Below, piece by piece: positions 1 to 64,000 of a stretch of DNA of 64,000 bases; position 1 is the stretch's first letter; each line of letters opens with the position of its first letter. The translations under genes and the position numbers were made by a program. The stretch is from Callorhinchus milii. Lineage: Eukaryota. The notes beneath the pieces are model-generated. The model searched no databases, had not been told where the DNA came from, and was given only the letters and a program-made list of their open reading frames with translations. The DNA is taken from contig NW_024704743.1 in NCBI RefSeq assembly GCF_018977255.1, forward strand, positions 12,030,001 to 12,094,000, read 5' to 3'.

Positions 1-116
1 TTGTATTAACATTTACAAGGTTAAGCCTCTGTTTACCTAGCAACACGTAGGAACTCAGTTATTTGTCGATTGGTGGATTGTTTTCCAATAATCCCTGCCC
101 CACCCCCACCCCGCTT

Positions 117-440
117 CAACAACAACAACAAAAAAATTACATTTATAGAGCGCCTTTCACGTCGGGAGGACGTCCCAAAGCGCTGAACAGTCAGGTGTTG
201 GGGCACGAGCGTGGGGGAGGGGTGGTATAGGGCTGAGGGAAGGCAGAGAGGTGGGAGGGAGACCAAAGGCACGGTCGAAGAGAAAGGTCTTGAGACCGGC
301 CTTGAAGGAGGCAAGGATGAAGCGAGGCGAAGGGACCGTGGGATGGAGTTCCAGAGTGTGGGGGCAGAGAGGCTAAAAGCCCGGCACCAATGGTAGGGCG
401 GGTCGGGCGGGAGAGATAGAGCAGGCCGGAGCCCGATGAA
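117..440 (-). mobile_element. L2 LINE 3' fragment
   Basis: (CAA)n plus reverse complement of the L2 tail and ORF2 C-terminus. Confidence 0.85.
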
Positions 441-702
441 CGGAGGGAGCGGGCAGGTTGGTAGGGAGTCAGCAGCTCAGAGAGGAGGAGGTTGCTTCCC
501 CTGCGAAAACAAATTGATCACTCAATCCACGACTGCTGTGTGTAATTGGCTGCCATGTTTTGCGCACAAAATAAACAGTCAATCCACTTTACAGTATATT
601 CTGTATATTGTATATTGTATCAAATGCAAGGATTATTATTATTGATTAACATTGTCTTTTTTTTCCTCTCTCTCCCCACCCCCCCCCCCTTAACCCTCTC
701 AG

Positions 703-817
703 ACAACCGGGAGACGATAGCCAAATGCTGGTGTGCGACACTTGTGACAAAGGCTATCACACGTTTTGTCTCCAACCAGTGATGGAGTCCATCCCCACCA
801 ATGGCTGGCGGTGTAAA
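703..817 (+). CDS. KMT2C: KMT2C exon (115 nt), first PHD cluster: [38 protein letters not shown]
   Basis: ctctcAG acceptor at 701-702; GTaagt donor at 818; PHD Cys/His pattern. Confidence 0.96.
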
Positions 818-3800
818 GTAAGTGATGGCATCTCTAACCTCTCCAACCTGCTTACCCCCAACTCACAACCCATTGCCTCCGCTCAATTGGCTCTGGCTTC
901 CTGCATGTCCCTCGTGCCCTCCATTCTACCATCGGTGGCCACTCTTTCAGCCGCTGTGCCCCAAAGTTCTGGAACATTCTTCCTCTATCTTACCCCTTGC
1001 AAGATAGAATAGCCTTGCCCCCTCCTTGTCCAGCTTCAGGTCGCGCTTAAAGACCCTCCTCTTCGAACATGCCTACGGTCACCCTGCTCCGCTCGGCATC
1101 GTGCTCCGCTCTGGGACCCTGTGTGAGGGGCGCTATATAAATGCAAGTTGTTGATGTCGATGAACAAAACCTGCTACAATCCCTGAGACCCAAATTACAC
1201 CGACTGTCAGCCTGTAAAACCCTTTTGTAGCTTTAGAAAGAAGTATTGCAAGAACAGCAAGAATCTTGAGTTTGAAAAAAATACTTTGTGTTAATTTAGA
1301 ATTGCGTCCAAGAGAAAGATAGAGAATGTGTGTGAAAGAGAGAGAGAGAAGGGAACAGAAGGGGATGGAAGGGAGAAGGAATGAGTGGAGACTCGTGTGG
1401 AGTATAAACACCGGCACAGACTGGCTGGGACGTGTGACTTGTTTCCTTACTGTATGTATGAAAAAATATGTAAGCCTTTTCCTGCACCCCTTCTCTAAAA
1501 AAAGAATCAGGCTACTAAATTAAGGTTTTAAATTTAACAATTTTGCATAACATTATATGTTAAAGACGGCATGATCTTCATGGGCTGAGACTAGGTGGAA
1601 CATATGGTTTTGTGAATATTGTAGATAGTCTTAAAGTTGTCAGTGTAGCACTCTGGCTCTGAGTAAGAAGGTTGTGGGTTCACGTTGGGACTTTGAGCTC
1701 ACATAGTCCAGGCTGACACTTTAATGAGGTGAGTGGGAGAGCACTGCATTGTCAAAGACAAGAATCTTTGGATGACGTTAAACCGAGAGCCTCTCTGTGC
1801 CTGTTCAATTGGATGTTAAAGATCCAATGGCACTATTCAAAACGAGAAGGGAATTTCTCCTGGTGTTCTGGCCAACAATCCCCCAAATACACTAACAACA
1901 ACAACAACAACATGCACTTCTATAGTGTCCTCCATGCAGGGCAGAGTCTCAGCACTTAGCATGTCCCAAAAATTGGTTACTTCATGGCTGTTTGTTCACA
2001 AATTTGGTCCTGTGTGCACATAAAAATGTACAGTCACTGCATTTTATTTTAAATTCTCTGAAGCACCTTGAGATCTGCTTACGATGTGATAAGCTCTGTA
2101 TCAAATGCAAGGAGTATAATTACAACTATTATTGAATGAAATGATGATACTGAGATCAAGTAATTTCTCTGCAGTTTTGGAGGTAGGGATGCAAGAAGGA
2201 GAACCGGAGATAGAAGGACATTTAAGGGACATTGGTTTGAAGAGTGAGGTTTGAAGAGTGAGGATGGGAGAATATTTTGAGAATGTTTGGTTTAATTAAC
2301 TTTTGGATCCTAATGGTGTCTGTAAAGAAAAGAACCCTAAATTGGCTATTCTCCGTTGGGAGTGTAGTGACTGTGTTTTGTTGAGAGTAATTCAGGTTTT
2401 GAGTCTAAGTGGCCGTCCTTTGATTTCTCCTGGTGTCTCTTGTGAGTGTGGAGAGGTTTATTCCCTCCCCCGCTCCCTCGGCTCGGGTCAGTGTTTCAGG
2501 TACTCTGCTTCAGTAATGCTTCTTGACAGGTGCTGTGAAACATGGGAGCAGCTGTCAATCACCACGTCATCACATCACCGAGCCTTGTCCCCTGAAGCAT
2601 TCAGACTCTTTAATCTTTCACCCACACATTCTCATTGCCATACACAGTCTGCCATAGTAACAGAACACAATATCATGTTGAAGGATGGGATACCTGGTGT
2701 GTGGTGTGTGCACCTGTGTGTGTGTATGTATGTGTATGTGTGAGGGGGGTTATGTATGTGCGGGAGAGTTGTGTGTACGTGGGGAGGGGGTTGTGTATGT
2801 GGGGTGGTTATGTGTGAGGAGATTGTATGTGTGAGGGGATTGTATGTGTGAGGTGTTGTGTGTGTGGTGGGGGGGTATGTGTATGTGTGTGGCAGGTTGT
2901 GTGTGTGTGGTGGGTTGTGTGTATGTGGCAGGGGGTTGTGCGTGTGGAGGGGGTTGTGTGTGTATATGGGGGGGTTGTGTTTGTGGGGGATTGTGTGTGT
3001 GGAGGGGTTGTGTGTGTGGGTGGTGTGTGTGTGTGGGGGTGGTTTGTGTGTGAGGAGGTTGTGTGTGTGTGTTTGGGGGGGTGTTGAGTGTGGGTGTGTG
3101 TGTGGGGTAGTTGTGTGTGTATGTGGGTGGAGGGATTGTGTGTGTGTGTGGGGGGGGGGGTTGTGTGTGGGGGGGCGTTGTGTATGTGTGAGGTTGGTTG
3201 TGTGTATTGGGGATGCGTATGTGGGAGGATTGTGTGTGTGGGCGGAGGGTTTGTGTGTTTGTGGGGGGGAAGTGTGTGGGGTGTGTGTGTTCAGGGGGTT
3301 TGTGTGGGGGAGGGTGGGTGAGGGAATTGTGTGTGTGTGGGTTGTGTGTGTTGGGGGGATGTATATGTGGGGGTTGTGTGTGCGCGGAGAGGTTGTTTGT
3401 GGGGTGGGGTGTGTGTGGGGTAGGTTGTGTGTGTGGGGGGGTGTTGTATGTGTGTGGTGGGGGAGTTGAGTGTGGGGGTAAGTTGTATGTGGGGGGGTGT
3501 TGTGTGTGTGGGGGGGGTTGTTATGTGTGTGTGAGGGGGTTGTGTGGGTGTGTGTGTGTTGGGGGCATTGTGTGAATGTGGGTGTGTGTGGGTGGGGGGT
3601 TGTTTGTGTGTGGGGGGGGAGGTGTGTGTGTGTGTGGGGTTGGGGTGTCTGTGGGTGGGGGCTGTTGGGTGAGTGTGGCAGTGTGTGTATTTGTGTGGGG
3701 GGTGGTTGTAATGTGTTTTGATCTGGTGATTGACAGATAACGTTCCTGCCATATTTAAAACTTTAAAACTTTATAAGAATTAGTGAAGGAGGCAAGATGT

Positions 3801-6800
3801 GTTTTTAAACCCCCCCCCCACACACACACACACACCCATACACAACCTCTCCGCGCAACACAACCCCCACATATAGATCCTCATCCTCACCTAATAATAA
3901 TAATAATAATAATCCTTGCATTTGATATAGCGCTTTTCACGTCGGGAGGACGTCCCAAAGCGCTTCACAGAATACACTGTAAAGTGAATTGACTGTATAT
4001 TTGTGGGCGAACGCGGCAGCCAATTGCGCACAGCAATGTCCCACAAACAGTCGTAGAATTGAAAATGACCAATTTATTATTGTTTTTGGTTTTGGAGGGA
4101 TTATTATTAGGCTCTGTGTGGAGTAAGGAAACTTGCCCAAGGTTTCGCCCTGACCTGCCTGGAATTGAACTCAGGTCTCTCGCTTGCAAAGTGAGTGCTC
4201 TAACCACTGAGCTACAGGGCTCCACCTACACCTACAAGGCCATTCACGGCCTTGTTCCCTCCTACCTCTCCGACCTACTATCCCCCTACCTACCTGCCCG
4301 TACCCTCCATTCCTCCGGCTCCGGTCTGCTCCACATCCCCCGCCCCAACCGCCCTACCATCAGTGGCCGGGCCTTCAGGCTCTCAGCCCCGAGGCTCTGG
4401 TACTCCATCCCCCAGTGCCTTCGCCACCTCCTCCCTTTCCTCCTTCAAGACCGGTCTCAAGACCTTTCTCTTCAACCGTGCCTTCACCTCCCCTCTCGAC
4501 TCTCTACCCACTCCTCGCTCCCTCCCTTCTCTCCCCTCACCCTGACCAATTCCCCCCTGCTCGGGTCCCGACCCAACTGTCCAGCACCTTGGGACGTCCT
4601 CTCGACGTGAAAGGCGCTCTATAAATGCAATCTTTTCATGTTGTTGTTGTTGTAGACTTTAGTGGAGGGGGGAAAGTTAAGGCAGACAACAACAACAATG
4701 TACATTTATATAGCACCTTTTGTGTCATAGGTCAACGTCTCAAAGCCCTTTCACATCTAAACTGTGCTAAATTCATTTAGACCCCAAATTCTACCTTGTC
4801 TCAGCCGTGAGGCTATTTTTGTCTTTACCCTAAAATATTATTGGCCTTGCAACAACAACCTGTGTTTATATTCAGGTGGGCCAGGTTATCAGAGTTTTGA
4901 AGGCAAAAACAACAACACAATTACATCTATATAGCACCTTTCATGTCAGAAGGACATCCCAAGGCACTGGATAGTTAAGGGTGTGCACCCTGCCAAAGAT
5001 TAGGTGGAATTTGTGCATGTTTGCTTGATCTGACTCCATTTAATGTGCTGTAAAATTAACTGTGTACTTTTTTGTGTATGCTGTAAACCTCAGAATTGCA
5101 GGGTGTGTGTTGACTGTGGCACAGGAACCAGCAATCAGTGGCACCACAACTGCTCGTTGTGTGACGTGTGCTATCAGCAGCTGGACCACAGCTTGATCTG
5201 CCCACTCTGCGGCAAAAGCTATCATCAGGACTCGCAGAAAGACATGCTGCACTGCCAGATGTGCAAACGGTAAGCTGCCTCCACCGCTGTGCCTAGACGC
5301 CTCCTGCTCCGACATTCGAACCATCCTTTGTCCTGGGATTCCACCTTGTCTTAGCACAACAACAACGTTTCGCCCCAAAATATACAGTCAATTCACTTTA
5401 CATTATATAGCTTCTCGGAGCATTTAAGATTGGTAGAGCCTGATGCCAAGCCGGGGAGAGAGAGGGGAGGTGACCTTAGGCATGGTCGAAGTGGAAGGTC
5501 TTCAGGTGCGATTTGAAGATGGGCAAAGAGCGGGTGAGGAGGAGGGATTGAAGCAGAGAAGTTCAGAGCTAAACAGCAACAATTTGTATTTATGTTGTGC
5601 CTTTCAAGTCGGCAAGTGCTGTGTACATTTTGTGTGCCAGTCTGGCTCAATGAGTAGCACTTTTGCCTCTGAGATAGAAGGTTGTGGGTTCAAGTCCCAA
5701 ATCAGAGCTTGGAACTCATATAGTCCAAGGCAGTGATAGGGTGTGCACTGCAAGTTGGAGGTGCCACCCTTAAGATGAGATGCTAAACTGAGGTCTCGTC
5801 TGCCCGTTCCCATGGCACTATTCGTAAAGAGAAGAGTGTTTCTTCAGTTTCTTGGTCATCAGTCCTCAGTCAAAATTGGTCATTCACTTCACGTCTGGAT
5901 TTGGAACTCTTTTAGTCTTAGCTGATGCTCCAATGCATTGGTCGAGTGTGCTGGTTGAACCAAAGTCTCGTCTGACAGTTCAGGTGGATGTTAAAGGTTG
6001 CATGGCACTTCTTGTATCCCAGCTAACAATCCCCCAAATAAAATGGATCATTCACTTCATAGCTGTTTGTGGGCCATTGCTTTGTGCAAATTGGCTGCCA
6101 CCAACACACAGTCACTGCATTTTACAGTATATCCTATGAACCGGGATGTCCTGGGTTTGATTCCCAGGCAGGGCGAAACCTTAGGCAAGTTTCCTTATTC
6201 CACATACCTCCGTTTACCTAGCAGTAAGTAGGAACCCACATGTTAGTCGATTGGCGGATCGCTTTCCCGAGGTAATAATCCCTTCAAAAAATAATAATAA
6301 TTTGGTTACTCAATCCACGACTGTGTGTGGGATACTGCTGTACCCACAAAATATAGTCACTACACTTTACAGTATGTCCTGTGAAGTGCTTTGAAGAGTG
6401 TCTCAAAGACATGATAAGATGCTATATCAAATGCTTTATTATTAATATGTCTTCTGGATGTGAAAAGCGCTGGACCAAATGTAAGTATTATTATTATTAT
6501 TTACATCTCCATAACACCCGTCTCCCCTGGTTGTCCTCCAGGTGGATTCACAAAGAGTGCGACAAACCTGTGGACAGCGTGATGGAAACAGCTCTCAGGG
6601 AAGACTATGTGTGCATCATCTGCAAACAAGCCGAGATGGCGGACGACGGTATTGAGCCCTGTGAAACTGGCGAGACACAGGAATCTCACCCAGTACAGGA
6701 ATCTGACAAAGGTGAGGCTTAACAAACCATCTGGTTTCCGGGCTTTACAATGTCGTTTTCAAAAAGTCCAGGTTTTGGTTACTGGTAGAGCCTGGAGAAA

Positions 6801-9800
6801 GTCGGTCTATTTTGACTAAAGCAGAGAAGGTGTGAGAAGTGATCTAAATTATGGAGGGAGGGGATAAATGGGGAGCAAGTTTCTACTGGTCAGTCAGTTG
6901 GTAACTGGAGGACGGATGAGGTTAGTTTTTCTTTTTAACACACACACATACATACACACATATACACGTACACACACAGTTATTAGTGGAATACTATACC
7001 AAACCATGAGTTGAATGTGTGAGGAAATGGGCAGGAGAGAGGCTTTTTCAGAGCCAGCACAGCACGGGCAAGATAGTGGATCAAATGACTTCCTTTCTGA
7101 GCTGTAAAATTCAATGAATCCAATCGTAGATTTAGTGCCAATGTCTTCACTCCTGTGGATCTGACCTCCTAAACCTCCCCAGCCTCTCCCTCAGCCTCAC
7201 CGAACCAGTGCACAATCTAGGCAACCAGTTCGACCCCCAGCTGTCCTTCCTTCCCCACATCTGATCCCTGACCAGGACACCCTTCCTCCACCTCCGCCAC
7301 ATTGCCCGCCTCTGACCGTACCTTACCCCAGATGGAGCCAAAACCCTTGTGCATGTGTTTCTTAAACCGTGTCTTCAGCTCCCCTCTCGACCCTCCTCGC
7401 TCCCTCCCTTCCCTCCCCTCACCCTGACCATTTCCCCCCTCCTCACTCCCTCCCTTCCCTCCCCTCACCCTGACCATTTCCCCCCTCCTCGCTCCCTCCC
7501 TTCCCTCCCCTCACCCTGACCATTTCCCCCCTCCTCGCTCCCTTCCTTCCCTCCCCTCACCCTGACCATTTCCCCCCTCCTCGCTCCCTCCCTTCCCTCC
7601 CCTCACCCTGACCATTTCCCCCCTGCTCGGGTCCCGATCCAACTGTCCAGCGCCTTGGGACGTCCTCCTGACGTGAAAGGCGCTCTATAAATGCAATCTT
7701 GTTGTTGTTGTTTGTCACCTCCCACCTGGATTATTCAAACGCACTTCTCACCGGTCTCCCCAGCTCCTCTCTTCAAAAAATCCAGCTCATTCAGAACTCT
7801 GCTGCCCATATACTGATACAGACCAAACTCATTACCCCCATCTCACCAGTTCTGGCCAGGCTCCACTGGCCGCCCCATCACTGAATGGATCGACTTCAAG
7901 ATCATCACACTCGTGTTCAAATCCCTTCACTCTTTGGCACTTCCCTACCTCTCTGACCTCCTCACTTCCCAATTCACCACCCGGTGCTTCCGCTTAACTG
8001 GCACCGGCCTCCTGCTTGTCCCTTGCACCCTCCGCTGCACCATCGGAGATCGTGCATTCAGCCATTACGCCCTCAAACTCTAGAACACTCTTCGTCAATC
8101 CCTCCGCCTTGCCCCCTCCCCTTTTTCAAGTCCCACCTGAAAACCTTTTCGATCGTGCTTACAGTCATCTCCCCCCCACCCCCCGGCTCGGAGTCAGGCT
8201 TCGCCACTGTTAAGCATTCTGAGCCACTACCCTGCGTGGAGGACGCTATATAAGTGCAAGTTGTAGTTTTTGTAGCCTGGACCTCAGTTTGGCTGATTTC
8301 CACCAGAATTGTAGTTATTTTTTGGTCAACTGAGTGTCTGACACACACAGAAACTCAACATCATGCTTAAAGGTATCCAGACTAAACTAAGAATTCCATG
8401 TATCCCACCTGCACATGGAGATCCCATAGATAGATTGTTGGAATGGAATTTGCACTCTCTCCCTGGAGGGACACATCCTGCTTACCTAATTCCGGAAAGT
8501 ATTAGGCACAGGTTGGCAAGAGCCAAGGCTTGGGAACCCCAGAGTGTATGTTGGGATATTGCTGGATTCTAACCAGCTAAAACCACATAACTTGCCATTA
8601 ATAGGGCTGCCTGGATGACGAGAAGTGCGGACAAAGAAGGCTCTTCGACCCATCCAATCTCAACCTTCCAAAGTCCTAACATTCTCCCATCACAGCACCA
8701 GCTGTTTCTTAAACAAGTCCAGCATTCTGACCGTACCCACCCTTCCCAGTCACAATGTTCCAGCCCAGCCGCCTGTTAAAGAGCAGACCAACTAATCTCT
8801 CAAGTTGCCCATTATTATTGCTCTTCCTCAAGCATCTAGCAAAATCCCTTTTAAAATTTTTTGGGACTCTGCCTCAATACTGGTTTGCGGTAGAGAATTT
8901 CACATTCCTACTGCCCTACCTATTATGATTTTTTTGTAAGTAATTAATATTGCACGATATGTCTCTTATTTTTGGATTCCTGACATTTCAAAACGTAGGT
9001 GTCACTGAAGTCAATTGGAATATGGAGGAACAGACATCACTGGGAGAGAGCTTTCAGCAGCCGGACGATGATGTTAGCCTCGTGGCACGTCAGAGCATTG
9101 GGGCTGCTGATCAGAATGGTAGGAATTTACATTCCATTGGGGGAAGTGAGGCTCTGTGACCGGACCCGGGGGAAGGCTGTGTGACTGGTCCGTGTGTGTG
9201 TGGTGGGGGGGGTTGGTGTGGCTGTGTGACTGGACACTGTGTGTGTGTGGGGGGGGGCTGTGTGATTGGACACTGTGCGTGTGTGGGGGAGGGGCTGTGT
9301 GATTGGACACTGCGTGTGGGGGGGGGGGAGGGGCTGTGTGATTGGACACTGCGTGTGGGGGGGGGGGAGGGGCTGTGTGATTGGACACTGTGCGTGTGTG
9401 TGGGGGGGAGGGGCTGTGTGATTGGACACTGTGCGTGTGTGGGGGGGGGCTGTGTGATTGAACACTGTGCGTGTGGGGGGGGAGGGGCTGTGTGATTGAA
9501 CACTGTGCGTGTGGGGGGGAAGGGGCTGTGTGATTGGACACTGTGCGTGTGGGGGGGGGAGGGGCTGTGTGATTGGACACTGTGCGTGTGGGGGGGGGGA
9601 GGGGCTGTGTGATTGGACACTGTGCGTGTGGGGGGGGGAGGGGCTGTGTGATTGGACACTGTGCGTGTGGGGGGGGGAGGGGCTGTGTGATTGGACACTG
9701 TGCGTGTGGGGGGGGAGGGGCTGTGTGATTGGACACTGTGCGTGTGGGGGGGAGGGGCTGTGTGATTGGACACTGTGCGTGTGGGGGGGGGGAGGGGCTG

Positions 9801-12800
9801 TGTGATTGGACACTGTGCGTGTGGGGGGGAGGGGCTGTGTGATTGGACACTGTGCGTGTGGGGGGGGGAGGGGCTGTGTGATTGGACACTGTGCGTGTGG
9901 GGGGGGGAGGGGCTGTGTGATTGGACACTGTGGTGTGTGTGGGGGGGGGGAGGGGCTGTGTGATTGGACACTGTGCGTGTGTGGGGGGGGGGAGGGGCTG
10001 TGTGATTGGACACTGTGCGTGTGTGGGGGGGGGGAGGGGCTGTGTGATTGGACACTGTGTGTGTGGGGGGGAGGGGCTGTGTGATTGGACACTGTGCGTG
10101 TGTGGGGGGGGGAGGGGCTGTGTGATTGGACACTGTGCGTGTGGGGGGGGGGAGGGGCTGTGTGATTGGACACTGTGTGTGTGTGGGGGGGGGAGGGGCT
10201 GTGTGATTGGACACTGTGCGTGTGTGGGGGGGGAGGGGCTGTGTGATTGGACACTGTGCGTGTGTGGGGGGGGGGGGGGGGGGGGGGGGGGGGAGGGGCT
10301 GTGTGATTGGACACTGTGCGAGTGTGGTGGAGGATTGGCTTGTGTGGTGTGTGTGGGGGGGGGGGGGGCTGTGTGATTGGACACTGTGCGTGTGTGGGGG
10401 GGGGGCTGTGTGATTGGACACTGTGCGTGTGGGGGGGGGGAGGGCTGTGTGATTGGACACTGTGCGTGTGGGGGGGAGGGGCTGTGTGATTGGACACTGT
10501 GCGTGTGGGGGGGGAGGGGCTGTGTGATTGGACACTGTGCGTGTGGGGGGGAGGGGCTGTGTGATTGGACACTGTGCGTGTGGGGGGGGGGGAGGGGCTG
10601 TGTGATTGGACCATGGGGGAGGTGGGAGAGGAGGCTGTATAAGGAGCACTGGGCCAACAGTACAGGACACAGCTGTGTGCTAATTAGCTGCCAGTCATTG
10701 CACTGGACAGCAGTCACATGGGAAGTGTTTTGACGCATTGACAGCATAATGTGTCTTCACATCCAGCATTGACCCAGAGCGCCGAAGCCAAGCCTGAGGG
10801 AGCTGAGGAGGACCTGCCTGTCTCCCAAGTCGGGGTTCGGCAGCTGGAAGAAGCCCCAGCGTTGGTGGGAGCACAGGCTGAACAGGCCATGGAGGTGACT
10901 GCTGGGGAGCCGCTATCACAACCCGTACAGAACGAGGAGCAGCAGACAACGCAGCCTGTCGAAGGACCAATCCAGTTAAAAGGAGAGCAACGGGCCTGTG
11001 GGAGTCAGGCAGAACCCATGGAAGTTTCTGCTCCCAAAACACCGAATCCTGAACAGATACAAGAGGCTTCACTGACAAACGAGTGTCCAGAGGTTCCTCA
11101 GTCATTGGACAAGTTATCCCCGAGGAGCGACGATCACATCTCCCAAGCATCCCCCGACAACACTGCCCCTGAGCCCGAGAGAGTCCCCCCGGGTGAGAGA
11201 CCACCGGAGGCCGTTTCCCCAATTGGAAACAGTAAAGTGTTCGGCGAGGCCGACAGTGAGCCTGGGGAGAGCGATGGCACGCTCTCAGCCCCTCACCCTC
11301 TCGTCACCATTTCCTCTGTCTCGCCCTACGCGACCTGCTCGCCTCGCGGCCCCATCCTGGGGATGTTGAGCTCACGGATTCCCGCGCCCGCCTTCATACC
11401 TATGGTACCAAAAATCGGCATGGGCAAGCCAGCTATCACCAAAAGGAAGTTCTCCCCGGGAAGACCTCGAGTGAGACAGGTAGGACTTTGCCTTTGCATA
11501 AAAGACATTTAAAAACAATCAGAGTCCTGGTTGGTTCCAAATATGTTAAATCAATGTGCAGTTGCTATGTTAATGCATTTCCAAACTATTTGCAAGTTCC
11601 TATCTTAATAATTCTAGAACTTAAAGGGAGTAAAAGTATGTTGGTTTTTTTCTCAAAATGTAAGTTGTACCAAACAAACGTTAACGATTTTAACAGGTAC
11701 TTCGTATTTTTCCGCTTTAAACACCTTTTTTTTAACGTGTGCTGCACGCGCTATACTTCTATGTCATGTCTGTAGTTTGATGTCAATCACCTGGTTAGTG
11801 TGTGTCTGGTACAGGTGTTCACCACAGGAAAAGGAGCAGGGCCCTACCTATCCTGCCCACTTACAACACAGCCAGCCACCCTCACTGCCCACTGGCAGCC
11901 CTCATTGTCCATTAGCAGCCTCAGGAAGAGGCTGAAATTAAGATCAAAATAATAATAATTTGGTCACTCAATCCACAACTGTTTGTGGGACACTAGTGTG
12001 CGCAATCGGCTGCCGCATTTCACCCACAAAATATACAGTCCATTCACTTTACTGTGAAGTTCTTTAGACGTCTCAAAATTATCACTTTCCCAGTTGGAAA
12101 GAAGAGGCTTTAAAGTGTTCAGCAAGGCTTTTCACCTATGTTTTCTGCAGTAAAACTCGCATAAGTCTCATCTGTATAAATCGTATAATCACTTCAGTCG
12201 TACATCTGCTCAAGTCCCATTTATGTGTTTATATTCTATGCAAGTTTGACATAACTTATTCTTTGAAAAAGTCATATTAAATGTATGGTCCCAAATGATA
12301 CGACTTATGTGATGTTTACTGTATTCTTTTCCCCCAAATCTGTATGGAATGTGAAATGTTCATCAAATTATCATCAAGAGATATTCTGAAAAAGATTCAG
12401 GGTTAGTTTAGATTGACCCTGACCTCTTCTCTCCGTCAGTCTGCAAGAGCATCTCAAAGAGTTGGTTGTACTGGTCTTGTGCAGTTTATTGACCTGCTGT
12501 CCGTTTCCAACATTTTCTGTCTTTATCACAGATTTCGAACCTTCACAGGCAAATGGACTGTGATTTAGAGAGGATTTTTGGATCGTTAAACATTAGACAT
12601 TCCTTATTTTTCACGTTAGTGAATGATGTGAGTCGTGTTTGGGGAAGGGTGGTCTGTGGTATGGTGTTCTTTATGTCCCTGTAATTCATGTTCTTCTCCT
12701 CCCACTCAGGAATACTTTCTCTCTATATAGTTCCACTCAGGAATACTTTCTCTCTATATAGTTAAACTCAGGAATACTTTCCGTTTGCTTTGGCTGTTGC

Positions 12801-15800
12801 ATACCTTCTTTGGAGTTTGTCACGTTCAGCAGCATTGTCACATAATAACCAGCTCATTTCACCTCCATCCCCCACCTGACTGATGTCATCATAATAGTTG
12901 GGTTCAAAACTTGTGGCCAGTGAGTGTTCTGGTTCCTAGAGTAGTGCTGATTCGAGGTATATCAGCTTGACTCTAATTTCTTTTGAAGTTATTGTGTGTG
13001 GAGTCACTCTGGGGGTGAGAACCGAGGGGGTGGTGGCGAGGGGAAAGGTGACAGAAAGTGTGGTCAAAGAGGTAGGACTTGAGACAGACTTTGAACGAGG
13101 CGAGGGAGGGGGTGAGTCAGAGGGATTCTGGGATGGAGTTCCAGAGAGCAGGGGCAGAATGGTTGAAAGCCCACTGGGGCAGTTAGGGAGGAGGATGTGA
13201 AACAGGGCGGTGCTCACTGAGGGAGGGGAGCAGCTAGGTAGGAGCCTGGTATGGGAGAGGACATGTGCTCGGAGTTCTGGATAATCTGCAGATCGTGTAG
13301 GGAAGGATGCGATAAGGCACTACATCAAATGCAAGGATTATTATTATGACAGGAAGCTTTTTTTATATATATATATTAGGGACGTCGCAGAATGTTCAGT
13401 TCTATATTTAAAAAAACACTCATTCAGATGTTTTACATTTTTTTTCAAAAAAGAAAAAAACTATTATTATTCAATTTACTCTTTCTGTCTCTCTCTCTCT
13501 CTCTCTGCCCCTCTCTCCCTCCCCTCTCCCTCCCTGCTTAGAGTAAAGCACCTCATTCACTGAGGCATCCCTGACCAGCACAGTCAGTGCCCAGTCCCAT
13601 CACCAAGAGAGTGAACGTTTATCTTTGTAACAGTAATACAAAATAATATAATACAAAGTAATTTAATAATACAAAATAGTATAAAATAACACAAAATACA
13701 GTCAATCCACTTTACAGTATAGTCTGTGAAGCGCTTTGAGACGTCTCAATGATAGGATAAGGCACTAAATCAAATGCAAAGATTATTATTATTACATCTC
13801 AATTGTGCAGTACAGATACTGAATGTGAGCCTGAGATTTGTTTTTTTTTGGAAGGGTTAGACAAGCAAGCGGTGGCTGAAGACATGGTCCAGCAGATTTT
13901 TTGTATATAGGTTTTGAAAGCAGAGATAGAGTGGGGCAAAGTGGCTGAAAGCTCCCCCCTTTCCCTTGGTGACAGCATTTGCAGGGTCGGGGCTTGCTAC
14001 ATATATGTACGTGGACGGCAGACAACTCTGCCACCACCCTCGACCCCAGGACCACTGCTGTTCTGACACATTCCTGTCAGATGCAAAGTCCTGGATTAGC
14101 CTCAATATTTTGTTGACTCAGTGTCAACAAAACTGAGGCTGCCCTGCTTGGCTCCCACCAGCACCTCCTCATCCTGAGCACCGACCATGTAGACCTCCCC
14201 CCACCACCCTCCAGATTCACCGGTTGTTCACTCTAGCCCACAGACACTTTGCGGAACCTTCTATTTCTGCAACAACTTGCTGGCCAGCTTCGTACCCCTA
14301 CCTACTCCTCCCCGAGAGAGCTTTTGGCCAATTTGCCCCCTTTCTCAGGGGTTCTCTCCTGAATCCCCTTTGCCTCGCTTCTTCCCTCTCTCTCCTTTCA
14401 ATCTCTAAGTGAAGACCTACTTCTTTGGTAGTAATTTCTACTCTGTCTTTGTAAAGCGCTTTGAGAAGTTCTCCCAATATGAAGGTGCTGTATAAGTGTA
14501 CATTGTTATTAAACCATTCCTTTTGTCTTGCTTCCTATTCATTTAACCACAAGTCACCTACCTCTCCACCCCCCCCCCCGCCACCCACCCCTTACCCGAC
14601 CTCCCTGATCTGTTGAGGGTATAGCTTTGCTGAAAGAAGCCTAACAGTTTTTAATTTGTTGGTGTTTTTTGTCAATTTTGCGTATTTTTGGCCTGCACTT
14701 TGCAGATCATGGTAAAATGCTTATTTCCCACCCTTCCCATCACAAACCACTAACAGTCCAACCTGTTTTGAGATGAAATCCATTGCTTTGCATGAGATGA
14801 TATTGCAAATGTTCCTTTGGGAAGCCTTTGTTTGGTTCTAGGCTGTGATGGACTGCTTCCTCAAGGCTCTAGGATGGCCCACATGTGTTCTTTACATTAC
14901 ATCAGGGCGGTCAAACTGGAATCCCGTGGGCCGATTTCATTCTCCCCCCCCCCCCCCCCCACATACACACACACACACACATATGCTCCCTCCATAACCC
15001 TTTAATGTTATGTTAAGCTTCTGGAAGGGAACAACAAAAATATTGCCTTTTGCGGCCTGTAGACATTTCTCAAATAGGGCATCCGGTCCTCAGCAGCCAA
15101 AAGGTTGGATCATCCTATGATTAAGCCATCGGACTTGTCATTTCCAGTCATTTATGTTCATTAACTTTCCTTAGCTTTGTATATTGTGGCGACCTGTTTA
15201 AAAGGAGCTGTGCATCTTTGCTCCCAAGAGTTCTGCCAAGCCGGGTTGGATTGGTCTGTCATCAGCAGTCCCCTTGCTGTCCTCTGAGCTGAACTGGCTC
15301 TAAGGTGCTATTTTTGGCAACTGAATGTCAGAATTGAGCCAGCCCTCTTTGCCGCTATCGTTAATCCAAGTCCTGAGCCAGACAAATGACAGTAGCCAAC
15401 CTGACTCATTGTCAGGACCTACAAGTGCCACAACAGTCAATGGAGGCAGGGACTCTTCCGACTCAGCTCCCATTAACCTTGCAAGCCTGCCATTAACCCT
15501 GTAACCCTAATGGTCCTAGCTGGACAAGCAACAGGAAGGCTTGACAGACAGTGATATCAATGGCAAGCTATGTGGTTTTAGCTGTTTATTACTTCAGCAA
15601 TACCCCAAAGCACACACTGAGTACCTCAAAACCTGGCTTTTGCCAACCTGCATCCAATACTCTCTGGAATTAGGTAAGTAGGAAGCATCCCTCCAGGGAG
15701 AGAGTGTGCATTCCATTCTAATAAATATTTCTGGGATTTCCATGGGACGCATGGAATTCTCAGCTTGGTTTAGATACTCGTAAGCATGGTGATGGGTTTC

Positions 15801-18800
15801 CGCATGTGTCAGACACCCGGCTGACCAAACAAAATCAGCAGTGCCTTGGAAGTGCTGCAGACAAGCCTGATTTCAGGAACCGTACTACTTGGAGAAACTG
15901 GCACAGAGGGTGGACTTGATTCCTTAAATTCCATTGCAAGGCGTGTAAACTTTAAGCCAGCTCGGGAAACTATTTTCAGGCAGGTTCAAAACATATGCAC
16001 ATTTGTCTCCAACCAGCTACCGAATTACAGAAATGAATGCAAGTCCTTTTATGTTCAAGGTTTTCCTTTTATTTGTGTAGCCAATAAGAGTGTTTAGGAC
16101 AAAATTGCTATTCTCTCCTAAACCCACATCCTCTCCTATCTTCATCCCATTCCCCCCCCCACCCCCCACACCATCCAGTTGAGTTGAGCAACGATGGGAA
16201 CTGATGGTTAGATTCGTCTCCTGATATTTGCACTGATGCACCCATGTGAATTTCTATTTGTAGTAATAATAACAATCTGATACATTTGATACTGCGCCTT
16301 TCACGTTGGGAGGGTGTATCATAGTTCTTCATGGAATTTACTGGAAAGTGTAGTGACTGCATTTTGCAGACAAAACCGTCTCTTGCCTGTTCAAGCTGAC
16401 ATTAAAGCTCCCATGGCACTATCTCAAAAAGGGAGTTTCTCCCGGTGTCCTGCCAATATTTTTCCCCTCCCCATGCCTCCCCATGAAATTGGTTGTTCAT
16501 TTCGTGGCTATTCAGGTGGATGTTAAAGATCTCAAGGCACTGTTCAAAAAGAGAAGGGAGTTTCTCTCGGTGTCCTGACCAATAATCCCTTAAATAAAAT
16601 CGGTCACTCTCCATAGCTGTGCACAGTTCAGTTGCCGGGTTCATCTACAAAAGACACAGTGTAGTTTACAGTGTGTGCTGTGAAACACTTTGAAAAATGT
16701 GAAAGGTGCTAAATCAAATGTAAGGATGTTAGTGTTCTATTCCCCTCCTCTTTTCTCTCCCCTACCTCCCCCCCACCCCGCCCCCAAACACACACAAACA
16801 GTTTTCCATTATATTGCATTTTGTTTATTTTGTGCTAAACTTTCTTAACGTAACTTTGATTTGATTTGACTTGCATGTCGGGCTTCGCTTTGTTTTGCAG
16901 CTTCGATTTATTTTGCTGGGGATAAGTTCCCAATTACGTTTTTTTTTTTTTCTCCACCCGCCGTATCCTAGGGCATGTGGGCGACAAATCCCGCGACTTC
17001 CCCGTCATGGTCTACGGACAGTTATGAATTTCGGGAGAGCTTGGTAAAATACAAGCAACCTCACAGCACCATTTGGAGCATCAAAGTGGTAAATTTACAA
17101 CATTTCAGCTCATTTAATTAACCTCCCGTCCTTTGGGTCAAGGAGATTCTCGCTTGGAGGCATTTGCTCGGAGACCAGACAAGAACTTTCATATTTGTCT
17201 TCTCTCCCCCTCGCTCACTCTCTCTACTGTTCCTTCTGACTTTGTGGGTCTCTGCCTCGTTTCACTTAGGTTCTCGGTTTTATAAAGAGACGGGATGGTA
17301 GGTGATGCTGCATTTCATTAAGGCGATTGAATTCAGGCTCCATTAGCATGTCGAAGGATAATACTTTCATTTGATACAGGGTTTATTATGCGGTTTTAGC
17401 TGGTTAGCCTCCAGCATGTGGAGTGACGTGGGGGTACATAATGGATTGCCTGGAGGGGTGTAGAGTGAGGTGGGGAGAGGGGTGTAATGAGGGGCTGTAG
17501 TGAGGTTGGGGGGAGGGTTGTGATGGTGGTGTAGTGAGGTGGGGGAGGGGAGGGATGTGATTGAGGTGTAATGAGGTGGGGGGGAGGGTTTGATGTGGGA
17601 GTGCAGTGAGGTGGGGGAGGGGTGTGATTGAGATGTAGTGAGGTGTGGAGGGGTGTGTTCGAGGTGTAGTGAGGTGGGGGAGGGAAGAGATGTGATGTGG
17701 GCGAGGGGAGGGATGTGATTGAGGTGTAGTGAGATGAGGAGAGGTGCCCTCAATCCTCCAAGTTTCTCATTCACAAAAACGACCTGGCTGAGACTTGACA
17801 ACAACAACAACAACAAGATTCCATTTATAGAGCGCCTTTCACGTCAGGAGGACGTCCCAAGGCGCTGCACAGTTGGGTCATGACCCGAGCAGGGGGGAAA
17901 TGGTCAGGGTGAAGGGAGGGAGAGAGGAGGGGGGAAATGGTCAGGGTGAGGGGAGGGAAGGGAGGGAGCGAGGAGGAGGAAGAGAGTCGAGAGGGGAGCT
18001 GAAGGCACTTGAGGCCACAAAGCTTTCAGCTCTTCTAACAGGAGCTTCAGATCCCCTAGAATTCCCTTTCCCGAGAAATTCCAGAGCTTAGATTGTTCTG
18101 TCTCAACGATAATAGCGCACAATCCACAGGTGTGACTTCTTTCATTGGCTGGTACTTGGAAATACTCAGAAGTCCTCATACCTTGGCGCTATGCTTGGAC
18201 TGATTGTGAGATATTATGGCCTAGATGATTGAGAGCCACACTGGAAAGTCAGCAACAACAGTCCTATAGCTTAGTGATTAGAGCACTCACCTCACAAGCG
18301 AGAGGATCTGAGTTTGATTCCCACACGGGGTGAAATGTTGGGCAAATTTCCTTTCACCACACGCCTCTGTTTACCTAGCAGTAAGTAGGAATCCGGTTGT
18401 TAGTTGATTGGTAGATCACTTTTCCAGGGGTAATAAGGAAGCCCTCGATCCATGACTGTTTGTGGGACACTGCTGTGCACAAGTGACTGCTGCATTTCGC
18501 CCACAAAATAAAGTCAATTCACTTTACAGTATATTCTGTGAATCGCTTTGAGACGTCCTTGAAGACGTGATAAGGCGCTATATCAAATGCAAGGTTTATT
18601 ATTATAAGGTTGAAGAGTCCCAGTCGTTTATCGAGTCATTTCTCATAGGTCGCCCTTACCTTATAAAAACAAATGCATTTCCTTCATTTTCTTAAAGTAG
18701 TTGATTTAATCCCCATGGGACAAAGTACCTACCTTAATGTATTTCAAAGGTACAATGCATTTGAAAGATAAGAAAGGCACTATGGAAGAAGGTAAGTTGT

Positions 18801-21800
18801 CAACATTTATCGTATGTTAAGTCACAATTAAATCTTTCTTAAAAAATAAATTATGTGCACTTGGTGTTGTGTAAACGACCACTGTGTAAACGTCTTGAGA
18901 TTGGCACGATCTGGGTTCAAATCCCGGTGGCTTCATTTGGTCCTTCACTGCTTTGTTAAGATAAAATTGGGTGGGTGGACAGACGGTTTAGGAGGAGCCA
19001 AGTGAGGTTTCCTTAGGCCAGTCTGAACCACAGGAGATGATAATAACGTGTGTATACATAGCTGTTACGAACTGGAATGCACTGCCTGAAAGGGTGATGA
19101 AAGCAGAATTGATAGTAGGTTTCAAAAGGGAATTGGATAGGCACTTGAAAAGGAAAAATTGCAAGGGTATGGGTTAAGAGTGAGGGAGTGGGACTGATTG
19201 GGTAGCTCTTTCAAAGAGTCAGAACAGGCCCGATGGGCCGAATGGCCTCCTACTGTGCTGCAAGATTCAATGATTCTATATAGCGGCCTTCATGCAGGAT
19301 AGCATCTCAGAGCGCTGAGATCTAGCCGGAAGGCCCATGTTAATCCAAGGCAAACTCCAAGGCAAGGCATATTTTGCCCCTAAACCCTACGAGCCAAAAG
19401 CCACCCAGGGGGACAGGTGGAGCATTGCTTACCAGGTCAAAGCTTTCACCTCATGGTAAAGGCGAGGTGGGGAGAAAACTTCTTTCTGCTTTTTGACTCT
19501 GAGCGCTTGTTGCAATATGAACGAGCTCTGCGAGAGAGAAAACAATAAGAGACGGGTTCAGAAAGGATGGCCGAGCGGAGTCCTGGCATTTCTGAAGCGG
19601 TGTTATGTTTGACAGGGTCGCGGTGCTGGCTTTCCCGGCAAGAAGAGGCCTCGTGGTGCAGGACACCCCGGTCGGGGAGGCAAGGGCAGGTCCAAACTGA
19701 AAAATGGCCTTGGTGCGCTCCTGACTCCAGGAGTAAGTATAATCTCTGCTTCCGATATCTCAGTTTGAAACTGCATCTCCCAGATTTTATTTAAAGATTG
19801 CTCAACTCACCAGAAAGCTCATTCGTGGTATCTGCCATCCACCTAGTGAGGGCTCAAGTCAAATAAGACGTAGGATCAGGAGTAGGCCATTTAGTCCCTC
19901 AAGCCTGCCCTGCCATTTAATAAGATCATGGCTGATTTTCTACCTAATTCTATTTACCCGCCCTATCCCCATATCTCTTAATCCCTCTATCCTTTAGAAA
20001 TCTATCAAATGACCACTTGCTGGATGTCAAATGACCAGCTCGTGATTATCCTCTTTGGTGGGGAGGTAAGCAGGGGTCTCCTTGGAGCTGAACTGGCAAC
20101 GCAAGTGCTTTCAATGGCAAGCTATGTGGTTTTATCTGGTTAGATTCTGGCAGTTACCCCAACACACACTTGGGTGTCCCCAAGCCTTACTGTCTTCATC
20201 TGACTTAATCTGTTCTATACTTCTATAAAGTCTTATCTAATCCCACTCTCCTGCTCTGCTCGCTCTCTCAATGCAGCTCTCCCCCCACCCCCCCCCACAG
20301 GACTGCAGTGAGTGTCCACCTAGACCTTGTGAGTTTGAAGTCCCAATGTGGCGTTGAACCCTCAACCTTAGAATCTATGGATTCTGCATCAACCGTGGCA
20401 AGGATTACACATTTCAGTCACCCTCTGTATAAAGACTTTTGCTTTCCTGACTTCCCCTTCTAATTTATTTTGTGGTTAAATTTGTGCACTCTCATTTTTG
20501 ACTCACCGATGGGTGGAGACAACAACAACAACTTGGATGTATATAGCGCCCTCCACAATACTTGGTGTTTAACCCTGTGATAACCCTTTGTACGATTCGA
20601 ATTTTCGTTTATCTTTATCTGCGTGAATTGTTGGCCAGGACACGGGGAGAAACTCGCTTCTCTTTTAAGGATCATTAACGTCTACCTGAATGGGCGCAGA
20701 CGGGATCTCAGTATTAATGTCTCACCAAAGGACGGCACTTCTAACAATGCAGTGCGCTCCTGCCCAGCACTGCACTGAAGTGTCGGCTTAGACTGTGAGC
20801 TCAAAGTCCCGAGGTGGGGCTTGAACCCACTGTGACCACCCCCTTGTGGATTTTATACTAATTCGGGTTGTGGTTCGAAGCCATGGGGATAGTTTGTTTT
20901 TGTTAGTGATAGTTATTTTGCACTTGCCTTTGCAGGCCACTTCCATGGAAATGGTTGCAACTAAGGACGAGGATGAAAACACAATGCACAATACCGTGGT
21001 CTTGTTCTCTACCAATGACAAATTCACTTTAAAACAGGTAAGAAAGACGCCCACTTACACAGGAGATTTGAGTCAGGTAATCAGAAGCCCAGAGCTTCTC
21101 GCGTTCTTAGCTCTGAGACATGCATTGAATGTGGGGGTAAATTCAAAACAAACACTACTTTAGTGAGTGAGCCAGAAGTAAACATATGGAGCAGGCTCCC
21201 TAGGGAGACGGTGGAAGCAGAAAATGTTACTTGTTTCAAGAACAAATTAGATAGATTTCTGCTAGAAAATAATATCTCAGGATACAATACATAGTTTGGG
21301 ACGTGACATGTCAAGCCACTGTCAGGATGGTGGAAGGCGAACTAGATGGACCTTGGTCTTCTTTCAACAGCAAATTCTTATGTTCTCTGGGGTTCTCCAA
21401 GGCTTGGCTCCCACTAAGCCGCACCTAATAGTCTGTTCCGCCACTGGCTCCCTGTCGCAGAACGGATCAATTTCTATTGGGGAAAGAATGGGGGAGTGGG
21501 CCTGATTTGGGTAGCTCTTCCAAAGAGCCGGCACAGGCACGATGGGGTGAATGGCCTCGTTCTTTGCTGTAATATTCTATGATTCTATGAATTTCAATCT
21601 CCTCGCACTGGCAGGCCACCCTCACACCCTCGCACTTCCCTACCTCTCTGACTTGCTCACACCCCATGCCTCTATCTATCCACTTCGCTTGGCCGGCTCT
21701 GGCCTTCGTCACGTCTCTTGTTCCCTCTGATCCACCGTCAGTGACGGTAATTTCAGCCAATGTTCTCTGAACCCCTGAAACTCTCTGCCTCAATCCCTCT

Positions 21801-24800
21801 ACCTTGTCCCCTTTTTAATCCGTCTTCAGATTGCAGCATTCCTCTTTGACCATGTCTACAGTCGTCTCCCCTCTCTTCAAGATCTGAGACTTTACCTGCA
21901 TGAAGTGCACTATATAATTGAAAGTTGTTGCATCCCTCCAGAGAGAGAGGGAAGCAAAGTGTGTGTCTCCAGGGAGAGAGAGCGCATTCCATTTCCAGAC
22001 ACGGACATTTCCCCGTCTAGGTGAATGGCATACATATGTGGAATTTTTTACTGTAAAGTGTAGTGACTACGTGTTTTGTAGGGAAACACGGCAGTCAATT
22101 TGAGTACAACGACGTGCCACTAATGAATTATGTGAGCTATATGTTATTTGGGGGATTGTTGGCCAGGATACCAGGAGAGAGAAACTCCTTTCTTTTTTTG
22201 ATTAGTGCCTCGAGAAGGCTGATAGAGGCAAAGGGAGGTTGAGTGACTGACTCACTTTGTTTTTTCTTCCTCTCAGGACATGTGCGTGGTTTGCGGGAGC
22301 TTTGGGAAAGGATCAGAGGGACGGCTACTCGCTTGCTCACAATGTGGCCAGTGTTACCACCCATACTGTGTGAGCATTAAGGTGAGAGACTTGTGATGCC
22401 TCAGATCCACAAGATGAACAATCGTCTGTAATCACACCGGGGAAGACTGAGGTCACCAGTAGCTAGCGATTACACAGTGGAGTCACGTAGCATATTGGCC
22501 AGAGCACTCGCCTCGCAAACGAGAGGACCTGGGTTCGATTCCCCGGGCAGGGCGAAACCTAGGCAAGTTTCTTTACCCCACACATCTCTGTTTACCTGGC
22601 AGTAAACAGGAAGCCGGTTGTTGCTCGATTGGCGGATCATTTTCCAGGGGTAATAATCCCTACAAATATTAAATAAATAAATAATTTGGTCACTCAATCC
22701 ACGACTGTTTGCAGGATATTGCTGTGTGCAATTGGCTGCCACGTTTTGCCCAGAAAATTACAGAATGTTCTGTGAAGCGCTTTGAGACATCCTAATGACA
22801 TGATAGGGCTCTATATCAAATGCAAGGATTATTATTATTATAGCACCCTTCACTTAGTGAAGCGCCTCGGAGCACTTCATAGTGGAGCAAGGGAGAGAGG
22901 AGAAGAAGGAGAGAAGATTCTAGTCACCATGCCTTGGGCAAGGGAGGAGGTTCAATGTTGTTTGCCAACTTTTGTTCGCTAGTTTTAGCAATCACAATCG
23001 CTGGTAACCTTTGCGACTTGCTGTTCCTAGTTACAAATTCCTTTGGGTTCCTGTCAGTCTATCTAACTGCTCCACAAAGCAACAGAATGTATTATTATTA
23101 TCATAGTAACATTAATCCATGCATTTGACACAAAGCCTTTCAGTCAAGAGGACATCTCAAAACGCTTTACAGGATTTCACTTCCAAAGTACATAGTCAAG
23201 TGTACAGGTCAACCAGCAGCCCATTTGCACACAGCAAATGTCCCACAAACAGCCATGAAGTGAATGACCAATTTTATCTGGGGGATTGTCGGCCAGAACA
23301 CTGGCTTCTCTTTTCGAATGGTGCCGTGGGATCTTTGACGTCTGCCTGAACAGGCACCAGATGGGGACCTGGGTTTATCGTCTCATCCGAAAGACAGCAC
23401 CTCTAACAATGCAGCACTCCCCACTGGAGTGACAGCCTGGCATGTGAGCTTAATGGGGGAAAATAGGGCTGACAGCTGTATGGCCTCTGATTATGAGGTT
23501 ATTATATTTACCCATTAATCCATCGGAATGAGTTAGCTCATAAACATCTCCCTTCTGTGTGCATTCAATACTTCTGCACGTTCAAATCTACATTTTAAAA
23601 AAAATAAAATTTTAAAGGTCTCTTGGAACAAAGGATTTTCTTCCTTTTGAGAAATTTTCTCTTCCCCTTTCTCCCCCCCACCCCAACCGTCATCCACTCT
23701 CCCATCAGATCCGTCAGTCAGTGTGTCAGCTCTAATTGCTGGCAGACAGAGCAGCTAATTTTCAACGAATGCTAATGCATTGACTTAGAAGCAGAAAATG
23801 TTTAATTTGCTGCTTGAAGTGTCAGCTGCGGGTGGTTGGCTGGTGACTGATTGCAATACACTAGGGCCCGTGTGCTCACACTCTCTCTGTCTCTGTCTCT
23901 CTCTCCCTTCCATCAATCACGCTCTGTCCCTGTCAGTCAAGAGGATTGTTGGGATGGGGATATGAGGATGGGAGACAGGGAGGAAGGAGGTTTTATCCGA
24001 GGCGCTCACTCTTGCCTTTCTCCCCCGGACAGATCACCAAGGTGGTGCTGAGCAAGGGATGGCGGTGTCTGGAATGCACGGTTTGTGAGTCCTGCGGGAA
24101 GGCCTCTGACCCCGGGCGACTTCTCCTGTGTGACGATTGTGACATCAGCTACCACACTTATTGCCTGGACCCACCTCTGCAGACGGTCCCTAAAGGTGGC
24201 TGGAAGTGCAAATGGTAAGTTTTTTTTCCTCAAAAAAAGTTGAGGCATTTGTTTTCTTTCTTGTTTTGTTCAAACCCAAAAGGTTACGCTCAAGAGCACT
24301 GAAGAGTAAAATAATCCTTGCATTTGATACAGCACCTTATCATGTCGTTGAGCTGTCTTAAAGCTCTTTACAGGATATAGTGTAAAGTGGAGTGACTGAG
24401 TGTTGTGGGTGAAATGGTGCAACACAATACACATTTATACAGCGTCTTTCTGGTAAACAACGGAGGAGGTCTCAAAATTGCTTAACGATGCTGGTTTGGA
24501 GCCAAGGTGGGCCAGTGAGGAGGGGAAAGAGGACCTAAAGCCCACTCGACATGAAAGGCGCTGCACGTGAATTGCATTGTAAGGAACATCGGTGAGAGAA
24601 AGACTAATTGTGAATAAAGTAATTAGTGAACACTTCAGGAGAAGTCCGTGTTCTCTCTTCTAGCTTTCTTGCTCACCTCCCACCACTCGTGTCCACCCCC
24701 TTTCCCCAAAAAATCAGGGACTTTAATCGGGATTTTTTGATAATCCTGTCAGGTGCGTTTGGTGTCAGCTGAAGCTGCCTCCTGTTCCATAGAAATGCCA

Positions 24801-27800
24801 GGAGGTTTACAGTACTGGAGGAAGCCATTCCTCTGTGTCAGTAGGTTGTGGGTTCAACCCGCACATGGGTTCAACCGGGTATCTGACATATGTGCGAAAT
24901 CCATACTTAAGAGTATCCAAGCCAAACTGAGAATTCCTTGCATCCCACCTACACATGGAAATCCGAGAGATAGATTGTTGGAATGGAATGGAATGTGCAC
25001 TCTCTCCCTGGAGGGATGCATCCTGGTTACCTAATTCCAGAGTATTAGTATTAGTTTACTATTAGTTACAGGCTAGCAAAAGTCAGAGTCTGCATTGGGG
25101 TGATGCTGGAGTCTAACTAGCTAAAACCACGCAGCAGGATTTTACTGTAAAGCGATGTACGGTCCGTAATTTGGGGTTGCCGTTTATTTCACATTGTCTG
25201 AATTTTAAAACCAAATAATAATAATCCTTGCATTTGATATAGTGCCACTGTTCAAAAAATCTAGCTCGTTCAAAACTCTACTGCCCGCATACTGACCTGG
25301 ATCGAACTCTGTATCCACATCTCACCAGTTCTGGCCAGGCTCCACTGGCTCCCCATCACTGACTTCAAGATCCTCACACTTGTGTTCAAATCCATTCACT
25401 CCCTAACACCTCCCTACCTCTCCGACCTCCTCACTCCCCAATCCACAACCCGGTGCCTCCCCTCGACTGGCTCCGGCCTCCTGCTCGTCCCTTGTATCCT
25501 CCGCCCCACCATTGGAGGAAGCACTGGCTCCCCATCACTGACTTCAAGATCCTCACAAGTGTGAGGATCTTGAAGTCAGTGATGGGGAGCCAGTGGAGCC
25601 TGGCCAGAACTGGTGAGATGTGGATACAGAGTTCGATCCAGGTCAGTATGCGGGCAGTAGAGTTCTGATTGAGCTGAATCTTGTGAATGGTGGAGCTGGG
25701 GAGACCGGTGAGGACTGTGTTTGAGTAATCCAGGCGGGAGGTGACAAACGCAGGCACGAGGGTTTCGGCTGCATTTGGGATAAGGTACGGTCGGAGGTGG
25801 GCAATGTGGTGGAGGGGGAAGAAGGCAGTCTTGGTTGGGGACCAGATGTGGGCAGGAAGGACAGCTGGAGGTCGAACCATACGCCTAGATTATGCACTAG
25901 GTTGATGACTCTGAGGTGGATCCCAGGGAGGTTGAGGAGTTTAGATCCGCAGGAGTGACGAGAGCCAAGTAGTATGGCTTCGTCTTGTCCACATTCACCT
26001 GCAGGAAGGTTGCACTCATCCAGGCCTTGATGTCTGCCAGACAAGCTGATAGAACATCGGTGGACCTGGAATTGGTACTGGAGGAGGCAATAGATTTGTG
26101 TGTCATCTGCATACATGTGGAAGTTTACCCCGTGTCTATGGATGACATCACCCAGAGGGAGCATATAGATAAAGAAAAGAAAGGGGCCAAAGATGGAGCC
26201 CTGGGGTACCCCACAAGTGACCGGGCTGAGGCGGAAGGAGAAACCATTTGCTGAGATGAAGTGGAGGCAGTTGGTTAAATAGGCCTCAAACCATGTGAGT
26301 GCGGTCCCACAAAGGTGGATGAAGGAGGAGAGCCAATGGAGGAGGATGGCGTGGTCGACTGTATCGAATGTGGCAGAGAGATTCAAGAGAAAAAGGAGGC
26401 AGAGGGTGCCCTGGTCACAAATAGAGAGAATGTTGTTTGTGACTTTGACAAGGACTGTCTCTGTGCTGTGGGCAGGGCCAAATAATAATAATAATAATAA
26501 TCCTTGCATTTGATATAGCGCTTTTCACGTCTTCTAGACGTCCCAAAGCGCTTCACAGAATATACTGTAAAGTGAATTGACTGTATATTTGTGGGCGAAC
26601 GCGGCAACCAATTGCACACAGTAATGTCCCACAAACAGTCGTAGATTGAAAATGACCAATTTATTATTATTATTTTTTTTGGAGGGATTATTATTAGGCT
26701 CTGTGTGGAGTAAGGAAACTTGCCCAAGGTTTCGCCCTCTGCTTGGAATTGAACTCAGGTCTCTCGCTTGCAAAGTGAGTGCTCTAACCACTGAGCTACA
26801 GGACACCTCCATTGAGCTACATGACAAAACTAGACAGAGGGTTTTGAGGAGGGAGTGGAGGGAGGGTGTGACCGAAGTTGACCTGCAACAATGCGTTCCA
26901 GGACTTTGGCAAGGAATGGCAGGTTGGAGATGGGACGGTAGTGTGAGAGATTAGAGGGATTGAGGGTGGTTTTTTTGAGGAGGGGTGTGATAGTAGTGGT
27001 TTTCAGGGGCAGTGGAACAGAGCCTGAGGAGAGAGACTGGTTGACCGTGTCGGCCAATAGTGGGGAGAGAAGGGAGAGTTAGTGACCAGCAGCTGGGTGG
27101 GGAGAGGATCCAGGCAGATGTGGTGAACTTCATCCGGGTGGTTGTGATTGAGAGGGAGGAGGGAGAAATGGGGACAAAGGAGTATAGGAGGGGGAGCGGC
27201 AGGAGCCGTGGCAGGGGAGAATGCGGTGTGGATGGTCTGGATGGGGTGGAAGGGGACATGGGTGGGGGTGGGGAGCACGGTGCAGCCAAGCCGATGTTTT
27301 AAATCTTTGAGGCGAACAGTCTAGCACCTCTTCGCACTTATTGTTTGATGTGAGGATAGAGGGGACTTAAGGGGGTGCACGGAGGAGGTGATGGATGGTG
27401 GAAAACAGCGTCTTTGTGTTGTTTTTGGCCTCCAGAATGACTGGAGTAAAAGTCAGTTTTGACCTGTGAAAGGGGAGGCAGTGGGTGAGGAGGTGCTCGA
27501 GCCACAGCTGCTCAAACACTGAACTACAGGACTCCATAGCGAAGCCTTCTCTACTGAAACAACAACAAGATTACATTTGTATAGTGCCTTTCATGTCAGG
27601 AGGACGTCTCAAGGTGCTGAAACGAATCATGGAGGAAACTGATTCCCATTCCCTCACCTCAACAGTAAATGTCTGTTACTAATTTTTTATATACAGATCA
27701 ACAAATGCAATTTCTCCACATTTGGGTTCCCAGTGAGCCATATGTGGCTAACGGCTAACGTATTGGTTTCGCCCTCTGCTTGGAATTGAACTCAGGTCTC

Positions 27801-30800
27801 TCGCTTGCAAAGTGAGTGCTCTAACCACTGAGCTACAGGACACCTCCATTGAGCTACATGACAAAACTAGACAGAGGTTTTGGAGGAGGGAGTGGAGGAG
27901 GGTGTGACCGAAGTTGACCTGCAACAATGCGTTCCAGGACTTTGGCAAGGAATGGCAGGTTGGAGATGGACGGTAGTGTGAGAGATTAGAGGGATTGAGG
28001 TGGTTTTTTGAGGAGGGGTGTGATAGAGTGGTTTTCAGGGGCAGTGGAACAGAGCCTGAGGAGAGAGACTGGTTGACCGTGTCGGCCAATAGTGGGGAGA
28101 GAAGGGAGAGTTAGTGACCAGCAGCTGGGTGGGGAGAGGATCCAGGCAGCATGTGGTGAACTTCATCCGGGTGGTTGTGATTGAGAGGGAGGAGGGAGAA
28201 ATGGGGACAAAGGAGTATAAGGAGGGGGGAGCGGCAGGAGCCGTGGCAGAGGGAGAATGCGGTGTGGATGGTCTGGATGGGGTGGAAGGGGACATGGGTG
28301 GGGGGGTGGGGAGCACGGTGCAGCCAAGCCGATGTTTTAAATCTTTGAGGCGAACAAGTCTAGCACCTCTTCGCACTTATTGTTTGATGTGAGGATAGAG
28401 GGGACTTAAGGGGGTGCACGGAGGAGGTGATGGATGGTGGAAAACAGCGTCTTTGTGTTGTTTTTGGCCTCCAGAATGACTGGAGTAAAAGTCAGTTTTG
28501 ACCTGTGAAAGGGGGAGGCAGTGGGTGAGGAGGTGCTCGAGCCACAGCTGCTCAAACACTGAACTACAGGACTCCATAAGCGAAGCCTTCTCTACTGAAA
28601 CAACAACAAGATTACATTTGTATAGTGCCTTTCATGTCAGGAGGACGTCTCAAGGTGCTGAAACGAATCATGGAGGAAACTGATTCCCATTCCCTCACCT
28701 CAACAGTAAATGTCTGTTACTAATTTTTTATATACAGATCAACAAATGCAATTTCTCCACATTTGGGTTCCCAGTGAGCCATATGTGGCTAACGGCTAAC
28801 GTATTGGACCACCCTGCTGTAATGAGAGGACGGTAGGTGGGAAGGATGAGATCAATTAAGCTGAAGGACCTTCTTCATCCAAACCTCTCGTGTAATCTTA
28901 TTGTGTGCAATTAGCAGCCGCGTTCTACCCACAAAATATACTTAACATTCACTCTTAATGTTTAATGCTATTTGAGACATCTCAATAACGTGATAAGGCA
29001 CTATATCAACAACAAATTACATTTGTAAAGCTCCATTGAGAGGGCATGAAAGGCTTAAATGCAAGGATTATTATTATTGGATATTGTTTGATATGTGGGT
29101 TCGGTTTACATCTATACCCTTTAGGGTCATAAACATTTCAGTAAGATATTTAGCATGGAGATCAACTGAAAGATATGAGACAACAATAATTTGCATTTAT
29201 ATCCCTTCACCTGGGGTAGCGTGACAAAGATGAGGTAGAGGAAATTTGTAGCGGACATAGATTTAAGATAGTCACAACAAGAACGAAAGGGGAGCTTAGA
29301 GTTTTTTTTCACACAGAGAGATGTTTGGACCGGGAATGCCCTGCCATGGAAGGTATTAGAGGCAGAGTCTATTGTGGATTTAAAGAGGGAAGCAGACAAG
29401 TATGGAAAAATAGAGGCTTGTGATTGGGATCTGGGGATAGGGCAGGATGGTGGGACTTTATTCTGAGAGAAGCTGCATTCTCGATGGGCTGAATGACCTC
29501 CTTTGGCTTGCTGCTTCGATCCCTCTGCCTTGCCCCCACTTTGCCCGTCTTCAGATCACACCTGAGACTTCCCTCTTCACCCATACCTACGGTCTCCCCC
29601 TTCTCTATGGCTCAGCATCAAACTACACCATTGGAGTCCCATACTGCAGTGCTTGACTCGAAAGTGAGAGGACCTAGATTTTATTCCAGGCAGGACAAAA
29701 CCTTAGGAAAGTTTCCTTACTCCACATACCTCTGTTTACCAACAATAAGTGGGATCCAGGTTATGAGTCAATTGGCGGATTGCTTTCCGGGGGTAATAAT
29801 TCCTCAACAAAAAATTGGGTCACTCAATCCAAGGCATTTTATGGGACACTTCTGTGCACAATTGGCTGCTGCGTTTTGTCCACAAAATATACAGTCAATT
29901 CACTTTATAGTATATTCGTTGAGACATCAAGGTGCTATATCAAATGCAAATAATCAAATTATTACTGTTGTTGTTTAGCGCTCCACGATGCCACCCCGAG
30001 TGAAGAAGAAGAACAACAACAACTTGGATTTATATAGCGCCCTCCATGCCGGACGGCGTCTCAGAGCGCTTTACAGTAACAGATCCTGGGACCGAGCCAG
30101 GGGGAGGGGGAGGAAGATGACCAAAGGGGTGGTTGAAAAGAAAGGTCTTCAGCAGAGACCTGAAAATGGGAAGGGAGGGAGCGAGACAAAGGGAGTGAGG
30201 AAGGGAGTTCCAGAGCCTCGGGGCACAGTGGCTGAAGGGTGCTATATAAATGCAAGTTGTTGTTTTTAATTTCTATGAATCTCAAGGCTGAAATTGTGAA
30301 GTCTTGTGAAGGTTATAAAGTTCTTTGAAGAATGAGGAACGAGAGAGCTGCATCTCTGGGCCTTTGAGTGATGCATTGGATGTCAAAAAGTTGTCCAAGC
30401 ATGGATGGCCGTTCCGATTAGCAGAGCTTGAAGCTGAGCCATGCTCTTAGTGATGCAGTAAAGCCTGTCTTTATTTCTCCTTCCTCCTCTCCCCCAGGTG
30501 TGTCTGCTGCCTGCAGTGTGGGTCAACCTTGCCTGGATTCAAGTGTGAATGGCAGAACAATTATGCACAGTGTTCGCCTTGTGCAAGTCTGGCCACCTGC
30601 CCGGTCTGTGGCAAGAACTACAGGGAGGAGGAGATTATCATCCAGTGCAGACAGTGTGACAGGTAATATACTTTGACTCGCATCGACTGCACTCAGCTGC
30701 AAAGTCTTGGGACAAATTAACTGATTCACTAATGAGCGCATATTCTAATTACATACATCATGAACCACATCCACTCTTAAAGTGCTATCTGGAGGCGATC

Positions 30801-33800
30801 GATCCAGTGAGATGTGCCACTACAGTCTTACTCTGCTCTATAATATAATACTAATCCCTACATTTGATATAGGCCTTATCACGTCTTCGAGACATCTCAA
30901 ATTGCTTCACAGAATATACTGTAAATGTATACTTTACTGTATATTTTGTGGGCGAAACGCGGCAGTGCTCTGAATGACTGAGCGAGTAAGCGATTGAATG
31001 CAAAATAATTCTCACGAATGTCACTATGTGTCTCACGCAGCCTTGTTCAGAATTCTTTTCTCTGTTCCTCCTGGAAGTGATAATGTTAAGATTTTTTTTA
31101 AAAAAAATGAAAAGTATTTAACATTCTGTAACACAACCAGTGAAACATGAAAAGGGGAAGGCGTGAGAGCACATTGAATGTCCCTTATCGTGGCTCTTTC
31201 AACATAATTTATAATACAACTTGGGTTTGTATAGCTTTTTACATCTCAAGGCACTTTATCAAATGGAAGGACTTGAGGTGAACAGGCTAATTAATCTGCA
31301 ACTTTCTCTTCTAAACCTTCCTGTCCTTTCATATATTAATGGTACTATCCTGCCGGGAAGAGTGGTGCGAGGGAGCTGAACTGGCTTCAAGGCTTGGCAA
31401 CGCAATGTAGGAATCAAGCAACCCCCAACTGTCTTTAGTCTGGTTCCTGATCCACGCTTTCAGTGCATCCCGGCTTGACTACGCCAACTGCCTGCTCGCT
31501 GGATTTCCCAACTCTTTCCTCCACAAGCTGCAGATTATTCAAACTTTGCAGCTTGTGTCCTCTTCCGCAACAGGCTCCGCGAACCGATCACCCCCGTTCT
31601 TGCCCGGCTTCACTAGCTCCCCATCCCTCAGAGAATCGAGTACAAAACCCTCATTCTCACCTTCAGAGCTCCCCATGGTCTTGCTCCCCTCTACCTCTCC
31701 GACCTGCTAACCCCATATCAGCCTGTCCATTCTCTCCGCTTGGCAGACACCAGCCTGCTTCAGGTGGTTGGGCATTCAGCATCTCTGCCTCCACACTCTG
31801 GAACTCTATCCAGCAATCTCTCTGCCTAACCCCCTCTCTTGTTACCTTCAAGTCCCATCTAAAGACCTTCCACTTCGACCATGCCTTCAGCCACCCTCTC
31901 ACCCCCACCACCCTGGCCCTCCACCTCTCCTGACCCCAACTCCCAGCTCGGGTACAAAAAACCCTGACTGTCCAGCGCCTTGGGATGTCTTTCCAACGTG
32001 ATACAAGTGTAATATGTTGTTGTTGACACATGCTCCCTACACGGAGGATTAAATGTGTTGCTGAGGATTATATCGCCTCGGAGCTTTTCACAATGAGTAG
32101 GGGAGTGAGCGCAGGTGTAGAGCAAGGGGTAGACAACCATAAGTGGAGCAAAGAGGTAGGTTTTAAGGTGAGATTTAAAGATGGATAAAGAAAGGGGGGA
32201 GTGAGGCAGCGGAGGTTAGAGGTTTCATAGCATTAAAGCTGAGGTTGATAGATTTCTAAAGGATAAGGGATATGGGGATAGGGCAGGTAAATGGAATTAG
32301 GTTAGAAGATCAGCCATAATCTTTTTAAATGGCGGGGCAGGCTCAAGGGGCCGAATGGCTCCTACATCTTATGGTCTTATGGTCTAAGCTGTGCTGCACA
32401 AAAAGGGCCACATATCTATCGCTGTGGAGTCCTGTAGTGTACTGTTGAAGCACTCCGGGATGCTATCCTGCGTGAAGAGCGCTATATAAATGCAAGTTGT
32501 TATTGTAGTGCTCTCATCTCACGAGGGTTCGATTCCCCGCCAGGCTGAAAATTTAGGCAAGTTTGCTTGCTCCACACACCTCTGTTTACCTAGCAGTAAG
32601 TAGGAACCTGGTTGTTAGTCGATTGGCAGATTGCTCTCTGGGGGTAATAATCCCTTCAAAAAAATAAAATAATAATAATTTGGTCACTCAATCCACGACT
32701 GTTTGTGGTATGCAATTGGCTGCCGCATTTCGCCTACAAAATGCACTGTCGATTGACAGTACATTCAATTTACACTACATTCAGTGAAGAGCTTTGAGAC
32801 GTCTCAAGATGATAAGGCGCTATATCAAATGCAAGATTTATTATTATTATCATTGCTTCTGCAAGTAACCCTTGATAAAGAGTTATAAACAGTAAAAACA
32901 AAGGATCTCAGTTATAGTGTGGGTTTGGGGTGAGCAGGCTAATTGATCTGTGATTTCCCCATCCAAGGCTTTCTTTGCTAAATCCCTCCCCGTACACAAT
33001 GCAGGCAGGTGTCTTGTACCACATGAAGGAACTGAGGGCAGCGGTTTAATTGAGAGACTCTCTGACGTCCACCCACCCTGCTCCTCCTGTGGTTTCCTCC
33101 TCCATCAGACTGACTCGCTCAATTATAGCCCCGTGCATCCCTGGCTCATTCATTTCACTTTAATTGACCGCTTCTTAATGACAACACAGGAGGCCAGTGC
33201 TTCTGTTACCCTTTCCTTTAACTCCACTTCGCTCAGTTGTTAATGTTAATAAATAATCTTTTCTTTATTTGCTAGCAGCTGATCAGAGCACACTGCTGTC
33301 TCCTGTCTCTGCACTTTTTAAAAACATTTTTGCAAATAGAGCAATTGAAATAATGCACAAGCATTAAGTATCAGCCACACAGTCACGCACTTTACAGTAT
33401 GAAGTGCTTTGAGATGTGAATTGCATTACACTAGGTGCAAGTATTAGTATTATCTTTACACCTACAATGTAGAACATCTCAAAGCACTTCAGAAAGTTCC
33501 TATCAAGTTCAGTGACTGTATTTTGTAAATGAACACGGCAGCCAATTTGTGCACAGCGATGTCTCATAAACAGCCATGAAGTAAGTCACCAGTTTTATTT
33601 GGGAGATTGTCGGCCAGGACATCGGGAGAGAAAAACTCTTCAAATAGCTCCATGGGAACTTGAACTTGCTCATCCCCCTGAACAGGCAGATAGGACCTCG
33701 GTTTAACGTCTCATCCGAAGGACGGCACCCCTGCAATGCAGCATACCCCCAGTGTCGCTTTGGGGCATCAGCCTCGACTGAATAACTGATAAATCCTTTT

Positions 33801-36800
33801 TTTGTTGAGACCTATATTTTATATCCGGTTGCCTCTCTATGGTAACAGCTACAAAAAAGAAGCACTTACTGAACGTCTTTTCTCTTGGCATTTGTCCCTC
33901 TGTCAGGTGGATGCACGCTTCTTGTCAGAGCCTGACCACAGAGGATGAAGTGGAGGCGGCAGCGGATAGTGGCTTTGATTGTTTCACGTGCAGGCAATAT
34001 GTGCCGACTACCCCAGGTAAGGGGAGAAACTGGAAAATCTCACTCACCCACAAGTCTGGTGAAGATACCCTCTAAAAATAGAGGATTCTGTAAATTACAG
34101 CAATATATGTGTGTGGATTTTTACAAGGATTTTCGATCATGTCTTCCAGGTTTTTTTTTATATCTTTTATTTTTGGGGGTTATTTTTATCCTGGCTATCT
34201 GACACATGCGGAAACCCATCACCATGCCCAAACCAAACCTAAGTTGTGCATGTGTTCGGAGAGTCTAAGGAAGAGCCTGAGAAGGTTGAGTGTCCAAACC
34301 AAACTAAAATTTCCATGCCATCCATGGAAATCCCAGAGATAGATTGCTGAAATGAAATGCAGACACTCTCCCCGGAGGGACCTGCTTACCTAATTCCAGA
34401 AAGTATTAGGCGCAGGTTGTCAAGAGTCAAGGCTTGGGGACCCCAGAGTATGCGTTGTGGTACTGCTGGAGTCTAACCAGCTATACCCGAATAGATTACC
34501 TTTGAGAGCACTGTTTGACAAGCTTTCCCAAAGATTGCTCTCAGTGAGCTAGGACCACACTACCCATCAGAGTTTTGGCTTGCAGGGTTAACAGGAGCTG
34601 AGTGGGACGATGAACCAAATGGCCGCTTGTATATTTAAGGTGCCTCCCATGGACTGGTGTGATGGGGGTATGGAGCTTCAGGCGGGTGAGAATCCAGGCA
34701 GCGGAATTTTTAATTAATAGGATTTTGTGTAAGGTGGAGCTGGGGAGACCAGTGAGGAGGGCATAGAAATAGTCCAGCCGGGAAGTGATCAAGGAGTAGA
34801 CGAGGGTTTCAACTGCGTCGGTTGTGAGGTACAGATGGTGGTGGGCAATATGGCGCAGGTGGAAAAAAGCGGCTCTGGTCAGGGACTGGATGTGTGGTAG
34901 AAAGCAAAACTAGGGATCGAACCTGATACCTAAGTTGTGCATGTGTTCGGAGAGTCTAAGGAAGAGCCTGGGAAGGTTGAGGTGTTCAGACCCACAGGAG
35001 AGAAGCCAAAGATTATGGCTTCCGTCTTGCAGACATTCAACTGCAGGAAATATGTGTTCATCCAGGCCTTGCTGTCCGCCAAACAATCTGACAGGACGTC
35101 AGTGGACTGGGAGTCACAGGTGGAGGAGAGAAGTAGATTTGGATGTCATCCGCATACATGTGGAAGTTGACCCCATGTCTGTGGATGACATTGCCGAGAG
35201 GAAGCATGTAGATGAGGAAAAGGAGGAATAAACATTGGCCGAAATGAAGTGCTGCCGGTTGGTTAAATAGGCCTCGAACCATGCGAGTGTGGTCCCATTA
35301 AAGCACTTACCTGCCCGTACCCTCCATTCCTCTGGCTCCGGTCTGCTCCACATCCCCAGCTCTAACCACTTACTGTCGGTGGCCGGGCTTTCAGCCTCTC
35401 AGCCCCTAGGCTCTGGAACTCCATCCCCCAGTGCCTTCGCCTTGCTTCCTCCCTTTCCTCCTTCAAGGCCGGTCTCAAGACCTTTCTCTTCAACCGTGCC
35501 TTCACCTCCCCTCTCGACTCTTACCCCCTCCTCACTCCCTCCCTTCCCTCCCCTCACACTGACCATTTCCCCCCTGCTCAGGTACCGACCCAATTGTCCA
35601 GTGCCTTGGGACGTCCTCCCAACGTGAAAGGCGCTCTATAAATGCAATCATGTTGTTGTTGTTGAGGAGAGGCGGTGGAGGAAGATGGCGCGGTCAACTG
35701 TGTCGACGGTTTTCTGAGGGCAGTGCATTCCACATTGTCCCGCTTCTCCCCCTCACACACACACACACATACCTGCCAGAATCCCACTGTCCCATCAGTA
35801 TTGGTCACAATCTGACATTGAAGAAGCCTCAATCCCTCCACCTCACCCCCACCACCTCCATCATAACTTCACCATGTGAGACACTATTCTGCGTGAAGGA
35901 AATTGTATAACAGCAAGTTGTTGTAAATGTGATTGGAACATAGGAATTAGGAGCAGGAGTAGGCCATTCGGCCCTCCGAGCCTGCCCCGCCATTCAATAA
36001 GATTGTGGCTGATCTTCTAACCTAACTCCATCTGCCCGCCTTATCCCCATATCCCTTAATCCCTCTATCCTTTAGAAGTCTATCAACCTCAGTCTTGAAT
36101 ATGTTCAGGGACTGAGCATCTACAGCCTTCTGGGGTAGAAAATTCCATAAATTCACTACCCTCTGAGTGAAGAAGTGTTTCTTCAACTCTGTTCGAAAAG
36201 GCTGACCCTTAATCTTAAGACTGTGACCCCTAGTTCTAGATTCTCCTACCAGGGGAAACAGTCTCACATTGTCTACTCTGTGAAGCCCCATAAGAATCTT
36301 ATATGTTTCTATAAGATCATCCCTAATTCTTCTATATTCTAGGGAATATTGGCCTAGTTTACTCAACCTCCTCATAGGTCAACCCCCTCATCCCAGGAAC
36401 TAACCTAGCGAATCTACGCTGCACCCCCTCTAAGGCGAGTATGTCCTTTCTTAAATAAGGAGACCAAAACTGCACACAATATTCGGTCTCACCAAGGCCT
36501 TATACAACTGCAGCAAGACTTCCCTACTCTTGTACTCTAACCCTTTTGCAATAAACGCCAACATGCCATTAGCCTTCCTAGCTGCTTGCTGTACCTGCAT
36601 ACTGACTTTTTGTGACTGGTATACAAGGACACCCAAATCTCTCTGAACACTAAGGGGGCCAGAGCAGGGTACAAAGATAGCATGATACTTGCAGTGTTTA
36701 GCTTTGAGTGGAATTGTGAAATGTTCCTCTTCTCTTTGACTGTGCCTTCAGCTCCCCTCTCGACTCTCTACCCCCTCCTCGCTCCCTCCCTTCCCTCCCC

Positions 36801-39800
36801 TCACCCTGACCATTTCCCCCCTGCTCGGGTCCTGACCTAACTGTACAGCGCCTTGAGACATCCTCCCGACGTGAAAGGCGCTCAATAAATGGAATCTTGT
36901 TGTTGTTGTTGCCACCACCACTGCAGTCCATTGATTATGTGCATTCCTGTAGCTTAGTGGTTAGAGTACTCGCCTTGCAAGCGAGAGGACTTGGACAGGG
37001 CAAAACCTTAGACAAATTTCCTTACTCCACACGCCACTGTTTACCTAGCAGTAAGTAGAAACCCAGTTGTTAGTCGATTGGCGGATCAATTATCCGGGGA
37101 TAATAATCCCTTCAAAATAAAAAATAATAATAATAATTTGGTCACTCAATCCACAACTGTTTGTGAGACACTGCTGTGCGCAATTGGCTGCCGCGTTTTG
37201 CCCACAAAATATACAATCAATTCACTTTACAGTATACTTTGCGAAGCGCTTTGAGGCTTCTTGAAGACGTGATACAAATACAAAAATGTATTTGTGTAGT
37301 GCCCTTCACATCGGGAGGATGTCCCAGGGCGCTGGACAGTCAGGAATTTGGACCCAAGCGGTGGGGGGGGTGGTTGGGATCAGGAAGAGTAGAGGGCAGG
37401 GGTAGGAGAGTGACCAAAGGTGCAATCGGAGAGGATCTTAAGACATGCCTTTAAGGAGGTAAGGGAGGGAGCGAGGCGGAGGGGCTGTGGGATGGAGTTC
37501 CAAAGGTGGGGGACAGAGAAGCTAAAGGCCTGATGGTGGTGTGGGCCGGGCAGGGGACCGTGACTCCATCACCTCCACCATTGCCCGGTTTCACTGGCTC
37601 ACCATCCTTCAGAGGATCAAGATCAAAATCCTTGTCCTCGCCTTCAGGGCCCTCCATGGCATTGCCCCCTCCTACCTCTGTGACCTCCTATATGGAGCAG
37701 GCTCTGGCCTGCTCCATGTTCCCCGCCCAGCCTACACTACAATCGGCGGCCAGGCCTTCAGCCTCTCTGCCCTAACCCTCTGGAACTCCATGCCACATTC
37801 CCTTTGCCTCGTTCCCTCCCTTGTCTCCTTCAAGACAGGCCTCAAGACCCTCCTCTTCGACCTCCTACCCTCTCTGCGATTCACCCTCCCTGATCCGACA
37901 CCCCACCCGACTCGCACCTAGAATATTGTCCTAACGATCCTGACTGTTCAGCGCCTTGGGATAAATATAATTTTGTATTGTATTGTATCGTACGCATACT
38001 TTCTGAAAATATATATACTTTCTGGATCAGTATGTTTCCAGCCCAATGAGGAAGGAAGCAGTGCTGGATCTAGTTCTGGGGAATGAAGGGGGGCAAGTGG
38101 AGCAGGTTTCAGTAGGAGAACATGTGGACAACAGTGATCACAACGTCATTAAGTTCAGAGTATTTATGGAAAGGGACAAGGTGAAGATACTCAACTGGAA
38201 GAGGTCTAATTTCCGTGAATTAAAAAGGGACCTCGCCAAGGTGGACTGGAAAGAAAGATTGACAGGTAAACCAGCTAATGAGCAATGGGAAGCTTCAAGG
38301 AGGAGATACAGGAGGAGAACAAATATATTCCCACAAATGGGAAAGGTAGGGCATCCAAACTTCCCTGGATAAATAAGGAGATTGGAATTAAAATAAAACA
38401 GAAAAAGGAGGCTTATGATAAATATCAGGTCCAAAACACAGAGGATAAACAAATAGAATATAGAAAATATGGAGGAGAACTGAAAAAGGAAATAAGAGAG
38501 GCAAAGAGATTGTATGAGAAAAGATTAGCGGGTAACATAAAAGGGAACCCTAAGGTATTTTAGAAGCATATAAAGAATAAAAGTTTAGCCAACGGTAGGG
38601 TGGGTCCAATTAGAGACCAACGAGAAAATCTTCTTGTGGAGGCCGAGGGCATGGCTGATGTGCTGAATGAGTACTTTCCATCTGTCTTCACAAAAGCGAA
38701 TGCCACAGTATCGGAGGAGAGGATAGAGAAATTGGATAAGACAAGAATAAACCGAGAGGAGGTACTAAAAAGGTAGATAAGTCACCTGGTCTGAACGGGA
38801 TGCATCCTAGTTTACTGAGGGAAACAAGGGTGGAAAATAACAGAGGCTCTGGCCACAATCTTTCAATCCTCCTTGGACACTGGTGTTGTGCCAGAGGACT
38901 GGAGGGTTCCAAATGTTACTGCCCTGTACAAAAAGGGGCAAAAGGATGAACCCAGGAACTACAGACCAGTCAGTTTAACGTCAGTAGTGGGGAAACTTCT
39001 AGAGACTATATCCTGGGACAAAATAAATTTTCACTTAGAAAAATGTGGGTGAATGAAGGACAGCCATCACTGATTTGTTAAAGGCAAATTGTGTCTAACA
39101 AACCTGATCATTTTTTGATGAAGTAACGGAAAGGGTGGTTGAAGGTAGTTGATATGGATTTTCAAAAGGTGTTTGACAAAGTGCCACATAAGAGTTTTGT
39201 AAGTAAAATAAAAGCCCATGGTATTTAAAGGGACAGTGGCAGCATGGATACTGAACTGGTTGGGAGACAGAAAGCAGAGAGAGGTGGTGAATGGTTGTTT
39301 CTCTGACTGGAGGGAAGTGTGCAGTGGTGTCCCCCAGGGGTCAGTATTGGGACCACTACTCTTTTTGATCTATATAAATAATCTGGACTTGGGTATAGGG
39401 AGTACAATTTTGCAGACGATACTAAGCTAGGAAAAGTCGTAAACAGTGAGGAGGATAGTAGCAGACTGCAACTGGACATAGACAGACTGGTAAAATGGGC
39501 CGACACGTGGCAGATGAAGTTTAATGTGGAGAAATGCAAAGTTATGCATTTTGGGAGGAAGAATGAGGAGAGGCAATATCAGCTGATGGTACAATCTTAA
39601 AAGGGGGTGAAGGAACAGAGAAAGCTGGGGGTTCATATTTGAAGGTGGCAGGACAGGTAGATAGATAAAGCTGTTAAAAAAGCATACTGGGCTTTATAAA
39701 TAGGGGCATAGAATACAAAAGTCAGGAAGTTATGATGAACCTTTATAAAACACTGGTTAGGCCTCAGCTAGAGACTGGGTTCAGTTCTGGGCACCACACT

Positions 39801-42800
39801 TTAGGAAGGATGTCAAGGCATTGGCAAAGGAGATTTGCAAGGATGGTACCAGGAATGAGGGACTTCAGTTATCAGGAGAGTCTAGAGAAGCTAAGATTAT
39901 TCTCCTTGGAGCAGAGAAGATTAAGAGGAGACTTAATAGAAGTTTTCAAAATTATGACGGGATTTGATAGGATGAACAAGGAGAAATTATTTCCACTGGC
40001 GGGTGCAATGGTAATCCGAGGACACCGATTTAAAATAGTTGTTAAAAGAAACAGAGGTTGAGGTGAGGAGAATTTTTTTCACTCAGCAAGTTGTTCGGAT
40101 CTGGAATGCATTGTCTCGTGGAAACTGATTTGATAACAACTTTTAAGAGAGAAGTAGATAATTATTTGGGGAGAACATGGTTGCAGGGCTATGGGGAGAG
40201 TGCGGGGGAGTGGGATTGATTTGGGTAGCTCTTTTCAAAGAGCAGGCATGGACACGATGAACCGAATGGCCTCCTTCTGTGCTGTATAATTCTATGATTC
40301 TATGATATTATTATTATGCTGGATTTTGTGTGCCAATCGTCAAATTCAACACTCAATCCCAATTTGCTCTGTTGCAGTGACTACCTCAGAAGCGAAGGAG
40401 TTGACTTTGGCGACTCCTCAAGTATTCACAAAGATGAAAGAATCAGGTAACATGGGGCCAAATGTCTGAGCTTTCTCCTTGTCCCCAGACCCATTTTCTC
40501 TCGCTCCTGAAGACCGAGAACGTGGGCATGGCCCGGGATTTTCTGCCCGTCCCTGGCTGTTCTGATGGTGGGGTGGGGAGGTATTGGAAACTGCTTCTTG
40601 TGGCAGTGGAGCTCCCAACATTGGGTTGGATTGTGGGAGGGAGGTGGGATAGCTCTAGGATTTTATCCAGCAGCAATGAAGGAACAGCAGTGTGGGTGGT
40701 GGGGTGGAGGTGGGCGGCAAGAGTGGATAGCATTTGGTGGTGCCAAGGGTGATAGGGGTTGGCAGTACAGGGGAGGGACTGTGGGATGGGGGTTAGCGGG
40801 AGTTGGCAGGGATGGGAGTAGTTGGGGGTGAGATTGTCAGGGCCATCAAGTGAAACTGCCTTTCCCTGTTCTCAGTCGGGTCGTGCGAGAAGCCTTGCTC
40901 TGACCACTTCATCTACCTCCTCCTGGAAAGGTTGAGATTACGATTAGTGTTTCTAAGATTCTAAAGGAAATAATGTTGACCATTGGCAAACTGTTTCATC
41001 TTGTCCAGAACAGCAGAATCAGAAGACACAGCCTGCAATTGTTGGGGAGTAAATTCAAAACTAATCTGTGAAAACACTATTTCACTGAGTGAGTGGTAAA
41101 TCCGTGGAACAGGCTCCTTAGGGAGATGGTGGAAGCAGATAGTGTTGATTCATTAAAATGCAAATTAGATAGATTTGTTTTGGAAAATAATATTTTGGGA
41201 TACAGTATATGCGTAATTTGATTCATGACATACAGTAAGTGTAATATGCTTGGAGGAACAAGGCATCTTTGGATCTAAGGTTTTGAAAGCTTTCAACTGT
41301 GATGGTAGACTAATCCATACAGATTTAATTCCCATCAGCACCTCCAGTATTGTACATGTGGCTACCAGAATGGTAGAAGGCGGACTTCATGGAACTTGAT
41401 CTTTTATCGGTTAGCAATTCCTTTGTTCCTAAACGCAGAGCCCACGCGGACATACACCCAGGATGGGGTCTGCCTGACCGAGCTGGGCATGTCACAGCTA
41501 CAGAGCCTGAGTGTGGCCGCCCCTCGGAGGAAACGGCCCAAACCGAAGCTGAAGCTGAAGATCATAAACCAGAACAGCGTGGCTGTGCTGCAGGCCTCGG
41601 TAGATCCCCAGTCAGAGCAGTCTCGAGACATGGAGGGCGACGTGGAAGACAACAGAGGTACAGAACTATGACTCAACTCCTTTTACATGAGCCAGAATCT
41701 AAACATTGCCCTTTTGCTTGTTTCCTCCTCCCGTCTGCCCTTCCCTGCTCCTCCTGTCTTCCCCCCCACCACCCCGGCCCCTATCTTCGCCCACCTCCAG
41801 TCACACCCCCTCCCCCTGTCTCCCCTCTGAAAGTACTTCAAGATTTACAGTAAGTTGATAGTGTGTTTGTAGGCAAATGCGGCAGTCAATTTACACACAG
41901 CAATGTCCCACAAACAGCTGTGAAGTGAGTGATCAATTTCATTTGGAGGAGTGTTGGCCAGGCCTCCGGGAGAAACTCCCTTCTCTTTTTGAGTAATAAT
42001 AATAATAATGATGATAATAATAATAATCCTTGCATTTGATAGAGCGCTTTTCACGTCTTCTAGATGTCTCAAAGCGCTTCACAGAATAGACTGTAAAGTG
42101 AATTGACTGTATATTTTGTGGGCGAAATGCAGCAGCCAATTGCGCACAGCAGTGAGTGTCCCACAAACAGTCAACAACTTGGATTTATATAGCGCCCTCC
42201 ACGCCGGACGGCGTCTCAGAACGCTTCACAGTAACAGATCCCGTGGCCGAGCCAGGGGGAAGGGGGTCAAGGTGACCAAAGGCGCAGTTGAAAAGAAAGG
42301 TCTTCAGCCGAGACCTGAAAATAGGAAGAGAGGGGGCGAGGCGAAGGGAGTGAGGAAGGGAGTTCCAGAGCCTTGGAGCGTAGTGGCTGAAGGCATGGCC
42401 GCTGAGGGTGGAGCGGAGGACTCGGGGGACAAGGAGGAGGCTAGACCTGGAGGATCGAAGGTCAGAGAGTTAGGGGAGTGCAGAGGAGTGGAGGGATTTG
42501 AAGACAAGGGTGGGGATCTTGAAGTCGATCCTCTCTGGACAGGCAGCCAGTGCAGTCTGGCAAGGACTGGGGTAATCGAGGAGCGGAGTTTGGTGCAGGT
42601 AAGAATGCGGGCGGCAGAGTTTTGTACGACCTGGATTTTATGGATGGTAGTGGAGGGGAGTCCAGCGAGGAGGGCATTTGAATAGTCCAGCCAGGAGGTG
42701 ACAAAGGCAAAGACCAGGGTTTCAGCGGCTTTTGGAGTGAGGTATTCGTGGATTGAAATGACCAATTTATTATTGTTCTGTTTTTTGGAGGGATTATTAT

Positions 42801-45800
42801 CAGTCATGTGGAGTAAGTAAACTTGCCGAAGGTTTCACTCTGCCGGGAATCAAACCCAGGTCTCTCACTTGCAAAGCGAGTGTTCTAATCACTGAGCTAC
42901 AGATCTCCACATACAGACACACAGACACTCACAGACACTCACACAGACACACACTCACTCTCACACTATGCTATGGAACCGTTAATGTCCACAGTCAGAC
43001 AGGACATCTCATCCAAAGGACAGCACCTCTGACAATGCCAAACACCCCCAATGTTGCATTGGAGTGTCAGCTTAGACTATATGTTTCCAAGCCCCAACGT
43101 GTGGCTTAAACCTACCACCTCTGACTCAGAGACGAGAGTGCTACCATTGAGCCAAGCTGACACACAAGTAAAAATAGCAATTCATTAAAGTGTCAAATGC
43201 ATCAAATGCAAGAATTCTGATTAATCGGTGTTAACATCAGGATCAGGTTAATAGTTAATAGTTTGTCTAGGGTAGTCAATTTGGGGGAATCCAAAAAGCC
43301 AGGTCCCCCAAATAAACCTGGTTATTCTCTTCACGGCTATTTGTGAGGCAATAGCCGTGAGTAGTTGCTATGCGTAAATTGGCTGCCACATTCACCTACA
43401 AAAATACATTCACTACACCTTACAGTAAATCTTGTGAAGCGCTTTGAGACATACTCCCAAAGTAAAAGGCGCTGTATTAAAATGCAAGGATTATTCTACG
43501 TGGTGCTTAAATGAAAAGGGAAGAACATTAACATGTGTACTGTTGGCTCTTAATCCTTGCTTTAATTAAAATGTCCCTTCATTTCTCCGATTTATTATGT
43601 CTTGGACATGCTGTAACTTGTATGCAATTAGTTGCTGCATTTCGCCCACAAAATGGAGTCCTGTAGCTCAGTGGTTAGAGCACTCGCTTTGCAAGCGAGA
43701 GACCTGAGTTCAATTCCAGGCAGGGCGAAACCTTGGGCAAGTTTCCGTACTCCACACAGAGCCTAATAATAATCCCTCCAAAACCAAAAACAATAATAAA
43801 AAATGGTCATTTTCAATCTACGACTGTTTGTGGGACATTGCTGTGCGCAATTGGCTGCCGCGTTCGCCCACAAATATACAGTCAATTCACTTTACAGTGT
43901 GTTCTGTGAAGCGCTTTGGGACATCCTCCCGACGTGAAAAGCGCTATATCATATGCAAGGATTATTATTATTATAAAATACTCAGTCTACCCACTCAGTC
44001 AATCACTTTACAGTATATTCTGTGAAGCGCTTTGAGATGTTTCAACGACGTGATAAGGTGCTATATCAAATGCAAGGATTATTATTATTATTACATATGT
44101 ACTGTTTATACACTGAGTTTGAATTAATGGGGAAGACCCTGCGTGAAACCTAAATGTCGGCCAGAAGTGGCATTTTTTGTTGTTGAGATTGCTGTGTTAA
44201 AAATTAACTATAGTTTGTCCTCAAGGACACAGTTGCTCCACTTTACAGTAAATCCTGTAATGCGCTTTGAAACGTCCACCCAATGTGAAAGACGTTGTAT
44301 CAAATGATTGTTATGTAATGTTATGTAGGTTATGTAAGAATGATTATTATTACTGAGAGTTAATTGTACGATGACCGAGTGAGACCGCCTGCTTTAAACT
44401 TACAGAAACTGATCTAATGGACTGTGACACCAAGTCCGACATACTTACCAGTCCCGAGCAGGAGCCCCCAGATGATGAAACTAAGGTTGTTGAGGGCTCT
44501 GACATCCTGAAGAAGCGGAAACGGAAACCTTACAGACCTGGTAAGAAATGTGATTAGAATGGACATCTCCACTCGGCTGTGAAGCTTCCCCAACATTGGA
44601 GAATACGCTGCACTGGCTGCCAGCTTGTTGTGGGAGGCCTTTGAGACTTCTGCGTGAGCACTGTCTGTGTGTGTACGTGTGCGTGCTGTGTGTGTGCACG
44701 TGGTGCATGTGTGTAAGACCTGAGAATGTGTGTATGTGTATGCCATGGGTGTGTGTGTGTGGGGGGATGTATGCCATGGGTGGGTGTATGTGTATGCCAT
44801 GGGAGTATGTGTAATTGTGTGTGTATGCCGTGAGAGTATGTGTGGGTGTGTGTTTGCCGTAAGTGTGTGTAGGGGATTGATATGTACGCTGTGAGTGTGT
44901 GTATGCTGTGAATATGTGTTTGTGTGGTGTGTGAACATTCTGTATGTGTGAACAGCGTGTGTGTGAATGGCATGTGTGTATGTGTGAACGAATGGTTTGT
45001 TTGAACTGTTTGAACTGTGTGTGAATGCTATGGGTGTGTACGCTGTGTGTGTTTGAATACCGACTGTGTGTGAGAAAGCTGCAGAGTGTGTTCGTGTAAA
45101 TGCTCTGATTTATGTGTGTGTGAATGGCGTGTGGGTGTGTGTTCTTGGACACCGTGTGTGCGCGGGTGGGGAGTGGGGGTGAATGGTGGGAGGGTCTGCT
45201 ATGGGCTGTATCCAGTGTATTGCCAACAGAGAACAAAGAAAGAAGAGATCACCAATCTAGGGACATAAACTGGCCCTAGATATTTTCAAGGTCACGAGCC
45301 ATTTTGGTGAAGAAGTTCCTTTCGCTCATTTGATTTCATCTTTTGCTGAACACCCCCACGCCCACCCCCAATAAAGCCTTCCTTGTCATGTATTTGACCT
45401 CCCTCTCAGAATCCTCCCACCTCGCCCCTTCTATCATTCCCTCCCTTTAACACCTGCCTTAAGACCTTTCTTTTTGAACACCCTTTTGGTACCTTTTTAT
45501 CACACTCATTCAAATTTCCTTCCCCAGCTCCCCCTACTCCCAGCTGCTGTGTGTGTGAAGCGCTCTTAAGACTTCTGCGCATACCCTAACACCTGCACTC
45601 CACCATCACTGGCTGTGCCTTAAGCTGCTAAACTCCTAACCACTGGAACTCTCTCGCTCAATCCCCCCACCTTGCTTCCTCTTTATCCATCTTTGAATCC
45701 CATCGAAAGACCTACCTCTTCAACGTCTATGGTTATCTCCCCCTTCTCCCTTGCTGGAGACCAATCCCAACAACACTGTTAAGTGCTCCAAGGCACTATC

Positions 45801-48800
45801 CTGCTATCTAAATGCAAGTTGTTGTTCCCAACACGAAAGTCAACAACAACAACTTGCATTTGTATAGCACCCTTCACACAGGGTAGCATCTCAGAGCACT
45901 TAACAGTCGGAGCCTGAGGGACAAGACAGAGAGTGGGGCAAGATGACCGTAAGGGCACTTCAAGAAGGAGGTCTTTAGCCACGACCTGAAGATGGGGAAG
46001 GAGGGGGTCAGTCGGAGGGATAGAAGGACAGTGTTCCAGAGTTTCAGGGCGTAGTGGCTGAAAGTCGTGATGTGAATGTAAATTTTTGTTGTTGAGTCGT
46101 ATTTTCCTCTATCAGGAATTGGTGGGTTTATGGTCCGCCAGAGGCAGAGTCGGACAGGACAGAATAAAGCCAAGCGATCGCTGTCCAGGAAGAGCTCCAC
46201 CGGTTCCGTCTCAGAAACCATAGGCAGCAAGGAGGATGGTGAGTGATGAGATTTAGTGGAAATCTGGAACTCTCCTCCCAAAGGCTGTGGATACTGGATC
46301 CATTCACATTTTCAAGACTGAGGTGGATAGATATTTGTTAGGTCAGGGTATTAAGGGATATGGGGCAAGAGCGGGTAATTGGATTGAGATGCAGATCAGC
46401 CATGATCTTTTAGAATTGGCAGAACAGGCTCGAGAGGCTGAATGGCCTACTCCTGTTCCTATGTTCCTATGTCACATATACTGCGAGCTCCTTACAATTT
46501 GCTCTCTTAACGGATTATTATTATCTATCTCTATCCTAATTCCCTGCTCTTCTTACTTGTATCCTCTAATACCCTTTCCCCCTTCTGTACATCTGTAAAT
46601 ATGACATTGATTCCTCTGGTTTGTGGTTCCCAGGTTGGATTGAGCAGATGCCAGAGCATCCAGCTGACGATTCGGCTACTGGTGCCGAGATTGCCGAGAA
46701 GATGAAGAAACGATACAGGAAGAAGAAGAACAAACTGGAGGAGATTTTCCCTGCATACCTGCAGGTCAGTGATTGTCCTTTGGCCAAGAGTCCATCTCAT
46801 CTGTCTTTCACACGTCAATCACTGTGGTCACACCCCTTTGATTTCAATTCACGTTATCTCCATATGTATGTGGATAACACCCAGCTCTACCTCACTCATT
46901 CCCCCTTGACTAATGGATCACTCCCGTTCTGACCTGTTGGATGTGAAGTCCTGAATGAGCACTTTCGCTCAGCGAGCACCAGCCTACTTTGTGTCCCTTG
47001 CCATATCCTCCCTATCATCAGCAGACGAGCGCAGAGTGCTCCTGGCTAGCAATCCTCCAGATAAATTAGTCACTGACTTCACAAACGTTTGCGACACCTT
47101 GTAGTCTGCAGAATGGCGGTAACGTTTGCCTACAAAAGGAAAGCCTAGTCACTTGACAGTACTAAATTGTGGAATGCATTTGAGATATAAAAATCCATAG
47201 TCTATAGAATAAATATTCCGGGGTGGGCGAGGCTTTAGGCAAGTTTCCTTACTCCACATGCCTCTTGTTTACCTAGCAGTAAGTAGGAACCTGGTTGCTA
47301 GTCAATTGACGGATTGCTAATAATCCCTACAAAAAATAATAATCATAAAAATTGGTCATTCAATCCAAACTGTTTATGGGATATTGCTGTGCGCAATTGG
47401 CTGCCTACAAAATATACAGTCAATTCACTTTACAGTATATTCTGTGAAGCGCTTTAAGACATCTTAACGACGCACTATATCAAATGCAATGATTATTATT
47501 AGAACTGAAAGTTCTCTCAACAGCAGTGTACTCTTGAGTCAACGTATTTCGTTCACTCTTCACTTCTTTGCAGGAGGCTTTCTTTGGGAAAACCTTGCTG
47601 GACACGGGCCGACAGAGTAAACGGCGCAGTCTGGAAGCTCTCTCTGATGAAGACTCAACTCAGCTGCTGAGCAGAGTGCAGATGACAAGCATAAGCTTCA
47701 TGAACCCTTCCTCTGAACCACTCTTGAGTTCGGCCACAGCGCAGCTTCCTGCCAAAGCAGCAGGAGGGCAAGGTTTGTACTAAGCTTGTAGTGTTTCAAC
47801 TCAACATAGAACCCAAGGTGTTAGTTAAATTGTTGCTCACCTCAAGTGAGCTGAATACAGACAAAGACAAGGTACTACATGTAGGATCCAAGAATAGATA
47901 ACGCAAGTTTTCCATGGATGGTATAAAACTTGCCAAGAGATCTAGAGGTGTTAGATGTCTCGTCACTCAGTATGAGTCAGCAATAAACAAAGGAAACAAG
48001 ATTCTGGACTGGATTGCTAAATCATTTGAGTCTAGATCGCCGGATGCATAGAAATCTCAGCTTGGTTTGGAAACTCTTAAGCATGGTGATGGGTTTCCGT
48101 ATGTTTCAGACACCCGGCTGACAAAAAACATTTAGATCCCTAGATTCATACTCAGGCTCCGGTCAGTCCATGAGATGAGGGAGCTGCTTAACCCAGAGGC
48201 AGTGCAAAGGAGAGTAATGAGGATGATCCCCAGTGGTGGAGGAATGAGCTACAATTGGACAAGCTAGGGCTCTTCAGTTGTGAGAGAAGATGACTCGGGG
48301 GACCTTATAGAGTTGTATAAAATTCTAAATGGGATTGAAAAAGTAAACCCAGGTCAATACATTAGGATGTGCTACGACAGTAGCACAAGAGGATGCAGGT
48401 TTAGAGTTGCAAAGGGGAAATTTTAGGACAGACGCTGGGACGTTTTTCTTAATCAGCGGTTAATTCATTTGCTAGGAAGGGTGGTTGATGCTCTGGTTGA
48501 AAGGTGGACATTCTGGAGGATGAGATTAGTTGAATGGCTTTCCTTTTTGCCAGCCTGTGCCAGTATTCTCCGCAATCCAGTAAGCAGATACGTCCCTCCA
48601 GAGAGAGAGTGTGTGTTCCATTCTAGACACATATGTGGAACTCTCAATCTGGTTTGGATACTCTTAGGCACGGTGATGGGTCTCAGCACGTAACAGACGG
48701 ATGACCAAACAAAAAGCGCAGTTTCGTTCAACAATACTTTCTGGGAAAGTGACTAGGCTGGTGGAGGGGAGAAAGAGCTGTTATTTGACGCCAATGGAGA

Positions 48801-51800
48801 TCATTAGTACCGGACACTTTTGAAATGGGAAAGAGTTACTCTCTGGCGGAGTTAGTTGGTGGTCAGCAATCATTTGTCGCAACAGAGCCAGAAGCAGGGA
48901 GCTGCGGGCAGTCCAAGGGTGGCCGGGTCTGAATTTGAAGAGAAGAAGCAGCAGTGGGTTGTGAGTTCAGCTACAGTCAGCTCAGTGACTGCAGCCATCT
49001 TGCTATTGATTTCAAAGACTTCCTGGTCCAGTAAAGTGCCACTCTGGCCCTCACTCACGCTGGCCCTCACTCACGCTGGCCCTCACTCACGCTGGCCCTC
49101 ACTCACGCTGGCCCTCACTCACTTTGTCACTTGCTCGCTCTCAGTCTGTCACTCGCTCACTTTCACTCGCTCACTCTCAGGCTGTCACTCGCTCACTCTC
49201 AGGCTGTCACTTGCTCACTCTCTGTCACTCGCTCACTATCCTCACTCACTATCACTCATTTGTATTTTTATATATATATATAGTATACATATATATATAT
49301 ATAGAGAGAGAGAAATAAATGCTTTCAGTGTGGGTCTGTCACCTACAGAGAAACATTAAACCCTTTTTAATTGAAAGTCCGGATCTCCAATGATCGTGAG
49401 ATGAACTGGCTTAAGTAATGGAAGCTTTGGAGACTGAGACTCTGGCTACGGGAGCGCAATAGCATTTTGTCATTCGGTTCCGTGACCCATAAATCCGGAG
49501 GGAACTTTTCAGTGTGTGAAAGGTCTGATCGTAACCTCTCTTTTTGTTGCTCTGAGCAGCTTCTAGTGTACAGCTGCAAAGTGATGGGTAGGAAGTTTGT
49601 TCTCAGAAGTGCACAGCAAAACAGCTAGAGATTTAGGTTTTGATTGCTAGTTACAGAAGATCCCATGTGGAGTAATATTGACACAGTTACTTTCTCTTGA
49701 GTGAGTTTCTACAATTGACCTATAACCTCTATTTAATTTGACCATCGCCTCTAATCTTTTGTTTGTTCCAGAAGTGGGGGAGAGGTCCACAGAGCCTGCT
49801 CATCCTCTACACTCAGTCAACCTGAGCTTGTTATGCGTACCACCCCCCTACTCTTCTCCCCCGTGCCCCTCCTCACCCCCAATCTGCCATCAGCAGCAGA
49901 GCCTTCCAATTCTTTTCCAATTTTCCCCTAAGCTCTCAGACACCCCCTGCCCACTCGTGCCCTCTCTATCTGTCTTTTGATAGGCTTCCATAAAGACTGG
50001 AGCAGAGTTAATGAGTTGTGCTGTTGTGCAGGTGACCCGCTGGCTGACCTCTCCGAAGTGCTCACCACGGAGGTGGATATCCTGGGAATGCTCTCTGACG
50101 AACTGGGGAAAACCGGAGATGATTCAGGTAAGGGTAGGAATCACGTCTGTACAAGAGCAGCCAATCCCAGGCTTTCTTTCTATCTGCAGAAGCACATTAC
50201 GGTGTCCTGTCAAGTGCAAGCGTGTAGCTTATGTGTGTATTGCGTGTCTGTGTGTTGCGTGTGTGTTGTGTGTTGCGTGTCTGTGTGTTGTGTGTCTGTG
50301 TCTGTGTGTGTGTGTGTCTGTGTTGTGTGTGTGTGTGTCTGTGTTGCGTGTGTGTATGTGTTTGTGTTGTGTGATTGTGTCTGATGTCTGTGTGTTTTGT
50401 TTGTGTGTTGTGTGTGTTTGTGACTGTCTGTGTGTGTTGTGTGATTGTGTCTGTGTGTTTGTTGTGTGTGTGTGTTTGTGTCTGTGTTGGGTGTTTTAAA
50501 TCTCTCTTATACTTTTAGACTTAGCGCAGTGTTTCTCTGCTCGACTTGCCTTGGGACCTCAGCATCATTTATTGCACTGCTTTATACTGTGATGTGTGGT
50601 GTGCAATAGAGATGCATATTCTGTGTGTGTTTGTGAGTGTATGTGCGTTTTTATTTTTATGTTTCTTGTGTTTGATTTCTTTTTCTCGTTTTATTAATTT
50701 CATTTTTCTTTTTCAGCTCTTTTCCCGCCCTCCCCCACACACTCACTTTGTTTCCCTCTTTTTTTATTCATCCATTTTATCTGGTTTTGGGTCCCTTTGA
50801 GATCTTGATTTATGCACTTTCCAGGTCGAGAATTCACCCTCTCCATTTGGTAAGAGACTATAAAGCTGTGACTAGCCAGTAGCCAGTCCTTGTACAATGG
50901 TGCTCGTCTCGATTTCGAATCCTGTATGTGTGTGTGTGTGTCATAGAATCATGCAGCACAGAAAGAGGCCATTCGGCCCATCGTGTCTGCGATGGTTCCA
51001 AAACAAGCAATCCAACTCAATCCCACTGGCCTACTTTCTCTCCATAGCACTGCAATACTGTCCTCCCCAAATAACATAACATGTAGGAGCAGGAGTAGGC
51101 CATTCGGCGCTTCGAGCCTGCCCCGCCATTCAATCATGGCTGATCTTCTAATCTAACTCCAGCTAATAACCTGACCCTGCCTTATCCCCATATCCCTTAA
51201 TCTCTTTTGCAATAAGAAATCTATCTTTCTCAGTCTTGAATATGTTCAAATACTTCTCTCTTAAAAGTTGTTATTGAATCGGCTTCCACTACCCTTTCAG
51301 GTAATGCATTCTAGGTCCGAACACTCGCTGGGTGAAATTTTTTTCCTATTCTCCCCTCTTGTTTCTTTTAACAACTATCTTAAATCGGTGTCCTCGGGTT
51401 ACTGACCCACATGCCAGCGGAAGCAGTTTTTCCCGGTTCAACCTATCAAATCCTCTCCTGATCTTGAAAACCTCTATTAAATCCCCTCTTAATCTTCTCT
51501 GCCCTAGGGAGAATAACCCTAGTTTCGCTAACCTCTCCTCATAACTAAGCTCCTTCATTCCTGGTACCATCCTGGTAAACCTCCTTGGCACCCTAACCTC
51601 TTTCCTAAAGTGCGGTGCCCATAACTGAACGCAGTACTCCAACTGAGGCCTAACCAGCATTTTATAAATATTAAACTTTTGAATTCTCTGCCCCTATTTA
51701 TAAAGCATAGTATCCCATATGCTTTTTTAACAATTTTATCTACCTGTCCTGCCACCTTCAAAGATTTGCTTATATGGACCCCCAGATCTCTCTGTTCCTT

Positions 51801-54800
51801 CACCCCCTTTAAGATTGGACCATCAGCTTATATTGCCTCTCCTCATTCTTCCTACCAAAATGCAACACTTCACATTTCTCCACATTAAACCTCATCTGCC
51901 ACATTTCTGCCCATTTTACCAATCTGTCGATGTCCTCTTGCAGTCTGCTACTCCTTGTGAAGCGCACCATGTAAAAGCAAGTTGTTGTTGTGATGTTGGG
52001 AGAGGGCATCCACAACAGCGTAAAATGAGACATTTAGGAGAGGATCGAGATGTTTGAAATTATAAACGGCTTTCGAAAAGCTTAACTTAAATGGGCTGTT
52101 TCCACTGCTTGTGGGGGTCCATAACCAGGGGACAGAAGTATATAACAGCAATAGTTTGCCTCCAGATGCACAGTCACTACGCCTTAATCTGCAGCCTTGT
52201 GAATCCCAGCACCTGGAACTGTCCCTCTGCACACCAGTCTGCTTTGCATTCTCCCCCACCCCACTCCCAGCAAGAAAGCCACACTGTAAAATGCAAAGAT
52301 TTTTAAGTATTACTTACTTCAAATCAATCGCCTACAAATACAGTCACTACTCTAAAGAACATGTAAGAACATAAGAAATGCTAGACGATAAACGACTAAG
52401 ATCCATCTAGTTTGTCTTCCACCTTCCTGGTGGTCGCATGCACACATATGCGTACTATATCGCATTATGTTATTTCCTAAAAAGAAAAGGATCTAATCTG
52501 TGTTTGAAGGAATCAACATTTCCTGCTTCAACTGTCTCCCTAGGAGCCTGTTCTACAGGTCTACTATTTTCTCACTGAGATAATGTTTCCATAGATTTGT
52601 TCTGAAATTACCCCCCTTCACACCATATCCTCTGGTTTTACAATTCTGGACTAGTTGAAACAGCCTGTTATAGAATCATAGAATCATAGAATGATACGGC
52701 ACAGAAGGAGGCCATTCGGCCCATCGAGTCTGTGCCGGCTCTTTGACAGAGCAACTGACTTTTATTAACCCCACTCTTCAGCTTTCTCCCCATAACCCTG
52801 CAAACCCGTCTTCTCCAGATACGTATCCAGTTCTCTCTTAAAAGCTGTTATCGAATCGGACTTCACTGCCCTTTCGGGCAGATCATTCCAAATTCTAACA
52901 ACTCGCTGAGTGCAAAAAATTCTTCTAACCTCCCCTCTGCTTCTTTTGGTAGATATCTTAAGACTGTGATCACGAGTCACAGACACACCTACCAGCGGAA
53001 ACAGCTTTTCCCTATCTAGCCTGTCGAAACCTTATGATCTACAATGTCTAGCCCGTTTAGAATCTTAAAGACAGCGATCATGTCGCCTCTCAATCTTCTC
53101 TTTTCCAGTGTGAACATGCCCAATTTACTTAGTTGCTCCTCATAGTCCATTCCCTCCAATCCCTCAATCATTCTGGTCGCCCTCCTCTTGTATCCTCTCG
53201 ATTTCTCATATATCATGTAGGAGTCCTGTAGCTCAGTGGTTAGAGCACTCGCTTTGCAAGCAAGAGACCTGAGTTCACTTCCAGGCAGGGCGAAACCTTG
53301 GGCAAGTTTACTCCACACGCCTAATAATAATCCCTCCAAAAAAAACAATAATAAATTGGTCATTTTCAATCTACGACTTTTTGTGGGACATTGCTGTGCG
53401 CAATTGGCTGCTGCGTTCGCCCACAAATATACAGTCAATTCACTTTACAGTATACTCTGTGAAGCGCTTTGGGACGTCTAGAAGACGTGAAAAGCGCTAT
53501 ATCAAATGCAAGAATTATTATTATTATATCCATTTTGTACTGTGGCGACCAGAACTGTACAGAACTCTACCGCTCCACTCTAGCCTCGGCCAAATCGTCC
53601 TTCTACTCCAGGATAATCCTGGAGGCGAAGGACAAACCCAGGCTACTGTTCTCTACCACATCCCAACTCCTCCGTCCCCCCCGCCACCCCGCGCAGGTCA
53701 TCTCCTCCAACCTTCACTGCGAGGAGATGCTGGATTTCCTTGAATCCAAGATCAAGGGAATCCGCTCTGCGGTCACTTCCCCTCCAACATCCACCCACCA
53801 CCCACCCCTTCCCTCCCACACTCCGACTCCTACCCATCCTCCCCTACACACCTTCGTACCCGTTTCCCCATCCTCTGTCACCAAACTCATCCTCTCCCTG
53901 AAACCTACCACCTGCTCCCTTGACCCCATCCCCACTCCACTCCTTATCTCTCAGCTCCACCTCCTTGCCCCACATATCACAGACATCGTCAACCTGTCCC
54001 TCTCCTCTGGCTCTATTCCCATTCCCTTAAAAACTGCCACCATCACTCCCACCTTAAAAAAACCCTCCCTTGATGCGTCGCAGCTATCAAGCTACCGGCC
54101 CATCTCCAACCTCCCCTTCCTATCCAAGGTCCTGGAACGAGTTGTCGCCTCCCAGCTGCGCTCTTTCCTCTCCAACCATTCACTATTCGAACCCCTTCAA
54201 TCGGGTTTCCGTGCTGCCCATAGCACAGAAACTGCCCTGGTCAAGGTCACCAATGACATCCTGACCATCTGTGACCAGGGCTCCCTCTGCCTCCTCGTCC
54301 TCCTCGACCTATCGGCAGCATTCGATACGGTCGACCACGCTATCCTACTCCACCGCTTGTCCTCCCACCTAAACCTTCAAGGCCCTGTCCTTGAGTGGTT
54401 TAGGTCGTACCTCTCCCACCGTCTTCACTTTGTCTCCACAAATGGTTTTTCCTCCGGCCCCCGCACTGTCTCGTGCGGTGTCCCTCAGGGCTCTGTCCTC
54501 GGTCCCCTCCTCTTCACCCTCTATATGCTCCCCCTTGGTGACATCATCCGCAGACATGGGGTTAACTTCCACATGTATGCGGATGACACCCAACTCTACC
54601 TTTCCTCCTCTACCCTCAACTCCACGACCACCGATGTCCTGACAGCTGCCTGTCCGACATCGAGTCCTGGACGAGAGATAACTTTCTCCAGCTCAACGTG
54701 CGCAAAACTGAGGCCCTCCTGATTGGCTCACGTCAGCGCCTCCGCACCTCAGGCGCTGACAGCATCAGCATCCAAGGCTGCACTCTCCACCTCTCAAAGC

Positions 54801-57800
54801 CAATCAGGAACCTCGGTGTTCTGTTCGACCCTGAGCTGTCCTTTCTCCCCCATATCCGCGCCACAACTGGCACCGCCTTCCATCACCTCCGGAATGTCGC
54901 CAGACTACGGCACTACCTCACCCCTCACGCTGCTGAAACTCTGGTCCACGCCTTTATCACCTCAAGGCTGGACTATGGGAACTCTCTCCTCGCCGGCCTT
55001 CCCGCCACCTCCCTCCACAAGCTGCAGGTCATTCAGAACTCTGCAGCTCGTGTACTGTCCCGCACCAGGCTTCGCGACCACATCACTCCCACCCTCGCTC
55101 GCCTCCACTGGCTCCCCATCCCCCAGAGGATCGAATTCAAGATCCTCACCCTCACCTACAAGGCCATTCACGGCCTTGCTCCCCCCTACCTCTCCGACCT
55201 ACTATCCCCCTACCTACCTGCCCGTACCCTCCGTTCCTCTGGCTCCGGTCTGCTCCACATCCCACGCCCCAACCGCCCTACCATCGGTGGCCGGGCCCTC
55301 AGCCTCGAGGCTCTGGAACTCCATTCCCCAGTGCCTTCGCCGCCTCCTCCCTTTCCTCCTTCAAGGCCGGTCTCAAGACCTTTGACCGTGCCTTCAGCTC
55401 CCCTCTCGACTCTCTACCCCCTCCTCGCTCCCTCCTTTCCCTCCCCTCACCCTGACCATTTCGCCCCTGCTCCGACGTGAAAGGCGCTCAATAAATGGAA
55501 TCTTGTTGTTGTTGTTGTACACAGTGCTCTTTACAGAAAAAAATTCTGTGAAGCACTTTGTGATGTTTCGAACACATGATAAGGCATTCCATTCACTTTA
55601 CAGTGTATTCTATGAAGTACTTTGAGACATCTCAGTGACATGATAAGGCACTATATCAAATGCAAGGATTATTATATGATTATATTCTGTCGAATGTAAG
55701 GATTATTATTGTTACTTTATTATGACTATAACACTGTCCCTTGCTGTACATTCTGTCAATCTGTGTTTAGCTGGGCTGAATATTGGACACATGTCAGATG
55801 ATCCATCCAGCACTTCGCAATCGAGTGGAGGCCAGAGTTCAAGACCTTTGACCGAAGAGCAACTGGATCGAATCCTCAGCCCTGACCTGGAGAAGATAGT
55901 CACAGATGGTGAGATTGATATGCGGCCTTTTTTTGGCCAAGCTAAGCTGGACTCCAGCATTATAATAATAATAATAATCCTTGCATTTGATATAGCGCTT
56001 TTCACGTCGGGAGGACGTCCCAAAACGCTTCACAGAACACACTGTAAAGTGAATTGACTATATTTGTGGGCGAACGCGGCAGCCAATTGCGCACAGCAAT
56101 GTCCCACAAACAGTCGTTGATTGAAAATGACCAATTTTATTATTGTTTTTGTTTTTTTGGAGGGATTATAATTATCTCCCCAGGAAGGAGCGAGTCGGAG
56201 GACTAAGGGATGGAAGTCCAGAGCACAGGGTCAGAATAGCTGAAAGCTTACCTGCGGAGGTTAGGGCAGGGGACATGATTAGGCCAGTGTTTGCTGAGCA
56301 AAGGAAGTGGCTGGGTTAGTAAGGCTGTAAGTCTACAGAGCTAGCGGGGGAACAAGGCAGCGGAAGGGTTTAAAGGTGAGCGAGAGTCCTGAACTCTGGC
56401 TGCTGGGAAATGGTGTTCCAAAGGAGCTGAGCGAGGATGTTGTGGGGTGGGGATGATAGGCGCACAGAGCCTGGTCTGGGAGAGGACACAAGCTGCAGAA
56501 TTTTGGATAATCTGCAACTTGTATAGGGAGCCCACCAAACAGGGCATTAGTATAGTCAAGCCTGGACGTGATGAAAGCATGGATGAAAGGGGGGGTGGGG
56601 GAGAAAGAGAGGTAGTGACTGAGAAGGGAGATGTTATGGAGGTGAGAGAAAGATAATAGTCACCAGAGTTAGGTAAGCAGGGTAGAGTGTGGGAAAATCT
56701 CCCATCTATCAGTGGAAATGACATACATATTTGGAGCTCTGTCTGTCTGGTTAGGATAATCTCAATCACGGTGATGGGTTTCTTCGTGTGTCAGCACCCA
56801 GCTGACGAAAAAAAATGTACTGCCTTTGTTTGATTTGGTCTTTGTTCTGGAGGATTCTGCTATGAGTAACTAAAAGTATCCCTGTTTTTTTCATTTTGTT
56901 GTGCAGGAACAATTCTAAGCAAGCTGTACAAAATTCCAGGTATTTCTTTTCAACTTTTATGCATCCAAAACAGTTCACGTGAATTTGACTTTGTGACGGC
57001 TGAGATTTGGCCAGGCTAATGGTGTCGCTTATTCTTTTACAAAATGAAGAGCTGGAAGGGAAAGAAGTGGAAGATCTCTTTACAGCTGTGCTGAGTCCTT
57101 CTGCGAACCAGAGAGCCCCACCACCTGACCATGGTATAGTATCCGATTATTAGTGTATACACTACAGAGCAGCATTAATCAGCAACGGCTCTATTGTGCA
57201 CATGAAAACTGTGCGGATAATGGGATACAGCGCAAAATACAAATTGTCATCAGTGTTAATCAAAATCTTCTTTTCATCAGTGTGTCTGCACGTACTCATC
57301 TGTGTGTGCGTGTCTGTATGTGCACGTCCGTGTGTGCATGTGTGTGGGTGTCTGGGTGTGCATGTGTGTGTGGGTGTGCCTCTGTCTATCTCTCTGTCAC
57401 TGGCCATCTGTTTCTCTCTCTAACCCGAGTGCTCCCCAAGTTTCTACTTGCATGAAGAACTCTATATAAATGCAAGTTGTTGCTGTGTGTGTTTGTGGCT
57501 ATTTCTGTCTGTCTGTCTCTGTCACTCTCCCTCTGTCTGTTTCTCTCTCTCTGACCTCACACTGTAACAGATTCCTGTATAAAACCCGCTTACCTCTCGG
57601 TGCTTGTGAGAATGATGAATTCAGTAACCTCAAGAATACATGTGCAAATAGAGGTTTTCCCTAATGTCTCAAACGTTTCGAGCCAGTCATTGTGTGATAC
57701 ATAGCCTGCTCCTGCATTTAGACTAACTGACCCGTCCTTTGGGTGAGACGTTAAACCAAGGTCCCATCTGCCTGTTCAGGTGGATGTTAAAGGTCCCATG

Positions 57801-59574
57801 GCACTATTTGAAAAGAGAAGGGAGATTCTCCCAGTGCCATGGCTAACAATACCCCAAATAAAATTGGTTACTTGTTCTACGACTGTGTGTGGGATATTGC
57901 TGTGTGCAAACTGGCTGCTGTGTTCACCCACAAAGTAGATAGTAATTCCATTTTACATCATATCCTGTGAAGCGCTTTGAGATGAGTTGATGATGTGATA
58001 AGGCACTATATCAAATGTAAGGATTATTATTAACACTTTACGCTAAATCCTGTGAAGTGCTTGGAGACGTCCTCCTGATGTGAAAGGAAAGGTACTGTTT
58101 TAAACCTATTGACGGATTTATTTTTTCCCCCCTCTCCTCCCCGCTTCTGCCCCCACTTGATGAAGGAGAGGGTGGGTTTCCGAGGGTGGCAGCAATGAAT
58201 GGCCTGATGAGAGCAAACCAGCAGCATCAGTCTCCTCTAACACCCGGGAGTGGGCCCTGCCTCAGCAACACTTACTCGCCCATGCCTCCGTCACCATTCC
58301 CTGAAAACAGCCGGTTAGTGGACCTCGTTATTCCTTGTGTTTCAAAGTCTCTGAGCATTTCCAAAGGGGAAAACTTCATCTCACACACACACCTACAGGC
58401 ACACACACACACAGACTCTGAGGCTTGACAAAATGCATTTACTGTTTTCTGCTTCAGACTAAAATAAATCGAGATGTTGGCAAGTTTACAATAGGGTTAA
58501 AATTTGTGGTATTCCTCAAACCATTCCTGCAATTATTTGAGGGAACACTTTTAGGAGTGCCAGCAGGTGGCACCTCTATCCAGGTCAGTGGGCCTGTAAA
58601 CAATCACTCGCAACCAGACTTGCTTAGAAGGGCCGAGAAGGCCAAAGAAATTAAATTTAAACACTGAGCCTGGAGGCTTCGGGCCTTCGGTAAGTTAAGG
58701 AATGCTTTAAGAAATTCTGTAATTTTTCCCTATATGTAAATAGTGTTTCCGTTTTGTATATAACGTTTACAGTTTGTCCCTTCCCAAGTGGGCACTGTTC
58801 ATGTGTGAGTCTTGGTGTTGGCAGACCACGTGACTGCAGAGAGCGTCATAGCCGAGCTGACATCTCCCCACCCGGCTGCCACACAAGCAGTGGAGGGTGC
58901 AGGAACGCTAACTGGCTCTCCCCACGCACCCAGACCATTAGGACAATCCTGCTAGATTTAATTTAAAATCTTTGTTTGTTTAAAAGCTAAACAAACTTGG
59001 CAGAAAGCTTCAGGCAGTTTTTCAACCCCTCACTCACCTCTTCATAACGTCTAGGCCCCATTCCACGGATGCCCTACACAAGCTGTGGGTCTGTCTAAAC
59101 ATCTGACTCCCTCAACAATGTCCCCTCCCACCTCAAAAACCCACATTAAGGACGAGCTTTTTGACCACCTTTTCATCCTTTACACTCCCCCCCACCCCAC
59201 TGAGCTCCATCGGACACCCCCCCCCCAGCTCGAACTCGTTGTATGAAGCACATTGGGTAGTTGCAGTGATCCAAAAGGCACAATATAAATGTAAACTGTT
59301 AATGACTTCTTGTTGTAAAACACGTGTGCTTAACCAGTTGGAATGGATTGATTTAACAGGGAGAAGAGCCACAGGTTCAGTCCAGTGATCAGCGAGCCAG
59401 CTGGGCCCTGGATTTCCTCGGCTCCTGCAGTTGAGGTGGAGGGGGACTCGCTGAACTACACCCAGCGCAGCACGCTGAAATGGGAGAAGGAGGAAGCCCT
59501 GGGAGAGATGGCGACGGTCGCTCCTGTTCTCTACACCAACACCAACTTCCCCAACCTGAAGGAGGACTTCCCCG
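703..59574 (+). CDS. KMT2C: Histone-lysine N-methyltransferase 2C (MLL3) family gene, internal multi-exon portion (24 exons; 5' and 3' parts outside window)
   Basis: Exon peptides match hallmark KMT2C motifs ([133 protein letters not shown]). All introns are GT-AG with compatible phases. Summed length is 3782 nt with no stop. Confidence 0.95.
2695..3715. repeat. GT/G-rich low-complexity tract
   Basis: Degenerate (TG)n interspersed with G runs. Confidence 0.95.
3892..4224 (-). mobile_element. Young tRNA-derived SINE copy
   Basis: Reverse complement of 43654-43974. Confidence 0.93.
4225..4652 (+). mobile_element. L2 LINE 3' fragment, same family as 53562-55515
   Basis: Near-identical to 55150-55515; ends gacgtgaaaggcgctctataaatgcaatc...(TTG)n. 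Confidence 0.92.
5094..5269 (+). CDS. KMT2C: KMT2C exon (176 nt): [59 protein letters not shown]
   Basis: cctcAG acceptor; GTaagc donor at 5270; phase 0-2; Cys-rich zinc-finger pattern. Confidence 0.96.
5640..6130 (+). mobile_element. Ancient Deu-domain SINE, SacSINE1-like (other copies ~1640-2110 +, 16380-16730 +, 20660-20835 -, 23110-23450 -, 33460-33780 -, 42975-43160 -, 57730-58030 +)
   Basis: Head gcctctgag.cagaaggttgtgggttcaagtccc; core gatgagacgttaaaccgagg...caggtggatgttaaagatcccatggcactatt; family name recalled, not searched. Confidence 0.75.
6542..6711 (+). CDS. KMT2C: KMT2C exon (170 nt): [29 protein letters not shown]...
   Basis: cctccAG acceptor; GTgagg donor at 6712; completes the PHD finger; phase 2-1. 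Confidence 0.93.
7145..8270 (+). mobile_element. Older L2 fragment interrupted by a younger L2 3' end
   Basis: Peptides [24 protein letters not shown]; internal L2 tail ending (TTG)n at ~7710. Confidence 0.85.
7393..7624 (+). repeat. 46-bp tandem repeat x5 expanded from the L2 3' UTR
   Basis: ctcctcgctccctcccttccctcccctcaccctgaccatttccccc repeated; present once in other L2 tails. Confidence 0.92.
8999..9118 (+). CDS. KMT2C: Probable KMT2C linker exon (120 nt): [39 protein letters not shown]
   Basis: acgtAG acceptor; GTagga donor; phase 1-1; open acidic frame in unique sequence. Little recognisable homology, so the call rests on splice signals and phase. Confidence 0.7.
9150..10612. repeat. 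G-rich minisatellite, ~38-43 bp unit (G)n-aggggctgtgtgattggacactgtgcgtgt, roughly 35 copies
   Basis: Directly visible tandem array; explains the long Pro/His ORFs on the minus strand. Confidence 0.97.
10767..11479 (+). CDS. KMT2C: KMT2C large acidic/Pro-rich exon (713 nt) ending [24 protein letters not shown]
   Basis: ORF 10751..11512; atccAG acceptor in phase 1; GTagga donor at 11480; conserved C-terminal motif. Confidence 0.92.
12702..12781. repeat. 31-bp tandem repeat x2.6
   Basis: ccactcaggaatactttctctctatatagtt. Confidence 0.9.
14903..15117. mobile_element. Possible degenerate hAT-type MITE
   Basis: Ends cagggcggtcaaact and aggttggatcatcct resemble hAT terminal inverted repeats; subterminal gggccg/gcggcc motifs; no clear 8-bp TSD. 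Confidence 0.4.
15280..15834 (+). mobile_element. Unclassified interspersed repeat with A-rich end (about 10 partial copies in window)
   Basis: Homologous segments at ~8320-8600 (-), 20085-20185, 21925-22010, 24868-25135 (-), 34183-34620 (-), 48040-48130, 48560-48715, 56765-56815, 59608-59665 (-). Confidence 0.8.
16972..17088 (+). CDS. KMT2C: KMT2C exon (117 nt, phase 0-0): [39 protein letters not shown]
   Basis: poly-T tract plus cctAG acceptor; GTaaat donor; resembles recalled human GAWS...SPPSWS...AIWSIKV. Confidence 0.88.
17420..17745. repeat. Degenerate G-rich minisatellite (tgtagtgaggtgggggaggg...)
   Basis: Recurring motif visible. Confidence 0.8.
19616..19732 (+). CDS. KMT2C: KMT2C exon (117 nt): [39 protein letters not shown]
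   Basis: gacAG acceptor; GTaagt donor; conserved Gly/Arg-rich motif. Confidence 0.95.
20936..21037 (+). CDS. KMT2C: KMT2C exon (102 nt): [34 protein letters not shown]
   Basis: ttgcAG acceptor; GTaaga donor; MHNTVVLFS motif. Confidence 0.96.
22277..22381 (+). CDS. KMT2C: KMT2C exon (105 nt), start of second PHD cluster: [35 protein letters not shown]
   Basis: ctctcAG acceptor; GTgaga donor. Confidence 0.97.
22477..22840 (+). mobile_element. Older, longer subfamily of the tRNA-derived SINE (similar copies ~6135-6445, 18260-18606, 29630-29960, 32423-32850, 36945-37270, 47225-47500)
   Basis: Same head and tail plus an extra block tctgtttacctagcagtaagtaggaacc...gattggcggat; more diverged. Confidence 0.88.
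24033..24214 (+). CDS. KMT2C: KMT2C exon (182 nt): [61 protein letters not shown]
   Basis: gacAG acceptor; GTaagt donor; canonical PHD finger. Confidence 0.98.
25554..27330 (-). mobile_element. Decayed L2 LINE RT fragment interrupted by a SINE at ~26480-26810
   Basis: Minus-strand ORFs with [42 protein letters not shown]. Confidence 0.92.
26480..26810 (-). mobile_element. Young tRNA-derived SINE copy inserted in an L2
   Basis: Reverse complement of the same family; interrupts L2 at the SGF|RPAHSTE motif. Confidence 0.92.
26728..28807. repeat. ~1.04-kb direct tandem duplication (26728-27766 / 27765-28807)
   Basis: Two nearly identical copies sharing GG at the junction. Confidence 0.95.
30498..30662 (+). 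CDS. KMT2C: KMT2C exon (165 nt): [55 protein letters not shown]
   Basis: ccccAG acceptor; GTaata donor; phase 2-2. Confidence 0.96.
31450..32025 (+). mobile_element. L2 LINE 3' fragment
   Basis: SRLDY-like region through the 3' tail. Confidence 0.85.
33907..34016 (+). CDS. KMT2C: KMT2C exon (110 nt): [36 protein letters not shown]
   Basis: tgtcAG acceptor; GTaagg donor; completes last PHD of the second cluster. Confidence 0.96.
34628..35662. mobile_element. Two adjacent L2 fragments in opposite orientation (- 34628-35300; + 35305-35662)
   Basis: Minus: HMYADD and SRLDY peptides; plus: L2 3' UTR ending (TTG)n. Confidence 0.85.
35935..36650 (-). mobile_element. CR1 LINE 3' fragment
   Basis: Minus ORFs [31 protein letters not shown]. 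Confidence 0.9.
37275..37960. mobile_element. Head-to-head L2 3' fragments (- 37275-37540; + 37555-37960)
   Basis: Plus peptide [31 protein letters not shown]; reversed L2 tail upstream. Confidence 0.8.
38020..40305 (+). mobile_element. Decayed CR1-clade LINE ORF2 (end of endonuclease, RT, 3' UTR with TTCTATGA repeats)
   Basis: Peptides [54 protein letters not shown]; many stops and frameshifts. Confidence 0.93.
40378..40446 (+). CDS. KMT2C: KMT2C exon (69 nt): [23 protein letters not shown]
   Basis: ttgcAG acceptor; GTaaca donor; phase 1-1; resembles recalled AQIVTKVKEL. Confidence 0.85.
41439..41657 (+). CDS. KMT2C: KMT2C exon (219 nt): [52 protein letters not shown]...
   Basis: acgcAG acceptor; GTacag donor; strongly conserved motifs. 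Confidence 0.96.
42172..42746 (-). mobile_element. L2 LINE 3' fragment inserted inside a SINE
   Basis: Minus ORF with [12 protein letters not shown]...VQNSAARIL...LHWLP; SINE halves on both sides. Confidence 0.88.
43654..43974 (+). mobile_element. Young tRNA-derived SINE (tRNA-Ala-like head, Deu-like core, L2-like tail, (TTA)n)
   Basis: A box TAGCTCAGTGG, anticodon arm CTCGC-TTTGCAA-GCGAG, B box GAGTTCAATTCC; near-identical copies elsewhere in the window. Confidence 0.93.
44406..44540 (+). CDS. KMT2C: KMT2C exon (135 nt): [45 protein letters not shown]
   Basis: ttacAG acceptor; GTaaga donor; [10 protein letters not shown] motif. Confidence 0.95.
44660..45190. repeat. Degenerate (TG)n tract
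   Basis: Low complexity. Confidence 0.9.
46116..46238 (+). CDS. KMT2C: KMT2C exon (123 nt): [41 protein letters not shown]
   Basis: atcAG acceptor; GTgagt donor; [10 protein letters not shown] motif. Confidence 0.96.
46634..46764 (+). CDS. KMT2C: KMT2C exon (131 nt): [44 protein letters not shown]
   Basis: cccAG acceptor; GTcagt donor. Confidence 0.96.
47574..47772 (+). CDS. KMT2C: KMT2C exon (199 nt): [16 protein letters not shown]...AKAAGGQ
   Basis: ttgcAG acceptor; GTttgt donor; EAFFGKxLLD motif. Confidence 0.93.
49044..49260. repeat. 16-bp tandem repeat (ctggccctcactcacg x~5) grading into TCAC-rich repeats
   Basis: Directly visible. Confidence 0.9.
50032..50127 (+). CDS. KMT2C: KMT2C exon (96 nt): [32 protein letters not shown]
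   Basis: gtgcAG acceptor; GTaagg donor; DPLADxSEVL motif. Confidence 0.94.
50230..50495. repeat. Degenerate (TG)n tract
   Basis: Low complexity. Confidence 0.9.
50802..50849 (+). CDS. KMT2C: Candidate alternative 48-nt KMT2C cassette exon: [16 protein letters not shown]
   Basis: Long T-rich tract, weak tttgAG acceptor, strong G|GTaaga donor; phase 1-1 and frame-preserving between exons 50032-50127 and 55771-55908. Confidence 0.7.
50940..51955 (-). mobile_element. CR1 LINE 3' fragment with a nested second CR1 3' end
   Basis: Minus ORFs [38 protein letters not shown]. Confidence 0.9.
52360..53215 (-). mobile_element. Nested CR1 LINE 3' fragments
   Basis: (TCATAGAA)n tail at ~52670; peptides TQRVVRIWN and [17 protein letters not shown]. 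Confidence 0.85.
53220..53527 (+). mobile_element. Young tRNA-derived SINE copy
   Basis: Same family, full head to (TTA)n tail. Confidence 0.92.
53562..55515 (+). mobile_element. Young 5'-truncated L2-clade LINE (RT domain through 3' UTR and (TTG)n tail), one frameshift near 54645
   Basis: ORFs 53469..54722 and 54698..55480 contain [58 protein letters not shown]; flanked by TGTACA at 53556-53561 and 55516-55521. Confidence 0.95.
55771..55908 (+). CDS. KMT2C: KMT2C exon (138 nt): [46 protein letters not shown]
   Basis: gtttAG acceptor; GTgaga donor; RPLxEEQLD motif. Confidence 0.94.
55960..56175 (-). mobile_element. 5'-truncated copy of the young SINE
   Basis: Reverse complement of core and tail. 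Confidence 0.9.
56907..56939 (+). CDS. KMT2C: KMT2C 33-nt exon: [11 protein letters not shown]
   Basis: gtgcAG acceptor; GTattt donor; matches recalled GAILGKLYKIP. Confidence 0.93.
57050..57133 (+). CDS. KMT2C: KMT2C exon (84 nt): [28 protein letters not shown]
   Basis: tgaAG acceptor after a 110-nt intron; GTatag donor just before an in-frame [14 protein letters not shown] motif. Confidence 0.88.
58166..58313 (+). CDS. KMT2C: KMT2C exon (148 nt): [50 protein letters not shown]
   Basis: Pyrimidine tract then AAG/GAG tandem acceptor (start 58166 or 58169); GTtagt donor; phase 1-2; MNGL motif. Confidence 0.85.
58560..58573 (+). promoter_or_regulatory. CTCF core-motif match CCAGCAGGTGGCAC
   Basis: Fits the CCASYAGRKGGCRS consensus in non-repetitive intron sequence; motif match only. 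Confidence 0.45.
59360..59574 (+). CDS. KMT2C: KMT2C exon (215 nt) leading into the HMG box: [71 protein letters not shown]
   Basis: taacAG acceptor; GTatgc donor; highly conserved motif. Confidence 0.97.
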
Positions 59575-59704
59575 GTATGCACCAGCTCTCCCACAGTCTC
59601 CGTTGCTTCACCCCGGTATCTGACATGTGCCAAAACATGTCACCTCGCTTAAGAGTATCCAAAGAAAACTACTGAATGCATACATTCATGCAGTATGAAT
59701 ACAG

Positions 59705-62700
59705 TATCATAGACTCAGAATTATACAGCACAGAAGGAGGCCATTTGACCCATCGTGTCTTGCTGGCTCTTTGAAAAGAGCTATCCAAATCTATCCCCAC
59801 TCTGTCCCCGCAGCCCAGCAAACTTGTCCTCCCCAAATAATTATCTACTTCTCTCTTAAAAGTTGTTATCGAATCGGCTTCCACCGACCGCCCTTTCAGG
59901 CAATACATTCTAGATCCGAACAACTCGCTATGTGAAAAAATTTCTCCTCACCTCCCCTCTGTTTCTATTAACAACTATTTTAAATCGGTGGTCTCGGGTT
60001 ACCGACACCCATCCACCAGGGAAGTAGTTTCTCCTTGTTCACCCTATTGAATCCCCTTCTATTAAGTCTCCTCTTAACCTTCTCTGCTCCAAGGAGAATA
60101 ATCTTAGCTTCTCTATCCTCTCCTGATAACTGAAGTCCCTCATCCCTGGTACCATCCTGGTAAATCTCCTTTGCAGCCTCTCCAATGCCTTGACATCCTT
60201 CCTAAAGTGTGGTGCCCAGAACTGAACCCAGTCTCTCGCTGAGGCCTAACCAGTGTTTGATAAAGGTTCATCATAACTTCCTGACTTTTGCATTCTATGC
60301 CCCTATTTATAAAGCCTAGTATCCCGTATGCTTTTTTAAGAGCTTTATCTACCTGTCCTACCACCTTCAAAGATTTACTTATATGAACCCTCAGGTCTCT
60401 CTGTTCCTTCACCCCCTTTAAGATTGTACCATCAGCTTATATTGTCTCTCCTTATTCTTCCTCCCAAAATGCATCACTTTGCATTTCTCCACAATAAAAC
60501 TTAAGCTTCCACATGTCTGCCCATTTTACCAGTCTATTTATGTTAATTTTCAGTCTGCTACTATCCTCCTCACTGTTTACTACTTTTCCTAGCTTCGTAT
60601 CATCTTGGAAACTGTACTCCCTATACCCAAGTCCAGGTCATTTATATAGATCAAAAACAGTAGTGGTCCCAATACCGACCCCGGGGGGACACCACTGTAC
60701 ACTTCCCTCCAGTCAGAAAAACAACCGTTCACCACCTCTCTCTGCTTTCTGTCTCCCAACCAGTTCTGTATCCATGTTGCCATTGTCCGTTTAATACCGT
60801 GGGCTTCTATTTTGCTTACAAGTCTCTTGTATGGCACTTTATCAAACGCCTTTTGAAAATCCATATAAACTACATCAACTGCACTACCTTCATCCATCCT
60901 CTCCATTACTTCATCAAAAAACTAATCAGGTTTGTTAGACATGATTTGTGACTTGTTTACCTTGAGCACCATTAAGGGATTAGACGGGGAGAAATGCAGA
61001 GCAGACTCAGTCAGTCTTGGAGTGCATGTGCGTAAATGCACGGAGTGTGACAAATAATATTGGTGAGTTGCAGGCTCAAGTTGCCACATGGGATTATGAT
61101 GTAGTGGCAATAACGGAGACCACTACATCAGTTTATTCTTATCTCATCCAATTTCTCGGTTTATTCTTATCTCATCCAATTTCTCTACCCTTTCCTCCGA
61201 TACTGTGGCATTGGCTGCATCCTCTTCTTTTGTGAAGACAGATGCAAAGTACTCATTCAGTACGTCAGACATGCCCTCTGCCTCCACAAGAAGATTTCCT
61301 CTTTGGTCCCTAATTAGACCCACTCTACCTTTGACTTATCTTTTATTCTTTAAATGCTTATAAAATACCTCATACAATCTCTTTGCCCCTCTTATTTCGT
61401 TTTCAGTTCTCCTCTGTACTTTCTGTATTCTATTTGATTATCTTCTGTATTTTGGACCTGACATTTATCATAAGCCTCCTTTTTCTGTTTTATTTTAATC
61501 CCAATTTCCTTATTCATCCAGGAAGATTTGGATCCCCTACCTTTCCCCTTTCTGGGAACGTATTTGTTCTGTCTCCAAACTAACTCCTCCTTGAAGGCTT
61601 GCTTGTTAGCCGTTTTACCTGCCAAACTTTCCAGCCCACCTTGGCCAGGTCCCTTTTTAACTCACTGAAATTAGTCCTCTTCTGGTTGAGTATCTTCACT
61701 TTTGATTGTTCCTCGTCCCTTTCAATAAATACTCTAAACCTAATGAATTTGTGATCACTGTTGTCCAGATGCTTTCCAACTGAAACCTGCTCAACTTGCC
61801 CCACTTCATTCCCCAGAACTGCTTCCTTCCTTGTTGGGCTGGAAACATAGTGATCCAGAAAGTTATTATGTACACAATTCAGGAATCCTTCCCCCTCCTG
61901 GCCCTTTACACTGTTATTTTCCAATCGATGTTAGGATAATTGAAGTTCCCCATTATCACTACTCTATTGGTTTTGCATCATTCTGAAATCTGCTTGCAGA
62001 TTAACTTGTCAATCTCCTTCCGACTATTTTGCGGTCTATAGCATACACCTAAAAGAGTAACAGCTCCTTTTCTGCTCCTTAACTCTAACCAAATGGATTC
62101 TGTTTTTGGACCCTCTAGCACATCGAGAGCCGTAACCAGGTCTTCAATCAATATTGCCAACCCCCTTTTTTTTCCTTCCCTATCACTCCTGAATACATTG
62201 TAGCGAGGAATATTCAGCTCCTATTCCTGCCCTTGTTTGAGTCAGGTCTGTATTGCCACTACATCATAATCCCATGTTGCAACTTGAGCCTGCAATTCAC
62301 CAATATTATTTGTCACACTCCGTGCATTTACGCACGTGCTCTCCAAGACTGACTGAGTCTGCTCTGCATTTCTCCCCGTCTAATCCCTTCTTTTTCTGGA
62401 CTACTCCTTATTGCATTGCGTATGCCAACTCCCTGCTTGTCGGTCTCCCCAACTGTTCCCTCCACAAGCTGCAGATCATCCAGAACTCTGCAGCTCGTGT
62501 GCTCTCCTGCACCAGGCTCCGTGACCCCATTACCCCCACCCTCGCCCAGCTCCACTAACTCTCCATCCCTCAGAGGTTTGAGTTCAAAATTCTCATCCTC
62601 ACCTTCAAGGCCCTCTATAGCCTTGCCCCGTCCTACCTCTCCAACCTGCTGACCTCTTATCAACCTGTCCGCTCCTTCCGTTCAGCAGGCTCTGGCCTGC

Positions 62701-63830
62701 TCCACGTCCCCCGTCCGGCCAACCCCCATTGGCAATTGGGCCTTCAGCCCCTCTGCTCCCACCCTCTGGAACTCCATCCCACATTCCCTATCTGTACCAT
62801 TTTTCTAGCCATGTATCCATATGTTTGATCCTGCTGCTTTGATACTCACTTGCACGAGGCACTGGGAGTAAACCAGAGATCACCACCTTTGAGATCCAAC
62901 TCTTTAGCTTTTTCCCTAGCTTCTGATACTCTCCCTGTAGGATCTCAGTCCTTTTTCTCTCTATGTCATGGATCCCAACATGGACCATGACTTCTGGTGT
63001 TCCCCTTCCCCCTATAGAATGTTTTGCACCCGTTCCATGATATCTTGTGGAGTCCTGTAGCTCAGTAGTAAGAGCACTCGCTTTGCAAGTGAGAGACCTG
63101 AGTTCAATTCCAGGCAGGCGAAACCTTGGGCAAGTTTCCTTACTCCACACACCTAATAATAATCCCTCCAAAAACAAAAAATCAATAAGTTGGTTATTTT
63201 CAATCTACGACTGATGGTGGGACATTGCTGTGCGCAATTGGCTGCCGCGTTTGCCCACAGATATACAGTCAATTCACTTTACAGTATATTCTGTGAAGTG
63301 CTTTGAGACGTCTAGAAAACGTGAAAAGCGCTATATCAAATGCAAGGATTATTATTATTATCTTCAACCCTGGCACCGGGGAGGCAACTTAGCATGCGAG
63401 TCACATTTTTGGTTGCAGAAATGCCTGTCTATTCCTTTCACTGTTGTGTCCCCAATGACAATTGCATTGACACACTTCTCTGCGTCCCCCAGTGCATCTA
63501 CTTGTTTTTGACTCCCCTCTCCAGAGGTGACATCACCCTGACCGGTATTCAGTACAGAGAACCGGTTTGTGAGTGCCACACTCAGGGGATTTCTGCATTG
63601 CCCATACCCTCTTCCTACCATGCTGGGTTGGTCACCCACCCACTCTTCTGAACTCTCTGTGGCTGTGGGGTGACCACTTCCTGAAACATTCTATCTATGA
63701 ACTCTTCAGCTTCCCGTATGCTATGTAGTGACTCTCGACTCTCCTCGAGCTCAAAAACTCTGAGCTCAAGCAGCCAGAGGCACTTCCTACACAAGTGTTT
63801 GTCCAGTAAACTCCTGATAACTCATCACTC
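59705..63830 (-). mobile_element. Near full-length decayed CR1 LINE (ORF1 zinc-finger/esterase plus ORF2 EN/RT), with internal rearrangement and nested L2 and SINE
   Basis: Minus ORFs: VIGDTTVKGIDR and VMVHVGIHDI (SGNH esterase-like ORF1), ESIWLEL/GVCYRP (APE endonuclease), [24 protein letters not shown]; 3' tail at ~59705. Confidence 0.9.
63047..63358 (+). mobile_element. Young tRNA-derived SINE copy inserted in CR1 ORF1
   Basis: Same family; TATCTT duplicated at 63041-63046 and 63359-63364. Confidence 0.92.
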
Positions 63831-64000
63831 CAAAGGCAAAAGGCTTAGTGACAAGGTATGCAGAGCGTTAAGTTAGGTATATGTATAAATACATAAATAA
63901 TTGAGTTTTTGTACATGCACACTCGCACACTTCTCCACGATCATTAAGGTATGGTGAAAGGCAGGGCACTGGGATTGAAACCTCTGCCAGGATTCTGCCA

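What the first reader, a model, noticed from the sequence alone, without database searches (positions are those of the whole stretch)
50640..50860. Hidden in-frame 48-nt cassette exon with a rare GAG acceptor
Seen: about 160 nt of T-rich tract, then tttgAG|AT CTT GAT TTA TGC ACT TTC CAG GTC GAG AAT TCA CCC TCT CCA TTT G|GTAAGA. It is phase 1-1 and inserts [16 protein letters not shown] to give ...[27 protein letters not shown]. It is absent from the ORF track and from the canonical human protein as I recall it; I recall a similar ...FQV..SPSPF peptide in fish isoforms (unverified). An internal tttccAG at 50824, preceded by TGC, could yield a frameshifting 25-nt form. The SPSP motif is a potential proline-directed phosphorylation site (inference).
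Basis: partly seen in the sequence, partly recalled or inferred. Interest (0 to 1): 0.7.

Follow-up and report, generated by a model that had tools for sequence, protein, structure and literature searches.

The report
Ancient optional exon, weakened in chimaera
A 48-base optional piece of the histone-marking gene KMT2C, shared by sharks, bony fish, amphibians, reptiles, birds and mammals, is still intact but unannotated in this cartilaginous fish, where its entry signal has changed to an unusually weak form and it seems mostly skipped.

Summary
The exon is real. 50802-50849 is a 48-nt, phase 1-1 exon in a KMT2C (MLL3) intron; the window's exons match Callorhinchus milii XP_007908022, and both versions of that model skip it. 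The orthologous 16-aa insert is in 237 of 440 proteins retrieved (queries were biased towards it), from sharks to placentals including two lemuriform primates; nine species show both forms. One amniote-like genomic contig (L001) has 43 of 48 exon bases identical, 13 of 16 third positions (9 of 31 in the flanking exon) and an identical 20-nt intronic element. The GAG acceptor is not shared: L001 has TAG|GT, and all 237 inserts begin with Gly, not Asp. The main RNA-like contigs of three same-species runs skip the exon; inclusion was not seen, but the output was cut. SPSP is not conserved (4 of 26 distinct peptides). Neural regulation and the 25-nt form have no support. Best reading: an ancient regulated cassette, already in RefSeq elsewhere, whose acceptor weakened in this lineage and is probably still used at low level. 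No earlier scan note on it was found.

The parts
50032..50127 (+). upstream KMT2C exon (96 nt), donor CAG|GTAAGG, phase 1
   Evidence: exact match to P0001 (C. milii KMT2C)
50648..50798 (+). T/pyrimidine-rich intron end; no AG between 50717 and 50799
50714..50716 (+). strong CAG (15 of 17 pyrimidines); with the cassette donor it would give a 133-nt frameshifting exon; no evidence of use
50768..50787 (+). 20-nt intronic element identical in L001; holds two branch-point-like yUnAy adenosines (50770, 50779) and two YCAY motifs
   Evidence: (longest common substring 20; 100 shuffles max 16, mean 10.3); the branch-point role is inferred
50799..50801 (+). GAG acceptor, followed by A at +1; L001 has TAG followed by G
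50802..50849 (+). 48-nt phase 1-1 cassette exon coding the 16-aa insert [16 protein letters not shown]
50822..50824 (+). internal CAG; would give a 25-nt frameshifting form; also present in L001, where it is coding (Gln)
   Evidence: no evidence of use
50850..50863 (+). donor GTAAGA and adjacent intron bases shared with L001
55771..55908 (+). downstream KMT2C exon (138 nt), TAG acceptor

Best explanation
This is the chimaera copy of an alternatively spliced 48-nt KMT2C exon at least as old as jawed vertebrates. Shown: the exon, its donor and a 20-nt intronic element are conserved; relatives annotate both the skipped and the included form; the skipped form dominates in three same-species runs. 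Inferred: the exon is defined by a strong donor and a weak 3' site. The branch point lies in the conserved element (A50770 or A50779), and the first AG downstream is the GAG at 50801, so the exon can be spliced there in frame. In this lineage the acceptor drifted from YAG|G to GAG|A, the least efficient class, so inclusion is probably low or limited to tissues not seen here. Inclusion adds a 16-aa acidic-hydrophobic segment to a linker with no Pfam domain, about 200 aa before the HMG box. Its best-kept core is FQ[VI]E...SPF, so it most likely tunes a short-motif protein contact or a phosphosite rather than catalysis (inference). Silencing by a YCAY-binding protein of the NOVA type is a weak lead only.
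For: Gene identity. Insert at the same junction in 116 of 120 hits (the query carried the insert) and 237 of 440 proteins held; 15 of 16 residues identical to sharks, crocodilian, turtles, birds, gar and marsupials. Both forms within Cetorhinus (6 of 8 include), Heterodontus (7 of 9), Pleurodeles (10 of 12), Physeter (8 of 9), Manis pentadactyla (4 of 5), Nycticebus (3 of 4), Dromiciops (4 of 5), Equus przewalskii (7 of 9), Equus caballus (2 of 3). Against L001: 43 of 48 nt, and third positions 13 of 16 against 9 of 31 in the upstream exon (Fisher p = 0.0016); a long-dead exon would not look like this. Absence from an annotation is weak evidence: Hemiscyllium includes it in 0 of 5 models while Chiloscyllium punctatum has it. 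The RefSeq model of this gene already uses 2 purine(-3) AAG acceptors among 19. Order CAG > UAG > AAG > GAG: PMC11802449, passages.
Against: No inclusion junction was seen in this species. The main contigs of X1, X2 and X3 align from 55769 with no mismatch, which fits the upstream exon's end (CAG) and not the cassette's (TTG); X2's depth in 49950-50150 (13.8) equals 30.8 x 90/201, the skipped form. A depth-7 contig of X1 runs unspliced across the exon. No Asp-first insert among 440 proteins, and no C. milii inclusion model among the 120 listed of 196 hits. 0 of 19 annotated acceptors in the window are GAG. Only one other genomic copy was seen, so 'this lineage only' rests on L001 plus the Gly-first proteins; the -3 base in sharks is unknown. 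YCAY density is unremarkable (96 of 1114 windows reach 4).
Confidence: 0.65

Rival explanations
1. The exon has been switched off in this lineage. The GAG|A change abolished in-frame inclusion fairly recently, or the bases are kept for an RNA-level role, so the 16-aa insert is no longer made.
For: Skip form only in three runs; 0 of 2 C. milii models include it; the two changes hit the -3 and +1 positions of the acceptor and an otherwise invariant Gly; the RBFOX-type TGCATG and the ACTAAT found downstream in L001 are absent from the window between -100 and +198.
Against: Donor, 20-nt element and synonymous sites are intact against an amniote-like sequence; assembled contigs drop minor forms, and 809 joints were not shown; the acceptor differs from L001 at several positions, not at one fresh hit.
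Confidence: 0.2
2. With the GAG weak, the donor pairs with another acceptor (CAG 50824, 25 nt; or CAG 50716, 133 nt), so the exon acts here as a frameshifting poison exon that lowers KMT2C by nonsense-mediated decay.
For: Both are CAG with 12 and 15 pyrimidines; both forms meet an early stop; the internal site is present in L001; decay would hide it from contigs. Poison exons are reported for KMT2C, though in intron 17 (PMC11925151, passages).
Against: Branch-point-like adenosines lie only 13 and 17 nt before 50824, or require passing the GAG; conservation of the internal site is explained by the Phe-Gln-Val codons; no read evidence.
Confidence: 0.08
3. The GAG|A is an assembly error or a private allele; the species has an ordinary YAG|G acceptor.
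For: Not checked at base level; X1's contig across the site shows 13 other letters and 2 gaps at places not listed.
Against: It needs two errors three bases apart in non-repetitive sequence; that contig ends inside a repeat, which can account for its differences (inference).
Confidence: 0.05

Closest known systems
Orthologous 16-aa KMT2C insert in RefSeq predicted isoforms (e.g. Cetorhinus XP_078393106.1, Pleurodeles XP_069067214.1, Nycticebus XP_053464427.1; Scyliorhinus torazame GCB60659.1)
   Same: Same junction, same length, same phase; 15 of 16 residues identical to the shark, turtle and bird form.
   Different: First residue Asp instead of Gly; GAG|A acceptor instead of TAG|G (L001); not in either C. 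milii model; not seen included here.
Ancient frame-preserving cassette exons with conserved synonymous sites and flanking intron (general class; class features recalled)
   Same: Multiple of 3, symmetric phase, weak 3' site, high third-position identity, conserved intronic element.
   Different: The weak acceptor here is lineage-restricted rather than conserved; tissue pattern unknown.
SRRM3/4-dependent neural microexons (features recalled)
   Same: Short, in-frame, conserved across vertebrates, in a neurodevelopmental-disorder gene.
   Different: 48 nt is above the 3-27 nt class; no TGC in the 100 nt before the acceptor in the window; no neural evidence.
NOVA-silenced exons (YCAY clusters at the branch point or in the exon; PMC3165201, passages)
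   Same: Four YCAY at -34, -30, +32, +41, all kept in L001.
   Different: Density not unusual; not among the Mll3 rows of PMC5989265 Dataset S9.

Membership tests
KMT2C/MLL3 gene | PHD, HMG, FYRN/FYRC, SET architecture; orthology to named KMT2C | tested here: met
   2yuk, E 1e-18; P0001 = C. milii KMT2C
conserved cassette exon (orthologue of the KMT2C 48-nt exon) | same peptide at the same junction in other vertebrates | tested here: met
conserved cassette exon (orthologue of the KMT2C 48-nt exon) | both skipped and included forms annotated within a species | tested here: met
   nine species (predicted models, not reads)
conserved cassette exon (orthologue of the KMT2C 48-nt exon) | nucleotide constraint on synonymous sites and flanking intron | tested here: met
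   one comparison only (L001)
conserved cassette exon (orthologue of the KMT2C 48-nt exon) | inclusion junctions in this species | tested here: inconclusive
   skip form in 3 of 3 same-species runs laid; contigs only; 809 joints not shown
conserved non-YAG (GAG) acceptor | G at -3 shared with other species | tested here: not met
   L001 has TAG|GT; one genome only; sharks not seen
SRRM3/4 neural microexon | length 3-27 nt and TGC just upstream of the acceptor (recalled) | tested here: not met
   48 nt; no TGC at -100..-1 in the window; -70 and -56 in L001
SRRM3/4 neural microexon | neural-specific inclusion | not testable with these tools
   tissues of the runs are not given
NOVA-silenced exon | conserved YCAY cluster at branch point and in exon | tested here: inconclusive
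   4 of 4 kept in L001; 96 of 1114 windows have as many
poison exon | use of a frameshifting acceptor with decay sensitivity | not testable with these tools
   frameshift and stop shown; use not shown
conserved SPSP phospho-motif | SPSP kept across orthologues | tested here: not met
   4 of 26 distinct peptides; any S-P in 23 of 26
CtBP-binding PXDLS / GLDLSKK motif | DLS core with following Lys (PMC3671672, passages and a reference title) | tested here: not met
   the insert reads GLDLCTF; Asp is replaced in some fish and carnivores; teleost KMT2C-like copies lack LDLC

The most novel reading that the evidence does not exclude
A KMT2C isoform switch kept since the last common ancestor of jawed vertebrates, unstudied in the papers searched, toggles a short linear motif (FQ[VI]E...SPF) that changes which cofactor this enhancer methyltransferase binds in particular tissues. 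If the exon is also in human, variants in it would be missed by analyses that use only the canonical transcript.
Probability: 0.2. Interest if true: 0.6.

Novelty: new member of a known kind. Interest (0 to 1): 0.35.

Why it matters
It corrects the C. milii gene model and pushes the exon back to the root of jawed vertebrates. It points to a conserved, apparently unstudied alternative segment of a major cancer and neurodevelopmental gene. The GAG|A acceptor in an otherwise intact exon is a neat, testable case of how far a 3' splice site can weaken before a conserved exon is lost. It is not a new kind of system: the exon is already in many RefSeq isoforms.

Tried and rejected
No whole genome is held for this window. 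No RNA holder was listed as such. The single read-laying run covered 49950-55960 at 90% likeness and was swamped by interspersed repeats: 809 joints, 3320 loose ends and 106065 pieces were not shown; X9 (organism B) gave only repeat matches. A protein search with the 45-aa downstream exon found 0 of 40 candidates (limited to 80-2000 aa). Pfam: 0 families on five exon peptides. RNA structure over acceptor and exon: z = +0.38 (window) and +0.69 (L001), rejected. The degenerate exon pattern found 0 matches in viral and 0 in prokaryote contigs. An idea that the frog Lys before the insert reveals an AAG acceptor was dropped: that 5-aa extension begins like a donor read-through of the upstream exon. 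CtBP-motif idea: fails on residues and conservation. Literature: 9 searches listed nothing on this exon by title or abstract start; the peptide word had 0 papers. Supplements: PMC5989265 (12 of 15 files searched) lists 4 Mll3 exons of 120, 105, 213 and 162 nt, none of 48; PMC4930328 (2 files), PMC3737533 (1 of 2) and PMC5630039 (16 of 27 files not searched) gave 0 hits. One PNAS paper on conserved brain exons was not held, and the supplements of bioRxiv 10.64898/2026.09.05.749416 (listing only) are closed; these and VastDB could hold tissue data for the exon. Earlier scan notes: none relevant. No structure or complex was predicted.

Full report
Gene and coordinates. The window holds part of a KMT2C (MLL3) gene on the + strand. 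The exon at 59358-59573 matches the MLL3 HMG structure 2yuk (E 1e-18). The best library hit, P0001, is 100% identical over the query and is Callorhinchus milii KMT2C, XP_007908022.1; 20 of its exons map to the window. The candidate lies between exons 50032-50127 and 55771-55908. It is 48 nt (50802-50849), phase 1-1, with G at -3 of the acceptor, A at +1 and donor TTG|GTAAGA. Both C. milii models (P0001, P0151) skip it.

The peptide is deeply conserved. Among 150 representatives found with an unrelated exon of the gene, the catshark protein GCB60659.1 carries the insert with 15 of 16 residues identical; eel, bonefish and halosaur proteins carry close variants, and three teleost KMT2C-like proteins carry a shorter 12-aa form that keeps FQ[VA]E and lacks LDLC. 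A search with a newt inclusion isoform listed 120 of 475 hits, 116 with the insert (biased by the query). Over all 440 proteins held, 237 have it: sharks, rays, gar, bowfin, amphibians, squamates, turtles, alligator, birds, marsupials and placentals, including slow loris and mouse lemur. Nine species show both forms among their listed models, for example Cetorhinus 6 of 8, Heterodontus 7 of 9, Pleurodeles 10 of 12. These are predicted models, and isoforms of one species are not independent.

One genomic orthologue was found. A degenerate pattern hit one metagenome contig, L001, which holds vertebrate DNA whose upstream exon codes a sauropsid-like peptide. Exon identity is 43 of 48 nt. Third codon positions are identical at 13 of 16, against 9 of 31 in the upstream exon (p = 0.0016). 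A 20-nt intronic stretch, 50768-50787, is identical (100 shuffles: max 16, mean 10.3), and the donor is the same. So the exon is under nucleotide-level constraint, and the window's copy has not decayed.

The GAG acceptor is the odd part, and it is not shared. L001 has TAG|GT. All 237 inserts (26 distinct peptides) begin with Gly, which needs G at +1; the window gives Asp. Of 19 acceptors used by P0001 in the window, 15 are CAG, 2 TAG, 2 AAG and none GAG. GAG is last in the efficiency order CAG > UAG > AAG > GAG (PMC11802449, three passages). There is no AG from 50717 to 50799, and branch-point-like adenosines sit 32 and 23 nt before the GAG inside the conserved element, so by scanning (PMC1636351, four passages) the GAG is the first AG met. 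That step is inferred. The -3 base in sharks and other holocephalans could not be seen.

RNA evidence favours skipping and cannot exclude minor inclusion. The main contigs of X1, X2 and X3 (depth 62, 31, 108; RNA status is a guess) align to 55769-55909 with no mismatch. The two extra bases fit the end of the upstream exon and not of the cassette, and X2's depth over the upstream exon bin (13.8) equals the value for the skipped form (13.8; 6.7 if included). In X1 a depth-7 contig crosses the exon unspliced. Contigs drop minor branches, and most joint rows were cut by repeat matches. No C. milii inclusion model appeared among 120 listed of 196 hits. Absence from annotation is weak: Hemiscyllium has 0 of 5 while Chiloscyllium punctatum has it, and Diceros has 0 of 3 while horses have it.

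The 25-nt form frameshifts and stops in the downstream exon, but nothing shows its use, its nearby branch-point candidates are only 13 and 17 nt away, and its TGC is a Cys codon that is Tyr in two elasmobranchs. SPSP is in 4 of 26 distinct peptides; placentals read SSPFPF or SSPCAF, many squamates and frogs NSSSPF; some S-P remains in 23 of 26. There is no TGC in the 100 nt before the acceptor, so it does not look like an SRRM3/4 microexon (features recalled). Four YCAY motifs at the branch point and in the exon are kept in L001, the positions where Nova silences (PMC3165201, 12 of 19 passages), but their density is ordinary and the exon is not among four Mll3 rows in PMC5989265 Dataset S9. 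No RNA structure was supported.

How it most likely works. A strong donor and a weak, regulated 3' site define an optional exon that adds 16 residues to a linker with no Pfam match on its flanking exons, about 200 residues before the HMG-like stretch (residues 1110-1125 against 1325-1375 in P0003). Catalytic domains are untouched; a short-motif contact or phosphosite is the likeliest target (inference). In this lineage the acceptor has weakened further. I give 0.65 to low or tissue-limited in-frame use, 0.2 to silencing, 0.08 to a poison form and 0.05 to a sequence error. That the element is the orthologue of a real cassette exon is close to certain.

Literature and novelty. Nine searches found no paper on this exon (listings only, except where stated). 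Passages on KMT2C in PMC11925151, PMC11863264 and PMC8437376 do not describe it. Supplement coverage was partial, and VastDB, closed supplements or subscription papers may hold it. The exon is already in RefSeq for many vertebrates; what is new is the unannotated chimaera copy with its GAG|A acceptor. Verdict: new member of a known kind, interest 0.35.

Noticed in passing
window 57047-57049 and 58163-58165: Two further purine(-3) acceptors (AAG, both preceded by ATG) are needed to reproduce the RefSeq protein; 2 of 19 acceptors in this stretch. Not checked by reads.
   Followed up: partly
window 50714-50716: A strong polypyrimidine CAG 85 nt upstream of the GAG; with the cassette donor it would give a 133-nt exon with an internal stop.
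   Followed up: partly
proteins P0197, P0200, P0224, P0227, P0246, P0259 (frogs): A 5-aa extension precedes the insert and begins like a donor read-through, probably a 15-nt alternative donor of the upstream exon.
   Followed up: no
placental proteins, e.g. P0252, P0258, P0296, P0348, against P0182: The downstream exon starts with or without three residues, a likely 9-nt alternative acceptor; the window has a single acceptor there.
   Followed up: no
L001 about 120 and 155 nt after the exon start; window about 50922: L001 has TGCATG and ACTAAT downstream of the exon (RBFOX- and QKI-type motifs, recalled); the window aligns TGTATG there, next to a TG repeat, so the match may be chance.
   Followed up: partly
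proteins P0078, P0090, P0071: Teleost KMT2C-like copies carry a 12-aa version of the insert lacking LDLC.
   Followed up: partly
L001 (metagenome contig, 20,927 bases): A metagenome collection holds a vertebrate genomic contig with KMT2C exons, i.e. host DNA.
   Followed up: no
window 53463-55480, 37526-37918, 38007-40061, 62241-62828: Degenerate reverse-transcriptase-like (LINE) frames and many short repeats fill the introns (class judged from the translations, not searched); they swamped the read mapping.
   Followed up: no
proteins P0152, P0153: Two 56-aa proteins clustered with C. milii KMT2C look unrelated to the exons seen here.
   Followed up: no
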